Below the pieces are notes generated by a model. It saw only the letters and a program-made list of their open reading frames with translations, did not search any database and was not told the DNA's origin. A stretch of DNA of 64,000 nucleotides from a bacterium. GTDB lineage: Bacteria; Patescibacteriota; Minisyncoccia; UBA6257; GWB1-50-10. Positions 1 to 64,000 of the stretch are shown in pieces (the first letter of the stretch is position 1; the number at the start of each line of letters is the position of its first letter). Location: positions 74,894-138,893 of the forward strand of contig JAUSKB010000026.1 in assembly GCA_030647415.1 (NCBI GenBank). Direction: 5' to 3'. The position numbers were made by a program, and so were the translations under genes.

Positions 1-810
1 CGCGTCAGCGAGAATGAAGTCAAGGAGGGCCTCCTCGTACTCGAGGCCGCCGGACTTCACCGACACATCATAGTCCGCGAGACGGACCACCGCGTCCCCA
101 CGCACCTGGTAGGCGAGCGAGTTGAAGATTTTGCCGGGTTCGGCGCCGGCGGCGAATAATTGTTCGAGTAGCGCAAGTTTGCTACCGGCAGAACCTGCGC
201 CCGCGAGCATCCGCGCCACGCGAAACACCTCGTCGGTGGCGCCCCACGGGATGAGTTTTTGAAGGTCCGGCAGTGAAACGGGAATTGGAAGTCCGGCAAG
301 CGAAATCCTTTCAAGCTCGTTCACCGCCCGACACGACCGGTCCGGATGGGCGGTGAGATACTCAAGAAAAAACCGTTTCGCATCTGGAGCGAACGCGACG
401 GCGCGTGGCTTCGCCTCCTTCAAAACGAATGTGTCCAAAAACTTCCCCGCAAGTTCCAGAAATTCCTGCACCTTTGCGGGCGGCTCGGCAAGGAACGCAA
501 ACGGCTTCGGTAGCTTCCCCTGCTCCGACACGAGCAGAAAAAAATGTTTGTCGTCCCGGTGCTCTTTCAAAACCACCCGCCATACCTTCTCATTGATTGC
601 GGTCGCCGCTCGAACCACGAGCATCTTCGCCGAAGAAAAGAGTGATGGCTGGAGTATAAACTCGCAGGCGCGGACCCAGGCGTCCGGCTCCTCCTCAAAA
701 TCCACGTCCATGAGGTCCGCATGCGCATGCTTCGCCTGGAAGGTCGCGACGAGCTCGCGGAGCTTTCGGTTCCGGCGATACGAGTCGGGCCCCTGGAGGA
801 GAAGCACCAT
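1..810 (-). CDS. holA: DNA polymerase III subunit delta (HolA), partial; C-terminus continues beyond the window start
   Basis: Hand translation of the minus strand from ATG (complement of 808-810) gives MVLLLQGPDSYRRNRKLRELVATFQAKH..., a typical short HolA N-terminus. The ORF is open to position 1, so it is absent from the ORF track. Confidence 0.65.
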   Translation of the reverse strand, partial: MVLLLQGPDSYRRNRKLRELVATFQAKHAHADLMDVDFEEEPDAWVRACEFILQPSLFSSAKMLVVRAATAINEKVWRVVLKEHRDDKHFFLLVSEQGKLPKPFAFLAEPPAKVQEFLELAGKFLDTFVLKEAKPRAVAFAPDAKRFFLEYLTAHPDRSCRAVNELERISLAGLPIPVSLPDLQKLIPWGATDEVFRVARMLAGAGSAGSKLALLEQLFAAGAEPGKIFNSLAYQVRGDAVVRLADYDVSVKSGGLEYEEALLDFILADA

Positions 811-821
811 GGTGGTAGTTT

Positions 822-925
822 ACCCTGTTAGAAGTTTACATGCACACTACGCACCACTTCACGCGTCAGTGCTAAAAAATACTCCGCCGTCGCTGTAGTG
901 TATGTCTGTAAACTTCTAACAGGGT
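822..925. repeat. Family A palindromic element, copy A1 (ACCCTGTTAGAAGTTTACA ... TGTAAACTTCTAACAGGGT with a unique ~66-bp centre)
   Basis: 19-bp inverted ends read directly; the left end lies 11 nt from the holA start codon. Confidence 0.85.
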
Positions 926-954
926 GAACCCTGAAGATTTGCATACAATTTCAT

Positions 955-1050
955 CCTGTTAGAGTTTTACAGACATACAAATCCTATGAAAACGTGCTTA
1001 CCCGACAACAAACTTTTATATGCAATGGATTGTGTGTAAAACTCTAACAG
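955..1050. repeat. Family A palindromic element, copy A2 (CCTGTTAGAGTTTTACA ... TGTAAAACTCTAACAGG)
   Basis: Tandem with A1 in the divergent holA/yraN intergenic region; the right end lies 16 nt from the yraN ATG. Confidence 0.85.
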
Positions 1051-1066
1051 GATAAACTCATACGGT

Positions 1067-1435
1067 ATGAACGCGCGAGGGACGCTCGGACGGGAGGGGG
1101 AGGATATCGCCGCCGCATACCTGGTACAAAAAGGGTTCCACATCGTCACACGGAACGACCGGCGCCGCTGGGGCGAGCTCGACATTGTTGCCGTCGCACC
1201 GGACCGGACACTGGTGTTTGTCGAGGTGAAAACAATGCGCCCGGGGCGACTGAAACCGGAAGACCAGCTGTCAAAAGGCAAGCTCCGGCGGTTTGCGACG
1301 GCGGCGGGGCTCTACGCCGGAATCCACCAGGAGCTTGCGCGACCGGACCGCGGCTGGCGCATGGACGCGATTGCCGTCATCATCCCGCACGATGGCGCCG
1401 CTCCCAAACTCACCCATTACCTAAATGTCAGGTAA
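1067..1435 (+). CDS. yraN: YraN-family (UPF0102) predicted endonuclease
   Basis: 122 aa; GELDIVA...LVFVEVK motif is typical of the UPF0102/YraN PD-(D/E)XK fold. Confidence 0.7.
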   Translation: MNARGTLGREGEDIAAAYLVQKGFHIVTRNDRRRWGELDIVAVAPDRTLVFVEVKTMRPGRLKPEDQLSKGKLRRFATAAGLYAGIHQELARPDRGWRMDAIAVIIPHDGAAPKLTHYLNVR

Positions 1436-1513
1436 CCCCGCCGCCCCGCCTCTCGAAGCACCGTTGTATCCATCACACCCCCTCTGGTACCATGAGGGAG
1501 TATTACACAACCT

Positions 1514-3367
1514 ATGACACCAAATCTTCGACAACTCTGGCGAAACATCGTCATCGTCATCCTCGCCCTTTCGTTCGTTTCACTCATCTTCTCGTTCCTC
1601 CTTGAGGATGGTGGTGCGCGCGCGGAAGAGCTCACGATGAACCAGGTGGTGGATCGGGTGAACGGCGGCGCGGTGCAGAAGATCACCGTCCAGGGGAATA
1701 GCTTGTCAATAGATCTGGTGGGTGGCGGCAAGGCAACCGCCCAGAAGGAGCGTGAGGTTGGACTCACGGAAACCCTGGTGAACTACGGCGTGAAGCCCGA
1801 CGCGCTCGCGAAGGTCGCGCTCTCCGTTGAGGATGAGGGTGGGTGGAACTACTGGCTCGGTATCCTTGTACCAACCATTCTCCCCATCATCCTCATCGTC
1901 ATCCTCTTTTCATGGATGCTTCGCTCCGCGCGCGCCGGCGCAAGCCAGGCGTTCTCGTTCGGCAAGGCGACCATTCGTCTCGTTGCACCAAGTAAGGACC
2001 GAATCACTTTTAAGGACGTGGCGGGGCTCAAGGAGGCAAAGGAAGAGATGGAGGAGGTGGTGGACTTCCTAAAGAATCCCAAGAAGTTCCTCTCGATGGG
2101 CGCGCGCATCCCCCGCGGCGTGCTCCTCATGGGGCACCCCGGCACCGGAAAGACGCTCCTTGCCCGCGCAGTCGCCGGCGAATCGAATGTCCCCTTCTTC
2201 CACCTCTCGGCATCCGAGTTCGTGGAGATGTTCGTGGGTGTGGGGGCGAGCCGAGTCCGCGACCTCTTCCAGAACGCCAAGAAGGCCGCGCCATCCATCG
2301 TCTTCATTGATGAAATCGACGCGGTGGGTCGCGAGCGGGGCACGGGCATGGGCGGCGGCCACGACGAGCGCGAGCAGACCTTGAACCAGATTCTTGTGGA
2401 GATGGACGGCTTCGAGCGGGAGACGAACGTTATCGTGATGGCCGCGACAAATCGCGCGGACATATTGGATTCCGCCCTCCTCCGACCCGGTCGGTTCGAC
2501 CGCCGTGTCGTGCTTGACATGCCAGACATCCAGGACCGCGAAGCGATTTTGAAGATCCACGCGAAGGAGAAGCCGCTCGCGAAGGACGTGAACCTGAACC
2601 AGATTGCCGTGCGTACCCCCGGGTTCTCGGGCGCTGACCTCGCGAACCTCATGAATGAGGCGGCTATTCTCGCGGCACGAAACGGCAAGAAGGAGATCGT
2701 TCAGCTTGACGTCCTGAACTCCATCGAGAAGGTGCTTCTGGGACCCGCACGCCGCTCCCGCGTCATTACCCCGCACGAGAAGCGGGTGACGGCGTACCAC
2801 GAGGCGGGGCACGCCTTGGTCGCCGCATCGCTCGCGGACGCCGACCCGGTCCATAAGGTCTCCATCGTCTCACGCGGCATGGCGGGCGGGTACACCATCA
2901 AGCTCCCGCTCGAGGAGCGCCGGCTCCGCACGAAGAAACAGTTTCTCACGGACCTCGCGGTCTCGTTCGGCGGGTACGTCGCGGAACTCTTGACGTTCGG
3001 CGACATTACCACCGGCTCATCGAACGACATCAGCCAGGCAACGGAGCTGGCACACCGGCTCGTCACCCAGTACGGCATGAACGAGACCCTGGGACCGCGC
3101 TCATTCGGCAAACAGAACGACCTCATCTTCCTCGGGCGGGAAATCACCTCTGGAAAAGATTATTCAGAGGAGGTTGGTGCGAAAATAGACGCAGAGGTGA
3201 ACCGGCTTATCGTGAACGCCGTCGCCCTCGCGAAGAAAATACTGACGAGGCAGAAGCGAACGCTTAAATCCATCGCCGAGCACCTCATTGAAAAAGAGAC
3301 TATTGAGTACGAGGAATTCAATGCACTCATGAAGACCGCGAAGCTGAAGCCGATGACGATAAGCTAG
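1514..3367 (+). CDS. ftsH: ATP-dependent zinc metalloprotease FtsH
   Basis: 617 aa; N-terminal TM segments, Walker [12 protein letters not shown]+ SRH, zinc site HEAGHAL. Confidence 0.95.
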
Positions 3368-3383
3368 AAGGTATTTATATAGG

Positions 3384-3410
3384 GAAAGCCCCGCCATTGG
3401 CGGGGCTTTC
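3384..3410. terminator. Rho-independent terminator hairpin (GAAAGCCCCGCCATTGGCGGGGCTTTC)
   Basis: Perfect GC-rich stem downstream of ftsH, between convergent genes. Confidence 0.6.
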
Positions 3411-3417
3411 CCTATCC

Positions 3418-3491
3418 TGGTCGGCCCGGCAGGAATCGGACCTACGTTCAATGTGTATAAGACATTTGCTCTACCATTGAGCTACGGGCCG
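3418..3491 (-). tRNA. tRNA-Ile (anticodon UAU), hand-folded
   Basis: Revcomp CGGCCCG TA GCTC AATGGTA GAGC A AATGT CTTATAC ACATT ... CGGGCCG A CCA: 7-bp acceptor, canonical D arm, 5-bp anticodon stem, loop CU-UAU-AC, CCA encoded. T-arm slightly atypical. Confidence 0.55.
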
Positions 3492-4144
3492 AATTTTTCC
3501 CGAACAGCTTTTAATCCCTGAAGTATCTTCTCAGCAACTCTAGCATTGCTTATTTTAATAGTACAGGTTCCATGGCCAAACGTGCCACGATTTATTGATT
3601 GTGAAGAATTTTTTTTGATATAGGGCTTCGTGAACTGCTCTCTCGGCAATTTAAGCGCGTGAGACCAATATGCTATCTCTGATTCTATATTCATATCACT
3701 GTAAAGATGCAGGTGTACGCGTATTTTTTCTTTCTCCAAATTAAGACAATGTGTTGTCCAATAGATAAAAAACTTCGGCACTGCAGGGTCGGTATTTGCA
3801 ACTTCCAGTTCCGAAACCCTCGTTTTTGAACCTTCTCCCCAGTAAAGGAAGAGTCCGGCTATGTACAAGTCTCTTTTCGAAAACGGGAAGATTTCATCTT
3901 TTTGAGACTCGTAAACTACTTGTAGCCGTAGTTCTTTTTTTCTAAACATCGTCTCACGGTATCGCTCAATACGAACTTCATTCCAATCGCGAAGAGCCCT
4001 GACCCGCTCCTTTGAGAGCGGGAGGCCACAAAGCCAGTAACTTAAGGTGCTTTTACTTACCCCTAGTTCTTTCTTGATCTGGCTATAGCTTTTTCCCTCT
4101 TTTCGCAAAGCTAATGCTCTCTGTTTGTCTTTTACTCGAGTCAT
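3482..4144 (-). CDS. HTH-domain protein with a degenerate LAGLIDADG-like motif (possible free-standing homing-endonuclease-like gene) in an AT-rich islet between two tRNAs
   Basis: 220 aa; N-terminal HTH (RKEGKSYSQIKKELGVSKSTLSYWL); motif DLYIAGLFLYWGEGSK resembles LAGLIDADG; local GC is clearly lower than surrounding genes. Confidence 0.35.
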   Translation of the reverse strand: MTRVKDKQRALALRKEGKSYSQIKKELGVSKSTLSYWLCGLPLSKERVRALRDWNEVRIERYRETMFRKKELRLQVVYESQKDEIFPFSKRDLYIAGLFLYWGEGSKTRVSELEVANTDPAVPKFFIYWTTHCLNLEKEKIRVHLHLYSDMNIESEIAYWSHALKLPREQFTKPYIKKNSSQSINRGTFGHGTCTIKISNARVAEKILQGLKAVREKFGP

Positions 4145-4228
4145 GAACAGTGTTTATATCATACGTTATTCACAGGTTCATTTTATCACATTTGCATAAT
4201 AAAAAGCTGTGTATAGAGTAATGCAATA

Positions 4229-4302
4229 GGGCGCTTAGCTCAGCTGGTTAGAGCGACTCGTTTACACCGAGTAGGTCGGGGGTTCGAATCCCTCAGCGCC
4301 CA
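4229..4302 (+). tRNA. tRNA-Val (anticodon UAC)
   Basis: GGGCGCT TA GCTC AGCTGGTTA GAGC G ACTCG TTTACAC CGAGT ... GGTTCGAATCC ... AGCGCCC A; a terminator-like hairpin follows at 4306-4329. Confidence 0.85.
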
Positions 4303-4469
4303 CAAGAAGCCCCGCCGTAGTGGGGCTTCGCGGTTGGGTGCTGGAGCGAGGCGATTGCTCGCCTCGCGTTCGGGATTCGAACGCCGGAGCTTGTCCCGAG
4401 GAGCACCAAGGGACGCGAGGCGGTGGCCAGCCCGAGGAGCGCGACGGCGCGACGAGAGGAGAGGCAGAA

Positions 4470-4489
4470 TCCCTCAGCGCCCACAAAAA
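4470..4489 (+). repeat. Direct duplicate of the last 20 nt of tRNA-Val (GAATCCCTCAGCGCCCACAA), 165 bp downstream of the intact gene
   Basis: Exact 20-nt match to 4285-4304; a T-arm-like fragment (GTTCGGGATTCGAAC) lies between the copies. Confidence 0.7.
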
Positions 4490-4515
4490 ACCCCACACTC
4501 GGTGCGGGGTTTCGA

Positions 4516-5499
4516 TTACAATCCGTATTCGCTCAAATCTTTCCCATCCCGTATATCATCTCGCATCTTCGTGATGCGCGCCTTTTCCCCTGGATGGCTA
4601 GCGAAGTACCGCTTGTGCTTTGGTAGGGCGCTACTCAATATGAACGGATTCAGGCGGCCGACCGCACTCCAGCGTTTTCCAGCTCGGAAATCCTCCTTCG
4701 CCATGTCGACCGCGTTTTCAATCTCCGTCGCGACCTCCCCTTCCCACTTTTTTCCTGAACCGGAGGATTCGATCCTTGCCTCCAGCGACTTTCGGGCGGC
4801 ACCGAAGACTGCAAGCACCTCCTCGCCTGCACCATCTTGCTCCGCATCCCTGCCGGCGTACCCCAACGCTTCAATCACCGTATCGAGACGGCTTCGGTCA
4901 GCATACCCCGCCTCAATCCAGAGCGTGACCGATTTCACGATGTTCTCCGCCTTTTCCACCGAGTCGATGCCATGCATTCGCTGCCCCTCCCGACCCAGAT
5001 CGGCATCGGCTGGAATGCCTTCCTGCGACCGCCAGAAACCGACGATCTCAAGGGCGCGCATTACCAAGGGATTACTCACGTCCCGAGGATTTTTCACCCC
5101 CGCGTCATGCAGAGATTTTGCCGCCGCGAGAATCTGGTCGTAGAAAACGGGCTCGCGTTCAGGATTTAACGGGGGGTTTTCGAGGTCACCCGCCTCCTGT
5201 TCGAGAAAATCCTCTGTTACGTCTCCCGCATACTCTGAATCGGTGAACCCCGCGTCGAGAAATATTTTCGTCCGCTCAATTCCGAATCGTCGAGCGGCGG
5301 CGGGGTCGTTCGCGGTGCGTTCCTCTTCCTGCGCCACCCACTTTTCGAGCAACGCGTTCGCCTCCTGCACCTCCGGGTCGGTCCTGTCGAGATTCGCCGG
5401 GTCCGTGATGCCGCGCCCGGCGAACTTCCGGAACGCGGCGACAACCTCATCACGGGTCACCGGCGTTTCAGGGGGTACGATGTTCTCGTTTCTGTTCAT
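4516..5499 (-). CDS. hypothetical acidic protein
   Basis: 327-aa ORF with plausible composition and no recognisable motif. Confidence 0.5.
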   Translation of the reverse strand: MNRNENIVPPETPVTRDEVVAAFRKFAGRGITDPANLDRTDPEVQEANALLEKWVAQEEERTANDPAAARRFGIERTKIFLDAGFTDSEYAGDVTEDFLEQEAGDLENPPLNPEREPVFYDQILAAAKSLHDAGVKNPRDVSNPLVMRALEIVGFWRSQEGIPADADLGREGQRMHGIDSVEKAENIVKSVTLWIEAGYADRSRLDTVIEALGYAGRDAEQDGAGEEVLAVFGAARKSLEARIESSGSGKKWEGEVATEIENAVDMAKEDFRAGKRWSAVGRLNPFILSSALPKHKRYFASHPGEKARITKMRDDIRDGKDLSEYGL

Positions 5500-5601
5500 A
5501 GCACCTACTCCTTTGTTTGTTCTTCTGGTACCCTACATCAGAAACTGCCTCGTCGCAATGAGCCCCAACTTTCCCCCAGGCCGAACCAATTCCCCCACCG
5601 C

Positions 5602-6357
5602 ATGAGGATCGCAACATGGAATACGGGCGGCGAGCGGTGGTATTCGCGGACCCGTGGCACACGCTACTACCGCGCGCTTTTCGGTGCCAGTCCCGACATC
5701 ATCTGCCTCCAGGAGGTACCCAACCCAGCCGCGATTCGGGGGTACGCCGCCGACTACACGCTGGTCGCCGCACCTGCGCCCGGCTACACGAACAGCTCCT
5801 TCAACCATAACCTCATCCTCACAAGGTCGCCAGCCAGAGAAACCGGCGAGATTTCATTCCCACACATGGACGACGCGGGAGGGTACGAGCGCGTTCTCTG
5901 GGTAGATGTTGCGTTCGGTCGAGCGACGCTCCGCGTGTACAACTGCCACCTCCGCATCGTTCGTGCTGGCCCCGCGGAACGGCTCCAGCAGCTCCGCGTC
6001 ATCCTTGACCACGCCGCGAAGCACCACGGCCCAGCAATCATCTGCGGTGACATGAACACTGCCGGCGAGGTCGCGGGCATCGCCCAGTGGTTTATCCCCC
6101 GATATTACCACTGGCCGGCACGAGCGAATGAATCGGAGCGAAGCGTTTTTTCCGCGACTGCAAATACCGAAGGATTTCAAGAAGCGCTCCCTCTCGATAC
6201 GCCAACGTGGATTGTGCCGTACCTCCGCCAGCCGTTCATGAATCTCAAGCTCGACTGGTGCCTCTTCAAGGGACTCCGCCCCACACACGCGCGCGCGGTA
6301 ACTTTGGGGTCGGACCACCGCGCAATCATCGTTGACGCCGCACCGAGCGGCGAGTAG
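5602..6357 (+). CDS. endonuclease/exonuclease/phosphatase (EEP) family protein
   Basis: 251 aa; ICLQEV...CGDMN...SDH motifs of the EEP fold. Confidence 0.7.
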   Translation: MRIATWNTGGERWYSRTRGTRYYRALFGASPDIICLQEVPNPAAIRGYAADYTLVAAPAPGYTNSSFNHNLILTRSPARETGEISFPHMDDAGGYERVLWVDVAFGRATLRVYNCHLRIVRAGPAERLQQLRVILDHAAKHHGPAIICGDMNTAGEVAGIAQWFIPRYYHWPARANESERSVFSATANTEGFQEALPLDTPTWIVPYLRQPFMNLKLDWCLFKGLRPTHARAVTLGSDHRAIIVDAAPSGE

Positions 6358-6369
6358 GGTGAGAGTACT

Positions 6370-6852
6370 ATGCTGCCGAAATTCAAAAGTTCGCTCGGCC
6401 TCGACCTCGGCATCCCCGAAGTGGTCCGAGAGATTCTGACCTTCATGCGCGCCGACGCGCGCCGACGGTACACCGTCATCATCGGAAGCGATTCTCTCCT
6501 CCTCCCCTCGAAAAACGCTGACTTCGTGACTGCCATCGTGGTCCACCGCGTGGGGAACGGCGGCCGGTACTTCTGGCGCCGCACAGACCACGGGAAGTTT
6601 CACACGCTCCGCGACCGCATCATCCGCGAGGTGCTCCTGTCGCTCGAGGCGGCAGACCTCCTCCTGAAAGAGTTGCGCGATCAGGCGGGAGACATCGAGT
6701 GGAGCTTCGAAATCCACGCGGACGTGGGCGAGAATGGTCCTACAAAGGCGCTCATCCAGGAGGTGGTGGGCATGATCCGCGCCTCTAACTTCGAAGCAAG
6801 GACAAAGCCGCAGAGCTACGCGGCGTCAAAGGTGGCGGACCGGCACGTATAG
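6370..6852 (+). CDS. DUF458/YkuK-like predicted RNase H-like protein
   Basis: 160 aa; RRYTVIIGSDS...FVTAIVVHRVGNGGRYF resembles the YkuK family; 12-bp gap after the EEP gene suggests an operon. Confidence 0.45.
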   Translation: MLPKFKSSLGLDLGIPEVVREILTFMRADARRRYTVIIGSDSLLLPSKNADFVTAIVVHRVGNGGRYFWRRTDHGKFHTLRDRIIREVLLSLEAADLLLKELRDQAGDIEWSFEIHADVGENGPTKALIQEVVGMIRASNFEARTKPQSYAASKVADRHV

Positions 6853-6894
6853 TAATCGCGAATAATGCGAATCGGGGGAGGTAATAATGCGAAT
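6851..6894. repeat. Family B terminal repeat, left arm (AGTAATCGCGAATAATGCGAAT + GGTAATAATGCGAAT)
   Basis: Inverted partner at 7320-7362; contains GGAGG and the ATG of the GxxExxY gene. Confidence 0.85.
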
Positions 6895-7303
6895 GGGGAA
6901 CGAACCCGATACGAGTAGCGGAAACAAAGAGCTGATACTCCCGGAATTGAGCTACGCTATCATCGGCGCAGCGTTCACCGTATTCAACCATCTCGGTTGG
7001 GGATTTTCCGAGAAAGACTACGGAAATGCGCTTGCAATAGAGCTTCAAAAACAAACTATTAACTTCAAGCGAGAGGTGTATGTCCCGTTACGGTATGGAC
7101 CGGAAAATGTCGGCAGGTATTTTGCCGATTTCATCATCGAGGGAAAAATATTGGTTGAGTTGAAAGTTGTCCACAAATTAGGGTACACTCATGCGAAGCA
7201 GGTGCTAGGGTACCTCCGATCTGGGGGGTTCCGGCTCGGTCTGCTCATCTATTTTACGAACGGCGGGGTGAAATATCGCCGCATTCTGAACAGCGGCGTA
7301 TAA
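6887..7303 (+). CDS. GxxExxY protein (PD-(D/E)XK nuclease superfamily; 23S rRNA intervening-sequence-type protein)
   Basis: 138 aa; ELSYAIIGAAFTVFNHLGWGFSEKDYGNALAIEL is the family signature (GxxExxY); the alternative start at 6893 lies inside the repeat. Confidence 0.8.
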   Translation: MRMGNEPDTSSGNKELILPELSYAIIGAAFTVFNHLGWGFSEKDYGNALAIELQKQTINFKREVYVPLRYGPENVGRYFADFIIEGKILVELKVVHKLGYTHAKQVLGYLRSGGFRLGLLIYFTNGGVKYRRILNSGV

Positions 7304-7319
7304 TGTTCGCTTCGTAACT

Positions 7320-7362
7320 ATTCGCATTATTACGCATCAATTCGCATTATTCGCGATTACTC
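7320..7362. repeat. Family B terminal repeat, right arm (ATTCGCATTATTAC + ATTCGCATTATTCGCGATTACT), inverted relative to 6851-6894
   Basis: Reverse complement of the left arm units; the next gene's ATG at 7364 follows immediately. Confidence 0.85.
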
Positions 7363-7363
7363 C

Positions 7364-7939
7364 ATGGCACACGACAAAATCGTATTCGACATAGAAACCA
7401 AGAACACCTTCGAGGATGTGGGTGGGCAGGCGAACATCACGAAGCTCGAGGCCTCCGTCATTGGCGTCTACTCCTACAACCGGGACCAGTACCGCGCCTT
7501 CGAGGAGCGAGAGTTTCCAGAGCTCGGCGAGTGGCTCCAGCAGGCGCACCTGCTCGTCGGCTTCTACAGCAAGAAGTTCGATGTGCCGGTCATGGAGAAG
7601 TATTTCTCCTTCAAGCTCGCCGCCATCCGGCACTTCGATATGCTGGAGGAAATCGAGAAGCGGCTCGGGCGCCGCATCGGCCTCGGCGTCCTCGCGGAGG
7701 CGAACCTCGGGGAGGGGAAGAGTGGCCACGGCCTCGAGGCAATCGACCTCTGGCGAAACGGCGAACTTGAGAAGCTCAAATCTTACTGCCTCCAGGATGT
7801 GAAAATCACAAGGGACCTCTACGAACGCATCCTCACGCAGAAATACCTCTGGATACCCGAGCGGAACGTGCCGCAGATGACGAAACTCGACTTCTCGGAC
7901 TATACTGAATCGAAGGCGCCACAGGCCGCCCTGCTATGA
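7364..7939 (+). CDS. DEDDy-type 3'-5' exonuclease (DnaQ-like fold)
   Basis: 191 aa; Exo I FDIET, Exo III YCLQDVKITRDLY; flanked on both sides by family B repeats. Confidence 0.65.
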   Translation: MAHDKIVFDIETKNTFEDVGGQANITKLEASVIGVYSYNRDQYRAFEEREFPELGEWLQQAHLLVGFYSKKFDVPVMEKYFSFKLAAIRHFDMLEEIEKRLGRRIGLGVLAEANLGEGKSGHGLEAIDLWRNGELEKLKSYCLQDVKITRDLYERILTQKYLWIPERNVPQMTKLDFSDYTESKAPQAALL

Positions 7940-8092
7940 GTAATCGCCAATAATGCGAATAGCACTCGGTAATAATGCGAATGAAAGGAGTAATCGCGAA
8001 TAATGCGAATGGCAGAGGTAATAATGCGAATGAAATGCGCATGTATTCGCATTATTACTGAATTTTAATTAGCATTATTAGCGACTACTCCA
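7939..8092. repeat. Family B repeat cluster without cargo (two forward 22+14 units, then reversed units), an 'empty' TIR pair
   Basis: AGTAATCGCCAATAATGCGAAT, GGTAATAATGCGAAT, AGTAATCGCGAATAATGCGAAT, GGTAATAATGCGAAT, then ATTCGCATTATTAC and ATTAGCATTATTAGCGACTACTCC abutting the ATG at 8092. Confidence 0.8.
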
Positions 8093-8346
8093 TGATGAAG
8101 ATTTTGAAAAATGAAAAATTGGCCCGCTGGGTCATCGGCATCGTGGTCGTGGGCCTCGTCATGGCCTACGTGCCGCTTCTTTTTGTTCCGCAACCGGCAC
8201 AGGCACCGGAACCAACGCCGCAACCCGCTCCGGACCAGTATCTACCCCAACAGCCGATCGAATTGCCTGCAGTGACGCCGCCCGAAATCGTAACCTCGAC
8301 CGTCGGCGTCTCGGTCACCAGCACCGCGACCGGAACGACGCAGTAG
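8092..8346 (+). CDS. small membrane-anchored Pro-rich hypothetical protein
   Basis: 84 aa; one TM helix, then a PEPTPQPAP-type low-complexity region. Confidence 0.35.
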   Translation: MMKILKNEKLARWVIGIVVVGLVMAYVPLLFVPQPAQAPEPTPQPAPDQYLPQQPIELPAVTPPEIVTSTVGVSVTSTATGTTQ

Positions 8347-8477
8347 GGTGTGGGTGCGGTACTACCGCTCACTATCGAAGTCGGACTTCGATAATTGCGC
8401 TTTGAATTGCGCGAGGCAAGAGGCAACTATGGAGGTTCAACCTCGATAGTCTGGCATGGATGCTAGTCCTTTTCGTG

Positions 8478-8508
8478 ATTGACATTTATGCATAATTAGT
8501 GTTATCAT
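8478..8508 (+). promoter_or_regulatory. conserved promoter-like sequence ATTGACATTTATGCATAATTAGTGTTATCAT (TTGACA ... TGCATAAT / TATCAT)
   Basis: Near-identical copy (30 of 33 positions) at 20614-20644; both head low-GC islets. Confidence 0.5.
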
Positions 8509-8590
8509 TTCATCAGCAACGTCCACTAAGGGCGTGCTTCACAAAAAATCTTCGTGGCCCGAACGAAAGGGCTAACGAAAGGAGATTTAT

Positions 8591-9205
8591 GTGTCAAAAT
8601 TCCAAATTCTGCGACCCGTGATCGTGGTAGTGGTCGCAATATGCTCATACCAAATCCTGGATTCGGTATGGGGCAACGACGACGCTTCTCTGTTTGGCGC
8701 AATGTTTTTCTGTGTTCTCGCGGTCGCCTTCTTATTCCCCTTCGGGGGAAATGTGGCACTGTATGACCTCCTCATGAAAAAGCAGCGGGCGATCAAAAGG
8801 ATCGCTACGCTCATTGTAAATGAGTGCGCGTACGGTCCGGGCGGCGTCAAAATAGATCCTGAATTATTCGAAATGTCCTTGAGGGAAAAGTCGAAACGCG
8901 AGGAGATGCAGGCGCTTCTCGATTCTCTCGTCGCCGAAAAAGCGCGGGAGGCGGCGGATGCGTTCATTGAGCAGAAGGGCGCCCAAACCGCACTGCAAAA
9001 TATGCGCCGCGACCTGAAAAACAGAATCGGATGGGGCTCGAAGACTCGGAATCAAATCGACACAGAGCTCGAAGTTGTCCAGAGAGCAGATGAAAAAGCG
9101 ACGGTAGCGAAAGTATGGTTTAATCGACGCCGAGATGTCGTTCGCGACGCGGGATTCGAGGTGTGGGACGATTTTGAGTGTTATCTAGCACTTAAAATCA
9201 ACTGA
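8591..9205 (+). CDS. hypothetical membrane protein (low-GC islet); GTG start
   Basis: 204 aa; SD AAAGGAG 6 nt upstream; N-terminal hydrophobic segments. Confidence 0.5.
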   Translation: MSKFQILRPVIVVVVAICSYQILDSVWGNDDASLFGAMFFCVLAVAFLFPFGGNVALYDLLMKKQRAIKRIATLIVNECAYGPGGVKIDPELFEMSLREKSKREEMQALLDSLVAEKAREAADAFIEQKGAQTALQNMRRDLKNRIGWGSKTRNQIDTELEVVQRADEKATVAKVWFNRRRDVVRDAGFEVWDDFECYLALKIN

Positions 9206-9249
9206 CAGAGTTAATCCGAGCCCCTGCGTGAACCGCGGGGGCTTCGACT

Positions 9250-9633
9250 TTATTCTTTATCTTTTTCCTGTCTACCAGTATCTTTATCAAATTTCATTGT
9301 CTCTTCTCTGCTTGATATCCCAGTGACCCTTCGTAAGACATCCAAAAGGTTGAGAATTTCGATATATGTTTCTTGGAGTTTTTCATCAGTTCTTTTAAAT
9401 TGTTCATCGTATTGCGCCCTCTTATCTACCCACTGGTCGAGTGCGGGGAGCTCTCGCATATCCACCTTTCCTTCTCCAGCAAGATTGTTGTACCCTGCTG
9501 GCACTCTCTGCAAGCGTCCAATTTGGTCAACCACGCTGGTCAAGCTGTCGATACTCTCGCGCATTTTTTGAATACCAGCTTCAAGTCCGCCCTCTTTTGC
9601 CGATTTCGGTTGTTCGGTGTTTGGGATTTCCAT
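9250..9633 (-). CDS. hypothetical protein (low-GC islet)
   Basis: 127-aa charged ORF convergent with the 8591 gene. Confidence 0.45.
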   Translation of the reverse strand: MEIPNTEQPKSAKEGGLEAGIQKMRESIDSLTSVVDQIGRLQRVPAGYNNLAGEGKVDMRELPALDQWVDKRAQYDEQFKRTDEKLQETYIEILNLLDVLRRVTGISSREETMKFDKDTGRQEKDKE

Positions 9634-9756
9634 ATTTTTTATTTTACACTATAAGCAGAAAAACACCAACAGAGAGAAGGTTTATTATCCGAGCCACTGC
9701 ACACAGCGCAGGAGCTTAGACTTTAATACGTGGTAATATGTAATCGGTAATAGGAA

Positions 9757-10926
9757 ATGAAAGACCAGGAAATCAAAAAACTCATCGCGCGTGAGGAAGA
9801 GCGCCAGAGGAAGGTGGTCAATTTGATTGCATCGGAAAACTACGTTTCGGACGACGTGCTCGCCGCACTCGGCTCCGTCCTCACCAACAAGTATGCCGAG
9901 GGGTACCCCGGCCGCCGCTACTACGGCGGGAACGAAATCATGGACGAGGTCGAGGAGGTCGCGAGAAAGCGGGCACTAAAGCTCTTCAAGCTCTCGCCGA
10001 AGCGGTGGGCAGTGAACGTCCAGCCGCTCTCCGGCTCCCCCGCAAACCTCGCGGTTTATCTCGCGCTTGTCCCCCCCGGTGGGAAGATCATGGGACTCTC
10101 GCTCGCAATGGGTGGCCACCTCACGCACGGTTCACCTGTTTCTGCGACCGGAAAGCTTTGGACGTGGGTACACTACGGCGTGGACCAGAAAACGGAGCGG
10201 TTGAATTACAACGCCATACTGAAACTGGCGAAAAAGGAAAGGCCAAATCTCGTCGTCTGCGGCTTCACCGCCTACTCCCGAACCATTGATTTCAAGAAAT
10301 TCCGGAAAATCGCCGACGCGGCAGGCGCGTATCTCATGGTGGATATGTCACATATCGCGGGGCTCGTCGCGGCAGGCGCGTATCCTTCTCCATTTCCACA
10401 CGCCGACGTCGTGACCACCACGACGCACAAAACACTGCGTGGTCCGCGGGCGGCAATCGTATTCTCAAACAAACAAATACCAATCACTGAGGTGATTGAT
10501 AAGGCTGTCTTCCCCGGCCTCCAAGGCGGGCCACACATGAATACGATTGCGGCCGTGGCCGTCGCGCTCGCGGAGGCGGCGACGCCAGCATTCAAACGGT
10601 ACGCGAGGCAGGTCGTGCGGAACGCGGCGGCGCTCGCTGGCGCACTTGCCCGCCTTGGTTGGCGGGTCGTCTCCGGCGGCACCGACACGCACCTCTTCCT
10701 CGTAGACACGATGGCGGGCGGCATCTCAGGCAAGCTCGCGAGCGAGAAACTCGAGCGGGCGGGCATTATCGTGAACAAAAACACGATCCCCTTCGACACA
10801 CGAAAGCCGACCGACCCTTCCGGCATTCGTCTCGGTACCGCCGCGGTCACGACGCGCGGTATGAAGGAGGCGGATATGCGCCGCCTCGCCCGTCGCATCA
10901 ACCGAGCGCTCTGCGACAAGCGGTAA
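9757..10926 (+). CDS. glyA: serine hydroxymethyltransferase
   Basis: 389 aa; LIASENY, PLP-lysine region TTTTHKTLRGPR. Confidence 0.92.
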   Translation: MKDQEIKKLIAREEERQRKVVNLIASENYVSDDVLAALGSVLTNKYAEGYPGRRYYGGNEIMDEVEEVARKRALKLFKLSPKRWAVNVQPLSGSPANLAVYLALVPPGGKIMGLSLAMGGHLTHGSPVSATGKLWTWVHYGVDQKTERLNYNAILKLAKKERPNLVVCGFTAYSRTIDFKKFRKIADAAGAYLMVDMSHIAGLVAAGAYPSPFPHADVVTTTTHKTLRGPRAAIVFSNKQIPITEVIDKAVFPGLQGGPHMNTIAAVAVALAEAATPAFKRYARQVVRNAAALAGALARLGWRVVSGGTDTHLFLVDTMAGGISGKLASEKLERAGIIVNKNTIPFDTRKPTDPSGIRLGTAAVTTRGMKEADMRRLARRINRALCDKR

Positions 10927-10940
10927 AAAAACCCAAAAAA

Positions 10941-10980
10941 TTCTCATTCTAACCCCGCCATGGCGGGGTTAGAATGAGAA
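10941..10980. terminator. perfect 19-bp-stem hairpin TTCTCATTCTAACCCCGCC-AT-GGCGGGGTTAGAATGAGAA
   Basis: Perfect palindrome directly after the glyA stop codon. Confidence 0.6.
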
Positions 10981-11027
10981 TTTTCCGCGCCTGTACACAG
11001 CGCGCCGGTCCGAATACCATTACCATC

Positions 11028-11912
11028 ATGGTCATCAACGGAAAGCGAATGGCCCAGGACGTCATAGGGCATCTGAAGGCGCTCCCGCGGCCAGACCGGT
11101 TCCTCGTCGCCATCGTCGCGCGAACGGACGAAGCGACCCAGAGCTTCATTCGCCAGAAGGAGCGCACGGCACACGAGCTCGGCATTAATTTCCGCGTCTA
11201 TCAATGCTCCGGGAGCGTCACCACCGACGAGGTCGCAGGTACCGTCCTCGCGTATGTGGCGGACCCGGCCTGCGGCGGCATCGTAATCCAGCTCCCGCTC
11301 CCGCCACAGGTGAGCCTGGCCGCCGTGCTCGCCGAACTCCCCGTCGAAAAGGATGTGGATGCTATCGGCGAGCAAGCCATACGAGCTCTGGCGGCCGGGA
11401 CGGCGCAAGTGCTCCCGCCTGCCGTCGGAACGGTCCGGCACATTATCCTCTCCATCCTCGGCATACCCCAGGAAGCCATGCCTGGCGAGGAGGATGGTGC
11501 GGTGACCGCATGGCTCTCGTCGCGCCGCGTCGCCATCCTCGGCCGCGGTATCCTCGTCGGCCAGCCCGTCGCCCGCTGGCTCGAGGGGAAGGTGCCGAAT
11601 CTGACGACAATCGACGTCGGCGACGACCACTCCCCCGTACGCGATGCGGACCTGGTGGTCTCCGGCATGGGCCAGGCGGGCGGGCTGAAACCGAATGACT
11701 TGCGGCCAGGCACGACAGTCATCGACTTCGGATACTCGAAGGTAACAGGTAATGAGCAAGAGGTGATAGGAAAGAAAATTTCAGGGGACCTGGATACATC
11801 CGAACTTCAAACTTCAAACTTACAGCGTATAAACTTCACACCGACCCCCGGCGGAACTGGCCCCATCCTCGTCGCGCAACTTTTCGAGAATTTCTACGAG
11901 CTGAACCAGTAG
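11028..11912 (+). CDS. folD: bifunctional methylenetetrahydrofolate dehydrogenase/cyclohydrolase FolD
   Basis: Starts MVINGKRMAQDV...; Rossmann GRGILVG; the ORF-track start at 10974 lies inside the terminator, so ATG 11028 was chosen. Adjacent to glyA (one-carbon pair). Confidence 0.8.
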   Translation: MVINGKRMAQDVIGHLKALPRPDRFLVAIVARTDEATQSFIRQKERTAHELGINFRVYQCSGSVTTDEVAGTVLAYVADPACGGIVIQLPLPPQVSLAAVLAELPVEKDVDAIGEQAIRALAAGTAQVLPPAVGTVRHIILSILGIPQEAMPGEEDGAVTAWLSSRRVAILGRGILVGQPVARWLEGKVPNLTTIDVGDDHSPVRDADLVVSGMGQAGGLKPNDLRPGTTVIDFGYSKVTGNEQEVIGKKISGDLDTSELQTSNLQRINFTPTPGGTGPILVAQLFENFYELNQ

Positions 11913-11985
11913 GCTCAAATGAATCACGACAAATATACGATTACTGACGGCCGTGGCTAATCGTATATTCGCCACGCAGAAGCAG

Positions 11986-12028
11986 TGAATGTTACCCTAG
12001 ATTATAACCTAGGGTAACTTATGCATTC
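11986..12028. promoter_or_regulatory. palindromic operator-like site TGAATG-GTTACCCTAG-ATTATAA-CCTAGGGTAAC-TTATGCATTCA
   Basis: 10-bp perfect inverted repeat with extended outer arms, about 25 bp upstream of a consensus -35. Confidence 0.45.
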
Positions 12029-12038
12029 AGAATCTATC

Positions 12039-12067
12039 TTGACATATCTGTTGTAATAGTGTATGAT
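12039..12067 (+). promoter_or_regulatory. consensus sigma70-type promoter TTGACA-N17-TATGAT
   Basis: TTGACA 12039-12044, TATGAT 12062-12067; about 240-nt leader before the ATG at 12308. Confidence 0.55.
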
Positions 12068-12307
12068 GTAGACACAGTTCATTCCTAAATTCTGACCTCA
12101 AATGCAACTGGAGGTGGACACCTGGATATTGAGAGCTGGATATGCGTTTGAAGGGCGGTCAGTAGGGAGGAATGAGAAAAGGATAGGAACACTCTCATCT
12201 TTTTCCCGTTTCTTCACAATTCAATAACGAAGGAACTGGTGAGATGCCGTTTGGATTCACTAAGAATCGAATTGCATTTCAAAGTCGAATTTTCGAGAGA
12301 GGTTGTC

Positions 12308-12595
12308 ATGAGTACAAAAAAGTTTTTTGCGGTGATTTCCCCATTTTTATTTTTTGTCGCTGCCGGGATGTCAGCGATGATTCTCTCCGCCGGCGAAAAT
12401 GCGAGGTTGATCGGCGGACCCCACTGGGAAATGGGTGGAGTCGCCCTCTTCGGAATTGTGCTGGGCGCATACGGCATGAGGAGGATGTCCGAAAAGGGTG
12501 GTGATGACGGAATCCCGATGGCCGCGCTCGTGGTCATGATCATGCTGTGCCTGATCGTCGGGATGGTCTCCACGGCCGCCCCGCTCTTCGTGTAG
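12308..12595 (+). CDS. small hypothetical membrane protein
   Basis: 95 aa from the internal ATG with GAGAGG upstream; three hydrophobic segments. Confidence 0.45.
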   Translation: MSTKKFFAVISPFLFFVAAGMSAMILSAGENARLIGGPHWEMGGVALFGIVLGAYGMRRMSEKGGDDGIPMAALVVMIMLCLIVGMVSTAAPLFV

Positions 12596-12611
12596 GGTGG
12601 CAAAAGACAGT

Positions 12612-12640
12612 AAAGCCCCAACAAACATCGTCGGGGCTTT
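12612..12640. terminator. terminator hairpin AAAGCCCCAACAAACATCGTCGGGGCTTT
   Basis: GC stem plus T-run after the 12308 gene; a related CCCCGGCACATCGCCGGG hairpin follows at 12662-12680. Confidence 0.55.
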
Positions 12641-12823
12641 GCACTTGCAGTGGCAACCAAAAGCCCCGGCACATCGCCGGGAATTTTCATATTTACTCCG
12701 TTATATATCTCAATCTTACTATTTTTCCCCCTTCTTATGAGCCATTGACATTATAAATATTCGGTGATATAATCACTTCAGTTTTTCACCACTTAACAAT
12801 TCACCAACAAAAAGAGGTTTTGT

Positions 12824-14173
12824 ATGAAGATTATCGATCGGTTCCTCGAAAACATGGATCGCTCTATCATGGAGCGAGACCCCGTTGAAGAGGCTCGTGC
12901 GGAGCAGGTGGGGCCAACACTAATATTCCTACTCGTCACCGCGGGACTACTCACCTCGATGGAGCTTCGATGGTTCGTTGTTTCATGGCTCGCGCTTGGC
13001 TTCATCGCACTTGCGGCGCGGGTGTGGTTTCTTGCCGACCAGAGGAAGGGGTCCAATTTCTTCCTGCGATTTCTCGCGGGGGAATTAGCGGTACTGCTCC
13101 GATCGGGTGACTTCGTGTGGTACCTGTCGTTCTGGCCAGTGAGCTTAATTGCCTCAACGATTTTCTTCCTAGCTGGGTGGAGGATCACAAGCTTTGCGGA
13201 ACGGCTGGAACGAGAGCTCTCCTCACTCTACCTCCAGGGCGGGAAGTACCACGGCATACACGGCGACACCGCCTGGCAGTTCGCCAACAGCGACATTGCG
13301 GCGCTCCAAGCAACAGGAGCGAGCGCGGTGAGAGCTATCGAGGAAATGCCGGCAACCGTCGAGCGGAAATCGAAATTTGCGCTCGCCTGCGGCTCGATAC
13401 TCGCATTCCTCGCAAGTCCATTCGGCGTAGTCCAGAGTCGGGCTCAGGAAAAACCGAGGGACTTTATCTTCGGCTCAACCGTGCTCGGCATCGAACCGGA
13501 CTTCACGCTCTCCCTCGCGCGTCTGGGAGCCCGCGGACAACGGGGATCGTTCCAGTACCTCGCTGAAGTGGAGTTCGCCGGAACACCGAAGCTCCGAATA
13601 GCATCGATGCGACGCGCGCTCAATCCAGTGGTAGGCGTGAAAGCCGGACAGTTCTCGACACCACAGCTCCAGATCGCGCCGCCGCCAGCAAAATCCCCCT
13701 TCGCGCACGACTTCGCTCACGCGAATGAAATTTCACCGCTTGCACGAGGGCTGGGCATCGACATCGCGATCGGCAGCATCAAAAGCGAGGTGATGATGAG
13801 TAGAGAGCGACTTCGAACGCGGGTCATGGCAAACATGTCCGCATCGCTCGGAAAATTCGGAGCACTCGTCGTGGGAGACGCATTCCGCGGATTCACGAAG
13901 GCGGGTGTAGAAATAACCTGGTCCGATAGTTCATTTGAGAGCCATGCGGGCATCATGGGAACTAACGAGCGGGCTCCGTCCATCTGGGTGACTGGTGCCT
14001 ACACCATAACCGACGGGCTCCGCGCTCTCGCGCGCTACGAACGGTCGCCTTGGTTGAAACGTAAGGAGCAGTGGACCTTCGGTTTCAGTTATCTCATTGA
14101 GACCATCCTCCTGCGCGGCAGTTGGGCGAGCGACGAGAAGGATGTACGCATTCAACTTGCGTACACGTTCTGA
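12824..14173 (+). CDS. hypothetical membrane protein (N-terminal TM segments; C-terminus ends ...IQLAYTF)
   Basis: 449-aa ORF with an N-terminal TM region and a C-terminal aromatic residue. Confidence 0.5.
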   Translation: MKIIDRFLENMDRSIMERDPVEEARAEQVGPTLIFLLVTAGLLTSMELRWFVVSWLALGFIALAARVWFLADQRKGSNFFLRFLAGELAVLLRSGDFVWYLSFWPVSLIASTIFFLAGWRITSFAERLERELSSLYLQGGKYHGIHGDTAWQFANSDIAALQATGASAVRAIEEMPATVERKSKFALACGSILAFLASPFGVVQSRAQEKPRDFIFGSTVLGIEPDFTLSLARLGARGQRGSFQYLAEVEFAGTPKLRIASMRRALNPVVGVKAGQFSTPQLQIAPPPAKSPFAHDFAHANEISPLARGLGIDIAIGSIKSEVMMSRERLRTRVMANMSASLGKFGALVVGDAFRGFTKAGVEITWSDSSFESHAGIMGTNERAPSIWVTGAYTITDGLRALARYERSPWLKRKEQWTFGFSYLIETILLRGSWASDEKDVRIQLAYTF

Positions 14174-14188
14174 ATCCCATAAAACATG

Positions 14189-14209
14189 GCCCCGGCACAT
14201 CGCCGGGGC
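14189..14209. terminator. bidirectional terminator hairpin GCCCCGGCACATCGCCGGGGC
   Basis: Between convergent 12824 gene and recA; same loop sequence as 12662-12680. Confidence 0.55.
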
Positions 14210-14254
14210 TTTCACTTTCATCTTGTGATATTTAAATATTTAAACTTTCTATTT

Positions 14255-15325
14255 CTATTCCTCCTCCTTTCCCACACCGGATTTCGGAGGGATGACGCCT
14301 GAGGCGACAAGCTTCATACGCGCCTCGGAGGCGACGAGCGTCGCCTTCTTAATCGCGCCTAAGAGCTTCCCGTCCTCCTTCAGCCGGTTCCGCACCGTGT
14401 CGAACCCGACGCCGAGTTTCTCGCCTTCATAACTGTAGCTCGCACCTGCCTTCTTCACCACATCCAAGGCGATTGCGGTATTCAGCACATCCCCCTCATA
14501 CGAGATACCTTGTCCGAAAAGGATGTCGAACTCGGCGATCTTAAAGGGCGGCGCCACCTTGTTCTTCGCGACCTTCACCTTCACGCGGTTTCCGACACTG
14601 TCCTCCCCCTTCTTAATCTGCGCGGTGCGGCGAATGTCGAGGCGGACCGAGGCGTAGAATTTCAGCGCCAGGCCGCCCGGTGTCGTTTCGGGGTTTCCGA
14701 ATACGATGCCGATCTTCATGCGAATCTGATTGATAAAAATGACGATGGTGCCGGACTTCGCCGCAATCGCGGTGAGCTTCCGGAGCGCCTGCGACAAGAG
14801 ACGCGCCTGGAGCCCCATGTGCGACGCACCCATCTCGCCCTCGATTTCCGCGCGCGGCGTCAAGGCCGCGACCGAGTCCACCACCACGATATCAATGATG
14901 TTCGAGCGGACGAGACTCTCCACGATGTTCAGCGCCTCCTCCCCGTTGTCCGGCTGTGAGACGATGAGGTCCTTCACCTTCACTCCGATGCGCCCCGCGT
15001 ACTCGGGGTCCAGGGCGTGCTCCGCATCGATGAAGGCGGCCTTCCCGCCCTTCTTCTGCACCTCGGCGACAGCATGGAGCGCGAGTGTGGTCTTGCCCGA
15101 CGACTCGGGACCATAGATTTCGATGACGCGCCCCTTTGGCAGGCCGCCGCCAAGCGCGAGGTCGAGCGAAAAGGAGCCGGAGGAGACGGTCTCCACCTTC
15201 TGCCGCATCCCTGTTCCCATCTGCATGACCGCGCCCTCGCCGAACCGCGACTGGAGCGATTCCATAAGCGTCTCGAGGTCCTTTGTATCCGCTTCCTTAG
15301 GAGCCGGTTTTGGTTTCGGTGCCAT
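14255..15325 (-). CDS. recA: recombinase RecA
   Basis: 356 aa; [13 protein letters not shown] Walker A, canonical RecA core. Confidence 0.95.
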
Positions 15326-16004
15326 TGGTGTGTGGTTCTTGCAACACGGCGGCCGGCGACGATTCCGGTTGGTAGAAGACCTGTTCGGTCCTGGTCACTT
15401 CGCGACCCAGGAATCGCTTCGCCTGGAACACAAACGTATTAAACCCCGGCTCGAGCCGCACCTGCTTTGTAAAACTCCCATCCGGCCCGAGACGCAACAG
15501 CTCGCGGTTCACCGAAACCTCGTCGGCCGGGTCTGCGGTACCCGCGAGGATGAACGACGGCGCTGTCACCACCACCCTACCCACGGGGCTCGTCACCGAG
15601 AGCGCTGGCGTCCCGGTGATCGCTGGCAGGCGAACGATGAGGTACGTGATGATGAGTGCTGCAACGACAATCGCGATAATAAGCCGCTTTGAGAGCCACC
15701 GTGACGTCGTGAACCGGTTCTCGGGGAGGGTGTCGCGCTTACCCGAACGTCGAATATCGGTATGCTCGCGAACGTATGCCTGCCACAGCGAGCTTCCGTC
15801 GAGACTGAGGGTTTCCGCAACCTTCAAAACATACCCACGAGTGTACGGAACTGCCGGCAAAAGCTCGAAGGTCTCGTTCACGAGACTGGTCAGGTAGCGC
15901 TCGGAGATGCCGGTCGAAAGCGACAGCTTCTCGATGGAAAGGTTTCGTCCCCGGAGCGCATCTAGAATCATCGCGGAAACGGTTTGTGTGGGCTCGTGGT
16001 CCAT
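15297..16004 (-). CDS. rodZ: RodZ-like HTH (XRE-type) membrane protein
   Basis: N-terminal HTH ([23 protein letters not shown]), one TM helix, periplasmic C-domain; upstream of recA. Confidence 0.5.
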
Positions 16005-16028
16005 GGTTAGTCGGTGACGGCTTCTATA

Positions 16029-18146
16029 TTACTCCTCTCCCCCGACTTCGTACACTTCCCGCGGCTTCGCCCCCTCGCCGGGACCGATGACACCGCGCTC
16101 CTCCATCATGTCGAGGAGGCGCGCCGCGCGGGCGTACCCGACCTTCAACCGGCGCTGGAGGAGGGAGGCGGAGGCCTTCTGTGCAACCTTCACCAACTCG
16201 ACCGCCTGCACGTACAGTGCGTCATCATCGCCATCTTCCGCGAATCCCTCAAAGAGTCCCTTACTATCACCGATGCCGAGCCCTGTCGCCTCATTCCCCC
16301 CGTTTACCGCCTCGATCATAATAGAGCTCTCACGAGGCTCGTTATTGTCCCGGATGAACGAAGTGACCGCTTTAATCTCTTCTTCGGGTACGAAAGCGCC
16401 CTGGATGCGCCGCGGTTTCGAGAGCTCGGCAGAGACGAGGAGCAGGTCGCCACGGCCCAATAGTTTCTCCGCGCCCCCAGTGTCCAAGATGGTTCTCGAG
16501 TCGATTTGGCTCGCCACCTGAAGTGCGATGCGCGTCGTGATGTTCGCCTTGATGAGACCGGTGACGACCTCGACCGAGGGGCGCTGGGTCGAAACGATGA
16601 GGTGGATACCAGTCGCACGCGCCATCTGGGCGAGCCGGATGATGGACCCCTCGACCTCACGGCCATAGGTCTGCATGAGATCCGCGAGTTCGTCAATGAC
16701 GATGACGATGTAGGAGAGCTTCTCGCCCGCCGATTTATTGTAGCTGCCAACATCCCGTGCCCCCGCAGTAAGGAGCGTCTCGTAGCGGCGGTCCATCTCC
16801 TGGATGACCCACCGGAGTGCCCCGATGGCGTGTTTGTTATCGGTCACGACTGGCGCAATGAGGTGCGGCAGGCCGTCATAGATCGAGAGCTCCACCCGCT
16901 TTGGGTCAATAAGAATGAGGTTCAGCATCTCCGGGGAATTTTTATAGAGCAGTGAGAGTAGGATGCTGTGAATGGTGATGGATTTACCTGACCCAGTTGC
17001 ACCAGCGACCATAAGGTGCGGCATCTTCTCGATGTTTAGGAAGATGGGCTCGCCCTGCACGTTCCTGCCTAATGCGAATGTGAGCGGGTCCGCCTTCTGG
17101 AACTCGGGGTAGAGGAGGAGGCTCCCCAGTCGGACCATTGCCGCCGCCTTGTTCGGCACTTCGATGCCGACGAGCGACTTGCCCGGAATTGGCGCCTCGA
17201 TGCGGATAGGATGCGCCGCGAGCGAGAGTGCGAGGTCCGGCGAGAGCGCGGTGATGCGGGAAATCTTCACCCCTTCCGCCGGCTTCAGGGTGTACCGGGT
17301 GATGGTGGGGCCCACGCTAATTTCACCCATCTCCACCGGAATGCCGAAGCTGTCGAGGGTTCGCTTAATGATGTTTGCGTTCGCCTGGAGGTCACCCGCG
17401 GTCGGCTTCTCCACGGATGAGACGAGGAGCGAGAGTGGGGGGGCAATATAATTCCGAATTGGTTTCTGCTTTGCCGCCCGCGGTGCATCCAGTTCCGGTC
17501 CTGGTGCCGCCTCCAACTCTTTCGTGTGGCGGCTCGCCCTCCGGTCAGATTCGCCGTCAGTGCTCGCCATAAGCGCATCTGGAGCAGACGCCGTTTCCTG
17601 GATTGGCACGAGTTTATTATCTGCCACATCCCGTGCACGGCCGAAGAGGCGGGATAGTAGTGAGAGTTTGAATGGCCGATTCACCATCGTGAGGAACGAG
17701 ATGGTGAGGAGCGCGACCATAATAATGACTGATGCGGGCACGCCAAACGGCACTTGTAGTTTCCCCACAACAGTCCCAATCCATCCGCCGCTACCCGGGA
17801 AGATGATGTCAATGAACCCAAGACCGGAGAGGACGAATATGCAGGCGCCGATAAGCGTTACCCCAACCAGTCTGGTACGTTCCGGCGCAAAAAATGAGGC
17901 GGCGATTAAAAAGCAGGTGAGGGGAATGAGCACGTACCCCCACCCGAAGAGCGTCTCCATGATCCCATAGAACCACCCGCCGGCCGGACCGGCCTGACCC
18001 GCGGCAGCAAGTATCGCGAGTAAGCCCGCGCCAAAAAACACGACGATCCAAATTACCTTCCGAATGTCCGGATGAAGGTTTACGAATGGAGATTCGGGAC
18101 GGCGCGATTCGCGATCCCGCTGTTCTCTAGTGCGACGAGCGGTCAT
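16029..18146 (-). CDS. ftsK: DNA translocase FtsK/SpoIIIE
   Basis: 705 aa; N-terminal TM domain, Walker A GATGSGKS, C-terminal gamma winged helix. Confidence 0.9.
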   Translation of the reverse strand: MTARRTREQRDRESRRPESPFVNLHPDIRKVIWIVVFFGAGLLAILAAAGQAGPAGGWFYGIMETLFGWGYVLIPLTCFLIAASFFAPERTRLVGVTLIGACIFVLSGLGFIDIIFPGSGGWIGTVVGKLQVPFGVPASVIIMVALLTISFLTMVNRPFKLSLLSRLFGRARDVADNKLVPIQETASAPDALMASTDGESDRRASRHTKELEAAPGPELDAPRAAKQKPIRNYIAPPLSLLVSSVEKPTAGDLQANANIIKRTLDSFGIPVEMGEISVGPTITRYTLKPAEGVKISRITALSPDLALSLAAHPIRIEAPIPGKSLVGIEVPNKAAAMVRLGSLLLYPEFQKADPLTFALGRNVQGEPIFLNIEKMPHLMVAGATGSGKSITIHSILLSLLYKNSPEMLNLILIDPKRVELSIYDGLPHLIAPVVTDNKHAIGALRWVIQEMDRRYETLLTAGARDVGSYNKSAGEKLSYIVIVIDELADLMQTYGREVEGSIIRLAQMARATGIHLIVSTQRPSVEVVTGLIKANITTRIALQVASQIDSRTILDTGGAEKLLGRGDLLLVSAELSKPRRIQGAFVPEEEIKAVTSFIRDNNEPRESSIMIEAVNGGNEATGLGIGDSKGLFEGFAEDGDDDALYVQAVELVKVAQKASASLLQRRLKVGYARAARLLDMMEERGVIGPGEGAKPREVYEVGGEE

Positions 18147-18215
18147 GGAGTACGTGTGTGCCGAGATGGAGAAACAGTTCTATTAAAGCTGAAAATGAGG
18201 TACCATGCAATTAAT

Positions 18216-18316
18216 CCTGTTAGAAGTTTACATACACATAGGACTGGTTGTAGGCGTGTCGGTGCCAGCACTTCCCTGTGGATATCACAAGTGTGTGTGG
18301 GTAAACTTCTAACAGG
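18216..18316. repeat. Family A palindromic element, copy A3
   Basis: CCTGTTAGAAGTTTACATACACAT ... GTGTGTGGGTAAACTTCTAACAGG. Confidence 0.8.
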
Positions 18317-18376
18317 TCGTTCGACTCTGAGAGTCTCGGACTCGAAGAGATAAACCCGCCACATAAAACCTAACCA

Positions 18377-19706
18377 ATGTCCCACTTGCAACGACTTTCA
18401 CCAAGTATATTCCGCGCCTATGACATCCGCGGGGAGTACCCCCGTGAGGTAAACGCCTATGTGGTAGAGACCGTCGCGGCGGCAATTGGCAGCTTGTTCC
18501 CGCCGGGACCCATGATTGTCGCGCACGACGGCCGCACCAGCTCGCCGGCGCTCGCATTCGCGGTGCTTCGCGGGCTTGCCTCGGTCCGCTCGCGGGCAAG
18601 GCTCATTGACCTCGGCACTACCACGACGCCGATGTTCTATTTTTTTGTCGAGCGCCTAAAGGCCGCGGGCGGCATTATGGTGACCGCATCGCACAACCCG
18701 AAGACTATGAATGGCCTGAAGGTGGTCGGGGCGCACGCCGTTATGATTCCCGGTACTGAACTTGCGGCGTTGGTCCATAAAAAATCCCATGCTCAAAACG
18801 CGTAACTATGCAGGCGAGTATGCCTTGTTCCTCCGCACCTTTCTCGCTCCCGCCCGCCCGCTCCGGGTCGTCTTCGATTTCTCGAACGGTCCTGCGGGCA
18901 TAATCGTCCCCGACGTGGTCCGGAGCGAACCGAACCTCACCGCGTTTTTCGTTGACCGGGCGCTCTCGGGAAACTTCCCGGGACACGGACCAAACCCACT
19001 CGCCGGCGCCGGTCTCCTACACCTCCATACGGAGGTTCTTGCCCGGCACGCGAACCTGGGGCTCATCTTCGACGCGGACGGCGACCGGGTCTTCGTTGTG
19101 GACGAGCGTGGCCGGTGGGTGCCACCCCACCTCGTGGCACACCTCCTTGCGCGGAGGGCGGCAACGCCCTTCGTATTCGATACCCGGACGGCGCTCGCAC
19201 TCCGGTACGCGGGTCTTTTCGAACCCGCGGCGGCAATTCTCTCCCCAGTCGGCTCCGTCTACATAAAGGAACGGATGCGGGCGAGTGGGGCGGGGTTCGG
19301 CGCCGAGTATTCCGGCCACTACTACTTCAAGGAGTTTCTCTCCGTGGATTCGGGCATCCTCGCCGCCGTGAACGTCCTGAATGCCGTCTCCCGTCTTCCC
19401 TACTCGCTCGCGGAGTTCGTCGACCTTGCCCCCCGCGACGTCCGGTTCGAGGAGCGGAATATGCCCACGAAGAAGCCACGCGTCACCGTCGCTGCGCTCA
19501 CGAGCGCGCTCCGGCCGGGCGCGCGACGCGTCACGCCCGCCGCCCGGATGATAGGCGTCCAAGACGGCATGGTCATCGAGGCGGATGCATGGTTCGCCAC
19601 GGTCCGCCCCTCGAACACCGAGCCATTGGTCCGCGTCTGCGTCGGTAGCATCGAACCGCGCATCACCAAGGAAAAGCGCGTGGTGCTCGCTGCGTTTTCG
19701 GTATAG
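18377..19706 (+). CDS. phosphomannomutase/phosphoglucomutase, interrupted by a +1 frameshift at an A6 run (ORFs 18377-18805 and 18762-19706); possible pseudogene or sequencing error
   Basis: N-terminal part carries the active-site loop TASHNP; C-terminal part matches PGM/PMM domains III-IV; 142+314 aa equals a normal PMM length; the frames meet at CATAAAAAATCC (18776-18787). Confidence 0.65.
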
Positions 19707-19711
19707 TAACC

Positions 19712-20407
19712 ATGCACCACGGGACCCACACGGACATTCTCATCGTCTCCGACATCCACCTCGGCTCCCCGGTGTGCCGCTCCAAGGCGCTCTTACGGTT
19801 CCTGAAAACGGTGAAGTTCCGGACGCTCATCCTGAACGGCGACATCTTCGACGATTTGAACTTCAACCGGCTCTCGCACGACGACTGGGAGCTTCTCGCC
19901 CACCTCCGCGAGCTCTCGAAACTGAACCACCACACCGCGGTCATTTGGATTGCGGGGAACCACGACGGTGCGGCGGCGACCCTCTCGCGCCTCATCGGCG
20001 TGCCGGTCGTAAATGAGTACGTCTTCTACTGGAACGGCACAAAGTGCCTTGCCATCCACGGCCACCAGTTCGACCGCTTCCTCTCCAAAAATATTGTCAT
20101 CTCGACTATCGCGGGCGCTATCTACCTCGCGATCCAGCGCATCGACGGCCAGGAACAGCATGTCGCGCGTCTCGTGAAACGCTTCTCGAAGTCTTGGCTC
20201 CGCGTCTCCGCGAAGGTGATGAAGGGCGCCGTTCGGTACAACCTCGTTTTCAAGCGTGCCGCCTACGTCTTCTGTGGCCACACGCACAAGGAGCATGAGG
20301 AGGTTGTGCACGGCGTCGAGTACCTAAACAGCGGCTGCTGGACGGACATCCCCTCCGCCTACATCACGCTCGACGAGCAGGGTGCGAGGGTGCATACGAT
20401 TGGGTAA
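19712..20407 (+). CDS. metallophosphoesterase (calcineurin-like; LpxH-like family)
   Basis: 231 aa; SDIHLG, GDIFD, GNHD, GHTH motifs. Confidence 0.8.
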   Translation: MHHGTHTDILIVSDIHLGSPVCRSKALLRFLKTVKFRTLILNGDIFDDLNFNRLSHDDWELLAHLRELSKLNHHTAVIWIAGNHDGAAATLSRLIGVPVVNEYVFYWNGTKCLAIHGHQFDRFLSKNIVISTIAGAIYLAIQRIDGQEQHVARLVKRFSKSWLRVSAKVMKGAVRYNLVFKRAAYVFCGHTHKEHEEVVHGVEYLNSGCWTDIPSAYITLDEQGARVHTIG

Positions 20408-20420
20408 GAAAAAGATTCAC

Positions 20421-20523
20421 CCTGTTAGAAGTTTACAGACACTCATTGAGTGTGTAGTGTAGCGTGTTATCTAAAACAACATGTGTAACATGAACACAGC
20501 GTGCGCGTAAACTTCTAACAGGG
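20421..20523. repeat. Family A palindromic element, copy A4, with conserved outer flanks TAAGAAAAAGATTCACCCTG... and ...CAGGGTGAAAGAAAAAGGAGGG
   Basis: The same outer flanks occur at copy A6. Confidence 0.85.
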
Positions 20524-20613
20524 TGAAAGAAAAAGGAGGGGAGGAGGGTTTAAAAAATGAGATATAAATGATGGAGATACTAGAAACCAGCATATATGCT
20601 GGTGTTTTTTACT

Positions 20614-20644
20614 ATTGACATTTATGTATAATTGGTGTTAACAT
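20614..20644 (+). promoter_or_regulatory. conserved promoter-like sequence ATTGACATTTATGTATAATTGGTGTTAACAT (second copy)
   Basis: Preceded by hairpin ACCAGCATATATGCTGGT plus T-run; heads the second low-GC islet. Confidence 0.5.
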
Positions 20645-20693
20645 ATAACCAGCGTTTTAGAATAAATCGTTCAAAAAACTAAAGGAGGCTGTA

Positions 20694-21008
20694 ATGAATT
20701 CATTCGGGATAGTCGAGAGGGTTGAGTACCTCACGCGTCTAGCTGACACTGACGATGGTGAACAACGGGTACTCACGGTTATTGAAGGTAAACACCTCGG
20801 CGGCAAACAAATCATCGTGTGGGCAGAGTGGGCCCACGGACCATTCCCTAGCTTTGGAAATTTCACGGTCCATAGCAAATCCCTCGACCCTGCAATCTAT
20901 GCAAAGGTCCAGGTGACGGACGCCGCAGAGGGAAAGTTTGAGGGGAAGTCTCTCTTTGGATCACCAGAGGCATATAAGAGATTTAGAGAAACCATTTGGT
21001 CCGAGTAG
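20694..21008 (+). CDS. hypothetical protein (low-GC islet)
   Basis: 104 aa; SD AAAGGAGG upstream. Confidence 0.45.
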   Translation: MNSFGIVERVEYLTRLADTDDGEQRVLTVIEGKHLGGKQIIVWAEWAHGPFPSFGNFTVHSKSLDPAIYAKVQVTDAAEGKFEGKSLFGSPEAYKRFRETIWSE

Positions 21009-21183
21009 TTCAGGCCAAAAGTACTCCCCCACACAATTTTGTGTCCGGGGGATTTTTCTTTCTCACGTCAGCTATCACCATGCCGCGCCGATTCTTTTTA
21101 CGAAGCGGAAAACTATGGAGGTCGAACCCTAATACCCAGATGGGAGGTTTTAGGGGTTAGGGGAAGCTCACAAAACAGGGAAT

Positions 21184-21427
21184 TATCGATTTATCGGGTT
21201 TATCGGGTTAACCGGGAAAACCTGATAAATCAAATAAACACGATAAACCCGATAATGCGATGAAACCTACATAGTCATTTTTTGACCGTTCCGGACCCCC
21301 GAAATCTGTTTCAAAGTGTTTTGTGTAAAACATTTTTGGTGGGAGTATACTGGTGTAAAACATTTCTAAAACAAGCCGATAGGTAGACCGTTATTGATAT
21401 ATTTAGGTGTAAAACACTGTAAAACAT
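21184..21427. other. origin-like noncoding region: TTATC/GATAA (DnaA-box-like) cluster with 15-bp inverted repeat TTATCGGGTTTATCG / CGATAAACCCGATAA, plus four GTGTAAAACA direct repeats (iterons)
   Basis: Repeats read directly at 21193-21207, 21241-21255, 21333-21342, 21353-21362, 21408-21417 and 21419-21427; AT-rich; lies between convergent genes. Confidence 0.4.
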
Positions 21428-21498
21428 CAATTTGTTTACCGTTAAACACTTTGACCCAAATTTTAAGGGCGACCACGTGGTCGCCCTCGAACTACTGC

Positions 21499-22503
21499 CT
21501 ATGCTGCCCTCGCTCCGGCAACAAGCTGGAGCTTCCCGTACCCCTGCTTTCGTCCATGCCGATTTCCAGAACCTCCTCCATTACTGGAGAGTTTCTTGAT
21601 TATAAGGTTCCAAATTTCGTCAGGGACGCTACCCCGTCGATACTTGTTTCCCACAAAATGCGAGAATGACCCCGTGACCTCCTCAACCGAGAACACTTTC
21701 TCCGAGAAGGCAATGCGGATGAAGTTCGACTCAAACGCGTTTCTCCCGGCGAAGAACGATATCGTTCCCGGCTTGTTCTCCTTCACCATCCGGAAGGTCA
21801 ATGTTGACTCCCTGACCTTTCGGGTCCGAAGCCCGTCGACCTTCCCGAGCAACGCCTTGTATCCTCTGTGGGCATCAAGAAAGAGGGTTACTAGATCCTT
21901 GATACTCTCCTTCTCTGGAAACAACGGTTCGTACGACACGTTCCGCGTTCCGGGGACGACCACTCCAAAAATCTTATTCGACGGTTTAAGATTTTCCCGG
22001 ATGGTCGCTTCCTCCAATGCGACCTCGTACATTCTTCGGATATTCGCGAGCTCGAGTTCGATTGCCTGCGGGGGTAGCCGCAGGGCACTTGAACATCGTT
22101 CATTAATCGACTTCAAGAACTTTCGAAGCCCGCCGAACGCGCCGATCCCAAGCAGTTCATTGCGCTCGAACTGTACATCGCCGACCACCTCTCCCGTGAG
22201 CGTGAACTCTTGGAAGGTGTCGGAGACATAGCTAGCTAGTTCCCAAATCCGTCGATTTATTCGATCCCGGACCTGATAGATTTTGTCTTCGCACTCGCAA
22301 CGCGTGAGAGATGCGTCGCTCTTCAGTGCGAGAATCTGGCAATTTAGTTCCTGCGCGGATGCAAAGAACCCTCGCATCATACGTAGGTACTTCTTGAATG
22401 CCGCCACAGCCGCGACATTCTCGGGATTCAGGAGATACTCCTGAATGATTTCGGCGTCCTCGTGCGCGAGGCGCTCGATCATTTCTTTTTTTGTTTTTTG
22501 CAC
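21499..22503 (-). CDS. hypothetical protein (low-GC islet)
   Basis: 334-aa ORF with no recognisable motif. Confidence 0.45.
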   Translation of the reverse strand: MQKTKKEMIERLAHEDAEIIQEYLLNPENVAAVAAFKKYLRMMRGFFASAQELNCQILALKSDASLTRCECEDKIYQVRDRINRRIWELASYVSDTFQEFTLTGEVVGDVQFERNELLGIGAFGGLRKFLKSINERCSSALRLPPQAIELELANIRRMYEVALEEATIRENLKPSNKIFGVVVPGTRNVSYEPLFPEKESIKDLVTLFLDAHRGYKALLGKVDGLRTRKVRESTLTFRMVKENKPGTISFFAGRNAFESNFIRIAFSEKVFSVEEVTGSFSHFVGNKYRRGSVPDEIWNLIIKKLSSNGGGSGNRHGRKQGYGKLQLVAGARAA

Positions 22504-22697
22504 TGCTTCCTCCCCGGGCCTGGTGGGGCCCTTTATTGGTGGTGATTTTGTGAATTAGATACTAAAAACAGAATATCACTTAGTGGCTAATATGTCAAAT
22601 GTAGTTCAATATTTGGAAGTCAGACTACCTCCGCATACAACGAGCATGAATCCGGTAGAGCGAATCGCGGATTCGTATTCGCACCTCTCTATACAAA

Positions 22698-22733
22698 AAA
22701 ATGTTCGATTTACGAAATCGAACATTTTTCACT
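22698..22733. terminator. terminator hairpin AATGTTCGATTT-ACG-AAATCGAACATT flanked by A/T runs
   Basis: Perfect 12-bp stem downstream of rpsA. Confidence 0.6.
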
Positions 22734-22758
22734 ATCCTCTTTCTCTTTTCCTTTTTTT

Positions 22759-23874
22759 CTATTTCTTCAGCTTCAGGACGATACGCCGCTCCTCGGGTTT
22801 CACGCTCTCGACGGTGAAGTCATAGGACGTGCCAGCCGCGAGGGACTTCTTCATCTCCTCCACGCCGCCGAAGTCCGTGACGTGCACCTGACCCTGGATA
22901 TCTCCGCCGAGGTTCACCGTCGCGCCGAACGGGTTGAAGCTGTAAACCGTGCCTGACACCATTTGCCCCTCGGCATAGCGACCAATGCCCGCGAGCCACG
23001 GGTCGTCTTTGAGCGCCTTCAGGGAGAGTGAGACCTTGCCGTCCTTGATGTCCATAATCTTTGCCGTTACCACCTCATCCACCTTCACTACCTCCTTCGG
23101 GTTCTCCACGACCCGCCACTCGAGTTCCGATACATGGATGAGCCCCTCGATCGCCGGGTTGTCGGTAAACTTCACGAACGCCCCGAAGTCCGCCACGCCG
23201 GAGATAATGCCCTCAATCACCTGCCCCACCGCATACCCCGTGAGAAGCTCCTTCGTGTTCTCTTCGACCGCCTCCCGTTCCGAGACGATGAGCTTTGCCG
23301 TCCGCGGGTTCGCCTCGATGATCTTCACCGAGATTTCCTGCCCGATGAGGCCCTGGAGGGCCTGGGTAAGCGCCGTCTTATCCTCTCCAATCGTCTTGGG
23401 ATAGTGGTCGCCCACGAGCTGTGAGAGTGGGAGAAATGCGGCAAGCTGCCCGACATTCGCGGTGAGCCCGCCTCGATTTGCGCCGTTGATTTTCACCATG
23501 AATGGCTGGTCAGCACCCTGTAGCTCAGCTATTTCCGCCCACGCCTTCTGGCGGCTCGCCTCGGAAACCGAGAGTTCCACGAACCCGTCCTCGTTGTCTG
23601 CGGAAATGACTTTCGCGTGTATCGAATCGCCGGGCTTCAAATTCCGGACGACGTCGCGGGCATTCTGAAGCTCGCCGCGGTACACCACGCCCGTCCCATG
23701 GCGGCCGAGGTCGACGAGGAGCCGATTCGCGCCTGAGCCGAGCACCACGCCCTCCACAAGGTCGCCCGCTTTCAGAAGGACGAGCGCGCCGGGAGAGGTC
23801 TTCAAAAATTGCGCGAGCGCATTGTTTATGTTTTTCGTTGGTCGCACGAGGTCCACACTACCACACGACTCCAT
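22759..23874 (-). CDS. rpsA: 30S ribosomal protein S1 (four S1 domains)
   Basis: Repeated S1-domain motifs; start chosen at the internal Met (MESCGS...NALAQFLK), because the ORF-track start 23922 adds an implausible Cys-rich 16-aa extension and overlaps the divergent gene. Confidence 0.75.
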   Translation of the reverse strand: MESCGSVDLVRPTKNINNALAQFLKTSPGALVLLKAGDLVEGVVLGSGANRLLVDLGRHGTGVVYRGELQNARDVVRNLKPGDSIHAKVISADNEDGFVELSVSEASRQKAWAEIAELQGADQPFMVKINGANRGGLTANVGQLAAFLPLSQLVGDHYPKTIGEDKTALTQALQGLIGQEISVKIIEANPRTAKLIVSEREAVEENTKELLTGYAVGQVIEGIISGVADFGAFVKFTDNPAIEGLIHVSELEWRVVENPKEVVKVDEVVTAKIMDIKDGKVSLSLKALKDDPWLAGIGRYAEGQMVSGTVYSFNPFGATVNLGGDIQGQVHVTDFGGVEEMKKSLAAGTSYDFTVESVKPEERRIVLKLKK

Positions 23875-23911
23875 TGCAGCGCAAGCGAACGTGCGGTAGC
23901 ATGACGTATGC

Positions 23912-24484
23912 ATGGTCATCACCTACCACGGGGAGGGTTCGTTTCGCCTGCAGGCGGGTGCGGCGGTAGTGCTCGTGGACCCCGAGCACCAGCGCTCCTT
24001 CAAGGGCGCGCACTGCATCATCGCGACCACGCGGCCGGCGCACGTCGACCCGCCCGCCGCGGGAGATGACGCGCCGTTCTGGATCGACCATCAGGGCGAG
24101 TATGACCTTGGGTCGGTCATGGTCCACGGCGTCACGGCCGAGTGGGACCGTGACGACGAGCACACCGCGTACCGCGTGACTATGGACGACATCTCAATCG
24201 GTCTCCTCGGCTTCCTCACGGCGGATCCGGAACCGGCGGTCCGCGAACTACTCGCAGGTGTTGACATCCTCATTGTGCCCGCGGGTGGCAAACCGTTCCT
24301 CACAACCGCGGCCGCGGCGAAGCTCGCCCGCCAGCTTGAGCCGTCCATCGTCATCCCCTCGCTCACGGACCCAAAGCCACTCGTAAAGGAGTTGGGAAAC
24401 GGCGGAGCACCGGAGGAGCGACTCACGATCAAGAAAAAGGACCTCGTCTCAAAGGCGGTCCGCGTCGTCGTTCTGACATCATGA
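23912..24484 (+). CDS. MBL-fold metal-dependent hydrolase (UPF0173-like)
   Basis: 190 aa; N-terminal MVITYHGEGSFRL typical of this family. Confidence 0.5.
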   Translation: MVITYHGEGSFRLQAGAAVVLVDPEHQRSFKGAHCIIATTRPAHVDPPAAGDDAPFWIDHQGEYDLGSVMVHGVTAEWDRDDEHTAYRVTMDDISIGLLGFLTADPEPAVRELLAGVDILIVPAGGKPFLTTAAAAKLARQLEPSIVIPSLTDPKPLVKELGNGGAPEERLTIKKKDLVSKAVRVVVLTS

Positions 24485-24490
24485 CGCCCC

Positions 24491-24934
24491 ATGCTATTCC
24501 GCACCACATGGAGAGCCTACCTGCGACGCATTCGAGCATCGAGCGACGCCACAAAGCGGCGATGGATTGCCGTCGTGGGATTGGGCTCGGGAGGACTCGT
24601 CATCGCCCTCTGGGTCATCTACCTCTCCTCCACGCTGCCCGCCCGACTGGACAGTCGTTCGGGCGGGCCCACCCGGACGAATACGCCTCCGCTCGCGACC
24701 ACAACGGCGTCTGAATCGCCCCAGGAGCGAAGGGGGGATGTGTTTACGAACGGCGTCCGAGGCATCCGGGATATGATGGCAAAACAATGGCAGGGCGCAC
24801 GAAACACTATCGACAGTTCCTGGCAATCGCTGGGGGCGCTTATCACCGAGGGAAACGAATTCTCGGTGACGGGAACCACCACGCCCGCTTTGCCGGAATC
24901 GAGTGAGTCGAGCGAGCCACCGCACACACCATGA
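24491..24934 (+). CDS. hypothetical membrane protein
   Basis: 147 aa with one TM helix; overlaps the gyrA start by 4 nt. Confidence 0.4.
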
Positions 24935-27876
24935 CCACTGCAGAACCAAAGAAAACGCCCGGCGGCTCCATCGAGCCCCGCGAGATTGTGGACGAGCTCC
25001 GGCAGTCCTACCTATCGTACGCCATGTCGGTTATCGTCTCGCGCGCCATCCCGGACGTCCGTGACGGCTTGAAACCGGTGCAACGGCGCATCCTCTGGGC
25101 GATGTGGGACACCGGACTCACCCACAGCGCGAAGTTCAAAAAGTCCGCGAATGTGGTCGGCGAGGTGCTCGGCAAGTACCACCCGCACGGCGACGTTGCG
25201 GTCTACGACACCATGGCGCGTATGGCGCAGGACTTCTCGCTCCGCGCACCGCTCGTCGACGGCCAGGGAAATTGGGGGTGTTTTACTAAAGATACAAAAG
25301 TAAAACTCGCCGACGGTCGAAACGCGAGCTTTAGTGAACTCGTAGAAGAACACCGCCAGGGCAAGAAAAACTATACCTTTGCCGTTAATTCGGCTGGGCT
25401 CATTTCCATCGCGGAAATAAAAAATCCGCGCCTCACAAAAAAGAATGCAGAGCTCGTCAGGGTGATTTTGGACAATGGCGAGAAGATTCGTTGCACGCCG
25501 AATCACCGCTTTATGTTAAAAGACGGCTCCTACAAAGAGGCACACTACCTCACAAACGGGAATAGTCTTATGCCCCTATACGAGAAGTTGTCCACAAAAG
25601 AGGGCCGATTAAACAGCGACCCACGCCCGGTTTTATATGAACTAAATAAAAACCATAAAGTTGTTAGGGTTGAAAAGTTAGCGGAGCAGGAGGATGTTTA
25701 TGATTTAACGATTGATAAATATCATAATTTTGCGCTCGCGGCTGGTGTCTTTGTGCACAATTCGATCGACGGCGACAGCCCGGCGGCAATGCGTTATACT
25801 GAGGCTAGGCTTACAAAAGTCGCCGAGGAGCTCTTGACGGACATCGAGAAGGAGACGGTCGACTGGGGACCAAACTACGACAACTCCCGCGTGGAGCCGC
25901 TCGTCCTGCCGGGGAAGCTCCCGAACCTCATTGTGAACGGCGCGGTCGGCATCGCGGTCGGTATGGCAACCTCCATCCCGCCGCACAACCTCGGCGAGGT
26001 TATAGACGCCATCGCGTACCTTGCCGAGCACGGGGATGCCACGATTGAGGAGCTTATGCAGTTCATCCCGGGTCCCGACTTCCCGACGGGCGGCGTAATC
26101 TACGACACGCGGGCGATCGCCGAAGCCTACCGGACCGGCCGCGGCGCCATCGTCATGCGCGCCGTCGCCGTCATCGAGGAGCGGACGGCGCGAGGGCACC
26201 AGATCGTCGTCACCGAAATTCCCTACCAGGTGAACAAGTCGGACCTCGTCACCTCCATCGCCGAGCTCGTCACGGAGAAGCGAGTGGAGGGCATCCGGGA
26301 CCTCCGCGACGAATCCGATCGCGATGGCCTGCGAATCGTCATCGAGCTGAAAAGCGACGCGGCGCCGCAAAAGATTTTAAATCAGCTCTACAAGTACACC
26401 GAGCTCCAGAAGAGTTTCCACTCAAACCTCCTCGCATTGACCGGCGGACTCCAGCCGGAGGTGCTCTCCCTGAAGGATATCCTCGCCGCATACCTCGACC
26501 ACCGGAAGCTGGTCGTGAAGCGGCGAACAGAGTTTGACCTCCGAAAGGCGACGGAGCGGGCACATATCCTCGAGGGGCTCGTGAAAGCCTTGGACCACAT
26601 CGACCGGATCATCGAGACCATCAAGAAGTCCAAGGACCGCGAGGATGCCCAGCGGAACCTCATCGCGAAGTTCAAGTTCTCGGAGCTCCAGGCGAACGCC
26701 ATCCTCGAAATGAAGCTCGCCGCGCTCGCGGCGCTCGAACGCAAAAAGCTCGAAGATGAACTTACGGAAAAGCGGAATATCATCGAGGAGCTCACTGCGC
26801 TCCTCAAGAACCCGAAGAAGATGCTGGGGCTCATCGTCACGGAGCTCGGCAATCTCAAGGCCGCCTTCCCGAGCGAGCGGCGCACGAAGGTGGTTCCGCA
26901 CGGGCTCACGGAGTTCCGCGAGGAGGACCTGGTGCCGCAGGAGGAGGCAATCGTCACGCTCTCGGTGGACGGCTACATCAAACGGATGCCGCCCGATACC
27001 TTCCGGGCGCAACGGCGCGGCGGGAAGGGGCTCATCGGGTTCGATTTGAAGGACGAGGACCATATCCGACAGCTCATGGCGGCACGAACCCACGATAACT
27101 GCCTCTTTTTCACGGACCGGGGGAAGGTTTTCCAGACCAAGGTGTTCGAGATACCCGCCGCGGAGCGGGCGGCTAAAGGCAAACTCGTGCACAACTTCCT
27201 CGAAGTCCCACCGAACGAGCATATCACGGCGATGGTCGCCTACGGCGGATCGTCGAGCGGGTACCTCACCATGGTGACGCAGGGCGGAACCATCAAGAAA
27301 ACGCCGCTCAAGGACTTTGTGAGCGTCCGGCGGACGGGCATTATCGCCCTCAGGCTCCAGCCGAACGACATTCTTGAGTGGGCCCAGCTCTCCTCCGGCG
27401 GCGACGAGATGCTCCTCGTGACCTCCGCCGGTCAGGCGATCCGGTTCCGTGAAAAGGATGTCCGTCCAATGAGCCGCACCGCGGGCGGCACGCGCGCAAT
27501 CCGCCTGAAGCGAAAGGACCAGGTCGCCGGCGTCGGCATCATACCCAAGGAGGCCGGCGCCGCCGACCGGAAGGGGCTCCGCGTGGTCGCCGTCATGGCC
27601 CGCGGGTTCGCGAAGCAGACGCCGCTCTCGGATTACAAGGTACAGCACCGCGGCGGCGGCGGCATCAAGACCGCGAAGGTGACGGAGAAAACAGGGCCGG
27701 TGATCGCCGCGGCGATCGTCGGACCGGAGACGGAGGTTGTGCTCGCCTTCTCGAAAAAAGGCCAGGCATTGAAAACACCGCTCTCGAACGTCCGCATCGC
27801 GGGTCGCGCGACACAGGGCGTCCGCATTATGAACGTCGAGGCGGATGATGCGCTGATTGGGGTACTCTGTCTGTAG
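24931..27876 (+). CDS. gyrA: DNA gyrase subunit A, containing a mini-intein
   Basis: 981 aa; conserved GyrA blocks ([15 protein letters not shown]-terminal beta-pinwheel repeats); 161-aa insertion between GNWG and SIDGD. Confidence 0.95.
25279..25761 (+). mobile_element. mini-intein (161 aa, no homing-endonuclease domain) within gyrA
   Basis: Begins Cys ([13 protein letters not shown], block A), TPNH block B, ends VFVHN followed by Ser+1; DNA is markedly AT-rich relative to the flanking gyrA sequence. Confidence 0.8.
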
Positions 27877-27918
27877 GTAACAAACAACCTACGACACACA
27901 ACTAACAACCTATTTATC

Positions 27919-28019
27919 CTGTTAGAAGTTTACAAATAATCATTTTCCTATGAATTTGATGGTTATATTCAAAACCAAAACTATGCAGGAATACAAATTT
28001 TGCGTAAACTTCTAACAGG
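27919..28019. repeat. Family A palindromic element, copy A5; the right end CTAACAGG is immediately followed by the ATG at 28020
   Basis: CCTGTTAGAAGTTTACAAATAAT ... TTGCGTAAACTTCTAACAGG-ATGAACCTC. Confidence 0.85.
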
Positions 28020-29324
28020 ATGAACCTCACAAAGAAACAGCTCATCATCCTCGGCGGTATCGTCCTTGTAGTCATCATTCTGGTGCTCATGGGGCTCGGT
28101 ATCATCCCGGGACTGAAGACTGGCCCGGTCACCATGAAACCGGTTTCGCTCACCGTATGGGGCGTAGAGGACGCCGTACAGGAGCTGCAACCCGCGGTGC
28201 AATCGTTCGCCAGGAACCACCCCGGTGCCACCGTCACCTACTGGCAGTTTACCGACACCGAGACGTACCACACCACCCTCCTCGAGGCGCTCGCCGCGGG
28301 CACGGGACCGGATATCTTCGCCATACGGAACACCGAGGTGATGCGCCATGCCTCGAAGCTCGTCGCAATGCCGAAAGAGCGGCTCTCGCTCCTCACTCTC
28401 CGAAACACGTTCGCCCCCGTGGTGGAGCGTGATTTTGTGGTAAACGGCGGGGTCGTTGCGCTGCCGCTTTCCATAGACACGCTCTCACTCATCTATAATC
28501 GGGACCACTTCAACGAGGCGGGCATCGTTTCTGCTCCCGCCACCTGGGACGACCTCGTCGCCATTGCGCCGCGGCTTTCGGTCGTTGACGACTCGCGCCG
28601 GGTCACTCGCGCTTCCATAGCGCTTGGCGGTTCGGGTAGTACCATACCGCGCGTCAGCGACATTATTTCGGCATTGATGCTTCAGGGTGGCATCGTACCC
28701 GTCGGGCCCGACTGGGGCGGCGCCGGTTTCGCAACCCGCGCAGGATATGACGCGGTGAACTTCTACCTGCAGTTTTCGAACACCGGAAGCCCGCTCTACA
28801 CCTGGAATGAGGGGATGCCGAATGCTGTGGATGCGTTCGCACAAGGACGGGTCGCTATGATTATCGACTACGCCCGCGCACTGCCGGACATCCGGGAGCG
28901 AAACCCGCTCATGAACTTCGCCGTCGCACCACTCCCCCAGCAGAAGGGGGCGGAGCGGTCAAAGACCATGGCCTCCTACTGGGGCTATACGGTTTCCCGC
29001 CAATCGAAGCAGGCCCGGCTCGCGTGGGACTTCATCGTGGAAACAGCAACGAACCCGCAGGTGGTCAGTGCATACTTGAATGCTTCAAAACGCCCGCCGG
29101 CGATACCGAAATTCATCGAAGCGTACCGCGACAATCCCAACCTCGCCGTATTCGCCCAGCAAACGCTCACCGCCGATTCCTGGCCGATGCCGAACCGGGA
29201 CCTGGTAGGGGGCATATTCTCCGACATGGTGACGACGGTGCTTGAGAATCGGGCGAGCGTCGAAACGGCCGTAGGCCGCGCGCAGAGCGATATTTCGCGA
29301 CTCATCGGGTCGCGGCCGCGGTAA
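28020..29324 (+). CDS. extracellular solute-binding protein (ABC transporter, family 1), membrane-anchored
   Basis: 434 aa; N-terminal TM anchor, SBP_bac_1-like fold; starts MNL, identical first 9 nt to the gene at 54068. Confidence 0.65.
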   Translation: MNLTKKQLIILGGIVLVVIILVLMGLGIIPGLKTGPVTMKPVSLTVWGVEDAVQELQPAVQSFARNHPGATVTYWQFTDTETYHTTLLEALAAGTGPDIFAIRNTEVMRHASKLVAMPKERLSLLTLRNTFAPVVERDFVVNGGVVALPLSIDTLSLIYNRDHFNEAGIVSAPATWDDLVAIAPRLSVVDDSRRVTRASIALGGSGSTIPRVSDIISALMLQGGIVPVGPDWGGAGFATRAGYDAVNFYLQFSNTGSPLYTWNEGMPNAVDAFAQGRVAMIIDYARALPDIRERNPLMNFAVAPLPQQKGAERSKTMASYWGYTVSRQSKQARLAWDFIVETATNPQVVSAYLNASKRPPAIPKFIEAYRDNPNLAVFAQQTLTADSWPMPNRDLVGGIFSDMVTTVLENRASVETAVGRAQSDISRLIGSRPR

Positions 29325-29333
29325 GCCATTGGG

Positions 29334-29861
29334 ATGTTATACTTACCATTGATGAAATCCTATTTTGCGGTCTCTCTGCTTTTAGTTGGACTGGCTATTG
29401 CCATACCCGTATTCGCCGGCGTCCAAACTGCTAACGCACAAGGGAGCTGCGGCGGCGTGGGGCAACGTTGCTGCCAACCTGCCGAAGCACCCCACCAGTG
29501 CATTACCGCTCTCGTTTGCAGTAACTTCACAAGCCCCATCTGCGAGACCGGAATATGCGCGTGCAGGGGAGTCGCGCCGCCCCCACCAAACCCGAGCACC
29601 ATCACACTCATAAACCCCCTAAGCGGCACGTCCGACGTGCGCGGTCTCATCGAGCGGTTTGTCACCATCCTCCGCGATTTTGCGACGCCCATTGCGGTCC
29701 TCATGATTCTCTTTGGGGCGTTCCGAATCCTCACTGCCGCTGGGGACCCCGCGAAGTTCGAGACGGGGAAAAAGATACTCCTGTACACCGCCATAGGGTA
29801 TGCTATAATCTTTGTCGGGTGGGGAATCACCTCGATTATCGAGAGTCTGCTCTCTTCGTGA
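29334..29861 (+). CDS. VirB2/TrbC-like pilin-type protein with an N-terminal 8-Cys domain
   Basis: Signal peptide, Cys-rich domain, then two hydrophobic helices separated by AAGDPAKFETGKK. Confidence 0.45.
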   Translation: MLYLPLMKSYFAVSLLLVGLAIAIPVFAGVQTANAQGSCGGVGQRCCQPAEAPHQCITALVCSNFTSPICETGICACRGVAPPPPNPSTITLINPLSGTSDVRGLIERFVTILRDFATPIAVLMILFGAFRILTAAGDPAKFETGKKILLYTAIGYAIIFVGWGITSIIESLLSS

Positions 29862-29916
29862 TGATTCCTTATCACACTGTAAAGGTCGGTTTTCCTTCAC
29901 GGTTCAATCCTATCAC

Positions 29917-30279
29917 ATGAAACTATCAACATTCGGAAAGTTTGCTGCCGGTATTGTCTTGGCATCCGCTATCGCGACTCCGTTTGCGGTGCTCGCGCAG
30001 CCGGATCCGACACTCACCGACTTCTCGCTCTCTGGTATTTCAGGCATTTCGAAGCTCGGTGGCAAGATTGGGGGCTGGATGCTCGGCATCCTCCTGGTCC
30101 TCGCGGTCATCTTCATCCTCGCCGCGGCGTTCCTCTACCTGACCTCCGGCGGCGACGAGGCAAAGGTGGGAAAGGCGAAGAGCTACATTATCTACGCCAT
30201 CGTCGCGGTCGTCGTGGGCATCCTCGCGAAAACCATCATCACACTCGTCCAGAGTCTTGTTAACACCGCCGGAACCTAA
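29917..30279 (+). CDS. VirB2/TrbC-like pilin-type protein (paralog 2)
   Basis: Signal peptide; helix-SGGDEAKVGKAK-helix architecture. Confidence 0.45.
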   Translation: MKLSTFGKFAAGIVLASAIATPFAVLAQPDPTLTDFSLSGISGISKLGGKIGGWMLGILLVLAVIFILAAAFLYLTSGGDEAKVGKAKSYIIYAIVAVVVGILAKTIITLVQSLVNTAGT

Positions 30280-30281
30280 TT

Positions 30282-30644
30282 TTGTTAAACCTGTTTAAGG
30301 CACTCGGACCTACCATGAGACATGCAGTTCTTCGTGCTTTCGTTGCCGCTGCGGGTTTTCTTCCCGCGGCGGTTGCGTATGCGCGGGACTACCCCACGAT
30401 AACCAATTACAGCGACCTCATCCGCGTTATAAACACCGCGGCGGATTGGCTCTTCGGAATACTGCTTTCACTCGCGGTCATCTTCGTCATCTTCGCCGCC
30501 TACCGATTCCTGAACGCCGCCGGCGATCCGAAGTCGCTTGAGACCGCAAAGATGACGATTCTGTACGCCATCGTCGCCGTGGTGGTCGCCGTTCTCGCAA
30601 AGACACTCATCGGACTGGTCGACTCATTCTTCTCGTCCGTATAA
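30282..30644 (+). CDS. VirB2/TrbC-like pilin-type protein (paralog 3)
   Basis: Helix-NAAGDPKSLETAKM-helix architecture. Confidence 0.45.
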   Translation: MLNLFKALGPTMRHAVLRAFVAAAGFLPAAVAYARDYPTITNYSDLIRVINTAADWLFGILLSLAVIFVIFAAYRFLNAAGDPKSLETAKMTILYAIVAVVVAVLAKTLIGLVDSFFSSV

Positions 30645-30761
30645 AAGGAGGGGGACGCAGAGGAAAAAGGGGGGTGAACCCTCCTTTTTCTTTTATCATC
30701 CCGTCAGAACGTTCCCGCGCCGCTTCCCCAAACGCCCTAAGTATGGCTGAATAGAGGCTGG

Positions 30762-32141
30762 ATGCATACTGATAACCGTAAACCGCTAACCCTGCTTGTC
30801 GCCCTCGTTGCGGCAACGACGGCGCTCCGACTCGTGAACCTTTCATACCCCGCGAGTCCCGTGTTCGACGAGGCACACTTCGCGACCTACGCGTCCAACT
30901 ACGCGGTCGGGCGGCCATTTTTCGACATCCACCCGCCACTCGGGAAGCTCCTCTATGCACTGCCACTCCTCGGCGCATCCCCAGAAGCGCGCGACATTGA
31001 ATTTATCCGTTTCGGCGTTCAACCCGGCGAACGGTTCACCACGCTTTCCACGAACCGGACCCAGTACGACGCGTTCCCGTACGTCTCGCTCCGGCTCCTT
31101 TCGGTACTCTTCGGCGCACTCCTCATCGTAGCCGTCTACGCCTTCCTCACCGCTCTCTCCGGCAGCCAGGTCGTCGGCCTCCTCGGCGCGCTCTTCGTCG
31201 CGCTCGACAGCGCCTTCGCGGTCGAGGCGCGCGGCATATTCTTGAACTCGCTCTTCCTCGCGCTCGGCTTCTTCGCGCTCGCGGCGGTCGCTCAGAACCG
31301 ACCGCGGCATCTCGCGGGCGGCGCGCTCCTGGGGCTCGCGCTTGCCGTGAAGCTCATCGCCATCGTCTTCGTGCCCGCCTTTATACTGCTCCTCTACGAC
31401 CCGCGGCGCGAGGCGGAGGACCGGGCGCAGGCGCGCCGCCGGGCCGAACGGGGGCTCGCCGCCACGTTCGTGGTACTTACCTGCTTCCTCGTGCTCCCGA
31501 ACAGCTTTATATTCTCCGCACGCGAGCGCCTGGACATCTACCGCGGCATCCCGGTGGCGACGACCACCCCGAGCCGCGCGATACTACTCGGCCGGGAAGC
31601 TATGGAGCGGGTTCCCGCCCTAAAGCACGTCGCGCTCTCCGCATTCGAGTTCGAGCTCTCGATCGCCGGGTACACCGTGGGGGCGCCACCACACACCTAC
31701 CAAAGCGCCTGGTACCGCTGGCCGTTTGCCGCAGGCCCCATGCCGTACTATCTCCAACGGGACCGTGAAGGCGAGGGGGTCATCGCGCTCGCAGGGAACC
31801 CCGCGGTCTGGGGGCTCGCGCTAGGCCTCATGCTCGCGTCGGTTGCGCTCATGCGCCGCTTCCGGGACGATATTGAAAAGGGGTGGCCGCTTTTCGTGCT
31901 CATCGTGGGGTACCTTTCCTCGCTCCTGCCCTTTGCCCTCATCGCCCGTTCAACTTTCATGTACCACTACTTCCCCGCCCTCCTTTTTTCCATCGGTATT
32001 GCCGCGCTCTTCCTCAAGGACTTCTTCGACCGGGTGGACCCCCGAACCGCGCGCGCGGTCGGGCTCATCCTCGTCATCGCCCTCCTCGCGGGCTTCTGGC
32101 TCATATTGCCCTACACGCTGGGGCTGGCGTCGTTTGCATAA
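30762..32141 (+). CDS. dolichyl-phosphate-mannose-protein mannosyltransferase (PMT, GT39)
   Basis: 459 aa; FDEAHFATYA and HPPLGKLL motifs; multiple TM segments. Confidence 0.8.
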   Translation: MHTDNRKPLTLLVALVAATTALRLVNLSYPASPVFDEAHFATYASNYAVGRPFFDIHPPLGKLLYALPLLGASPEARDIEFIRFGVQPGERFTTLSTNRTQYDAFPYVSLRLLSVLFGALLIVAVYAFLTALSGSQVVGLLGALFVALDSAFAVEARGIFLNSLFLALGFFALAAVAQNRPRHLAGGALLGLALAVKLIAIVFVPAFILLLYDPRREAEDRAQARRRAERGLAATFVVLTCFLVLPNSFIFSARERLDIYRGIPVATTTPSRAILLGREAMERVPALKHVALSAFEFELSIAGYTVGAPPHTYQSAWYRWPFAAGPMPYYLQRDREGEGVIALAGNPAVWGLALGLMLASVALMRRFRDDIEKGWPLFVLIVGYLSSLLPFALIARSTFMYHYFPALLFSIGIAALFLKDFFDRVDPRTARAVGLILVIALLAGFWLILPYTLGLASFA

Positions 32142-32154
32142 GAAAAAGGATTTA

Positions 32155-32255
32155 CCCTGTTAGAGTTTTACAAACACTTTAGTTATATGCATTTGGTTGG
32201 TACCGCATACCACCGGTATCAAGCATAGTAGTGTGCGTGTAAAACTCTAACAGGG
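32155..32255. repeat. Family A palindromic element, copy A6
   Basis: TAAGAAAAAGGATTTACCCTGTTAGAGTTTTACAAACAC ... GTGTGCGTGTAAAACTCTAACAGGGTAAAAGAAAAAGGAGGG. Confidence 0.85.
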
Positions 32256-32277
32256 TAAAAGAAAAAGGAGGGATTTA

Positions 32278-32379
32278 CCCTGTTAGAAATTTACATACAC
32301 CCATACCACATGATGTCGTCTGTCTCCTGAAACTGCACCGTATTCATGAATACGGTGTGCGTGTAAATTTCTAATAGGG
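32278..32379. repeat. Family A palindromic element, copy A7 (tandem with A6)
   Basis: CCCTGTTAGAAATTTACATACAC ... GTGTGCGTGTAAATTTCTAATAGGG. Confidence 0.85.
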
Positions 32380-32446
32380 AAGCAAAAGCCCCGCTCTGGT
32401 TTTCCAGAAACGGGGCTACAACTTTGCCTGCTTCAGCACAAGATAC

Positions 32447-33442
32447 TTATTTCTTGTGCACCCATACGCTTACGCGCACGGGATTTGTATCGCCGGTCAG
32501 CCGCTTGAGCCGAAGCGGCTGGGTTTGCTCAGCCTGCTTCAGCATCGCCAAGCTGTAAAACCCGCGCGCGCCGGTCACACGGTCGCGATAGTCATCCCCA
32601 CTCTTGGTTTTGACTACCACCTCGAACGAGACTGGGCTCTCCACCTCGAGGTAATGGAGAGTGTCGAGTCCTATCGTCGTTGTTACCACGCTGTCGCTCG
32701 TGAGAACGACGGTGGTTTCCCGCGCCGCAGGCAAATACATCCCAGGCCGCGCGCCGTCGACCCTCGCGAGGTCGCCGACATGCTCTTCCGGCACACCGGC
32801 ACTGGAACCGATGCCCGCAGCTGACACTGGCTGCTCGGTTTTTCCCCACCGTAGCAATCTGGCCATCCAGTCGCCGAGCGATGAGAATCCATCGCCCGCC
32901 GCCTCCCTCACCTGCGGGAAGAGAAGTAGGAACAGACTAAATCCAATCACCCACTTCATTTTCCCATATAATGCTTTCGCATTTTTTATGAGGTCTTCTT
33001 TCAAGAAAAAGACTCGCGACAGGAGAAACATAACGATTATTGCCAAAACAATGGCCGTAAGAAGCACCTGATCCGTTACCGGCTGGTGATCGCGCATTGC
33101 GATAACCATACCGATGAACGAAATGCCAACCGCGAGGGCCATATTAGCCCCCAAGAGGAAAAAGAAATTCCGCCAGAACTTCCCTCCATCGGTCATCTCG
33201 ATGAGGATGTAGAGCGCTGGGTACCGGAACTTCCAAATGAGGATATACGCGATAAGACACAGGACCACGATTGCGATCGTCCCCATTCCAACGGTGACCC
33301 CGTTGAGAAGCAGTACCAGCTGAACCAGAGGGAATCCAACAATCAGAATGAGCGCGACGCGCACCCACCAGTTGCCAGTATCCCACACATCTATAACCCA
33401 CTGCCACACCCCGCCGAAAAACCCCGAAAGTGCTGGATTCAT
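32447..33442 (-). CDS. hypothetical polytopic membrane protein
   Basis: 331 aa with multiple hydrophobic helices. Confidence 0.5.
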   Translation of the reverse strand: MNPALSGFFGGVWQWVIDVWDTGNWWVRVALILIVGFPLVQLVLLLNGVTVGMGTIAIVVLCLIAYILIWKFRYPALYILIEMTDGGKFWRNFFFLLGANMALAVGISFIGMVIAMRDHQPVTDQVLLTAIVLAIIVMFLLSRVFFLKEDLIKNAKALYGKMKWVIGFSLFLLLFPQVREAAGDGFSSLGDWMARLLRWGKTEQPVSAAGIGSSAGVPEEHVGDLARVDGARPGMYLPAARETTVVLTSDSVVTTTIGLDTLHYLEVESPVSFEVVVKTKSGDDYRDRVTGARGFYSLAMLKQAEQTQPLRLKRLTGDTNPVRVSVWVHKK

Positions 33443-34404
33443 GGTAAATCTCCTTCCCCAAATTTTTTCATGAGCTCGTCCCGGTATCTCCGGGCGCGCT
33501 CCTCTTCCGTTTCGAAGAGTCGTCCAATGGTTCTTCTGATAAAGCCGCCGCGAGCCGCTTTCACAGCATCCCGCTCGGCACGCTCGCTTTCTCTCCGGGT
33601 GCGCATTTCTTTTCGGATTTCTGCCGCGCGCGCCTGAAACTCCGCCCTCTTCTCGAGACGCTGGAGTTTCTTTTCCTCCCGCTCCTCTTCGGCCCTCCCC
33701 ATGTACTTCTTCCTACCCCATGGGTCCCGGACCCACTCTTGCCGTTCGCGAGCCGCTTTCATGCTCGTGGTCCGATTGTTCCACTTTTTCTCCTCCTCGG
33801 GAGTAATGGTGGTCCAATCCTTCCAGACCTCTCCGAGTTTTTGTCGGAGCTCGGTAAACCATTCGCCGAATGATTGAAACTTTTCGGTCTTTTCCCCCTC
33901 ACTGGGGGAGGTTTCCCTTTCGTCCTTCCCGACAACTTTTTCCTTGAAGAGTGCGGCGAGCACGTCCGCGAACTCCACCTCGAGCATCACCTGCTTGATG
34001 ATCTCGGCGGTATCATCCGCATTCTTTGCTTTCGAAAACCGGCCGATGAGTTCCTTTTTGTACTCATTCGACCAGACATCAAAAAGCTTCTGTGTTTGAT
34101 CCTTGGGAAGCTCCGCGCTCGTGTGCGGATTGTCGTGCCCGAGCTTGCCGCTCAGGAAGTCCCCAAAATCGGTCATCTTTTCGACGACCGGACCGAGGTA
34201 TGGTCCCATGAACTTCGCAAACGACTCGACAACTCCCTTCGTCACTGCAAAGATCGTACGGAACTCTTTGGTCCGAAGAAAGCTGTCTGGGCGAATTCTT
34301 TTCTCGACCACATCAGCAAGGTTGTCGAGAGTCTCATCGGTGAGACCAAGACCACCGCTTACAAGGGCGTCTTTGATTACCGCTTTTGCATCTATGGTGG
34401 CCAT
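33439..34404 (-). CDS. hypothetical charged (coiled-coil-like) protein
   Basis: 321 aa; K/E/R-rich C-terminal half. Confidence 0.45.
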   Translation of the reverse strand: MATIDAKAVIKDALVSGGLGLTDETLDNLADVVEKRIRPDSFLRTKEFRTIFAVTKGVVESFAKFMGPYLGPVVEKMTDFGDFLSGKLGHDNPHTSAELPKDQTQKLFDVWSNEYKKELIGRFSKAKNADDTAEIIKQVMLEVEFADVLAALFKEKVVGKDERETSPSEGEKTEKFQSFGEWFTELRQKLGEVWKDWTTITPEEEKKWNNRTTSMKAARERQEWVRDPWGRKKYMGRAEEEREEKKLQRLEKRAEFQARAAEIRKEMRTRRESERAERDAVKAARGGFIRRTIGRLFETEEERARRYRDELMKKFGEGDLP

Positions 34405-34715
34405 AGTGGCCTCCTTTCATTTTTGTGATTATTGAGTTGTGTATATTCTGGCGCAATTATAGCAGTTTTGTATAAAATTGTCAAATGCGCCGGTTTGTGG
34501 TGCAATCACTGGAGCAAGGCCCCCTTCGTACCTGCATTTCTAGCCTCTGGGCGGTAGGGGGCGCCGGATACCCCTGGCGTACTCCGTTTCACACCCGTAC
34601 CCCGTTCGCCGCCAATCAACCCGGCGACCCCACCCTAGTTCGTTTCCCACCTCCGCCGTCCGCCGCACCCGCCCCCGCCATGCAGTCAGCCTATTCCCGC
34701 GGCGTGCGTTTCAGT

Positions 34716-34758
34716 TGCTAAAATAACTCGACGGCCGTTCTGTTATTTTAGCAGTACT
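34716..34758. repeat. hairpin repeat GTTGCTAAAATAAC-TCGACGGCCGTTC-TGTTATTTTAGCAG (copy 1)
   Basis: 11-bp stem; an inverted-orientation copy lies at 35468-35515; the pair flanks the Cas2-like gene. Confidence 0.75.
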
Positions 34759-34836
34759 CCAAACACGATATCATACACATATACGCAAAAAACGCGGCGG
34801 CGGGTTGTCGGCGATGATGCGGATGCCGCAATTGGG

Positions 34837-35463
34837 CTAGACAAGACTCCGGAGTGTGCCGCGTTCGGTCACTGAAAAAATCTGGATGTGTGGAATAAGC
34901 CCAAGTTCGGCCACGTTATCAAGGAGCACCTGCGGGATGACCACTTTCCCGACAAAAACACTCTGCTGCACCTTATGAAAACCGAGCTGTATGAGCACCG
35001 CCCGAAGCCAGTCACGCTTCCGGCGCTCCCGTTCCGGAACATCGAATGCGACGATAACAACCTTCTTCGATGGCTCCCCACGGTACCGGTCCGGGGCATA
35101 GGAAACGGCGAGATTACTACGAAACTCAACCAAACGCTCGAGGCCAAATTTGGTGAGTATGAGCTTCGCCGCGCCGCCGGAAACACGGGTTTCGGCGACA
35201 AGCCCCGTCTTTTTGAGGTGGGTGAGCATACTCCAGTACCGTTGCCACTCGCGGCTCGATTCTTTCGCGAGTTCGCGGTCTCTGACAAGCTCTCCGCGAA
35301 CCCGCTCGAACGATCCGCGCGATGCGCCGCAGGGGAGCACGAGCATCGCGATGCCGAGGTCCATGACACTTAATGCCGCGCCTTCGAGCGCTTCAAGGAT
35401 CGCCTTTGTCTTTGCACCACGCACCACCCGCTGTTCCGGCACTCTTTTCTTCTTTGGCGCCAT
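34837..35463 (-). CDS. winged-HTH + Cas2-like (VapD/Cas2-fold) domain protein
   Basis: 208 aa; the C-terminal VVIVAFDVPERERRKRDWLRAVLIQLGFHKVQQSVFVGKV matches the Cas2 core pattern (YDV..RRLRKV....G.RVQ.SVF); there is no cas1 and no array. Confidence 0.45.
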   Translation of the reverse strand: MAPKKKRVPEQRVVRGAKTKAILEALEGAALSVMDLGIAMLVLPCGASRGSFERVRGELVRDRELAKESSREWQRYWSMLTHLKKTGLVAETRVSGGAAKLILTKFGLERLVEFRSNLAVSYAPDRYRGEPSKKVVIVAFDVPERERRKRDWLRAVLIQLGFHKVQQSVFVGKVVIPQVLLDNVAELGLIPHIQIFSVTERGTLRSLV

Positions 35464-35467
35464 CTTC

Positions 35468-35515
35468 TTAGTATACTCCGCTGCTAAAATTATCCAACGG
35501 CCGTTCGGTTATTTT
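35468..35515. repeat. hairpin repeat GCTGCTAAAATTATCCAACGGCCGTTCGGTTATTTTAGCAAC (copy 2, inverted relative to copy 1)
   Basis: Near-exact reverse complement of the repeat at 34716-34758. Confidence 0.75.
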
Positions 35516-35707
35516 AGCAACTGTCATACTCACCCCTCCGTGTGGTTTCGCGGAGTGTGTATGTAGTGTGCGGCCTCGTGCACCCGGCGCGGTGGTTTCC
35601 GCTTTGACCACAGGGTATGCTGAACTTCAGGCGATACAATGCCCGAGTGGTGAAACTAGCATTCACCCCGCGTCATTTCTACGCTAGACTAATTGTGTAT
35701 AAAGGGG

Positions 35708-35792
35708 GGGCGAGTGGCGGAACTGGCAGACGCGCACGGTTTAGGGCCGTGTTCCGAAAGGAGTGTGGGTTCGACCCCCACCTCGCCCACCA
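35708..35792 (+). tRNA. tRNA-Leu (anticodon UAG), class II with long variable arm, CCA encoded
   Basis: GGGCGAG TG GCG GAACTGGCAGA CGC G CACGG TTTAGGG CCGTG (variable arm) GTGGG TTCGACC CCCAC CTCGCCC A CCA. Confidence 0.85.
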
Positions 35793-35830
35793 ATACATTA
35801 CATTCCCCCTGTTAGCACTCGGTTGAGTAT

Positions 35831-37018
35831 ATGAAAAATGTTTTTATCAAAAAGACATGCGGTGCTCTCCTCGCGCTCATCGCACTGGGGGCCGCACTTC
35901 TTCTTATTAAAAATAGTTTGAATAATCCATGGGAGCAGTTCTCGCTCCAAACACGGAGCTTCCTTGAGGGGCACCTTTACATCCCGCCGCAATCGTTTGA
36001 TACTGCCGTTCATGATGGCAGACACTACTGGCCACAGGGACCATTTCCCTCAATCACGCTCATCCCCGGCCAACTTATTTTCGGACCAGAATTCACTCAA
36101 GGAGCGATGCAGGGTGTACTTGTTGTCATCCTCGCAACGCTCCTCTACAAACTCACACGTCTCAAACACTACAGCCGTGAGAGTGCGGTCTATCTCGCCG
36201 CCGCTTTTCTCCTTAGCTCGCCCGCAGTGGGCGTCATCGTTCACCCAGGGAGCTGGTACTTTTCCCAGGTGGTGACACTCACCCTTCTTGTTGCCCTCCT
36301 CTTTGAGTGGGAAATGAAACGCCGCCCGCTCCTTATGGGATTGCTCGTCGCCGCACTCATTGCAACCCGCCCGACAGCTGCCTTCTTCGGTCTTATTATT
36401 GTCTTCGCGCTCATCTCAAAAAAACATGCGGAGCGCGTGCTGACAGTACGCACGTTCGCTTCGTTTCTCATTCCGATTTTAATCACTGCCGCCACCCTGC
36501 TGTGGCTGAACTATGCCCGTTTCGGAAATCCGTTTGATAACGGATATGCAACAAATCACCTTGGCTCACCGCTCCTTGAGAACATGCGGACGGATGGCGT
36601 CTTTAATATACTATACATACCACGCAATATATTCTTTTACTTTTTCATGCCGTTTTTCAATACAGGTGAAGCCGGTTCGCCGCTCACGTTTCCATTCGTC
36701 ACATACAGTTCGTGGGGATTGAGTTTTTTTATTGTTGCCCCATTCTTCCTCTATGCGGCGAAATCGCTCCGATTACAGGAGCCGTTTATAAAACAACTCT
36801 GGCTCACCGTCGCGCTTACCCTTCTCGTTCTTTTGAGTTTCGCATTCCCCGGTGCCGCGCAATTCGGCCCACGGTACATACTTGATCTCGTTCCGCTTCT
36901 GTATCTTCTCATACTCTATGGGCTCACTCCGCCCGACCTCACGCGCACGCATCAGTTTATTATCCTCACAAGCGGTCTTTTTAATGTCTATTTATTAGCT
37001 ACGTCGCCGTTTGCGTAA
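35831..37018 (+). CDS. polytopic membrane glycosyltransferase (ArnT/PMT_2-like, GT-C fold)
   Basis: 395 aa; at least 9 TM helices; architecture of undecaprenyl/dolichyl-phosphate sugar transferases. Confidence 0.55.
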   Translation: MKNVFIKKTCGALLALIALGAALLLIKNSLNNPWEQFSLQTRSFLEGHLYIPPQSFDTAVHDGRHYWPQGPFPSITLIPGQLIFGPEFTQGAMQGVLVVILATLLYKLTRLKHYSRESAVYLAAAFLLSSPAVGVIVHPGSWYFSQVVTLTLLVALLFEWEMKRRPLLMGLLVAALIATRPTAAFFGLIIVFALISKKHAERVLTVRTFASFLIPILITAATLLWLNYARFGNPFDNGYATNHLGSPLLENMRTDGVFNILYIPRNIFFYFFMPFFNTGEAGSPLTFPFVTYSSWGLSFFIVAPFFLYAAKSLRLQEPFIKQLWLTVALTLLVLLSFAFPGAAQFGPRYILDLVPLLYLLILYGLTPPDLTRTHQFIILTSGLFNVYLLATSPFA

Positions 37019-37735
37019 GTTTGCGCGCCACACGAACTTTTGAAATCGCAGTTTCCACGGCACGATAAGTCCCTCATAAATAATGCGGTTTGAGAGCTTA
37101 GACACACCGTGTGTCCGCCCGGCAAATGTGATGGGAATTTCTGTAATGCGTGCGCCAAGAATATGTGCGCCAATTTTCATTTCCATAAGAAATGCGAATC
37201 CGGTGGATGAGATGGCGTCAAAATCGTACCGCCGCAATAGTTCACCGCGGAAACAGTGGAAGCCGGTGGTCATGTCTCGTACCGGAACCCTAATCACGGT
37301 ACGCGCATACCTGTTTCCCCAACGGCTGAGCATCCGGCGCCAAAAATTCCATGCCACGACACTGCCCCCCACCACATACCGCGAACCAATCACAATATCG
37401 TGTGATTCAAGCGCACGGAGCATGACTGCTATCGTCTTCGGGTCATGCGAAAAATCAGCATCCATCGTGACCACTGCCCACACATCGTTTGTGCGTAAGA
37501 CATCGCGCATTGCTTCAATGTAGGCGCTCCCCAAACCAAACTTTCCGGAGCGCACACGGAGCGCAAGGCGTGGATAGGAGCGCATGAGTTCACGCACGGC
37601 AGATGCCGTACCATCAGGCGAGTTATCATCAATAACGAGTATATAAATTGATGGGTAGAGATTGAAGAGAATAGGTACGAGGCGCACAATGTTTTCTCGT
37701 TCGTTGTAGGTCGGAATAATAATAACGTCTCTCAT
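36995..37735 (-). CDS. polyprenol/dolichol-phosphate mannosyltransferase (GT2, Dpm1-like)
   Basis: 246 aa; IIIPTYNERENI and VIDDNSPDGT motifs. Confidence 0.85.
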   Translation of the reverse strand: MRDVIIIPTYNERENIVRLVPILFNLYPSIYILVIDDNSPDGTASAVRELMRSYPRLALRVRSGKFGLGSAYIEAMRDVLRTNDVWAVVTMDADFSHDPKTIAVMLRALESHDIVIGSRYVVGGSVVAWNFWRRMLSRWGNRYARTVIRVPVRDMTTGFHCFRGELLRRYDFDAISSTGFAFLMEMKIGAHILGARITEIPITFAGRTHGVSKLSNRIIYEGLIVPWKLRFQKFVWRANLRKRRRS

Positions 37736-37820
37736 AAAAATAATTGTCGGTGTTTCAATCTTTCTTTTTTTCTGATGTACGTGTGTGTCCTACGTCATTT
37801 AATCTCAAGTCCTACTGCTG

Positions 37821-37994
37821 CTACCGCGCATGGAACATCTCATGCACCTCGCGGAGCTCCTTGTTCGTCAGGTGTGTATACACCTGTATGGTCGTGAGGA
37901 ATCGTCCGCAGTTCTCCCGCGTCATCGCCGAGCGGTTTTTCTCGATCTCTAGGTAGTCGAGGTGTTCCCTTACGAGCCGTTCCGTCTCGGTCAT
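37821..37994 (-). pseudogene. tyrosine recombinase (XerC/XerD-type integrase) remnant, 57 aa, internally deleted
   Basis: Hand translation gives MTETERLVREHLDYLEIEKNRSAMTRENCGRFLTTIQVYTHLTNKELREVHEMFHAR: N-terminal core-binding-like start fused to the C-terminal catalytic-Tyr motif TTIQVYTHL; shorter than 60 aa, so absent from the ORF track. Confidence 0.4.
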
Positions 37995-38006
37995 ACCACT
38001 ACTTTA

Positions 38007-38107
38007 CCCTGTAAGAGTTTTACATACACGCTTTCATTTTGAACATCTATTGCCCTGTAATACGAATGGAACACAGTGAATGGCGTGCTGGTAAAACCCT
38101 AACAAGG
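38007..38107. repeat. Family A palindromic element, degenerate copy A8
   Basis: CCCTGTAAGAGTTTTACATACAC ... GGTAAAACCCTAACAAGG; the left end lies 12 nt from the integrase-remnant start. Confidence 0.7.
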
Positions 38108-38197
38108 TGAGCTACAGTATTGCGCAACACGTCGTTTTCCAGTTTCTGAGCTATTTTTGACATTTTTGGGGTTCCTTGGTACCATGAAAACAATCGT

Positions 38198-38464
38198 ATG
38201 CTCTCAAAACGAAAGAAGCAGAATACTATCAAGGAATATGCTCGCCACGCGACCGACACCGGCTCCGCGGAGGTTCAGATCGCGCTCCTCACAAAGCAGA
38301 TTGCGGCGCTCGCAAACCACCTGAAAACACACCCGAAGGACCACCACTCCCGCCGCGGACTCCTCATGATGGTGGGGAACCGTCGGAAGTTCCTTCGGTA
38401 CCTCCAGACCGAGAACGAGACCCGGTATAAAAAACTGGTGAAGAAATTTGAGATTGAGGCCTAA
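38198..38464 (+). CDS. rpsO: 30S ribosomal protein S15
   Basis: 88 aa with the canonical S15 sequence; followed by pnp. Confidence 0.92.
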   Translation: MLSKRKKQNTIKEYARHATDTGSAEVQIALLTKQIAALANHLKTHPKDHHSRRGLLMMVGNRRKFLRYLQTENETRYKKLVKKFEIEA

Positions 38465-38486
38465 ACGAGCCGGGAGCTGGACACCC

Positions 38487-39194
38487 ATGAATACTTCGCA
38501 GCGGGTCGGTATCTTCATTGACGCGCAAAACCTGTATCACTCCGCAAAGCACCTGCACAACGCGCGGGTGAATTTCGCGGAGTTGGTGTCGGTCGCCGCG
38601 AACGGCCGGACGGTGTTCCGTGCGCTCGCCTATGTGGTGAAAAGTGAGGGGATTGCCACAACCGACGCGGGTTCGACCAACTCACCGCAGGTCGAGCCGG
38701 TGGGGGAGCGATTGTTCTTCGATGCCCTCCGGAACGCCGGTATCGAGCTCCGGTTGAAGGACCTACAGGTCTTTGCGGGCGGCGCGAAGAAGGCGGACTG
38801 GGACGTGGGGCTCGCCGTTGATGCCATCCGTACCGCAGGCGCCTACGACGTGGCAGTACTCGCAACCGGCGACGGCGATTTCGTCCCGCTCATCGAGTAC
38901 CTCCGGTGGGGGCTCGGAAAACAGGTGGAGGTCATCTCATTCGGCAAGGCGACCTCGGGAAAGTTGAAGGAGGCCGCGGACCGCTTCACAGATCTTGATG
39001 ACGTCCGACGGGTCCTTATGCAGCCCGGCTCGCGCGGCGCGCCCCGGCGGCGAGTGCCGCCGGTCGCGCGGAACGCCGTTCGACCTCGAAGAGAACACCG
39101 AGGCGCCCCGCTTCGCCAAAGCTCCAGCCCAGCCTCGACTCGACGTCTCGGCGAGGCGGGCGAGGCGAGACCCGGCGGCAGCCGGCAGCGGTAG
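38487..39194 (+). CDS. NYN-domain (LabA/YacP-like) predicted RNase
   Basis: VGIFIDAQNLY...GDGDF motifs; inserted between rpsO and pnp; Arg-rich low-complexity C-tail. Confidence 0.6.
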   Translation: MNTSQRVGIFIDAQNLYHSAKHLHNARVNFAELVSVAANGRTVFRALAYVVKSEGIATTDAGSTNSPQVEPVGERLFFDALRNAGIELRLKDLQVFAGGAKKADWDVGLAVDAIRTAGAYDVAVLATGDGDFVPLIEYLRWGLGKQVEVISFGKATSGKLKEAADRFTDLDDVRRVLMQPGSRGAPRRRVPPVARNAVRPRREHRGAPLRQSSSPASTRRLGEAGEARPGGSRQR

Positions 39195-39206
39195 CAATCG
39201 AAAAAC

Positions 39207-41282
39207 ATGGAACAACATATTCAGACACTGCATCGAAAAAAGTTTGCGACCACTCTCTCGGGCGACGAGCTCACACTCGAGGTGTCCGAGCTCGCGAAAC
39301 AGGCGAACGGGGCGGTCATCGCGACGCACGGCGAAACCGTCGTACTCGCGACGGCGACACTGGGCCCCTCGAACCGCGTGACGGACTACTTCCCGCTCAC
39401 CGTGGACTACGAGGAGCGCTTCTACGCGACCGGGAAGATACTCGGTAGCCGGTTCGTCCGGCGCGAGGGGCGCCCCTCGGAGGAGGGAACGCTCTCGGCA
39501 CGCCTCATCGACCGGACCATCCGCCCGCTCTTCGACCAACGGCTGCGGTCCGAGGTGCATGTAGTTGCAACCATCCTCGCGTACGACGGGACGCACGATC
39601 CAGACCCGGTCGCGCTTATCGCCGCCTCAGCGGCGCTCGCCATCTCGGATATCCCGTGGGGCGGTCCGGTCGCAGGCATCAGGACCGAGCGTCGCGGCGC
39701 AAACGGGGAGGTTGAATTCATCTCGTTCTTCGCCGGCACCTCGGACCGCGTCAATATGATTGAGTTCGAAGGAAACGAACGACTCGAGGCCGAGGCGCTC
39801 GAGCTATTTCAAGCCGCGCAGACGGAAATTAGGCGGCTCACCTCGTTCCAGCGCGAGATGGTGGCGGCGGTCGGGAAGCCGAAAACAAGCCCCACGCGTG
39901 CCGAGCCAAACCCCGAATTCGCGGCGAAGGTCCGCACGCTCATCACCACGCGATTGAATGAGGCTTATACAAAGCAGTCGAATGAGGCGTTGCATGATGC
40001 TTCCGGGCAAATCCGGATGAAACTCGTCGAGGAGGGCGAGTCTGCGGAAAACCTTGCCGAGCTTCCCGAGATCATCGAAGCGGAGACCGATGCCTACGTG
40101 CATCGCCGCGCAGTCACCGATGGCGTTCGGATGGACGGCCGCGCATTCGACGAAATCCGACCGCTCGGGGCGGAAGTGGGGCTCCTCGCCCGCACGCACG
40201 GCAGCGGCCTCTTCATGCGGGGCGATACACAGGTCCTCGCAGTCGTGACGCTCGCCTCACCGGAAGGCGAGCAGCTCGTGGAGTCTATGGAGGGGAAGAC
40301 GAAACGGCGCTTTATGCTCCACTACAACTTCCCGAGCTTTGCGACCGGCGAACCCGGCCGTTCCCGGAGCCCGGGCAGGCGGGAAATCGGACATGGCGCC
40401 TTGGCGCATAAGGCCCTGAAGTGGGTACTGCCTCCGAAGGAGACGTTCCCCTACACCATCCGCATCGTCTGCGAGACGCTCTCATCGAACGGCTCCTCAT
40501 CGATGGCATCAACCTGCGCGGGCTGCCTCGCGCTCATGGATGCCGGGGTTCCCATTCGGAAACCGGTCGCCGGCATCGCGATGGGTCTCATGACCCACGG
40601 CGACGACTACCGCGTCTTGACCGACATCCAGGGCCTCGAAGACCATTTCGGCGGTATGGACTTTAAGGTCGCCGGCACCATGGACGGTGTAACCGCCATC
40701 CAACTCGACATGAAAGTGGACGGACTCACGGAGCCGATGTTTGAGGAGGCGCTCGCAAAGGCTCATGACGCGCGACTCAAGATTCTCGAGGTCATGCGCG
40801 CCACGCTTCCCGCGCCGCGAGCGGCACTCTCGCCCTACGCGCCCACCATCCTCACGATGCCCATCGACCCCAGCCGCATCGGCGAGGTCATCGGTCCCGG
40901 CGGTAAGGTCATCAACGGCATCATCGCGGCCGCGGGTGGAAACATCACCATCGACATCGAGGATGAGGGGAAGGTGTACGTGGGCGGCACCGACCGCGCG
41001 ATGGTCGAGTGGGCATTTCAGGAAATCAAAAATATCCTTCGCGAATTCACGATCGGGGAGGTGGTGGAGGGCGACGTGGTGAAGATGCTCGACTTCGGCG
41101 CGATTATCGACCTCGGAGCCGGTCGAGACGGGATGCTCCATGTATCCGAGCTGCGCGAGGGATTCGTGAAACAGGTAACCGATGTCGTGAATATGGGCGA
41201 CCACGTGCGTGTGAAAATCATCCGCGCGGACCCGGACGGCCGCATCGGGCTCTCGTTGAAGCAGATGGGGAAGGGGGAGTAG
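39207..41282 (+). CDS. pnp: polynucleotide phosphorylase
   Basis: 691 aa; two RNase PH domains, KH and S1 domains. Confidence 0.95.
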   Translation: MEQHIQTLHRKKFATTLSGDELTLEVSELAKQANGAVIATHGETVVLATATLGPSNRVTDYFPLTVDYEERFYATGKILGSRFVRREGRPSEEGTLSARLIDRTIRPLFDQRLRSEVHVVATILAYDGTHDPDPVALIAASAALAISDIPWGGPVAGIRTERRGANGEVEFISFFAGTSDRVNMIEFEGNERLEAEALELFQAAQTEIRRLTSFQREMVAAVGKPKTSPTRAEPNPEFAAKVRTLITTRLNEAYTKQSNEALHDASGQIRMKLVEEGESAENLAELPEIIEAETDAYVHRRAVTDGVRMDGRAFDEIRPLGAEVGLLARTHGSGLFMRGDTQVLAVVTLASPEGEQLVESMEGKTKRRFMLHYNFPSFATGEPGRSRSPGRREIGHGALAHKALKWVLPPKETFPYTIRIVCETLSSNGSSSMASTCAGCLALMDAGVPIRKPVAGIAMGLMTHGDDYRVLTDIQGLEDHFGGMDFKVAGTMDGVTAIQLDMKVDGLTEPMFEEALAKAHDARLKILEVMRATLPAPRAALSPYAPTILTMPIDPSRIGEVIGPGGKVINGIIAAAGGNITIDIEDEGKVYVGGTDRAMVEWAFQEIKNILREFTIGEVVEGDVVKMLDFGAIIDLGAGRDGMLHVSELREGFVKQVTDVVNMGDHVRVKIIRADPDGRIGLSLKQMGKGE

Positions 41283-41295
41283 GCAATGGTGTATA

Positions 41296-41506
41296 CCCTG
41301 TTAGAGTTTTACAAATACACCTGTACAAGCTGAATTATTTGTCACCTCATACCAAGCTGTGCACAACCCAACGGCGTGCCCCGTGAGAGATTTACGCGCA
41401 AACTACTTGCTGGGAAATGGTTTTGTTATAATCAGTAAGTGAAATTCGATACTAGGAAATGGTCTGTAAATCTCTAACGGGGCGTGCAAGTAAAACTCTA
41501 ACAGGG
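41296..41506. repeat. Family A palindromic element, copy A9 (outer, 211 bp), carrying a nested copy
   Basis: Left CCCTGTTAGAGTTTTACAAATACAC at 41296; right GCAAGTAAAACTCTAACAGGGT at 41487-41506. Confidence 0.75.
41389..41482. repeat. Family A variant copy A10, nested inside A9
   Basis: CCCCGTGAGAGATTTACG ... TGTAAATCTCTAACGGGG. Confidence 0.7.
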
Positions 41507-41519
41507 TAAACTTAAGTAT

Positions 41520-42797
41520 ATGAATGAACCGTCGAATCCCCAACCGACATCCTGGTCGCCACAGCCACCGCGTCCGTCCGTAGCCGTAGGCGGGGGGGGG
41601 CCTCGTCCGCCCCAACCGACCTTCGGCGGGACAAACTCCACCCTCGGCACGGGGGAGGGGGAGGTGCCGCTCGCGAAACCGCCCGCCTCGTCGGTGAGTG
41701 TCCGAACTATGGCGTCGGACCTCGCCTCGTTGCAGTCAACCGGCGGGACACAGCCGCGACCCTACGCGCCCTCGCCGGCTGGTGGAGCCGGAGCGACTCC
41801 ACGGCCCATGTCCCCGCCGAACGTGCCGCCCGCGTCGCCCATGCCTCCAAGCGCGCCCCGTCCATTCAATGCGCCTTCCACAGCGCCGCAACCGCCGGTA
41901 CCACCGCCCACTGGACGGCCGGGCGTCCCGAATATGCCCCAGACCCCACAACGCGGACCGGCGCCTGCAAAGAGCTCTAAGGGATTCCTCGTCGGTACCA
42001 TTATTGTTGTCGCCGTCATCGGGCTCGGCGCGCTCGGCTACTTCGTCGTCTACCCCCTCATCGCGGAACCTGCTGTTTCCGAGCCGCCACCACCCGCGCC
42101 CCCGGAACCGGCCCCCGTGCCAGAGCCGCCGGCACTGATTATCACCGAACCAACATCAACGCCGGCCACACCAACATCAACGCCCTCCGATGCACTCCCT
42201 ACCCCGTTGCACACATCACTCTTCAGAGCGCCGGCTGACCTAACCGAGGAGCTCATACTCGTATCTTCGGACCTAACGAGCTTCCGCTCCCAGATTCCGT
42301 TTGATACCGCAGAGGTTTCCATTCTTCGAGAAATCAATGTCGCCCTGCCAAGCGCGCCTTCACAGCCGCTGCTCGGAACCGGTGGGGTGAACACAGATCC
42401 AATCACCCTCGAGCAACTTCTGCCGTTCGTCGCGCCTGGACTCTTCGACCGCGACACAATGCGCGCCTTCGGGAACGACGTAACGGTGTTCACCTATACC
42501 GACTCGAAGGGGACCTGGCCCGGATTCGCCGTCCGCGCAACAAATAATGTCCCGCTTGCCGCGGTGCAGATGAAGGTAAACCAGACCCTTGAACAGGCAG
42601 TTGCCTTGAAACAGTTCTTCCTTACCAACCCAGGAACGGCGGGGGCATGGAAGTCGGGTTCCACCGGGAACGTCCAGAACCGGTACCAGACCTTTTCACT
42701 TCCTGGTGCGGCGTTGAACTACGCCTGGACCGACCGGACGCTCGTCGTCGCCACCTCGTACGACACTTTCCAGACTGCGCTCGGACGGATAAAATAG
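41520..42797 (+). CDS. Pro-rich single-pass membrane protein, hypothetical
   Basis: 425 aa; N-terminal P/S/A-rich region (contains a G9 run), one TM helix, C-terminal globular domain. Confidence 0.55.
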   Translation: MNEPSNPQPTSWSPQPPRPSVAVGGGGPRPPQPTFGGTNSTLGTGEGEVPLAKPPASSVSVRTMASDLASLQSTGGTQPRPYAPSPAGGAGATPRPMSPPNVPPASPMPPSAPRPFNAPSTAPQPPVPPPTGRPGVPNMPQTPQRGPAPAKSSKGFLVGTIIVVAVIGLGALGYFVVYPLIAEPAVSEPPPPAPPEPAPVPEPPALIITEPTSTPATPTSTPSDALPTPLHTSLFRAPADLTEELILVSSDLTSFRSQIPFDTAEVSILREINVALPSAPSQPLLGTGGVNTDPITLEQLLPFVAPGLFDRDTMRAFGNDVTVFTYTDSKGTWPGFAVRATNNVPLAAVQMKVNQTLEQAVALKQFFLTNPGTAGAWKSGSTGNVQNRYQTFSLPGAALNYAWTDRTLVVATSYDTFQTALGRIK

Positions 42798-42900
42798 TGT
42801 TTGGAGAGGTGAAACCTTACATGAATCTCAAGGTCTCGCCTCGGGCGATTGACACACTCGACGCGAGTGATACAGTTTGTGCATGGTAATACCATCATCC

Positions 42901-43251
42901 ATGCTCTCTGCCGACCAACTTGAGGGATTCCGCGCGAAGCTCACCGCGGCACGCGCAACCATCGCAGACCAACTTACTCATGTCGTTGACGACGTGAGCT
43001 TCGGGCGAGACACCGAAGACACGGAGGAGGAAACTGATGAGGTGGAGGAAATCTCCAACCGGTTGGGGATGAAAGTAGCGCTCCAGGACCAACTCTCACG
43101 AGTTTCCGCGGCACTCGATAAAATCGGTGCCGGAACCTACGGTGCCTGCGAGCGTTGCGTGAGCCCTATCGATATCGAGGTCCTCGACGTCGACCCTGAA
43201 TCAACGCTCTGCCGGAACTGCAAACGCGGCACCCGAGACGCATCAAAGTAG
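42901..43251 (+). CDS. DksA/TraR-family C4 zinc-finger protein
   Basis: CERC...CRNC C4 motif preceded by an acidic coiled-coil region. Confidence 0.7.
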   Translation: MLSADQLEGFRAKLTAARATIADQLTHVVDDVSFGRDTEDTEEETDEVEEISNRLGMKVALQDQLSRVSAALDKIGAGTYGACERCVSPIDIEVLDVDPESTLCRNCKRGTRDASK

Positions 43252-43318
43252 ACAGTAGCTGAATGCATCCCAGCTCCCGACAGCGTGGGTACGGCACCGG
43301 GGTCGGGCACACTCACAT

Positions 43319-44860
43319 ATGCGACCCGTGGCACAGCTCTTCTCCGCAGACCTGGAGGGCATCACCGCCCACCTCGTCACCGTTGAAGCCGACCTAAACG
43401 TCGGCCTACATTCGTTCACTATCGTCGGACTCGCCGATAAGGCGGTGTCTGAGGCAAAAGAACGCGTGAACTCCGCCTTGAAAAACAGCGGTATCAGGCC
43501 GCCGACCCGCGAGAACCGACGGATTACCGTGAATCTCGCGCCCGCAGATGTCCGAAAGAGCGGCTCGCGGTTCGATCTCGCCATCGCGCTCGCCTACCTC
43601 CTCGCAAGCGAACAGCTTAAACCGTTCGACACCGCGGCGTACCTCTTTGCGGGGGAGCTCGCGCTCGACGGCTCGCTTCGTCCTGTTCCGGGGGTACTTG
43701 CGCTCGCGCTCCTCGCCGAGGCACGCGGCATACCGAATGTCGTGGTCCCCGGCGACAATGCCGCCGAGGCGGCAGTGGTTCGAGCGGTCCGGGTAATACC
43801 AGTGTCCACACTCGAGGCGCTCATACGGCACCTTGAGGGGTCACGACCGATCGAGCCGGCTCCGCCGACCGAGGTCGCCGCATCGTTTCCCCGATCGTGC
43901 GCGACGCTCGACCAGATCCACGGGCTCCATGCCGCGAAACGGGCGCTCATTGTGGCGGCGGCGGGCGCGCATAACGTCCTTCTCTCGGGACCGCCGGGCA
44001 CGGGAAAGACCATGCTCGCGCAGGCATTTGCCTCGCTTTTGCCACCACCAACCCTTCCCGAAACGCTCGAGATCACGCAAATCTGGAGCGCAGCCGGACT
44101 CACCAATCGGGAACCGCTCATTGCCGCGCGGCCATTCCGGTCGCCCCACCACTCGACGTCATCCGTCGCCGTTCTGGGCGGCGGTACCATTCCCCGACCA
44201 GGAGAGATCTCACTCGCGCACCGCGGCGTGCTGTTCCTGGACGAGCTCCCCGAATTCCATCGGGACGTACTGGAGGGCCTGCGACAACCGCTTGAAGACG
44301 GTTTAATAACCGTCGCGCGCGCAAAACAATCACTCGTGTTTCCCGCCCGGTTCACGCTCATCGCCGCGATGAACCCGTGTCCCTGCGGATACTTCGAGGA
44401 CCCCGACCGGGAGTGCCGCTGCACCGCGCATGAGGTGCTCCGGTACCAGCGCAAGATCTCGGGACCCCTCCTGGACCGTATTGATATGCACCTCGACGTT
44501 CCACGGACGCCGATCGAGGAGCTTCGTGCCCATGAGCACACGGGCAGCACGGAGACCGACCGCGCTCGCGCGGTGATCGCGACCGCGCGGAACCGACAGC
44601 TGGAACGGTTCCGTGGGCTTCCCGAACCGGTGTTCGCAAACAGCGAGCTCCGCTCGCACCTCGTCGACACACTCATCGAGCTCACCCCTGCCGCCGAAAC
44701 GCTCGTGAAACAGACCCTCGAGCACGCGTTCCTGTCGCCGCGCGGCTACTACCGGACCCTGAAGGTCGCCCAGACGATTGCGGACCTCGACGGGGCCCCG
44801 AACGTGGACGCGCCCCACCTCGCCGAGGCGTTCCAGTACCGGGTCCGTATCGGGTCATAG
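43319..44860 (+). CDS. comM: Mg-chelatase-like AAA+ ATPase YifB/ComM
   Basis: 513 aa; N-terminal Lon-protease-like domain, Walker A GPPGTGKT, Cys cluster. Confidence 0.9.
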   Translation: MRPVAQLFSADLEGITAHLVTVEADLNVGLHSFTIVGLADKAVSEAKERVNSALKNSGIRPPTRENRRITVNLAPADVRKSGSRFDLAIALAYLLASEQLKPFDTAAYLFAGELALDGSLRPVPGVLALALLAEARGIPNVVVPGDNAAEAAVVRAVRVIPVSTLEALIRHLEGSRPIEPAPPTEVAASFPRSCATLDQIHGLHAAKRALIVAAAGAHNVLLSGPPGTGKTMLAQAFASLLPPPTLPETLEITQIWSAAGLTNREPLIAARPFRSPHHSTSSVAVLGGGTIPRPGEISLAHRGVLFLDELPEFHRDVLEGLRQPLEDGLITVARAKQSLVFPARFTLIAAMNPCPCGYFEDPDRECRCTAHEVLRYQRKISGPLLDRIDMHLDVPRTPIEELRAHEHTGSTETDRARAVIATARNRQLERFRGLPEPVFANSELRSHLVDTLIELTPAAETLVKQTLEHAFLSPRGYYRTLKVAQTIADLDGAPNVDAPHLAEAFQYRVRIGS

Positions 44861-44906
44861 GCATGCTGATAATTGGTAAAAAGTATTACCTATCTCTTGT
44901 CACCTC

Positions 44907-45623
44907 TTACTTTTTACCTTTTACTACCGCAATCGGCTTCGCGCCGGGGAGCATCAACAACCCGGAACCTTCCATGAGAATCTCCTGGTAGCGCGGATTG
45001 AATTGCCGAATCGTCTCGGGGTCGATGCCGTACCGCGCGGCGATAGTTGTGAGTGAATCGCCAGCTATGACCGCGTAGCGCACGCCGGAAACCGGCAGTA
45101 TGGTAAGTTCAGCGCCGGGACGGATCGTGCGCCCCACGGACAGGTTCGCCCACCGGATCGTCTCCGGCGTTATGCCGAACCGGGCGGCGAGCGCGGCGAG
45201 CGTGTCACCTCGCTGTACACGGTACCGGATGGTCCCGTCCGCTACGGGAATGGTTACGGTAAACGGCATCGCGGCTGCAGTAAGGTCGCTCTCCGTCACC
45301 GTCCCCAGGTCGGGGACAGCGCCTGCCTGTCCGGCCCGCCCAGATGACTCGGTCGGACGGGTAGGCAGCGCTGACAATCCCACCGCACCCGCCCGGATGA
45401 CTCGGTCGGACGGGTCATCGAACGGATTTATCTCGCCTGTCTGCGCAGGCGGGTTTGGAAGTGTTGTTATATCTGAAAATACACCCTCCCCGTCCGACCG
45501 AGTCATCCGGGCGGGCACGCCGTCGTTTTTGGACTCATCCACATAGCTGCTCACAATCTTGTCTGCGGAGACCCCAGAAGCGCCAATAAGGCCTGTAATT
45601 CCCAGGAGAATGAGCGACCACAT
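44907..45623 (-). CDS. LysM-domain protein (two LysM repeats); linker region carries three copies of the 28-bp dispersed repeat
   Basis: YRVQRGDTLAALAARFGI and YAVIAGDSLTTIAARYGI; N-terminal TM anchor. Confidence 0.8.
   Translation of the reverse strand: MWSLILLGITGLIGASGVSADKIVSSYVDESKNDGVPARMTRSDGEGVFSDITTLPNPPAQTGEINPFDDPSDRVIRAGAVGLSALPTRPTESSGRAGQAGAVPDLGTVTESDLTAAAMPFTVTIPVADGTIRYRVQRGDTLAALAARFGITPETIRWANLSVGRTIRPGAELTILPVSGVRYAVIAGDSLTTIAARYGIDPETIRQFNPRYQEILMEGSGLLMLPGAKPIAVVKGKK
45336..45363. repeat. 28-bp dispersed repeat GCCCGCCC(A/G)GATGACTCGGTCGGACGGG, copy 1 (inside the LysM gene)
   Basis: Further copies at 45389-45416 (same orientation), 45490-45518 (inverted), 47774-47801 and 54641-54672 (variant). 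Confidence 0.85.
45389..45416. repeat. 28-bp dispersed repeat, copy 2 (inside the LysM gene)
   Basis: Exact core match. Confidence 0.85.
45490..45518. repeat. 28-bp dispersed repeat, copy 3, inverted (inside the LysM gene)
   Basis: CCCCGTCCGACCGAGTCATCCGGGCGGGC. Confidence 0.85.
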
Positions 45624-45770
45624 GACCGCCGATCGGAGAAAACCATTCCCGAATGGCTTAAGGTTACGTAGAATCGTACTGATAAACTAATGGTATCATG
45701 AAAAAGGATAGAAGAGAAGAAAAGAGCAAGGAGAGAAGAAAAATGACAAAGGCGCAATTTGAATAGTGTG

Positions 45771-45895
45771 TACACAAATGTCTAACAGGGTACACCCTGT
45801 TAGAGTTTTGCACATACTCCGTTATATTCCATATGGATGTTTCAGAAAGACCAATTTCTTCTAGTAAAAAGATGATCTGCAAAACTCTAACAGGG
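45771..45895. repeat. Family A palindromic element, copy A11, plus an extra solo right-half immediately upstream
   Basis: CACAAATGTCTAACAGGGT-ACACCCTGTTAGAGTTTTGCACA ... TGCAAAACTCTAACAGGGTAA-ATG (ksgA start). Confidence 0.8.
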
Positions 45896-45898
45896 TAA

Positions 45899-46708
45899 AT
45901 GCGAGCACGAATCGGACAGCATTTTCTGAAAGACGCGAGTGTTGCTCGGCGTATTGTCTGCGCGCTCCCCATCGCCGAGCACGCGACAGTTATTGAGGTC
46001 GGGCCGGGGAAGGGCGCGCTTACCGCATTCCTCGCGGAGCGCGTGGGGGAGGTTCCCGAGGCGGAGCTCGTCTGTATTGAACGAGACCCTGCCCTTGCGG
46101 CGGCGCTTGCCGCTCAATCCCAATCGTGGCGAGGTGTGCTGCCCACCGTACACACCGGCGACGTGCGCACACTCCTCCGCGAGGTCGTCCGGAGCGTTCC
46201 CCGGACGCGGCGGTACGCCATCATCGGGAATCTGCCGTACTACCTCACGGGGCACCTCTTCCGAATCCTCGGCGAGCTGCCGCGCCTGCCTGAGGCGGCG
46301 GTCTTCATGGTGCAGCGGGAGGTCGCGGAGCGGCTTGCCGCCGTGCCGCCGTGCATGAACATGCTTGCGGCGAGCGTGCAGGCGTGGGCGAAACCCTCCA
46401 TCCTATTCCGTGTGCCACCATCCGCATTCTCGCCGAAACCGAGCGTGGAAAGCGCGGTGGTGTCGCTTGTCGCGGTAAGAACCACCCCGCCACCTGCAGA
46501 ATACTATCGGGCCGCCCGGACACTCTTTCGGCAACCACGGAAAACAATTTTGAATAACCTTGCGGCTGAAATCGGGCGCACGGACGCCGTGCGCATCCTC
46601 ACCGAAGCGGGGCTCAACCCATCGGACCGTCCGCAGACACTTTCACCGGACAAGATTCTTTTGCTATCAAAACACCCGCCGTTCACCGAAGCGGCGGGTG
46701 ATGTTTGA
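45899..46708 (+). CDS. rsmA: 16S rRNA (adenine1518/1519-N6)-dimethyltransferase RsmA/KsgA
   Basis: GQHFL and VIEVGPGKGALT motifs. Confidence 0.85.
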   Translation: MRARIGQHFLKDASVARRIVCALPIAEHATVIEVGPGKGALTAFLAERVGEVPEAELVCIERDPALAAALAAQSQSWRGVLPTVHTGDVRTLLREVVRSVPRTRRYAIIGNLPYYLTGHLFRILGELPRLPEAAVFMVQREVAERLAAVPPCMNMLAASVQAWAKPSILFRVPPSAFSPKPSVESAVVSLVAVRTTPPPAEYYRAARTLFRQPRKTILNNLAAEIGRTDAVRILTEAGLNPSDRPQTLSPDKILLLSKHPPFTEAAGDV

Positions 46709-46718
46709 GTAGGTTCCG

Positions 46719-47630
46719 TTATCGTCCGATCTCTCGCCCAACCTCAATAGTTCCCATTCCAGCCTCTATGGCCTGTCGAGCACGAAGGTTTTTAATCTGA
46801 ATATCTATACTTTCAATCTGTGTATTGCGCTCATTTTGCAAACGCACGACCTCCGCGGTACTCACTCCCGCTTGGCCACCCTGCCGCACGCCGGTCGCAC
46901 CGTGGCGGCCGGTTATGCGCAACCTATCGGCCTTAATTCGATCGAGCCGCGCTTGGTATCGAAGCGTGTCGGACTTCGTTGGATTGGTTTTTTCTGCAAA
47001 CGCGGCCTCTTCATCTTTTCGTCGTGCTTCGAGATCGAGGAGTGCGGATTCAGTACCCGACTGGTTCTCTATCGTACCGGCGCCGAGTTCGGTTCCGGTC
47101 CAGATGCCCAACCGCACCATAGCTGCCTCATAATCGCCATTTATGCGAACTTTTTGCGCCTCAAGTTGATTGATTTGCGCCTCAAAATTTCTGTTCTGTT
47201 CCGCCCGTTGCCTTACAACTTCGCCAGTTCGGCGCGCTGTCTCCCAAAAACTTCCCTGGGCGTGCGCCTGGCTTACCGCCGCATCAAGCGCAAATGCCGC
47301 AGAAACGGATGCGATGAGTGTTGCCACCCGCCGCAGAGCGGTGTTGCCATGCTTGGTCGGCGCAAGCTCCGTCGCAAGGGAGTAGGCGGCGGCTTCGTTT
47401 CGGGCTTCAGCCGGAGCTGTTTCATCCTTCGCAATGGCATCAACCACGATACCGTCTGTGACGGCTTCGGTGAGTGCCGGCATTTCGAGAGTCGCGGCCT
47501 CCTGCTCTAACGCCGCGGCCTCTTCCTCCACTCGGCGAATCTCAAGTTGTAGAGCCTCCGGGTCAATGTTGGGAACCTCCCGCTCCATCTCCATGGGTAT
47601 GCCTCCCGTGTCCTCGATTATATTTTTCAT
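46719..47630 (-). CDS. hypothetical coiled-coil protein
   Basis: About 304 aa from the internal Met; A/E/Q-rich heptad-like segments. Confidence 0.4.
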   Translation of the reverse strand: MKNIIEDTGGIPMEMEREVPNIDPEALQLEIRRVEEEAAALEQEAATLEMPALTEAVTDGIVVDAIAKDETAPAEARNEAAAYSLATELAPTKHGNTALRRVATLIASVSAAFALDAAVSQAHAQGSFWETARRTGEVVRQRAEQNRNFEAQINQLEAQKVRINGDYEAAMVRLGIWTGTELGAGTIENQSGTESALLDLEARRKDEEAAFAEKTNPTKSDTLRYQARLDRIKADRLRITGRHGATGVRQGGQAGVSTAEVVRLQNERNTQIESIDIQIKNLRARQAIEAGMGTIEVGREIGR

Positions 47631-47646
47631 GGTTTGTATTCGTTCA

Positions 47647-47973
47647 ATTTCCACAGAGCGACCTGACCCGTTCCCGCTCGCGGGCGAGGACCTTCCGGAG
47701 GCCATCGAGGTCGTTCTGTACCGCACGCTTTGCCTTCAAGCTTTCGACGAGCGTGTTCATACCTGCCCGATCGGCCCGCCCGGATGACTCGGTCGGACGG
47801 GCAGGCGGGCCCGAGGCGTCATGTTGATATACCTTAATGAAGCGGCCGAGCGTCTCTTCACTCGCGTCCGCGAGCCGGTCCTTCAGTACGCCCTGGTCCG
47901 CCGGCGAAAGCCCGGCGCCGCCCACGATGCGGAAGGCGACCGCAAGCGCATTCGCATTCGGTTGTGGATTCAT
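47647..47973 (-). CDS. hypothetical protein containing an in-frame copy of the 28-bp repeat
   Basis: 109 aa; ...PPARPTESSGRADRAG... is encoded by the repeat at 47774-47801. Confidence 0.35.
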
Positions 47974-48128
47974 GCGACAACGGTACCACGAATACCGGTA
48001 AAAATCAATGGGACATTCTAGGCCATAAATACTGTTACCAAGAGAGGAGTGTATAGCTCATAAATGGGTTACCGTGGTCGTCTATGACTATAGGAATAAA
48101 AAACATCAGATTATGATGGTTCCATGTT

Positions 48129-48170
48129 AAGACTTGTCATTCTGGACGGCCGTCCAGAATGACAAGTCTT
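48129..48170. repeat. perfect 42-bp palindrome without spacer (AAGACTTGTCATTCTGGACGG|CCGTCCAGAATGACAAGTCTT)
   Basis: 21-bp arms, exact reverse complements; within an AT-rich noncoding stretch (about 47990-48350). Confidence 0.85.
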
Positions 48171-48579
48171 TTCGCCGTGAACTTACAAAGAGTCTGGAAA
48201 CAAAAGGCGCCGTGCCCGAAGGCCGTGCGCTCGTGATTCTGTTCACGCAAGACGTTCTATGTCCTGCATAATCTCCGACCTCTCCCGCTTAAGAAGTTGT
48301 TTTGCCTCGCCGCGGAGGGGTTCGATTCACGCCGGGTTTCCTGATTAAAAACGGATTTGTCCGGCCGCCCCCCCGAGCGCCGTGGCAGCAATGGTCACCA
48401 CAAGCGCAACCACAAAATGGATGATGACCGCGGGAACGAATGACCTCGTCCGGTAGGCGATGAAAAGTATATCGAAGTCGAACTTCGATGATGGAGGAAA
48501 AAACTGCTGAACATAGTTCTTTCCTTTATCTCTTTTCTCTTGTCTTTTTTCTTCTATCCTTGTGGTACACTGAAGGCAT

Positions 48580-48951
48580 ATGCGAACGGCTACGCTCATT
48601 GCTACGGTTTCGTTTGTTCTCATTGGTGGCGTTTTTTTACTGCCGAGACCGACACAGGCAATTCCTCTCCCATTCGGGGGGATGGTTATATGGAATATAT
48701 TCCCTCTTGTTGAGTGCTTCGGAAGCGACCCAAACCCGTTTCTCATCGCGCCCGCGGGCTTTGCGCCGCCTGGCCCCTACGGCCTCATCCCTGCCACCGT
48801 ACGGTACCTCATGAGCGTGCCGCTCCACCCTGGGTCGTTCATTCTCGGGTGGTATGACTCGCCGCCGCAGGGAATTTGTATAGCCGGCGTCCCGCCGTTC
48901 GGCTTCCCATTCTTCGCGATGCCAGTGCTCACCATCGGCTCTTCATTGTAG
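48580..48951 (+). CDS. small secreted P/G/F-rich hypothetical protein
   Basis: 123 aa with a signal peptide. Confidence 0.4.
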   Translation: MRTATLIATVSFVLIGGVFLLPRPTQAIPLPFGGMVIWNIFPLVECFGSDPNPFLIAPAGFAPPGPYGLIPATVRYLMSVPLHPGSFILGWYDSPPQGICIAGVPPFGFPFFAMPVLTIGSSL

Positions 48952-49051
48952 GGGCGTCTCGCGAAGAGATATTTCTGTCCGCACGGCAACGGAACGCCTG
49001 AGGAAAAATGTGTATAATGACAGGGACGCTGGCGTTTCCGGCTTTCCCCCC

Positions 49052-49858
49052 ATGCATCCGTATCTCAAACCAGGAATCATACTCGCGGCGGGCTTCTCTC
49101 TTATGCTCGTGCTGTCGTTTCAAGGTTCACTAACCGTACGCACGGGGGGGGGGGCCGTGGACGCGCAACCGAAATCATGGGAACGTTCCCTGACAACCGC
49201 ACCGGCGACTCCCACCACAGCGGCGGGGGGGGCGGCCGACTCTCGGAGTCGGGGTGACACGAGGGGAGGGGAGAACTACACAACAAACCTCACGGACCAG
49301 CTCACCGCTTCGTACGTGAATCAGGTCACCGCGCTCGGCGAACGCGGTATCGCGAATGGAAAACTGGCGGCGCCGAACCAGCAGCAAATCGAGTTGGTGC
49401 TCGCGCAGAATATTTCCACCTCGCTCACGGCGCCGAAAATCGCCGAGCGCGATCTCTCCCAGAGCGCGGGGGGGGCGGCCGACGAGGTGCGATACTTCAA
49501 CGAACTCGGCGCGGTAACGAGCCGGATATTCGGCGAATCTCCGGTCACTGTGTTCGACGCGCTCCGCGAGTACCAGGAGGGGGGGGACGCGGGTTCGTTT
49601 CAGAAACTCGCCAGCATCGCCGAGTTGGCGTCCCAGGAACTGCGAGTGGTAGCCGTTCCTCCGCGGTACCTCGCGCTCCACATGGAGCTCGCGAACCTCT
49701 GGGAGAAGAAGCGTGTCGCCTACACCGCTATTGTGGAAACGGCGAGCGATCCACTCAAGGCATATCTCGCAGTCCAGACGCTCCCCGAGCTCACCACGAA
49801 AACTGACGAGCTCCAGGCCCGCTATGTCGCCGTAGCGGATGGTCCTGCACTACCGTAG
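49052..49858 (+). CDS. hypothetical membrane-anchored protein containing several poly-G tracts
   Basis: TM anchor; four G8-G11 runs inside the ORF (49144-49154, 49225-49232, 49468-49475, 49579-49586) plus another G8 run at 50838-50845 in the adjacent gene; each encodes Gly-Gly-Gly. Confidence 0.5.
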   Translation: MHPYLKPGIILAAGFSLMLVLSFQGSLTVRTGGGAVDAQPKSWERSLTTAPATPTTAAGGAADSRSRGDTRGGENYTTNLTDQLTASYVNQVTALGERGIANGKLAAPNQQQIELVLAQNISTSLTAPKIAERDLSQSAGGAADEVRYFNELGAVTSRIFGESPVTVFDALREYQEGGDAGSFQKLASIAELASQELRVVAVPPRYLALHMELANLWEKKRVAYTAIVETASDPLKAYLAVQTLPELTTKTDELQARYVAVADGPALP

Positions 49859-49863
49859 TTTCC

Positions 49864-51564
49864 ATGCGACACTTCATCATCAGTTTCCTCATCGCCGGTA
49901 TTGTGACCGCCGGGCTCTTCGTGCCGCGCGCTCCCGCGAGCGCGCTCGCGGTTCCCGTGTTCGACCCCGCACATACCGGAACCACCGCTGGCGGATGGGT
50001 TGCACAAGCGGTGCGCTTCACGCTCGAGCAAACGCTGAAGGCGTTGCTCGAAACACTGAAAAAACGCCTCCTCGACACCATGACCGACCAGGTCATCACC
50101 TGGATTCAGGGCGGAGGGGAGCCGCGGTTCGTCCAAAACTTCGGCGACGTCCTGGGCGATGCGGGGAGCATCGCGGTGGACGCGACCGTCCGGGAGCTCC
50201 GGCAGGTGGAGTTCTTCGACCCCGCGCTCCTCTCCATGCTCGAGGGAGGGGTTGCCGCGGGCGCCACGCGTTCGTTCGTGGAACGCCTCACCCCCACCCT
50301 CCCCGACGTCGTGCCGAGCGTGCAGCAGTTTCGGGGGAACTTCGACGCGGGCGGCTTCCTCGCCTACCGCGAGCTCTTCAACCCGCAGAACAATCCGTGG
50401 GGACTCCAGATGCTCGTCGAAGACGAGGTGATCCGGAAGGCGGCGGCGGAAACAGAGAAGGCAAAAATTGAACAGGTCGCCGAGCAGGGGTTCGAGGGAC
50501 AGAAACGGTGTCTCCTCTGGACGCGGAGCGTCCTCATGCAGAGCGGACCTGATGTGGAGCAGACCTTTCAGCCGGGAGACACGGGGTGGCTCGAACAGTT
50601 CTACAACCTAAAGACACCGCCGACTGGCCGGCCCCTCCCCCCCAATCCGGTACCGGGAATCTACCCCTGGCTCTGCGAACCGGGGAACCAGGAGCGCACG
50701 ACGCCGGGGAGTGCAATCGCCGAGGGGGTGCGCCGGTCGCTTTTCACCGACGTTGATTATGTCGCGAACTCGGATAGTCTCGGGAAGTACCTCGCCGCCA
50801 TCATGGACGCGGCCTTCAACCGCATGATCCGCGACGCGGGGGGGGCGGCGGAACGTCTCGTCCGAGGTTTTGCGGGGCTTGAGAAGTCACAAACCGGACG
50901 ACCGCAAAGCCAACAATTTATCCCTCCCCTGCCGGAAACACCATCGGGCCTCCTCGAGGGGTCACAAGGGGGGTACACCTCGGGGACTATTAGCATCCAA
51001 CAGCAGGAAATTGCGGCGCTGAACGATATGAAGCAGCTACTCCTCTCGACGATAGACCGTTTGAAACAGAACCTGACGACGATCCGCCAGACACTCATTG
51101 ATACGCTCGCGGCAGACCAGGCGGGGCTCCGCGCGCTCACCTATGGTTTAACACCGCGGGGGCTCTTCCAGTGCTTCACGCAGGACCCCCTCGACCCCAC
51201 CAGAACGCCGCCGCCCAGCTTCGTGCCGCCAAACTTGAGTATCACCACTATTTCCTCGCACGTTTCCCAAATGTCGCTCGCGGCGACCACGAGGAGGAAT
51301 GATATCAACACGAATAAAATCCCATCCTTGAACGCGACCACCACGCACGCAAACATTCTCCGTGGTCAGATCGCCGCAACCGTGCTCCCGAGAGATCGCG
51401 ACCTCCTCATGAACTCGTTCAGGGTGTCGGTACAGAACCTGGAGAATGATATCGGCTCGTTCGAGGGGTCCGTACAAACCGTCGCTCTGGCATCACAAAC
51501 ATTCAAAAATAACACGCTGCAGAACCTCGCCGAGTGCGAGCGGACCCGCCTCACCCCCCTGTAA
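49864..51564 (+). CDS. secreted hypothetical protein (first gene of the T4SS-like cluster)
   Basis: 566 aa; signal peptide; no catalytic motif. Confidence 0.5.
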   Translation: MRHFIISFLIAGIVTAGLFVPRAPASALAVPVFDPAHTGTTAGGWVAQAVRFTLEQTLKALLETLKKRLLDTMTDQVITWIQGGGEPRFVQNFGDVLGDAGSIAVDATVRELRQVEFFDPALLSMLEGGVAAGATRSFVERLTPTLPDVVPSVQQFRGNFDAGGFLAYRELFNPQNNPWGLQMLVEDEVIRKAAAETEKAKIEQVAEQGFEGQKRCLLWTRSVLMQSGPDVEQTFQPGDTGWLEQFYNLKTPPTGRPLPPNPVPGIYPWLCEPGNQERTTPGSAIAEGVRRSLFTDVDYVANSDSLGKYLAAIMDAAFNRMIRDAGGAAERLVRGFAGLEKSQTGRPQSQQFIPPLPETPSGLLEGSQGGYTSGTISIQQQEIAALNDMKQLLLSTIDRLKQNLTTIRQTLIDTLAADQAGLRALTYGLTPRGLFQCFTQDPLDPTRTPPPSFVPPNLSITTISSHVSQMSLAATTRRNDINTNKIPSLNATTTHANILRGQIAATVLPRDRDLLMNSFRVSVQNLENDIGSFEGSVQTVALASQTFKNNTLQNLAECERTRLTPL

Positions 51565-51570
51565 ACGCCA

Positions 51571-53883
51571 ATGCGCACGAAACGAACGGTAAGCATCTTC
51601 CTCGCCGCCGCGCTCCTCACCGCGGGCGGGTTCTTTGCTGTAACTAATACTGCACACGCGCTGATGTACGGCAATAATTCTAATCCTATTAAGCAGTGGC
51701 TAGTAGGTACAGGCCTCGACATCCTCCAGGCGTTCGCTACCGGCATTTCGTACATCCTGAACTTCCTTGGGGGTCTCGCCTTCGCCTTCGGGAACATGCT
51801 GACCCAGACGATGTTGGCACTCAACTACCAGGTGCTCGACAGTTCGAACACCATCGTAACCGTCGGGTGGGGCATCACGCGGGATGTGGCGAACCTCGGC
51901 TTCGTCCTCCTCATTATCTTGGTCGCGCTCGCGACCATCGTCCGCTACCCCTCGGAGTACCAGGCGCAAAAGCTCCTGCCCCGCCTCATCGCCGCCGCCC
52001 TCCTTGTGAACTTCTCGATCGCCATCGTAACGCCGCTCATTGATTTTTCGGACACCTTGACGCAGAGCTTCGCATCGCGTATCGGTGGCGATGATTTGCC
52101 CGGCATTCCTGGGTCCGGATTCGTCGGGCGAATCTCAAATGCCTTCGGCCCCCATCGGCTTCTTATCCCCCCTGCGGGAGGTTTACCTGAACCGGTAGGT
52201 TTCAATACTTTTAGCAAGGCGTTCCTCACGACCGTCGGCGGGCTCTTTTTCAGCTTCATATTCACCTGGCTCGCCGCCCTCGTCATGCTCGCCATCGCCT
52301 TCATGCTCTTCCTCCGGTATGTGCACCTGACCTTCCTCCTCGCCATCGCGCCTATTGTCTGGCTCTTCTGGGTCTTCCCGGGGCTCGAGAAGCACTGGAG
52401 CACCTGGTGGAGCGATTTCCTCAAGTGGGTTTTCTTCGCGCCCGCGGTCATGTTCTTCATCTACCTCGCGGTTACGGCGATGGATGCTATGGGATCGATG
52501 CCTGTCGAGGGGCTCACGGGGTCGGACTTCTTTGAAACCTTTATTCTTTCGATCATCTCGCAGGGAACCCAGATGGCCGTCCTCGGCGCCTTCCTTGTCG
52601 GCTCGCTCATCGTCGGCCAGAAGTTCGGCATCGCCGGGGCGGGGGCGGCATTGAACATCGCAAAGGCGGCAAAAACGCAGGGGCTGAAGCTCGCGGGCCA
52701 GCGGGTGAAGCTCGCGGGGCGGGCGGCGGCGGGGAAGGCTAGTACGGTACTCAAGGGCGGTCTCGAAGAAAAGGGTTTGATGAAGTACCCGAAGAAGGGG
52801 TTGAATCTCATGGGCCGTGGCACCTCGTTCGTGCTCGGCGGTGGTAAAAAGTTAGATGAGGCATTAAAGGTAAAGGACACTGATTCGGGTTTCAAGAAGC
52901 TTGGCAAGCGTTTTGCGGGTGGTGTTCTTGGCGTCACTGGCGGACGCGCCCTCTTGAAGGGTGCGGGTGGGCTTGAGAAAACACTCACTACCGCCTCCGG
53001 CCGCGACGTGAAGGTGGACTCGGTCGGCGGCGCGATGTTCAAGACCGTGAAGGGGGAGTTCCTGAAAGAGATGGGCTTTGAACAGGAAAAGCCTGAGAAG
53101 ACGACGGACGATCATGTGAAGGATCTGAAGGATGTTGTGAAACAGAAAAAAGCATTGAAAGACAAGGGCGCGCTCACGCCAGAATCAGAGAAGGAGTGGG
53201 ATAAGAAGATCGAGCGGGCGAAGGGGATGGTCCGCAACTCGCTCGAGCGGCCAGGGACCCCAGAGGGGTTGGACAGGCAAATCGAGCAGCTGAAGAGCAA
53301 GCAGGCGGAATTCTACGACCCGAAGAATGGCCTCGATGGCAGCGTATTCGACGACCTCATTAAGGAAAGGGTGATTGAGCGGGATCGGATCATAGAACGC
53401 GAGGGCAGGAAATCCGACGCGACACGCGAGGTTGAGGCGAAAATAGGCGAGCTGAACGGAGGGCGAATCGCCGCGCTGAAGGCGGGGGACCCGGAGGTCA
53501 CCGTCAAAACAAAACAGACGCAACCGGACGGCACCGAAGTGGAGGTTGAGCGGCAGCAGAAGTTGAGTTCGCTGTTTGATGAACAGATCGTGGCCGCGGA
53601 AAAAATCCGAACCGCCCTATTCGACGTCGACGAGCGACTGCGAAAGAACGAGCCGTGGAAGGACCAACAGCTCCAAATGGGGCTTGAAAAACTTCGAGAC
53701 AACATTACGGGCTTGAACAAGGGAATCACCGGTCTCTCCAGGGTCGTTGACAACACGAAAAACGCCGCGTTAGTGAAGCCGGGGTTGATCCAATGGGAAC
53801 CGTTTAAACAAACAGAAGAGAAGGCTAGCGGCGGTGCGAATAAGAAAGGAGATGGTGGCACCGTAGACACCGACACCTCGTAA
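51571..53883 (+). CDS. VirB6/TrbL-like polytopic membrane protein with a long K/E/G-rich C-terminal tail
   Basis: 770 aa; signal peptide, at least 6 TM helices over the first 400 aa, then a hydrophilic repetitive tail. Confidence 0.5.
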   Translation: MRTKRTVSIFLAAALLTAGGFFAVTNTAHALMYGNNSNPIKQWLVGTGLDILQAFATGISYILNFLGGLAFAFGNMLTQTMLALNYQVLDSSNTIVTVGWGITRDVANLGFVLLIILVALATIVRYPSEYQAQKLLPRLIAAALLVNFSIAIVTPLIDFSDTLTQSFASRIGGDDLPGIPGSGFVGRISNAFGPHRLLIPPAGGLPEPVGFNTFSKAFLTTVGGLFFSFIFTWLAALVMLAIAFMLFLRYVHLTFLLAIAPIVWLFWVFPGLEKHWSTWWSDFLKWVFFAPAVMFFIYLAVTAMDAMGSMPVEGLTGSDFFETFILSIISQGTQMAVLGAFLVGSLIVGQKFGIAGAGAALNIAKAAKTQGLKLAGQRVKLAGRAAAGKASTVLKGGLEEKGLMKYPKKGLNLMGRGTSFVLGGGKKLDEALKVKDTDSGFKKLGKRFAGGVLGVTGGRALLKGAGGLEKTLTTASGRDVKVDSVGGAMFKTVKGEFLKEMGFEQEKPEKTTDDHVKDLKDVVKQKKALKDKGALTPESEKEWDKKIERAKGMVRNSLERPGTPEGLDRQIEQLKSKQAEFYDPKNGLDGSVFDDLIKERVIERDRIIEREGRKSDATREVEAKIGELNGGRIAALKAGDPEVTVKTKQTQPDGTEVEVERQQKLSSLFDEQIVAAEKIRTALFDVDERLRKNEPWKDQQLQMGLEKLRDNITGLNKGITGLSRVVDNTKNAALVKPGLIQWEPFKQTEEKASGGANKKGDGGTVDTDTS

Positions 53884-53967
53884 TCTAATCTCAACAAGCA
53901 GAGGCAAGCTGAGGCCGAGCGGCAGCGGAAAGCCGGTGGAGCAACACCAAATCCATAACCCATTTAT

Positions 53968-54067
53968 CCTGTTAGAAGTTTACAGATAGTTATTTATATG
54001 GAAAATATTATTGTTATGCAAAATAAAATTGTGAAGTGGCGGTGTTTGCGCGTAAACTTCTAACAGG
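53968..54067. repeat. Family A palindromic element, copy A12; the right end is followed directly by the ATG at 54068
   Basis: CCTGTTAGAAGTTTACAGATAG ... TTGCGCGTAAACTTCTAACAGG-ATGAACCTC. Confidence 0.85.
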
Positions 54068-55072
54068 ATGAACCTCTCGAATATAACTTTTGAGCTGCTC
54101 TCCGAACGGTACGAGGAGATACCGGAACGGTTTCGGGAGCTCCTCGAGTCACCCGGCACAAAAACAACACTCGTGCGCATCGGGGCGCAACACGCGCTTG
54201 ACCACGAACGGCAAACACTCCTTGAGGCGCTGGTCGGTCTTGTCTTCACCGGTTTCCTCTCCCCGGATGACCTCGCGGGGGAGTTTGTCGACCGCCTCTT
54301 CCTGAACTTCGTCCACGCCCGCGCGCTCGCCCGCGAGGTGGACGAGACCTTCTTCGCGCCGCACCGCCGCGACCTCGTTCGCGTCTACAACCCCGTGGGC
54401 GGGGTACCGCAGGGCCCAACCGTCCGGAGTGCGGAACGACCTATGATTGGATTGCCTTCACAAGTAGGAAAGACGATTTCACTTGAATCCATCGGCGCTT
54501 CAGGCGGTAGGGAACAAAAGCTTCCCATTAACGAGGTTGCGGCGCCGCTCGTGATTCTCGGCTCCAGCTCCCCCACCCTCCGCAAACCGATTATTCCGAA
54601 CCGCCCGCCGGAACGCCTGTTTGCCAGCCAGGCAGGCCTGCCTACCCATCCGACCGAGTTATCCGGGCGAGCCGGACAAACGGTTTCGGAGAAGCCGGTG
54701 TACCACTCACCCTTTTCCTTCCGGTTCCCGTTCCGCTCACCGCAGGCGGCGCGTACCCCGCTGGGCGACTCCACGGGACCGACCGCGACCGTCCGATTGC
54801 CCGGCAGTGCGGCACCAGCGCAGAAGAAGGATGGGCTTCATATTGTCCACTATGCGGAAACACGCGGGAGACTCGGCCCGCCGCTATCAACCGGAAAGGG
54901 GGGGGTAGTGAACCTGGACCAGCTGGGGGCGCAGCAAAGAAAAGAGACAAGAGAAAAAGGACAAGAGACGCCCATCGCACCGACAACCGACAACCGACAA
55001 CCGACAACCATCCCGAAACCACAGCCGAAGATCGATGGGAACACCATAGACCTCCGGGCAAATAAACTCTAA
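54068..55072 (+). CDS. hypothetical Pro-rich protein containing an in-frame variant of the 28-bp repeat
   Basis: 334 aa; starts MNL, identical 5' end to the 28020 gene; PTHPTELSGRAGQT is encoded by the repeat at 54641-54672. Confidence 0.5.
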   Translation: MNLSNITFELLSERYEEIPERFRELLESPGTKTTLVRIGAQHALDHERQTLLEALVGLVFTGFLSPDDLAGEFVDRLFLNFVHARALAREVDETFFAPHRRDLVRVYNPVGGVPQGPTVRSAERPMIGLPSQVGKTISLESIGASGGREQKLPINEVAAPLVILGSSSPTLRKPIIPNRPPERLFASQAGLPTHPTELSGRAGQTVSEKPVYHSPFSFRFPFRSPQAARTPLGDSTGPTATVRLPGSAAPAQKKDGLHIVHYAETRGRLGPPLSTGKGGVVNLDQLGAQQRKETREKGQETPIAPTTDNRQPTTIPKPQPKIDGNTIDLRANKL

Positions 55073-55125
55073 ATCCGAAACTCTAAATCCTAAACAAGCA
55101 CGAAATTCTAAACTCTAAACCACTG
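55066..55125. repeat. Family C repeat (CTCTAAATCCGAAAC(C/T)CTAAATCCTAAACAA...), forward arm C1
   Basis: Inverted partner at 55516-55580; together they bracket the four-helix-bundle gene. Confidence 0.8.
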
Positions 55126-55129
55126 CATT

Positions 55130-55495
55130 ATGGAACCGAGCGTGGGCTTGAAACGGTATGATTTGGAGGCGCGAACGCTTCAATTTACAAGGGATGTCAT
55201 TTCGTTCGTTTCCGCCCTTCCCCGGAGTATTGCCAATATTGAAATCATCAAACAGCTCATCCGGGCGACTGGTTCGGTGGGAGCGAATTATATAGAAGCG
55301 AATGAGTCCGTAAGCAGAAAGGACTTTCTCTTACGAGTTAAGATTTCCAAAAAAGAGTCGCGAGAGGCAATATACTGGTTGGAGCTCGTACAATGCTCAA
55401 ATGAGCAATGTGAAGTTAGGAGGCGTGAATTGATCCGAGAAGCGACCGAGCTCATGAAAATTCTCGGTTCAATCGTCGAAAAATCATCTCGGTGA
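55130..55495 (+). CDS. four-helix-bundle protein (TIGR02436 / 23S rRNA intervening-sequence protein; Avd-like)
   Basis: 121 aa; RATGSVGANYIEANESVSRKDFLLRVKISKKESREAIYWLEL matches the family core; lower GC than neighbours. Confidence 0.7.
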   Translation: MEPSVGLKRYDLEARTLQFTRDVISFVSALPRSIANIEIIKQLIRATGSVGANYIEANESVSRKDFLLRVKISKKESREAIYWLELVQCSNEQCEVRRRELIREATELMKILGSIVEKSSR

Positions 55496-55515
55496 TATTG
55501 CATTCATGATTTTTC

Positions 55516-55580
55516 CCTGTTTCGGATTTGAGATTTGGAATTTGTTTAGGGTTTAGGGTTTCGAATTTAGAATTTATCTG
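55516..55580. repeat. Family C repeat, reverse arm C2 (GTTTAGGGTTTAGGGTTTCGAATTTAGAATTT)
   Basis: Reverse complement of the C1 motifs. Confidence 0.8.
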
Positions 55581-55581
55581 T

Positions 55582-56079
55582 ATGAATTTTCAGGTCCCCC
55601 AATTCATCTCGGAAAAGGCCCACATCATCGGGCCGCTCACCTTCGCCCAGCTCGGCTACCTCATGGGCGCGGGCTTTATCGCGTTCCTTTTCTTCTCATT
55701 TTTCACGCCGTTCGTCGCGGGCTCGTTTTCTGCGGTGTTTGTCGGGGTCGCGCTCGCGCTCGCGCTCGGAAAGTTCAATGGGGTGAGTATTGCATCCATC
55801 CTTGTCGGCGCGGTCGGGTACCTCTGGAAGCCACGGGTGTACACCTGGCAACGGACATTTGCCACACAGACCTTTGACGCCTCAAGCGTAGATAAAATAG
55901 AGGCGATGCGGCGGAAGATGGGCGTCGAGGAAAAACTCAAGGCGATTGCGCTTTCGGTCACCACCGGAAAGATCTTCGCGCCAAAGGCGCCGGAGGTCGC
56001 CGCTGATGCCCAGCGATTCCAAATGGTGAGCTACCTGACCGGTGAAAAGAAGCTCGCGAAGAGAATCGACTACAGGTAG
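55582..56079 (+). CDS. small membrane protein, possibly VirB3-like (by position upstream of virB4)
   Basis: 166 aa from the internal ATG; 2-3 TM helices; matches the VirB3-VirB4 gene order. Confidence 0.3.
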   Translation: MNFQVPQFISEKAHIIGPLTFAQLGYLMGAGFIAFLFFSFFTPFVAGSFSAVFVGVALALALGKFNGVSIASILVGAVGYLWKPRVYTWQRTFATQTFDASSVDKIEAMRRKMGVEEKLKAIALSVTTGKIFAPKAPEVAADAQRFQMVSYLTGEKKLAKRIDYR

Positions 56080-56089
56080 AATAAGGTAA

Positions 56090-56228
56090 GCTCTAAATCC
56101 GAAACCCTAAATCCTAAACAAATTCGAAATTCCAAACACACTCATAAATGATGATGAAACATGATGCCATTTCGAATTTCGTGCTTGGAATTTGTTTAGA
56201 GTTTCGATATTAGGATTTAGAATTTCTA
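56090..56228. repeat. Family C palindromic element C3 (forward and reverse arms, no cargo)
   Basis: GCTCTAAATCCGAAACCCTAAATCCTAAACAAATTCGAAATTCCAA ... TTGGAATTTGTTTAGAGTTTCGATATTAGGATTTAGAATTTC. Confidence 0.8.
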
Positions 56229-56893
56229 TGGAAAAGGGTCTCCCCACACAATCATTTGTCGCCGTCAAAGAGGTTCGAAACGGCATCGTCCACCTGAAAG
56301 ACGGCGGCCTGCGCCAGCTCCTCATCGTCTCCGGCGTGAACTTCGACCTGAAGGCGGAGGAGGAGCAGGCACTTATTCTGAACACCTTCCAAAATTTCCT
56401 GAACACGCTCGACTTCACGATGCAGTGCTTCATCCATTCCCGGAAGGTGAATGTGGACACCTACCTGGACCGCATGCGCTCGCGGCAGCTCGAGGAACCG
56501 AATGAGCTCTTGAAGATCCAGATTGCCGAGTATATCGACTTCATCGCCGCGTTCGTGGACCAGAACGCCATCATATCAAAAACCTTCTTTGTGGTGGTCC
56601 CGTACGATCCGCCAGTGACGTCCGGAGCGGCGACCAAGGGCGTGCTTGGCTTCTTCAAGAAACGCGAGGCGGCGACGGTCATCGCGGACGAGGCGGCAAC
56701 GCTCCAGGAGCACTTGAAGCAGCTCGAACAGCGGGTGACACAGGCGACCGAGGGCCTCCTCCAGATCGGGCTACGGGCAGTCCGGCTCCGCGACGACGAG
56801 ACCATCGAGTTGTTCTACAACCTCTACAATCCGGAACTGGTCGAGAAGAAGGGGCTCGACATAGCAAAGCCAGACAAAGCCGGAAAATCCTAA
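56228..56893 (+). CDS. virB4: VirB4/ConE-family ATPase, N-terminal fragment (split gene)
   Basis: 222 aa; IVHLKDGGLRQLLIVSGVNFDLKAEEEQALILNTFQNFLNTLDFTMQ fits the CagE/TrbE/VirB4 N-terminal domain pattern; 222+587 aa equals a normal VirB4 length. Confidence 0.5.
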   Translation: MEKGLPTQSFVAVKEVRNGIVHLKDGGLRQLLIVSGVNFDLKAEEEQALILNTFQNFLNTLDFTMQCFIHSRKVNVDTYLDRMRSRQLEEPNELLKIQIAEYIDFIAAFVDQNAIISKTFFVVVPYDPPVTSGAATKGVLGFFKKREAATVIADEAATLQEHLKQLEQRVTQATEGLLQIGLRAVRLRDDETIELFYNLYNPELVEKKGLDIAKPDKAGKS

Positions 56894-57012
56894 GCACGAA
56901 ACCCTAAATCCTAAACAAACCCGAATGTTCCAAATCCGAAACGGTGCGCATGCGTTTGTGGTTTCGTGCTTCGATATTGTTTCGGATTTCGATATTAGAA
57001 TTTAGGATTTCT
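56893..57012. repeat. Family C palindromic element C4, lying between the two virB4 fragments
   Basis: AGCACGAAACCCTAAATCCTAAACAAACCCGAATGTTCCAAATCCGAAAC ... GTTTCGTGCTTCGATATTGTTTCGGATTTCGATATTAGAATTTAGGATTTCT. Confidence 0.8.
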
Positions 57013-57038
57013 AACACAGAACTTATACCACTACGACC

Positions 57039-58802
57039 ATGAAGTTCTCCATCCCTAAAGCCTACACCCCCTCTCCCGACGACCTGCCGAGCGTCATCGC
57101 GCCTGCGGGTGTCGAGGTGAATCCGTCGCACCTGAAGCTTGGCGACTACCTCGTGAAGACCTTCTTCATCTTCACCTACCCGCGGTACCTCACCTCGAGC
57201 TGGTTCTCGCCCATCATCAATCTGACGGAGATGATGGAGATCTCGATCTTCTTCCACCCGATGGACACCGCGACGGCGCTCCGGGACCTTCGGAAGAAGG
57301 TGACGCAAATCGAGGCGGAGCTTTCCGAAAAGGAGGAGAAGGGGCTGGTGCGGGACCCGCAGCTCGAGACGGCGTACCAGGACGTGGAATCACTCCGCGA
57401 CTCGCTCCTCCAGGCGCGCGAGAAGCTGTTCTCGGTCGCTGTCTACATCACTCTTTACGGGAGGAACGCGGACGACCTCGAGAAGGTCGCGCAGGCGACG
57501 CAATCCCTCCTTGAGTCAAAGCTGGTGTATATGAAACCGGCGCTCTTCCGCCAAATCGAGGGATTTACCTCCATGCTTCCCATTGGACGCGACGTGCTGG
57601 AAATTCGGACCCCCTTGAACTCCGGCCCCGCCTCCTCGCTCTTCCCCTTCGTCTCGCCGGACCTCTCGTCGGACAAGGGAATCCTGTACGGCGTGAACCT
57701 CCACAACAACTCGCTTGTCATCTTCGACCGCTTCTCGCTCGAGAACGCGAACTCGGTCATCTTCGCAAAATCCGGTGCTGGAAAATCGTTCACCGCGAAG
57801 CTCCAAATCCTCCGGTCGCTCATGGTCGGCACGAACGTCATTGTCATCGACCCGGAGAACGAGTACCAGAACCTTGCGAACGCCATCGGCGGCAGCTACT
57901 TCAAGATCTCTCTCACCTCCCCGAACCATGTGAACCCGTTCGACATCCCCCTTATGCCCGCGGGGGAGGAGCCGGCAGACGTCTTCAAGTCGCACGTCCT
58001 GAATCTCACTGGCCTCGTGAAGCTCATGCTGGGCGCCATCACGCCGGAGGAGGACTCACTCCTCGACCGTGTTATTACCGAGACCTATGCCTCCCGCGAC
58101 ATCACCGCGGCGACCTTCGGCGAAGCCAAGGAAGAGCTGAATCCACCCCTCCTCGAGGACCTGCAAATTATTCTCCAGAACACCGAGGGCGGACAGGGAA
58201 TGTCCCAGCGCCTTGAGAAGTTCGTGCACGGCTCGTACGCCGGGTTCACGAACGCGCCGACGAACGTCGACATCAAGAACCGGCTCATCGTCTTTTCGAT
58301 GCGCGACCTCGAGGAGGAGCTCCGGCCGGTCGCGATGTACATCATCACGAACTTCATCTGGAACCTCATCCGCTCGGAGTTGAAACCCCGGCTCCTCATG
58401 ATCGACGAGGCGTGGATCATGATGAAGTATAAGGATTCGGCGCAGTTTCTCTTCGGCCTCGTGAAGCGCGCCCGAAAGTACTACCTCGGCATCACCACCA
58501 TCTCCCAGGAGGTTGAGGATTTCCTGAAATCTGACTATGGCCGCCCCATCATCACGAACTCCTCCATTCAGCTCCTGATGAAGCAGTCGCCGACCTCCAT
58601 CGAGGCGGTCGCGAAGGCGTTCGACCTGACCGAGGGGGAGCGGGAGCTCCTCCTTGAGGCGGGGATCGGCGAGGGGCTCTTCTTCGCGGGATTGAAACAC
58701 GTCGCCATTAAGGTGGTCGCCTCATACACCGAGGACCAGATTATTACTACCAACCCGGAACAGCTGCTGGAGGCGAAGGGGCTCGGGGGACAGAAGACAT
58801 AA
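57039..58802 (+). CDS. virB4: VirB4/TrbE/ConE-family type IV secretion ATPase, C-terminal portion
   Basis: 587 aa; Walker A FAKSGAGKSFT at about residue 247, Walker B LLMIDEAW; placing Walker A at residue 247 of a full-length protein would be unusually far N-terminal, consistent with a missing N-terminus. Confidence 0.85.
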   Translation: MKFSIPKAYTPSPDDLPSVIAPAGVEVNPSHLKLGDYLVKTFFIFTYPRYLTSSWFSPIINLTEMMEISIFFHPMDTATALRDLRKKVTQIEAELSEKEEKGLVRDPQLETAYQDVESLRDSLLQAREKLFSVAVYITLYGRNADDLEKVAQATQSLLESKLVYMKPALFRQIEGFTSMLPIGRDVLEIRTPLNSGPASSLFPFVSPDLSSDKGILYGVNLHNNSLVIFDRFSLENANSVIFAKSGAGKSFTAKLQILRSLMVGTNVIVIDPENEYQNLANAIGGSYFKISLTSPNHVNPFDIPLMPAGEEPADVFKSHVLNLTGLVKLMLGAITPEEDSLLDRVITETYASRDITAATFGEAKEELNPPLLEDLQIILQNTEGGQGMSQRLEKFVHGSYAGFTNAPTNVDIKNRLIVFSMRDLEEELRPVAMYIITNFIWNLIRSELKPRLLMIDEAWIMMKYKDSAQFLFGLVKRARKYYLGITTISQEVEDFLKSDYGRPIITNSSIQLLMKQSPTSIEAVAKAFDLTEGERELLLEAGIGEGLFFAGLKHVAIKVVASYTEDQIITTNPEQLLEAKGLGGQKT

Positions 58803-58868
58803 GATAAAAACAATTTCCAAGTCCCAATTTCTAATTTCTAAAAATACTAAGAAAAAGGATAGATATAT

Positions 58869-59432
58869 ATGGACGAGCACAAAAAATTCACCGAGGCGGA
58901 GATGCTCGTGGGGGTGCTCCTCCTCACCCTCCCCGTTGACGCGCTCTCCTTCCTCATCGACTGGACCGGGATTGGTCTCGCGATCGCACCGATCATCCAG
59001 AGCGCAGCGATGTTCGGCATCTGGTTGTGGCTCCGCTCGAAGGGGGACACGGCGTCCGTGAAACTCGGGAAACAGCTTCTGCGCTACCTCTCAAACCTCC
59101 TACCGCTTTTGCCGACCGTCACCATCGTCTTCTTGATCGAGGTGTACCTCCACAATCATCCGGAAACCAGCATCGCGAAAGTAGCGCAGGGGGTGAATGC
59201 GGCGAAGGCGGGAATGGGTGCGACCGGAGGCGCCGCCGCGCGCCTCAAGGCCGCCCGAACGGCGTACCGCGAGGCGCCGGTGGATATGAAACAGATCGAG
59301 GCAATGGAGCGAGCACGGGCTGGAGCCCGCCCGGCAGTGCGCCACAACGTACCGTCGCCAGCCGGAAATCCCGCTCCGGTTCAAACTACCTCGTCGGAGG
59401 AGGCTGATGATAAAATTCGAATGGCCGCATAA
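58869..59432 (+). CDS. hypothetical membrane protein (T4SS-like cluster)
   Basis: 187 aa; 2-3 TM helices; A/R-rich tail. Confidence 0.45.
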   Translation: MDEHKKFTEAEMLVGVLLLTLPVDALSFLIDWTGIGLAIAPIIQSAAMFGIWLWLRSKGDTASVKLGKQLLRYLSNLLPLLPTVTIVFLIEVYLHNHPETSIAKVAQGVNAAKAGMGATGGAAARLKAARTAYREAPVDMKQIEAMERARAGARPAVRHNVPSPAGNPAPVQTTSSEEADDKIRMAA

Positions 59433-59461
59433 GGGTCTGCTTCGTGATACAATAGGGGTGT

Positions 59462-60151
59462 ATGGATTTCGCGCGCCACGTCGTATCGCTCGCTATTCTC
59501 GCGGGGATCCTCGGAACACTTACGTTCATTCCCGCACGAGCCCAAGAGCCACCACAAGCGTCCGGGTTGAATCTCATCCTCACCTGGGAGGCGGAGGTTT
59601 TCTCGCCGCCCAGCTACCGCGGCAGGAGTATCCCCCCGCCCGGCGGAGCGGCGGTGGTGATGCTTGCGGCGACGGACGGCCGGGGGGCGCTCACTGACCT
59701 CTCACCGTACCGGATCACCTGGTCGCGCGGCGGAAAGTTCGTGGAGGGCGGGACGGGCCTCACCACCCGCTCCCTCACCCTCGGCGCGAGCCCAAACCGG
59801 GAACTGGTGCGCGCGTCGGTCTACGGCTCGACCGGAGACCTCGTCGCGGAGGTGTCAATGATTATCCCCACGGCAAAGCCACGCATCGTGCTCTCCCCAG
59901 AACCGGCGGCTGAAAATCCAGGGTTCATTCTCCTCCGCGCCCTCCTCCTCTCATTCAGCGTCCCTGATATCGAGGACATCACCGTGTCTTGGGACGTTCC
60001 CGGGGGGGCGCCGGGCGACTCGTTCGACACCTTTTTCGTTCCCGCGGTTCCCAACCTATCCGTTGTGGGATCTGTCACCGCGCGGAACCCTCAACGGGTG
60101 CTCGAGTATGCGAAGCAGTTCATTAAATTGCCCTATGCGACATTCGAGTAA
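59462..60151 (+). CDS. secreted hypothetical protein (T4SS-like cluster)
   Basis: 229 aa with a signal peptide. Confidence 0.45.
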   Translation: MDFARHVVSLAILAGILGTLTFIPARAQEPPQASGLNLILTWEAEVFSPPSYRGRSIPPPGGAAVVMLAATDGRGALTDLSPYRITWSRGGKFVEGGTGLTTRSLTLGASPNRELVRASVYGSTGDLVAEVSMIIPTAKPRIVLSPEPAAENPGFILLRALLLSFSVPDIEDITVSWDVPGGAPGDSFDTFFVPAVPNLSVVGSVTARNPQRVLEYAKQFIKLPYATFE

Positions 60152-60596
60152 AATTTTCTGGCTCGCGCTCCCCGCGCTCCTTCTAGTCGCATCGCAGGTC
60201 GAGGCGCGCGCGGGCTTCCTCGGCGCCTCATCCACCGAGGATTTCATCTCAAAGCTCTACACCTACAGCATCGGGTTGGGCGGCCTCCTCGCAGTCGGCG
60301 CGATCGTCACGGGCGGCATCCTCATCGCGACCTCCGGGGTCGTGAACAAGCAGCAGCTCGGCCGCGACCTCATCGCCGGGGCGCTCTGGGGGCTCGCCCT
60401 CCTCTTAGGCGCCTATTTCCTTCTAAAGACCGTAAACCCGCAACTCGTTAAATTGAAAGTGCCCGGCATCACACTCTGCACTGGCACCCAAACACCGGAG
60501 CGCGACGGGTGTCTCAAGGCCTGCGTTCCGCGCGAGAACAAGATCCCCGGCGTCGAGTGCTACCCGACGGCGGCAACCACGACTCCTCCCATCTAA
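60135..60596 (+). CDS. VirB2-like pilin-type protein with a C-terminal 4-Cys tail
   Basis: Signal peptide; helix-VVNKQQLGRD-helix architecture; start chosen at the internal ATG overlapping the previous gene. Confidence 0.4.
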   Translation: MRHSSKIFWLALPALLLVASQVEARAGFLGASSTEDFISKLYTYSIGLGGLLAVGAIVTGGILIATSGVVNKQQLGRDLIAGALWGLALLLGAYFLLKTVNPQLVKLKVPGITLCTGTQTPERDGCLKACVPRENKIPGVECYPTAATTTPPI

Positions 60597-60611
60597 CATC
60601 TCCACTATGAT

Positions 60612-60716
60612 GCGTCCCGTTAGAAATCTAACGCTTATGAAACATCACGCGAATCACCACAGAAACTGCACATCAGCCGTGTCGGCGGCTGGAACCAATC
60701 CAAATTTCTAACGGGA
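60612..60716. repeat. Family A palindromic element, degenerate copy A13; the right end is followed directly by the ATG at 60716
   Basis: GCGTCCCGTTAGAAATCTAACG ... CAAATTTCTAACGGGATGCG. Confidence 0.7.
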
Positions 60717-61927
60717 TGCGCCTCTGGATAAAAATCGCTCTCTTCTCGATCCTGCTCGTTGTAGTCGGCGTTGGTGTCTACTTCGCGCTCTCAAATCGCG
60801 GACCGGCTATCGTCGAACTGCCTCCGGGCGGGAGGGGTCCCGGCGGCTTTCCCATCCCGTATGCGAGCGGCACTCCGGGAGCTGGCGGATCTGGTGGAGG
60901 CAGCACTACATCAACCGTGCCAGAGAGACCGGAAACGCCCGCTCCAGCCGAAGTCAGCGTTACGCCGATCTCCGACCACCCGGTCTTCGACTTCTGGATG
61001 AACCCGGCGACCAGTGAGGTGTTCTACCTCGCGGCGGACGGTAGGGTCTTCCGGGAACGCGACGGTTTAGATGAGGCGCTCTCAAGCGAGGAGTTATATA
61101 ATCTCATCTCGGTCGAGGTATCCACCGACCGGCAGCGTGTGCTCGTATCGCTCGGTGCCACACATGCTCCAGAGTGGCGTATATTCGACATACTCGACCG
61201 CGCCTGGCGCCCCCTGCCGCCGGGAATTGTCGCCGCCACCTGGGGGTCCAGACCGGACCGCATCATTGCCCAGGTGAGCCGCCCCGCCGAGTCGCGGAAG
61301 CTCGTCGAGGTGGACCTCTCCCGCCCCTCGTTTCCCGAGACGGCGCTCGTGGCGAACTTCGAGCTATTGAACGTCTCGCTCCACGCCGTGCGGCAAAACA
61401 CCCTCCTCATAACCGAACAACCGTCAGAGAAAACGAACGGTCGGGTCTGGAACTTCGATCTCACGAGGAAGACGCTTTCCCTGCTCTTCACTCCCTCGCC
61501 GGGGCTTATGGTATCCATTCCGAGGAACGGCTCGGTGGGGTTTCTCTCTATGTCGCCTCGGGAGTTCCAGATCTTTTCGTTCGGCGCAGGCATCCAGCCG
61601 CTCGCCGCGGTTCCCTTCAGGACCTTCCCGCAAAAGTGCGCCCTCGCCGCGAGCACCACCCTCTGCTTCGCCCCCGTCCGTTTCACCGGGCTTCTCTCGT
61701 CGCTCTCCCTCCCCGACGACTGGCTCTCCGGCGCGGCAATCGCGACGGACCAGCTTTTCCGCACGAACCTCACGGACGGCGAGACGGACCTCATGTTCTC
61801 GAGTGGCGAGACGGACCTCCCGGCACTCGACGCGGTCCGCGTCGAGGCGGCTGCGAATGACCTCTATGTTTTAAACCGGCGCGACCGGACGCTCTACCGC
61901 GTCACCATGCCCGCACAAACCCCATGA
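60716..61927 (+). CDS. hypothetical membrane-anchored protein (G-rich linker, possible beta-propeller domain)
   Basis: 403 aa; TM anchor; GGSGGGSTTS linker. Confidence 0.45.
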   Translation: MRLWIKIALFSILLVVVGVGVYFALSNRGPAIVELPPGGRGPGGFPIPYASGTPGAGGSGGGSTTSTVPERPETPAPAEVSVTPISDHPVFDFWMNPATSEVFYLAADGRVFRERDGLDEALSSEELYNLISVEVSTDRQRVLVSLGATHAPEWRIFDILDRAWRPLPPGIVAATWGSRPDRIIAQVSRPAESRKLVEVDLSRPSFPETALVANFELLNVSLHAVRQNTLLITEQPSEKTNGRVWNFDLTRKTLSLLFTPSPGLMVSIPRNGSVGFLSMSPREFQIFSFGAGIQPLAAVPFRTFPQKCALAASTTLCFAPVRFTGLLSSLSLPDDWLSGAAIATDQLFRTNLTDGETDLMFSSGETDLPALDAVRVEAAANDLYVLNRRDRTLYRVTMPAQTP

Positions 61928-62961
61928 AGCGCATCGGTATTATATTTGTGCTTTCTGCCGCGCTTGGTGTCTCACTTGCGCCCGCCGTCGCCATCGCGCG
62001 CTCGCTCACGAACCCCATCTGGGATGGGCGGTACCCGGTCTCCTGCAATGTGGGGGGATCACCGTGTACCTTCTGCGACCTCCTGAAGGTGGGCGCGAAC
62101 ATTATTGACACCCTGACCCTGCTCGTCATTCCCATCGGCGCCGCAGTCATCGTCTACGGCGGCTTCCGCATCATGACGGCCGGGAGCTCGCCAACCGGTC
62201 TTTCAACTGGAAAAGAGGCGATGAAGATGGCGGGTATCGGCATCGCCATCTCCCTCTCCGGGTGGCTCATTGTGAACACCGTCTTCTCCCTCCTCTCGGG
62301 CGGCGGGTCCCTGACCGCCATCCAGTGCCCCGCGGGCGATATATTCACCAGGGTTCCCTACATACCGGTGGGCGCGGACTGCAGCAGAATCAAGCTCTCA
62401 ATGTCAGGCGATACCCCTCTCGGCACCGTCTGGACGGTGCAGGATGCCACCGCGCGCGGCTACTCACCGACTACCTGGTGCAAACCTGAAAAAGTGGGTT
62501 CAAACCTGATTACAATTCAGAGTGAAATCTCCTGGCTTCAAGAAACAACAAGCCGCAGTATTACACCAAACTCAGCCTTTCGCCCAAAGTCATACCAGAA
62601 ACACCTCCGAGAGGTATGGGATGCGAAGCAACTCCTCACCGAGATTCCCACGCTCACCGCAAACTGTGCCGCCGACGCAGCAATCGTAAACTCGGAGTTC
62701 TCACGCCACGGACTCAATTCGAGAGTGTCTGATGAGGGTAGCAGCCCCCACGAGCGCGGCTACGGCGTGGACCTTTCGATCGGCGGATGCGGAAACGCAA
62801 ATTTTACAGGACAGTGCTCAGAGCTCTACGACAGAATTGATACAATCCTAAAGAGCACGCAGGACAACCATATACCAAAACTCAAGTGGAACAAGATTCG
62901 GGGAGACGAGGTACACTTCGACCTTCTCCCGACCCAGCGGCAGGAAAACAGGGGGTGCTAG
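61924..62961 (+). CDS. fusion protein: VirB2-like pilin domain + peptidase M15 (VanY/LAS-type) cell-wall hydrolase domain
   Basis: N-terminus: signal peptide, helix-TAGSSPTGLSTGKEAMKM-helix; C-terminus: SPHERGYGVDL matches the LAS metallopeptidase SxHxxGxAxD motif. Confidence 0.5.
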   Translation: MKRIGIIFVLSAALGVSLAPAVAIARSLTNPIWDGRYPVSCNVGGSPCTFCDLLKVGANIIDTLTLLVIPIGAAVIVYGGFRIMTAGSSPTGLSTGKEAMKMAGIGIAISLSGWLIVNTVFSLLSGGGSLTAIQCPAGDIFTRVPYIPVGADCSRIKLSMSGDTPLGTVWTVQDATARGYSPTTWCKPEKVGSNLITIQSEISWLQETTSRSITPNSAFRPKSYQKHLREVWDAKQLLTEIPTLTANCAADAAIVNSEFSRHGLNSRVSDEGSSPHERGYGVDLSIGGCGNANFTGQCSELYDRIDTILKSTQDNHIPKLKWNKIRGDEVHFDLLPTQRQENRGC

Positions 62962-63114
62962 CGGCATAACTCACAATAAACAACCTACAACAAACAACGG
63001 AATACACTGAACCGCCCTCATGGGGGCGATCCGTGTTGTCGGCCACTACGTTTTCGGTTGAGGCTCCGACTCTGTGTGTGGCAGATATCAGAGTTGTTGG
63101 TTGTAGGTTGTCGA

Positions 63115-63546
63115 TCACTCCGGAATCTGCTTCACAACCACCCGGCGCTCCTTGCCCTCGCCAGCGCTTTCGGTCTTCAGCGTCGGGTGCGCGGCGATCT
63201 CCACATGCACCAGCCGGCGCTCGTAGGCATTCATCGGCGGGAGCTCCACATCCTCTTTCGTCATAGTCGCCCGCTTCGCGGCGGCGCGCGCGAGCTCGGC
63301 GATCAACCGTTCGCGTTCCTTCCGGTAGTAGTTCAGGTCAATAACAAATGACTGCTTCCCTTCCCGGCGCAAGATGAGGTTGAAGATGTAGTCGAGCGAG
63401 GTGACGAGCGTCGAGAGGTTCGCGCGCACCACATCGTCATCGAGCACGATGGAAACCCGCCGGTGCTCTTCGTCCACGGTGACCTTCGCTTCGCGGCACT
63501 GGAGGTGTCCGACGATTATATTGAATTTTTCGATGATTTGCTTCAT
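63115..63546 (-). CDS. jag: Jag/KhpB (KH + R3H RNA-binding protein)
   Basis: R3H signature NAYERRLVHVEIAAHP; downstream of yidC as in the conserved yidC-jag operon. Confidence 0.8.
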   Translation of the reverse strand: MKQIIEKFNIIVGHLQCREAKVTVDEEHRRVSIVLDDDVVRANLSTLVTSLDYIFNLILRREGKQSFVIDLNYYRKERERLIAELARAAAKRATMTKEDVELPPMNAYERRLVHVEIAAHPTLKTESAGEGKERRVVVKQIPE

Positions 63547-64000
63547 ATGTCTTTTATCCTTTTTCTTTTATCTTTTGGGTCTGCTGTCTGCCTGTCCATC
63601 GCGCGGTTAATATACACCTGTTGCACCACCGAGAAAAGTGTGGAAATGAGCCAGTAGAGCCCCAAGGCCGCGGGGAGGTTCATGAGTACGACGACGGTAA
63701 GTATCGGTCCCACAATAATCATGACCTTCCCTACTGCAGCGGCGCTGGACTTCGCGGGTGTGGTCTTTGGTGGTATTGAAAGCTTTCCTTGGAGGTATTG
63801 GAGCGCGGCGGCAATTAGTATGATTGGAATGCTCTTCGCGCTTAGGTCAACAAACCCAAGTAGAGTGTGGGTAGCGAACACCGTTCCAGCAAGCTCGCGA
63901 CTGAAAATTTGGAAGAGCGCAAAAAAAATCGGCAACTGGAGGATGAGGAGAAAGATGCTCGAGAATGGGTTTAGTTTGTGCTCTTTATAGAGCGCCATGA
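63543..64000 (-). CDS. yidC: membrane protein insertase YidC, C-terminal part (N-terminus beyond the window end)
   Basis: LYKEHKLNPFSS and the following hydrophobic helices match the YidC/Oxa1 core; the true ORF is probably open through position 64000. Confidence 0.75.
   Translation of the reverse strand, partial: MALYKEHKLNPFSSIFLLILQLPIFFALFQIFSRELAGTVFATHTLLGFVDLSAKSIPIILIAAALQYLQGKLSIPPKTTPAKSSAAAVGKVMIIVGPILTVVVLMNLPAALGLYWLISTLFSVVQQVYINRAMDRQTADPKDKRKRIKDI

Follow-up and report, generated by a model that had tools for sequence, protein, structure and literature searches.

The T4SS operon of a Paceibacteria-type (CPR / Patescibacteria) bacterium contains two neighboring open reading frames, ORF1 and ORF2, which together resemble a single VirB4 ATPase and are separated by an imperfect palindrome of a repeat family termed family C. 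This arrangement raises the question of whether the palindrome has broken a virB4 gene, as proposed in a sequence-only reading of the 64,000-nucleotide stretch of DNA analyzed here (the window), which left three outcomes for the gene: inactivation, function as a two-chain VirB4 or rejoining at the RNA level. We conclude, with a probability of about 0.9, that the locus encodes a normal, lineage-wide two-gene VirB4 ATPase and that the hairpin landed later in a pre-existing gap.

The operon is chromosomal and adjoins yidC/R3H; relatives have it near dnaA. Its upstream part holds a hairpin of a second family (TTTATCCTGTTAGAAGTTTACA ... GTAAACTTCTAACAGGATGAA, 53964..54072, no strand assigned), with 16 arm matches within the window, in the spacer 5' of a gene for a 334-aa protein without a Pfam family (54068..55072, + strand). 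Reading of the sequence places the ATG of this gene (54068) inside the right arm of the hairpin. The 334-aa gene is the counterpart of a 365-aa gene 5' of PrgI in relatives, and gene order is kept in L002-L004. Family C copy A (55059..55580, no strand assigned) comes next, with arms at 55059-55120 and 55519-55580 that are 62 nt long and 76% complementary. Copy A encloses a cargo gene (55130..55495, + strand) whose 121-aa product, a four-helix-bundle protein, is of the “23S rRNA intervening sequence protein” type (Pfam 23S_rRNA_IVP, E 2e-13; NCBIfam TIGR02436, E 1.8e-18). A PrgI / VirB3-like small membrane protein is encoded at 55582..56079 (+ strand; Pfam PrgI, E 1.5e-5), its true start being ATG 55582 (MNFQVPQFI), one base past the copy A arm, by homology to L002 (MNFIVPQFI). 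The PrgI-ORF1 spacer is filled by copy B (56084..56227, no strand assigned), an empty hairpin that abuts the ORF1 ATG. Its RNA fold reaches −32.5 kcal/mol (z −3.5), its right arm is also found 5' of ORF1 in relative L005, and it contains one promoter-like site, no more than chance. ORF1 (56228..56893, + strand, ATG start) is followed by copy C, an empty hairpin of about 133 nt (~56883..57015, no strand assigned), by 23 nt of ordinary spacer (57016..57038, + strand) and by ORF2 (57039..58802, + strand). Four consecutive operon spacers are thus each occupied by hairpin elements. A VirB4 context is present, with PrgI upstream and T4SS_pilin-like genes downstream, and the identical operon of a relative includes TrbL_3. 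No rRNA was found in the window.

The sequence-only reading had placed the two ORFs, the Walker A and B motifs and the imperfect palindrome in the gap correctly. Its ORF coordinates stand, and its lengths of 222 aa, 809 aa and 146 bp are corrected to 221 aa plus stop for ORF1, 808 aa for both ORFs combined and 145 nt for the gap. It was also right in taking ORF1 and ORF2 as parts of one VirB4-type ATPase. The ORFs lie in different frames, and their combined 808 aa compare with 786-800 aa in fused homologues. Alignment to a fused homologue of 797 aa (P0242) is collinear and free of overlap, ORF1 matching residues 8-226 and ORF2 residues 233-789, and alignment to VirB4 models likewise yielded non-overlapping coverage by the two ORFs. 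Profile coverage, fused-homologue alignment and PDB matches therefore agree that one VirB4 is covered without overlap. By these alignments, the split falls inside the VirB4 N-domain, at about model position 185-190, and not at the border between N-domain and ATPase domain. An AF2 model of fused P0242, built with a block alignment, had a pLDDT of 58.9 with residues 115-239 below 50, its N-domain being too poor to place the junction. Comparison with relatives gave dN/dS values of 0.14 for ORF1 and 0.035-0.08 for ORF2; judged by these ratios, both ORFs are under purifying selection.

ORF2 (587 aa) corresponds to the VirB4 core, comprising the distal half of the N-domain and the RecA-like ATPase domain. 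It matches the CD1110 family model NF045971 with 361.8 bits, above the cutoff of 325, over model positions 189-733 of 752. Pfam assigns P-loop_TraG (E 6.5e-27), AAA_10, DUF87 and TraC_F_IV (positions 281-373 of 375), and PDB matches include the VirB4 C-terminal domain 4AG5 (E 5.5e-46) and TrwK (445-741). Walker A (GAGKS, residues 246-250) is encoded at 57774..57788 and Walker B (DEAW, residues 456-459) at 58404..58415, both on the + strand; G246, G248, K249, S250 and DEAW are invariant in the ORF2 family alignment (A3), and all family-invariant residues are kept in both full-length ORFs. The sequence-only view that ORF2 lacks the N-terminal domain holds for the proximal half, which resides on ORF1, and fails for the distal half, which is matched by the first ~220 residues of ORF2. 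A complete N-domain is hence not present on the ATPase chain alone and is obtained only with both chains together. The best 120 ORF2 homologues are all 582-604 aa long, cover 97-100% of the query and share an MK(F/I).. start. Full-length relatives of the 587-aa ORF thus begin where it begins, which is the second half of the refutation test set by the sequence-only reading itself. The ORF2 ATG, previously regarded as new, is this conserved family start. A Shine-Dalgarno-like sequence is not evident 5' of the ATG, and the element-free relative L002 likewise lacks an obvious one.

ORF1 has the size and position of a TrsD protein (221 aa, 145 nt upstream of ORF2). Of its 1418 homologues, the best 120 are all stand-alone proteins of 201-227 aa, and stand-alone forms of ~215 aa occur throughout Patescibacteria. 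A profile search of 1.84 billion representatives returned 3071 matches, of which the best 150 are mostly ~200-250 aa, some being truncated or up to 440 aa, and include only one full-length protein (797 aa). The TraC-like family PF26593 is a precomputed annotation of a 100%-identical protein (P0001) and of all 120 best homologues; our Pfam search, run on a copy that has no PF26593, gave only a sub-threshold TraC_F_IV match (E 0.028). The NCBIfam TrsD model NF041427 was matched with E 1.1e-10, but at 41.7 bits versus a curated cutoff of 200. VirB4 models were matched in their N-terminal parts (VirB4_CagE 19-185 of 792; CD1110 8-100 of 752; VirB4_plasma 110-233 of 894), this homology being remote (E 1e-10 to 6e-5). 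A Foldseek search with the ORF1 structure model pointed in the same direction, the top 13 matches all being TrwK/VirB4 with probabilities of 0.77-1.0 and low TM-scores (0.30-0.41). When the ORF1 alignment was used for a profile search of the PDB, no meaningful match emerged (E 0.74, unrelated protein), and an hhalign comparison of the ORF1 profile with pGO1 TrsD as a single sequence was not significant (probability 3.6%). Given the model score and the hhalign value, orthology to staphylococcal TrsD rests on remote similarity together with shared gene layout. As judged from the profile matches, ORF1 corresponds to about residues 1-190 of a VirB4 in its full-length form.

We then compared the arrangement across relatives. 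In L002, whose ORF2 is 83% identical, the same operon has the same stop and ATG, a 17-nt spacer and no palindrome. The element-free loci L002-L004 consistently encode PrgI, a TraC-like protein (216 aa) and VirB4 (583 aa), the spacers between them measuring 24 and 17 nt. An ORF1 homologue lies directly upstream of the ORF2 homologue in 78 of 80 species-level loci; 70 of these 78 are split, seven are fused in frame (786-800 aa) and one was left unclassified. An apparent fusion in L040 proved to result from a masked run of 100 N and was dropped from the counts. Spacers of split loci often measure −8 to +30 nt, and 38 are at least 50 nt. The close relatives L005 and L001 carry different elements in the ORF1-ORF2 spacer, which implies that the spacer existed before any of them arrived, and other species have 80-460-nt spacers with hairpins or cargo genes at this site. 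Rooting with pGO1 TrsE gave a neighbor-joining tree in which fused forms are nested among split lineages. These genome comparisons show that hundreds of genomes share the split and that it is older than the hairpin. In-frame fusion in about 9% of the sampled species is Rosetta-stone evidence for TrsD being a functional part of VirB4.

Copy C itself has 41-nt arms (56885-56925 and 56970-57010; 71% complementary), and its ends were set against metagenomic copies. Its RNA folds better than shuffled sequences on either strand (z −2.6 for the + strand, −3.6 for the − strand). ORF1 takes its final three codons and its stop (GGA AAA TCC TAA, GKS*) from the left end of copy C, which touches only the variable C-terminal tail of this protein. 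Because the element (~56883-57015) overlaps the ORF1 end and leaves 23 nt before the ATG, the gap does not, contrary to the earlier assumption, consist entirely of family C sequence; the remaining 23 nt come close to the 17 nt that separate the two genes in element-free L002. No ORF lies within the gap, and a scan for intrinsic terminators was negative at the hairpin. Searched by E-value with Rfam, the region 54900-57200 yielded no credible family, intron or ribozyme, only a chance-level microRNA-precursor match (E 0.1). The protein-coding information is uninterrupted by copy C. Most probably, copy C entered a short pre-existing spacer at the 3' end of ORF1, replaced the non-conserved tail of this gene by GKS-stop and expanded the spacer from ~20 nt to 145 nt.

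Several other explanations have to be weighed against these data. A recent cut of an intact ~809-aa virB4 by the family C palindrome, with stop and start both arising anew, would account for the exact position of the element between the two parts, for the stop codon it gives to ORF1 and for the fused ~790-aa versions in some species. However, L002-L004 have the same stop and start without the element, the gene is split in 70 of 78 loci, the MK(F/I).. start of ORF2 is conserved family-wide, and the spacer predates the different elements it holds in L005 and L001. We therefore consider such a cut extremely improbable, and the claim that the palindrome split the gene falls with it. If instead the two ORFs were a decaying pseudogene pair, the ATPase having been inactivated by the hairpin insertion or by lost translational coupling, the 145-nt spacer, compared with typically −8 to +30 nt in relatives, and the lack of an evident Shine-Dalgarno-like sequence before the ORF2 ATG would find an explanation. 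Yet both ORFs are full length with invariant residues and Walker motifs intact, dN/dS is 0.14 and 0.035 versus element-carrying relatives, many other species cope with 80-460-nt spacers that contain hairpins or cargo genes at this site, and element-free L002 has no obvious Shine-Dalgarno sequence either. Inactivation, one of the outcomes considered earlier, is contradicted by the intact motifs and low dN/dS, and decay is in our view very unlikely.

Production of one 808-aa protein, either by excision of the hairpin from the mRNA in the manner of an rRNA IVS and rejoining of the halves or by ribosome bypass, is brought to mind by the link of the family to IVS-type cargo, copy A holding a 23S_rRNA_IVP gene, and by a family C arm in a 23S rRNA insertion of L127. 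Excision of bacterial IVSs by RNase III, however, leaves fragments that are not religated. In addition, the ORFs are in different frames, Rfam finds neither intron nor ribozyme in 54900-57200, and relatives without the element make two proteins with stop codons, so that rejoining is not needed. This outcome, too, had been put forward from the sequence alone; it is unnecessary and unsupported, and we assign it a negligible chance. ORF1 might, finally, be an independent accessory protein descended from the VirB4 N-terminus, with ORF2 working alone as a shortened VirB4, and the remoteness of its homology to VirB4 N-termini (E 1e-10 to 6e-5) would fit such a divergence. Opposed to this are the in-frame fusions in seven of 78 species and in P0242, the fact that an ORF1 homologue immediately precedes ORF2 in 78 of 80 loci, many with tight or overlapping spacers, the retention of only the distal half of the N-domain by ORF2, and the essentiality of a TrsD homologue alongside T4SS genes in Ca. 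S. epibionticum, as reported in PMC12102498. An independent role of ORF1 is accordingly improbable. Among the three earlier options, the evidence favors a two-chain VirB4. With this, the lead of a disrupted or RNA-rejoined virB4 is removed and the locus takes its place in a published architecture.

The TrsD-plus-VirB4 arrangement in Patescibacteria is already known (PMC12102498). According to that study (Quinonero-Coronel et al. 2025, Microb Genom), TrsD homologues number 2,272 in Patescibacteria, of which 1,664 adjoin VirB4, and one is essential, together with T4SS genes, in Ca. S. epibionticum. The Patescibacteria T4SS, of which TrsD and VirB4 are part, is essential for the epibiotic lifestyle in the sole cultivated model. 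The systems described there share with the present locus the order PrgI/VirB3-like, TrsD-like, VirB4, the nearby VirB6-like and pilin-like genes and a chromosomal site near the replication origin. The proteins show no essential difference, whereas hairpins like those in four consecutive spacers here are not discussed in the passages of that article that were consulted. ORF1 and ORF2 are 57-94% identical to MAG proteins of Jorgensenbacteria, Paceibacterota and Brennerbacteria. Since the split is lineage-wide and published and the hairpin came later into a pre-existing gap, the finding is an ordinary one.

Staphylococcus aureus pGO1, the MPF_FATA prototype, has a comparable layout with trsD (227 aa), a 14-nt spacer and a 672-aa DUF87 ATPase (trsE), and a small membrane protein precedes trsD. 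It differs in being a plasmid conjugation system, whereas the operon described here is chromosomal and includes pilin-like genes, and protein similarity is remote. Single-chain VirB4 proteins (TrwK of R388, PDB 7O41/8RTB; the CD1110 family; F TraC) are alike in ATPase domain, Walker motifs and summed length, and the N-terminal region of TrwK is matched by the ORF1 model; unlike in these proteins, the polypeptide is here divided within the N-domain. For the two-gene VirB4, we envisage that both chains associate non-covalently and thereby rebuild a complete N-domain, which may dock on the PrgI/VirB3-like protein at the membrane, and that the assembled two-chain ATPase would power the T4SS machinery. 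The hairpin would remove tight translational coupling between the genes and, as a long stem-loop in the polycistronic mRNA, could serve as substrate for a double-strand-specific RNase.

The window contains three copies of family C, two of which are empty, and its motif occurs 18 times versus 4.0 expected. Here, the arms are 37-62 nt long and 71-78% complementary, with fold z-scores of −2.6 to −3.6. A 25-nt core of the right arm has exact matches in 97 metagenomic stretches. A tblastn search around 80 metagenomic copies of family C detected no IVP, GxxExxY or GIY-YIG cargo, so that most of these 80 copies are empty or carry unrelated content. Like 23S rRNA IVSs with a four-helix-bundle ORF (23S_rRNA_IVP, TIGR02436), the elements form a long imperfect hairpin, and the copy A loop holds an IVP-family gene; in contrast to those IVSs, the copies here occupy mRNA intergenic spacers and not rRNA. 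With MITE-/REP-like repeats they share that they are short, non-coding, AT-rich, imperfect palindromes, multi-copy and intergenic in many genomes. They differ from these repeats by arms of ~7-nt periodic units and by the IVP, GxxExxY or GIY-YIG genes carried by some copies. Neither a target-site duplication nor a transposase partner was identified for family C.

It is the hairpins, and not the split, that may be new. A poorly targeted literature search met no published description of such hairpin-plus-cargo elements. We tentatively propose, while regarding it as rather doubtful, that they represent an undescribed class of mobile IVS-like elements in Patescibacteria, with arms of ~7-nt periodic units, either empty or carrying IVP, GxxExxY nuclease-like or GIY-YIG genes, and homing to the few nucleotides that precede start codons, to the flanks of tRNAs and to rRNA insertions. 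In this essential secretion operon they have filled four spacers in a row, where they would be co-transcribed and perhaps be cleaved by RNase III, so that genes once tightly coupled would yield messages processed separately. A bolder and speculative step would be to hold such elements responsible for the ancestral TrsD/VirB4 fission. The ORF1-ORF2 spacer is a recurrent landing site for hairpins and selfish cargo and could be used to study their spread in reduced genomes; in relatives, it holds other hairpins carrying four-helix-bundle, GxxExxY or GIY-YIG genes.

The virB4 region of the window consists of two forward-strand open reading frames in a chromosomal type IV secretion system (T4SS) operon, ORF1 (56228-56893, 221 aa from an ATG start) and ORF2 (57039-58802, 587 aa), found where the sequence-only reading had placed them. 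They lie in different frames and are separated by 145 nt. Both Walker motifs are found in ORF2, A as GAGKS (residues 246-250) and B as DEAW (residues 456-459); this ORF scores 361.8 bits against a curated cutoff of 325 for the NCBIfam CD1110 VirB4 family, with a match beginning only at position 189 of 752. Within it, the ATPase domain is matched both by 4AG5, a solved VirB4 C-terminal domain (E 5.5e-46), and by residues 445-741 of TrwK, the VirB4 of R388. ORF1 matches N-terminal stretches of three full-length VirB4 models: CD1110 (8-100 of 752), VirB4_CagE (19-185 of 792) and VirB4_plasma (110-233 of 894). Foldseek searches with its AF2 model (pLDDT 69.5) returned TrwK/VirB4 of R388 for all top 13 matches, at probabilities of 0.77-1.0 and modest TM-scores of 0.30-0.41. 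In the natural fusion P0242, a VirB4 homologue of 797 aa, residues 8-226 align to ORF1 (49% identity) and residues 233-789 to ORF2 (62% identity), collinearly and without overlap. Together with the non-overlapping profile coverage, this alignment bears out the proposed two-chain VirB4: ORF1 and ORF2 are two parts of one VirB4.

The division point is within the VirB4 N-domain and not at its border with the ATPase domain; ORF2 still retains TraC_F_IV positions 281-373. An AF2 model of the fusion was too poor in the N-domain to place the junction. ORF1 matches the TrsD model with E 1.1e-10, yet reaches 41.7 bits versus a cutoff of 200, and hhalign against the single TrsD sequence of the Staphylococcus aureus conjugative plasmid pGO1 was not significant. 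These scores favour the name TrsD-like, or "TraC-like" after Pfam PF26593, over strict membership of the TrsD family for ORF1. Joined by ~220 residues at the N-terminus of ORF2, this chain would make up a complete VirB4 N-domain, the part that in R388 contacts VirB3 (structures 7O41, 8RTB), and the hexameric ATPase would then energise the pilus/secretion machinery.

The division had been attributed to insertion of the imperfect palindrome that occupies the gap, a copy of the AT-rich family C (copy C, ~56883-57015). Homologues argue against this origin. The best 120 of 1418 ORF1 homologues come from Jorgensenbacteria, Paceibacterota, Brennerbacteria and other Patescibacteria, and every one is a separate protein of 201-227 aa. 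Among 1.84 billion representative proteins, a profile search yielded 3071 relatives, the best 150 of which are mostly ~200-250 aa long, with some truncated or extended to 440 aa and one full-length fusion. Likewise, the best 120 ORF2 homologues measure 582-604 aa at 97-100% query coverage and start at the same conserved position, MK(F/I).IPKAY... A relative with 83% ORF2 identity (L002-L004) carries both genes in an identical operon without the palindrome, in the order TrbL_3, a 365-aa gene, PrgI, TraC-like (216 aa) and VirB4 (583 aa), followed by pilin-like genes, R3H, YidC and DnaA; its spacers are 35, 24 and 17 nt, the two virB4 genes being 17 nt apart. Across 80 species-level genome loci, an ORF1 homologue lies directly upstream of an ORF2 homologue in 78, and 70 of these are split, many with spacers of -8 to +30 nt, as is typical of translationally coupled genes, and 38 with spacers of at least 50 nt. 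In-frame TrsD-like/VirB4 fusions were recorded at L033, L034, L036, L048, L054, L064, L074 and L007; genuine ones account for 7 of the 78 loci (786-800 aa, ~9% of sampled species), and the junction of the remaining locus is obscured by a masked run. In the fusions, a short linker stands in place of the first ~15-18 residues of the split-form VirB4. A rough neighbour-joining tree with pGO1 TrsE as its root places the fusions in two groups that are nested among lineages with the split form, and the split state is therefore probably ancestral within this sample.

Copy C is a later passenger in an already existing spacer. Its 41-nt arms (56885-56925 and 56970-57010) are 71% complementary, and its RNA fold is more stable than that of shuffled sequences (z -2.6 on the plus strand, -3.6 on the minus strand). 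Its left end supplies the last three ORF1 codons and the stop (GGA AAA TCC TAA, GKS*), and an ordinary spacer of 23 nt separates it from the ORF2 ATG. Inactivation of the gene, also suggested, finds no sign of decay: all family-invariant residues are retained in both ORFs, and dN/dS is 0.14 for ORF1 against the related locus L005, and 0.035 and 0.08 for ORF2 against L001 and L002, so that both are under purifying selection. Rejoining at the RNA level finds no support: the frames differ, relatives make two proteins, and an Rfam search of 54900-57200 detected no catalytic RNA. The observation and the two-chain VirB4 of the sequence-only reading stand; splitting by the element does not.

The layout is also that of pGO1, in which trsD (227 aa) is followed after 14 nt by a 672-aa DUF87 ATPase. 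According to Quinonero-Coronel et al. 2025 (PMC12102498), TrsD is remotely homologous to the N-terminal portion of VirB4 and is the commonest of the T4SS components recovered in Patescibacteria, with 1,664 of 2,272 homologues adjoining virB4; Ca. Southlakia epibionticum has a TrsD homologue that is essential, and the T4SS often lies near the replication origin. The operon of the window, followed by R3H and YidC genes at 63115-63998, fits this picture. The two-gene architecture is therefore already known, which leaves the finding as posed of low interest; that hairpins and their cargo genes have settled in these spacers again and again merits a separate look.

Hairpin repeats fill four consecutive operon spacers (53964-54072, 55059-55580, 56084-56227 and 56883-57015), the last three of which are merely 17-35 nt in element-free relatives. 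The hairpin at 53964-54072 belongs to a second family ('CCTGTTAGA') and includes a start codon in its arm; the others are the three family C copies of the window, all within the T4SS operon. Copy A (55059-55580; arms 55059-55120 and 55519-55580) holds in its loop, on the operon strand, a gene (55130-55495) for a 121-aa four-helix-bundle "23S rRNA IVS protein" (TIGR02436, E 1.8e-18), here in an mRNA spacer, not in rRNA. Copy B (56084-56227, in the spacer that separates ORF1 from the PrgI-like gene) and copy C look like empty versions of this element. The downstream start codon either follows the right arm at a distance of 0-1 nt or is included in it; only copy C stops short of it, by 23 nt. Exact matches to the 25-nt core of the right arm of family C, TTTCGATATTAGRATTTAGRATTTC, are present in 97 metagenomic stretches from many environments, 80 of which were fetched as loci (L089-L168). 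With a matching left arm, 27 of 70 distinct contexts fold into hairpins of 46-244 nt; the 25-mer is often part of a 100-240-nt hairpin. Copies adjoin tRNA genes in L129 and L089, and in L127 one shares the inside of a 1.4-kb 23S rRNA insertion (472-1868) with a LAGLIDADG ORF and a weak group I intron match. These contexts suggest that family C is a mobile or IVS-like hairpin family of wide distribution.

The TrsD|VirB4 spacer has other occupants elsewhere. In the close relatives L005 and L006 (ORF1 89% identical), an 86-aa GIY-YIG gene, profile-confirmed in L005 (794-1072), lies between TTTATCCCGTTAGAGAC and GTCTCTAACGGG arms, and in L001, also close (ORF2 94% identical), the right arm of the 'CTTCTAACAGG' family abuts the ATG. 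More distant species carry empty hairpins (L013, L075, L026, L027, L043) or inserts of 427-462 nt, whose ORFs, read by eye, resemble four-helix-bundle/IVS proteins (L024, L051) or GxxExxY proteins (L021). Spacer hairpins of other Paceibacteria species are unrelated; CCCGTTAGAG...CTCTAACGGG termini are common to L013, L075 and L005, and ~7-nt periodic units make up the arms of several elements.

The window contains 16 matches to arms of the second family ('TTYAYCCTGTTAGA..TCTAACAGGRTGAA'), at 818-1056, 18230-18302, 20435-20508, 27913-28024, 32151-32300, 41311-41491 and 53982-54053. Three arms (at 28005, at 54053 and in L001) finish in ...CTAACAGG with the ATGAA that opens a long gene directly after it, and the start codon would then be paired in the stem. 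Near-perfect GC-rich inverted repeats at 45334-45516 (GCCCGCCCAGATGACTCGGTCGGACGGG..., 27-32 nt, 94-100% complementary) are unrelated to the AT-rich families. Further low-GC ORFs occupy AT-rich patches of the window (57% GC) and are probably selfish cargo genes as well: a GxxExxY protein (6887-7303, plus strand; TIGR04256, E 7.6e-33), a 220-aa protein (3482-4144, minus strand) with only weak matches (E ~2e-3) to IS21/IS630 transposase models, over their N-terminal part, and a 127-aa ORF without family match (9250-9633, minus strand).

Follow-up and report, generated by a model that had tools for sequence, protein, structure and literature searches.

A T4SS pilin hairpin fused to a predicted M15/LAS peptidase in a Patescibacterial virB4 operon

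Introduction

Why would a T4SS pilin carry what looks like a cell-wall peptidase at its C-terminus? The question matters because the Patescibacteria (CPR), which live attached to other cells, account for a large part of bacterial diversity. In Candidatus Southlakia epibionticum, the sole species tested by Tn-seq, the epibiotic lifestyle requires the T4SS together with its VirB2-like pilins (PMC10633639). The VirB2 pilins that have been described are small stand-alone subunits (PMC12102498, PMC12857230), and the hydrolases associated with T4SSs are presumed to open the wall locally (PMC12102498). VirB1, however, is missing from most Patescibacteria that have VirB2 homologues (PMC12102498). Here we analyze a gene in a 64,000-nucleotide stretch of a Patescibacterial contig (the window) that had been predicted, from its sequence, to join a pilin-like domain to an M15/LAS-family peptidase.

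Results

A conserved gene at the end of a T4SS operon

The product of the gene (Table 1) is identical to an NCBI protein, MDO8470198.1, whose sole annotation is "MAG: pilin". Besides this entry, a protein search returned homologues at E=1e-142, 5e-136 and 5e-50, and comparison with the closest homologue gives a dN/dS of about 0.17-0.22. Because an identical protein, homologues and this dN/dS are all in hand, we take 61924-62961 to be a real gene and not a chance ORF. Close homologues are rare: a search of 5.8 billion proteins yields just 4 within 37% identity. No PDB sequence matched the fusion protein in a direct search, and NCBIfam, PHROGs and a tblastn search of phage genomes likewise gave nothing. 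The protein holds 10 cysteines, every one of them outside the TM helices.

The genes around the fusion keep a common order. In the window and at a related locus, L001, whose fusion homologue is 37% identical to the window protein, a VirB6-like gene is followed by PrgI, TraC-like and VirB4 genes, a few small genes, the fusion, and then jag-yidC-(rnpA)-dnaA. The stop codon of the gene immediately upstream overlaps the start of the fusion by 4 nt (ATGA), and at L001 a 395-aa gene occupies the corresponding position. The order is the same at L006 (32% identity), with one extra gene past the fusion and dnaA about 3 kb downstream. At L007 (27%) the contig starts just before VirB4, and the order from there to dnaA is kept, again with one extra gene past the fusion. 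L002 covers the fusion-to-dnaA side only, since its contig extends for about 1.9 kb on the upstream side of the fusion and ends there without reaching a virB4.

In the related contigs that include virB4 (L001, L006 and L007), the fusion lies 2-4 genes downstream of it and near dnaA; in these and in the window it is encoded with the T4SS machinery, as expected of T4SS_pilin genes. The fusion gene is linked to virB4, and this linkage is conserved down to 27% identity. At L005, from Candidatus Yanofskybacteria, a fused homologue sits outside a T4SS cluster, in an array of GyrA, solute-binding-protein and pilin genes. A search for related loci with a 4-sequence alignment returned two GTDB loci.

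Among the cluster ORFs scanned there is no other wall hydrolase that Pfam recognizes, and lytic transglycosylase and cysteine-peptidase domains (SLT, CHAP, NlpC/P60) are absent both from these ORFs and from the fusion protein. The intergenic region downstream of the fusion gene gave neither an Rfam match nor a consensus terminator or promoter.

Table 1. Positions in the window of the fusion gene, its parts and the neighboring T4SS genes
Feature	Coordinates	Strand	Basis or remark
770-aa multi-TM protein	51571..53883	+	no Pfam match; TrbL_3 (VirB6-like) by position relative to L001
PrgI (VirB3-like) protein	55528..56079	+	
Separate TraC-like N-terminal part of VirB4	56192..56893	+	
VirB4-type ATPase (P-loop_TraG, AAA_10)	57039..58802	+	Pfam
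Weak T4SS_pilin-like gene, same operon	60063..60596	+	Pfam E=5e-4
Upstream gene, 403 aa, N-terminal TM	60716..61927	+	no Pfam family
Whole gene, pilin-M15 fusion	61924..62961	+	345 aa plus stop, ATG start; MDO8470198.1
Signal peptide, aa 1-26 (MKR, hydrophobic core, inferred AIA/RS cleavage site)	61924..62001	+	sequence; model helix aa 2-23
Mature N-terminal segment, predicted extracytoplasmic, aa 27-49; Cys41, Cys48, Cys51 (PCTFCD)	62002..62070	+	
VirB2-type helical hairpin, helices aa 50-85 and aa 90-124	62071..62295	+	AlphaFold model, Pfam
Linker, Gly/Ser/Pro, aa 125-150	62296..62373	+	low confidence, pLDDT 56-64
LAS / M15 (VanY-like) peptidase domain, aa 151-345; catalytic core about aa 212-334 (nt 62557-62925)	62374..62958	+	
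Mosaic, hyper-diverged segment of the peptidase module	62386..62872	+	relative to the closest genome (L002); blastn, codon positions
Motif 1, S217-A-F-R220-P-K-S-Y224-Q225 (consensus SxYRPxxYQ), conserved Arg	62572..62598	+	conservation
Motif 2, S274-P-H276-E-R-G279-Y-G-V-D283 (SxHxxGxAxD), predicted zinc ligands H276, D283	62743..62772	+	alignment
Motif 3, D328-E-V-H331 (DxxH), H331 predicted third zinc ligand	62905..62916	+	alignment

The N-terminal half resembles T4SS_pilin

The original prediction gave the N-terminus a signal peptide and two helices, and both are borne out. The AlphaFold model of the full protein (mean pLDDT 86.4) has its helices at the three places listed in Table 1, and Pfam T4SS_pilin (PF18895) matches aa 59-120 with E=4.4e-5 and 23.9 bits, against a gathering cut-off of 26.6. 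PF18895.6 is also listed for the protein in the precomputed annotation of the protein collection. The model, the hydropathy and an alignment with the plain pilins of the window all point to a two-helix hydrophobic hairpin after the signal peptide. Its helices are joined by a short basic loop (aa 86-89) with R82, K97 and K101 around it, and the charge of this inter-helix loop is 3 K+R versus 1 D+E.

The same prediction held that this architecture is common to the other VirB2-like proteins of the window. The alignment and phmmer agree, the latter recovering 29334-29861 and 30282-30644 from the window when queried with the N-domain; these two ORFs and 29812-30279 are each above the Pfam T4SS_pilin cut-off. 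The match of the N-terminal half to VirB2 in 8cue is weak, and the N-domain by itself retrieved one protein in a word-indexed search.

The C-terminal half resembles M15/LAS peptidases

The signature SPHERGYGVDL is read at aa 274-284 (nt 62743-62775) and forms the second of three motifs that are strongly conserved in an alignment of 152 representatives. In motif 1, R220 and Y224 are each kept in 99% and Q225 in 97%; in motif 2, H276 is kept in 100% and G279 and D283 in 99%; in motif 3, D328 is kept in 92% and H331 in 98%. Motif 2 aligns to TSEHQLGLAVD of VanY-B (5hnm/6a6a) and motif 3 to NEPWHY, which puts D328 at the position of VanY's catalytic Glu. The domain thus has the predicted zinc triad, H-x6-D plus a distal His, together with an acidic residue three before the third His (D328) and an upstream conserved Arg (R220) that would complete the active site. 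Further near-invariant residues are H227, C248, E258 and H262.

Domain searches tell a more qualified story. Both T4SS_pilin and VanY gave matches, but the fusion protein itself falls under both gathering scores; for VanY (PF02557) it reaches 13.4 bits (E=0.069), under a gathering score of 25 bits. A C-domain profile built from four sequences, whose relatives matched at E=1e-8 to 1e-25, collected 489 relatives, 67 of them below E=1e-10. In the top 98 relatives, Pfam VanY is found at E<=0.01 in 63 and T4SS_pilin in 46. One homologue, P0007, is above both gathering scores (T4SS_pilin 41.8 bits, VanY 28.7 bits), and the VanY cut-off is also passed by the relatives P0065 (28.2 bits) and P0059 (25.3 bits). 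The link of the fusion protein to VanY is transitive, running through the relatives that the profile finds. A 52-residue match to 1ojq (E=0.22, with the 4-sequence profile) was the sole lead toward an ADP-ribosyltransferase, and we rejected it, there being no ART among the fold matches.

Foldseek with the full-length model placed LAS enzymes on top, yet at E=0.1-1 only, and the C-domain was therefore modelled separately (pLDDT 88.6, pTM 0.83). The top 30 PDB fold matches of this model are all LAS enzymes, among them VanXYc, LdcB, VanY-B, Ply500, LysB4, ChiX and VanX, after which come the Streptomyces DD-peptidase and, further down, Hedgehog N-domains. The scores are modest: the best is E=2.8e-3, with TM 0.35-0.5, and neither the PDB nor a viral structure library gave a match at E<=1e-3. 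The named matches in the viral library are all M15 or M23 peptidases, endolysins or similar virion-associated peptidases. The model therefore has the Hedgehog/DD-peptidase fold, and its predicted resemblance to M15/LAS enzymes stands at these modest scores.

The assignment of the C-terminus to M15/LAS peptidases had been staked on a LAS match and on His/Asp ligands. Both are found, in the fold matches, in the VanY matches of relatives and in the conserved H276, D283 and H331, which align with VanY-B. Our results support a divergent LAS / MEROPS M15 (VanY-like) peptidase, which we predict to be a zinc enzyme.

The fusion recurs, and its peptidase module diverges as a mosaic

When relatives of the C-domain were clustered at 50% identity, the pilin-peptidase fusion appeared in 52 of 153 cluster representatives, hence in at least 52 clusters, and the pilin is N-terminal in all 52. 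Nearly all fused homologues have a signal peptide and two TM helices. The last TM helix and the SxYR motif are 50 to 288 residues apart, a distance that takes in the N-terminal part of the C-domain besides the linker. In the homologues this stretch is rich in T/L/A/S/G/P, and sometimes an fn3 domain lies within it. A search with a 43-sequence alignment of fusions returned 25 proteins, each annotated just as pilin or hypothetical; these are the names that pipelines give such proteins, and the enzyme domain is overlooked. The fusion had been thought undescribed, and we found no description of it in the literature searched, but it is no one-off.

Neither half is restricted to this partnership. 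Pilin modules bear other C-terminal cargo, including PG_binding_1, a domain rich in Cys and extensions of 300-500 aa without an assigned family, and many relatives of the C-domain exist without a pilin. The same peptidase subfamily ends an RHS-repeat protein and a 3012-aa giant protein. A tblastn search of plasmids gave one match, a secreted Ralstonia protein that carries the subfamily without the pilin, so the peptidase domain is not confined to CPR. These RHS, giant-protein and Ralstonia relatives point to offensive use.

Relative to L002, the closest genome, the peptidase module contains a segment of strong divergence (Table 1). Its flanks are 81-83% identical at the nucleotide level, whereas the segment itself gives no blastn alignment and its third-codon-position identity falls from about 0.8 to about 0.3. 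Such mosaic, fast divergence between close genomes is unusual for an enzyme working solely on the producer's own wall.

Comparison with known systems

The fold matches link the C-domain to the M15/LAS enzymes VanY, VanXY and LdcB/DacB (M15B) and Ply500, LysB4 and ChiX (M15C), with which it shares SxHxxGxAxD, a third His on a later strand, an acid three residues before it and an upstream Arg. Identity to these enzymes is only 12-18%, and the fusion protein stays under the Pfam VanY cut-off. The C-domain also differs in its extra helices, its near-invariant H227/C248/E258/H262 and the fused pilin. Its predicted general base is an Asp (DxxH), where VanX, VanY and LdcB have a Glu; an Asp general base is the usage of M15C endopeptidases.

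Like the T4SS_pilin / VirB2-TrbC pilins of Patescibacteria, the fusion has a signal peptide and a two-helix hydrophobic hairpin and is encoded in a virB4 cluster, with plain pilin paralogues in the genome. Unlike them, it continues through a linker (about 25 residues) into an enzyme domain (about 195 residues) at the C-terminus. A parallel in concept is found in modular type IV pilins such as PilB and PilC of Streptococcus sanguinis, which display a functional C-terminal domain on the filament. Those pilins belong to a superfamily, that of type IV pili, which is unrelated to VirB2, and the modules grafted there are adhesive, not enzymatic.

The hydrolases VirB1 (a lytic transglycosylase), PrgK, TraG(pIP501), TcpG and CwlT are, like the fusion, encoded in T4SS operons, and those of Gram-positive T4SSs are membrane-anchored and extracytoplasmic, as we predict the fusion to be. 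However, the known T4SS hydrolases have SLT, CHAP, NlpC/P60 or LytM domains where the fusion has a predicted M15-type peptidase, and they are anchored by a single TM helix where the fusion has a pilin hairpin. Pfam scans found no sequence relationship between them. The fusion may thus work like VirB1 without belonging to the VirB1-type hydrolases.

A non-fused protein of the Hedgehog/DD-peptidase fold beside virB4 is already known in Candidatus Southlakia epibionticum (PMC10633639). This protein, SEML1_0007, adjoins virB4 in an essential T4SS locus that in turn adjoins dnaN/recF near the origin, and it was scored essential by Tn-seq (PMC10633639, supplementary tables). Compared by description, it differs from the fusion in its length of 1113 aa, with the domain at residues 951-1105, and T4SS_pilin is not listed for it.

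Discussion

We think it somewhat probable that the fusion is a peptidoglycan peptidase, tethered to the membrane or to a pilus, that stands in for VirB1 within this Patescibacterial T4SS operon. The signal peptide would be cleaved, and the short basic loop of the hairpin would be cytoplasmic. Both termini of the protein would then be outside, and in this predicted topology the peptidase would therefore hang in the cell-wall zone. The position of all 10 cysteines outside the TM helices and the net basic charge of the loop favor such an extracytoplasmic placement. Zinc would be held by H276, D283 and H331, with D328 as the putative general base and R220 stabilizing the intermediate. The enzyme would hydrolyze a peptide bond of the peptidoglycan stem peptide, candidates being D-Ala-D-Ala, an L,D-carboxypeptidase-type bond or an L-Ala-D-Glu endopeptidase-type bond, in a wall that may be the producer's or the host's. 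As the last, translationally coupled gene of a T4SS operon adjoining the replication origin, the fusion would provide the dedicated wall-remodelling enzyme of that T4SS, doing the work of VirB1, PrgK or TcpG. The pilin module would hold the enzyme at the secretion site, where the wall would be loosened and the channel or pilus would cross.

A different use of the same protein is possible, and we entertain it tentatively: the fusion could polymerize into the T4SS pilus as a minor or tip subunit that displays its peptidase and cuts the wall of the host or prey, by which the episymbiont would penetrate or attach to its host. Since the termini of VirB2-type pilins face the exterior of the filament, the pilus surface would then bear the peptidase. 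The relationship of the N-domain to T4SS_pilin is consistent with this, as are the variable distance between TM helix and first motif with its occasional fn3, and the other C-terminal cargo of pilin modules. The use of the peptidase subfamily at the C-terminus of RHS and giant proteins, its mosaic, fast divergence between near-identical flanks, and the L005 gene within a variable pilin array point the same way. VanY-like domains have been noted in polymorphic toxins (PMC12419801), and Patescibacterial T4SSs lack a relaxase and are essential for epibiotic growth (PMC12102498, PMC10633639). However, these systems are not known to form a pilus, and a 23-kDa domain on a VirB2-type subunit has no known precedent. 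No immunity-like gene adjoins the fusion, the downstream gene being jag, and in most loci examined the fusion closes the machinery operon or lies close to its end, outside the pilin arrays. The boldest form of the idea, in which a VirB2-type pilin serves as an enzyme carrier whose pilus-borne peptidase drills the host wall and whose module is swapped by recombination per host, is one we consider unlikely.

The closest folds include LdcB, DacB and VanY, and non-fused relatives are numerous, as expected of a housekeeping D,D- or L,D-carboxypeptidase (LdcB/DacB-like) that trims the cell's own stem peptides, uses the hairpin as an anchor and lies near the T4SS incidentally. We judge this quite improbable: the virB4 linkage persists at 27% identity, the gene is translationally coupled inside the operon, and all 52 fusions share one domain order and the pilin partner. 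The rapid mosaic divergence is out of character for such an enzyme, as is the rarity of close homologues. We give very little credence to a non-catalytic LAS-fold module that binds peptidoglycan or adheres, tethering the pilin or T4SS to the wall. The LAS fold does have non-enzymatic members, the Hedgehog N-domains among our fold matches having lost peptidase activity, and a fusion of T4SS_pilin with PG_binding_1 exists. Against this, the residues for zinc binding and catalysis are kept at 92-100% across the 152 representatives, and the dN/dS of the core is about 0.17.

Taken together, a recurrent pilin joined to an intact M15 peptidase in a virB4 operon is a candidate for the wall-cutting activity that most Patescibacteria seem to lack, and it offers a testable placement of that activity, at the membrane or on the pilus. 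If the pilin does prove to be an enzyme carrier, it would be the first enzyme-bearing T4SS pilin and a mechanism by which ultrasmall episymbionts breach their hosts, and it would explain why the T4SS and pilin genes of episymbionts are essential.

A pilin-like hairpin joined to a LAS-type peptidase

Domain matches, fold and conserved residues confirm the predicted fusion of a pilin-like domain to an M15/LAS peptidase as an observation and support its interpretation. The description of the focal protein as a pilin-like hairpin followed by a LAS/M15 peptidase, predicted from its residues to be catalytically intact, is secure. The start codon of the gene and the TGA of the upstream ORF overlap as ATGA, an arrangement suggestive of translational coupling. 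NCBI holds an identical protein from a 145-kb contig (MDO8470198.1, "MAG: pilin [bacterium]"), and three other close homologues, at 65%, 62% and 37% identity, were found among 5.8 billion proteins. Against the closest homologous gene, the N-domain has a dN/dS of 0.17 and the C-domain one of 0.22, so that both halves evolve under purifying selection.

In our full-length AlphaFold model (43-sequence alignment; mean pLDDT 86.4), the signal peptide forms a helix (aa 2-23), residues 50-85 and 90-124 form two further, long helices, and aa 125-150 are a linker modelled with low confidence that leads into a confident C-domain. These helices, and the alignability of the hairpin with the plain pilins of the window, bear out the signal peptide and two-helix architecture that these proteins had been proposed to share. 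Pfam T4SS_pilin matches aa 59-120 with E=4.4e-5; its 23.9 bits fall short of the 26.6-bit cut-off. The loop between the hairpin helices is basic (K+R 3, D+E 1), and all 10 cysteines lie outside the hydrophobic helices. In VirB2/TraA topology, such a charge pattern marks a cytoplasmic loop and an external C-terminal domain. By analogy, the focal protein would have a cytoplasmic loop and an extracytoplasmic C-terminal domain, which would cut peptidoglycan stem peptides.

Searched alone, the focal protein gives a weak Pfam VanY match (E=0.069) and none in a PDB sequence search. A profile of four close C-domains, run exhaustively against 1.84 billion representatives, retrieved 489 proteins at E<=1e-3, of which 67 reach E<=1e-10. 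Pfam finds VanY in 63 of the top 98 relatives (best E=1.4e-10) and T4SS_pilin in 46; some relatives pass the curated cut-offs, such as the homologous protein P0007 (T4SS_pilin 41.8 bits, VanY 28.7 bits). The searches point to both expected domains: to VanY through relatives, and to T4SS_pilin also by the below-cut-off match of the focal protein itself.

The original prediction read SPHERGYGVDL (aa 274-284) as the zinc-binding SxHxxGxAxD motif of VanY/M15 enzymes, and the profile-to-PDB alignment agrees, placing SspHtrGtAvD over TSEHQLGLAVD and gDpvHF over NEPWHY of VanY-B. H276, D283 and H331 are therefore the predicted zinc triad, and D328 the putative counterpart of the catalytic Glu. Conservation over 152 representatives is 100% for H276; 99% for R220, Y224, H262, G279 and D283; 98% for H331; 97% for Q225 and C248; 96% for H227; and 92% for D328. 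Nine residues (S217, R220, Y224, Q225, H276, G279, D283, D328, H331) are invariant in 43 fused members. Most family members also conserve C-P-x3-L-x-P-x-T-D-x2-A-x2-M-E-x-G ... V-x-W-x-S between linker and core; this segment, aa 135-190 of the focal protein and diverged within its subfamily, may serve as a pro-segment, as a lid or in substrate binding.

For a model of the C-domain alone (104 sequences; pLDDT 88.6, pTM 0.83), LAS enzymes were all 30 top Foldseek matches in the PDB. The fold matches comprised VanXYc, LdcB, VanY-B, Ply500, LysB4, VanXYg, DacB, ChiX, VanX, LysECD7 and the RB49 peptidase, followed by a Streptomyces DD-peptidase and then Hedgehog N-domains. Named matches in a viral structure library were all M15/M23 peptidases, endolysins or similar virion-associated peptidases. 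Structure prediction, proposed as a check, thus led to LAS enzymes with modest scores (best E=2.8e-3 in the PDB and 1.1e-3 in the viral library; TM-scores 0.35-0.5). The domain is accordingly a divergent member of the LAS group that has additional helices. An ADP-ribosyltransferase match was weak (E=0.22) and was rejected, as the fold searches did not back it.

Genomic context

Features of the window
Feature	Coordinates	Strand	Remark
GyrA	24931-27876		Intein_splicing PF14890, aa 125-277
Three tandem T4SS_pilin genes	29334-30644		all above Pfam cut-off
KsgA	45899-46708
Repeats related to intergenic repeat	54983-55012		GTTGTNGGTTGT
23S rRNA-intervening-sequence protein	55130-55495		PF05635, E=2e-13
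VirB4, TraC-like N-terminal part	56192-56893
VirB4, P-loop ATPase	57039-58802
T4SS_pilin gene	60063-60596		weaker Pfam match
Upstream ORF	60716-61927
Fusion gene	61924-62961	+	ORF, 345 aa
Intergenic region	62962-63114		between convergent fusion gene and jag
19-nt inverted repeat, left	62980-62998		ACAACCTACAACAAACAAC
19-nt inverted repeat, right	63093-63111		GTTGTTGGTTGTAGGTTGT; 94 nt between arms

The window belongs to a chromosome of Patescibacteria type, close to the replication origin. Its T4SS cluster runs from a 770-aa multi-TM protein through PrgI, a TraC-like protein, VirB4 and four small genes to the fusion, after which come convergent jag and yidC. The scanned ORFs of the cluster contain no Pfam-recognisable wall hydrolase. 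VirB4 is also split in L001 and L006, which makes the split a conserved feature, not a frameshift. The link between fusion and T4SS is secure.

Homologous loci carrying the fusion
Locus	Identity to focal protein	Arrangement
L001	37%	order as in window; TrbL_3 protein at VirB6 position
L002	65%	fusion-to-dnaA side only; contig ends ~1.9 kb upstream of fusion, before any virB4
L006, Ca. Paceibacterota	32%	order as in window, one more gene after fusion, dnaA ~3 kb downstream
L005, Ca. Yanofskybacteria	28%	GyrA, solute-binding protein, pilin-fn3-VanY protein (position of window's three plain pilins), another pilin
L007	27%	contig begins just ahead of VirB4, which is followed by two small genes, the fusion, a further gene and jag-yidC-rnpA-dnaA

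The PF05635 gene lies inside the cluster, between a 334-aa ORF and PrgI and just downstream of GTTGT-type repeats. The L005 GyrA has no intein. As RNA, the intergenic region 3' of the fusion folds at -57.4 kcal/mol (z=-3.7); it matches nothing in Rfam and has no consensus terminator.

A recurrent and modular family

Among 153 proteins (profile-search representatives plus close homologues of the focal protein), 52 carry both domains, always with the pilin before the peptidase, and recurrence of the fusion is secure. Nearly all 52 have a signal peptide and two TM helices. The last TM helix and first catalytic motif are 50-288 residues apart, in a stretch rich in T/L/A/S/G/P that holds an fn3 domain in one case. 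Databases label the fusions "pilin" or "hypothetical", and precomputed annotation gives PF18895 only.

Other T4SS_pilin modules (proteins P0172, P0005 and P0165-P0170) bear PG_binding_1, a Cys-rich domain or 300-500 aa extensions without a Pfam family. A modular build therefore seems to be a general trait of VirB2-type pilins in these bacteria. Pilin-less members of the peptidase subfamily are short secreted proteins, or lie C-terminally in an RHS-repeat protein and in a giant protein of 3012 aa. One, a secreted 352-aa protein, is encoded on a Ralstonia pseudosolanacearum megaplasmid (NZ_CP051174.1, L010:3269-4327). It has the CP..LTPITDP segment found upstream of the core in most members, and a 294-aa secreted protein follows it; PLSDB's incomplete table for this plasmid has no gene entered there.

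Between the window and L002, the flanks and pilin half share 81-83% nucleotide identity, and blastn aligns nothing across nt 62386-62872, which cover most of the peptidase module (2405-2930 in L002). Third-codon-position identity drops from ~0.8 to ~0.3, rising again over the final 30 codons. Because synonymous sites of this segment are saturated too, the simplest reading goes beyond rapid amino-acid change: the segment was replaced through recombination with a distant allele. One pair and one outgroup (L011) thus suggest cassette-like recombination within the gene.

Discussion

Patescibacteria commonly carry VirB2-like pilins near virB4, and most genomes with this arrangement lack VirB1, for which other enzymes may substitute; VanY and M15 are not mentioned (Quinonero-Coronel et al., 2025, PMC12102498). 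A 2025 T4SS review emphasises unexplained essential pilin arrays (PMC12857230). In the Ca. Southlakia epibionticum ML1 locus, SEML1_0007 adjoins virB4 and was scored as essential; its residues 951-1105 form a Hedgehog/DD-peptidase-fold domain, and no pilin domain is given (Wang et al., 2023, PMC10633639, supplementary tables).

We favour, by a modest degree of belief, a wall-remodelling enzyme dedicated to the T4SS and tethered at the machine, which would do the work of VirB1 without belonging to its family. The main rival, in which the pilus displays the enzyme and a host wall is its target, is possible though rather doubtful; it draws on the varied cargo of pilin modules, the toxin-type contexts of the same peptidase domain and the mosaic divergence of the peptidase module. 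VanY-like domains are polymorphic-toxin cargo in the lipocone paper (PMC12419801). A housekeeping carboxypeptidase is improbable, and a non-catalytic binding module more improbable still.

Our literature search on pilin/VirB2 with VanY/carboxypeptidase and CPR/Patescibacteria found no description of a pilin-VanY fusion. Both domains are of known kinds, and T4SS-linked wall hydrolases are known as well, among them one with a LAS fold from a Saccharibacterial locus. The new elements are the fusion to a pilin and its wide distribution.
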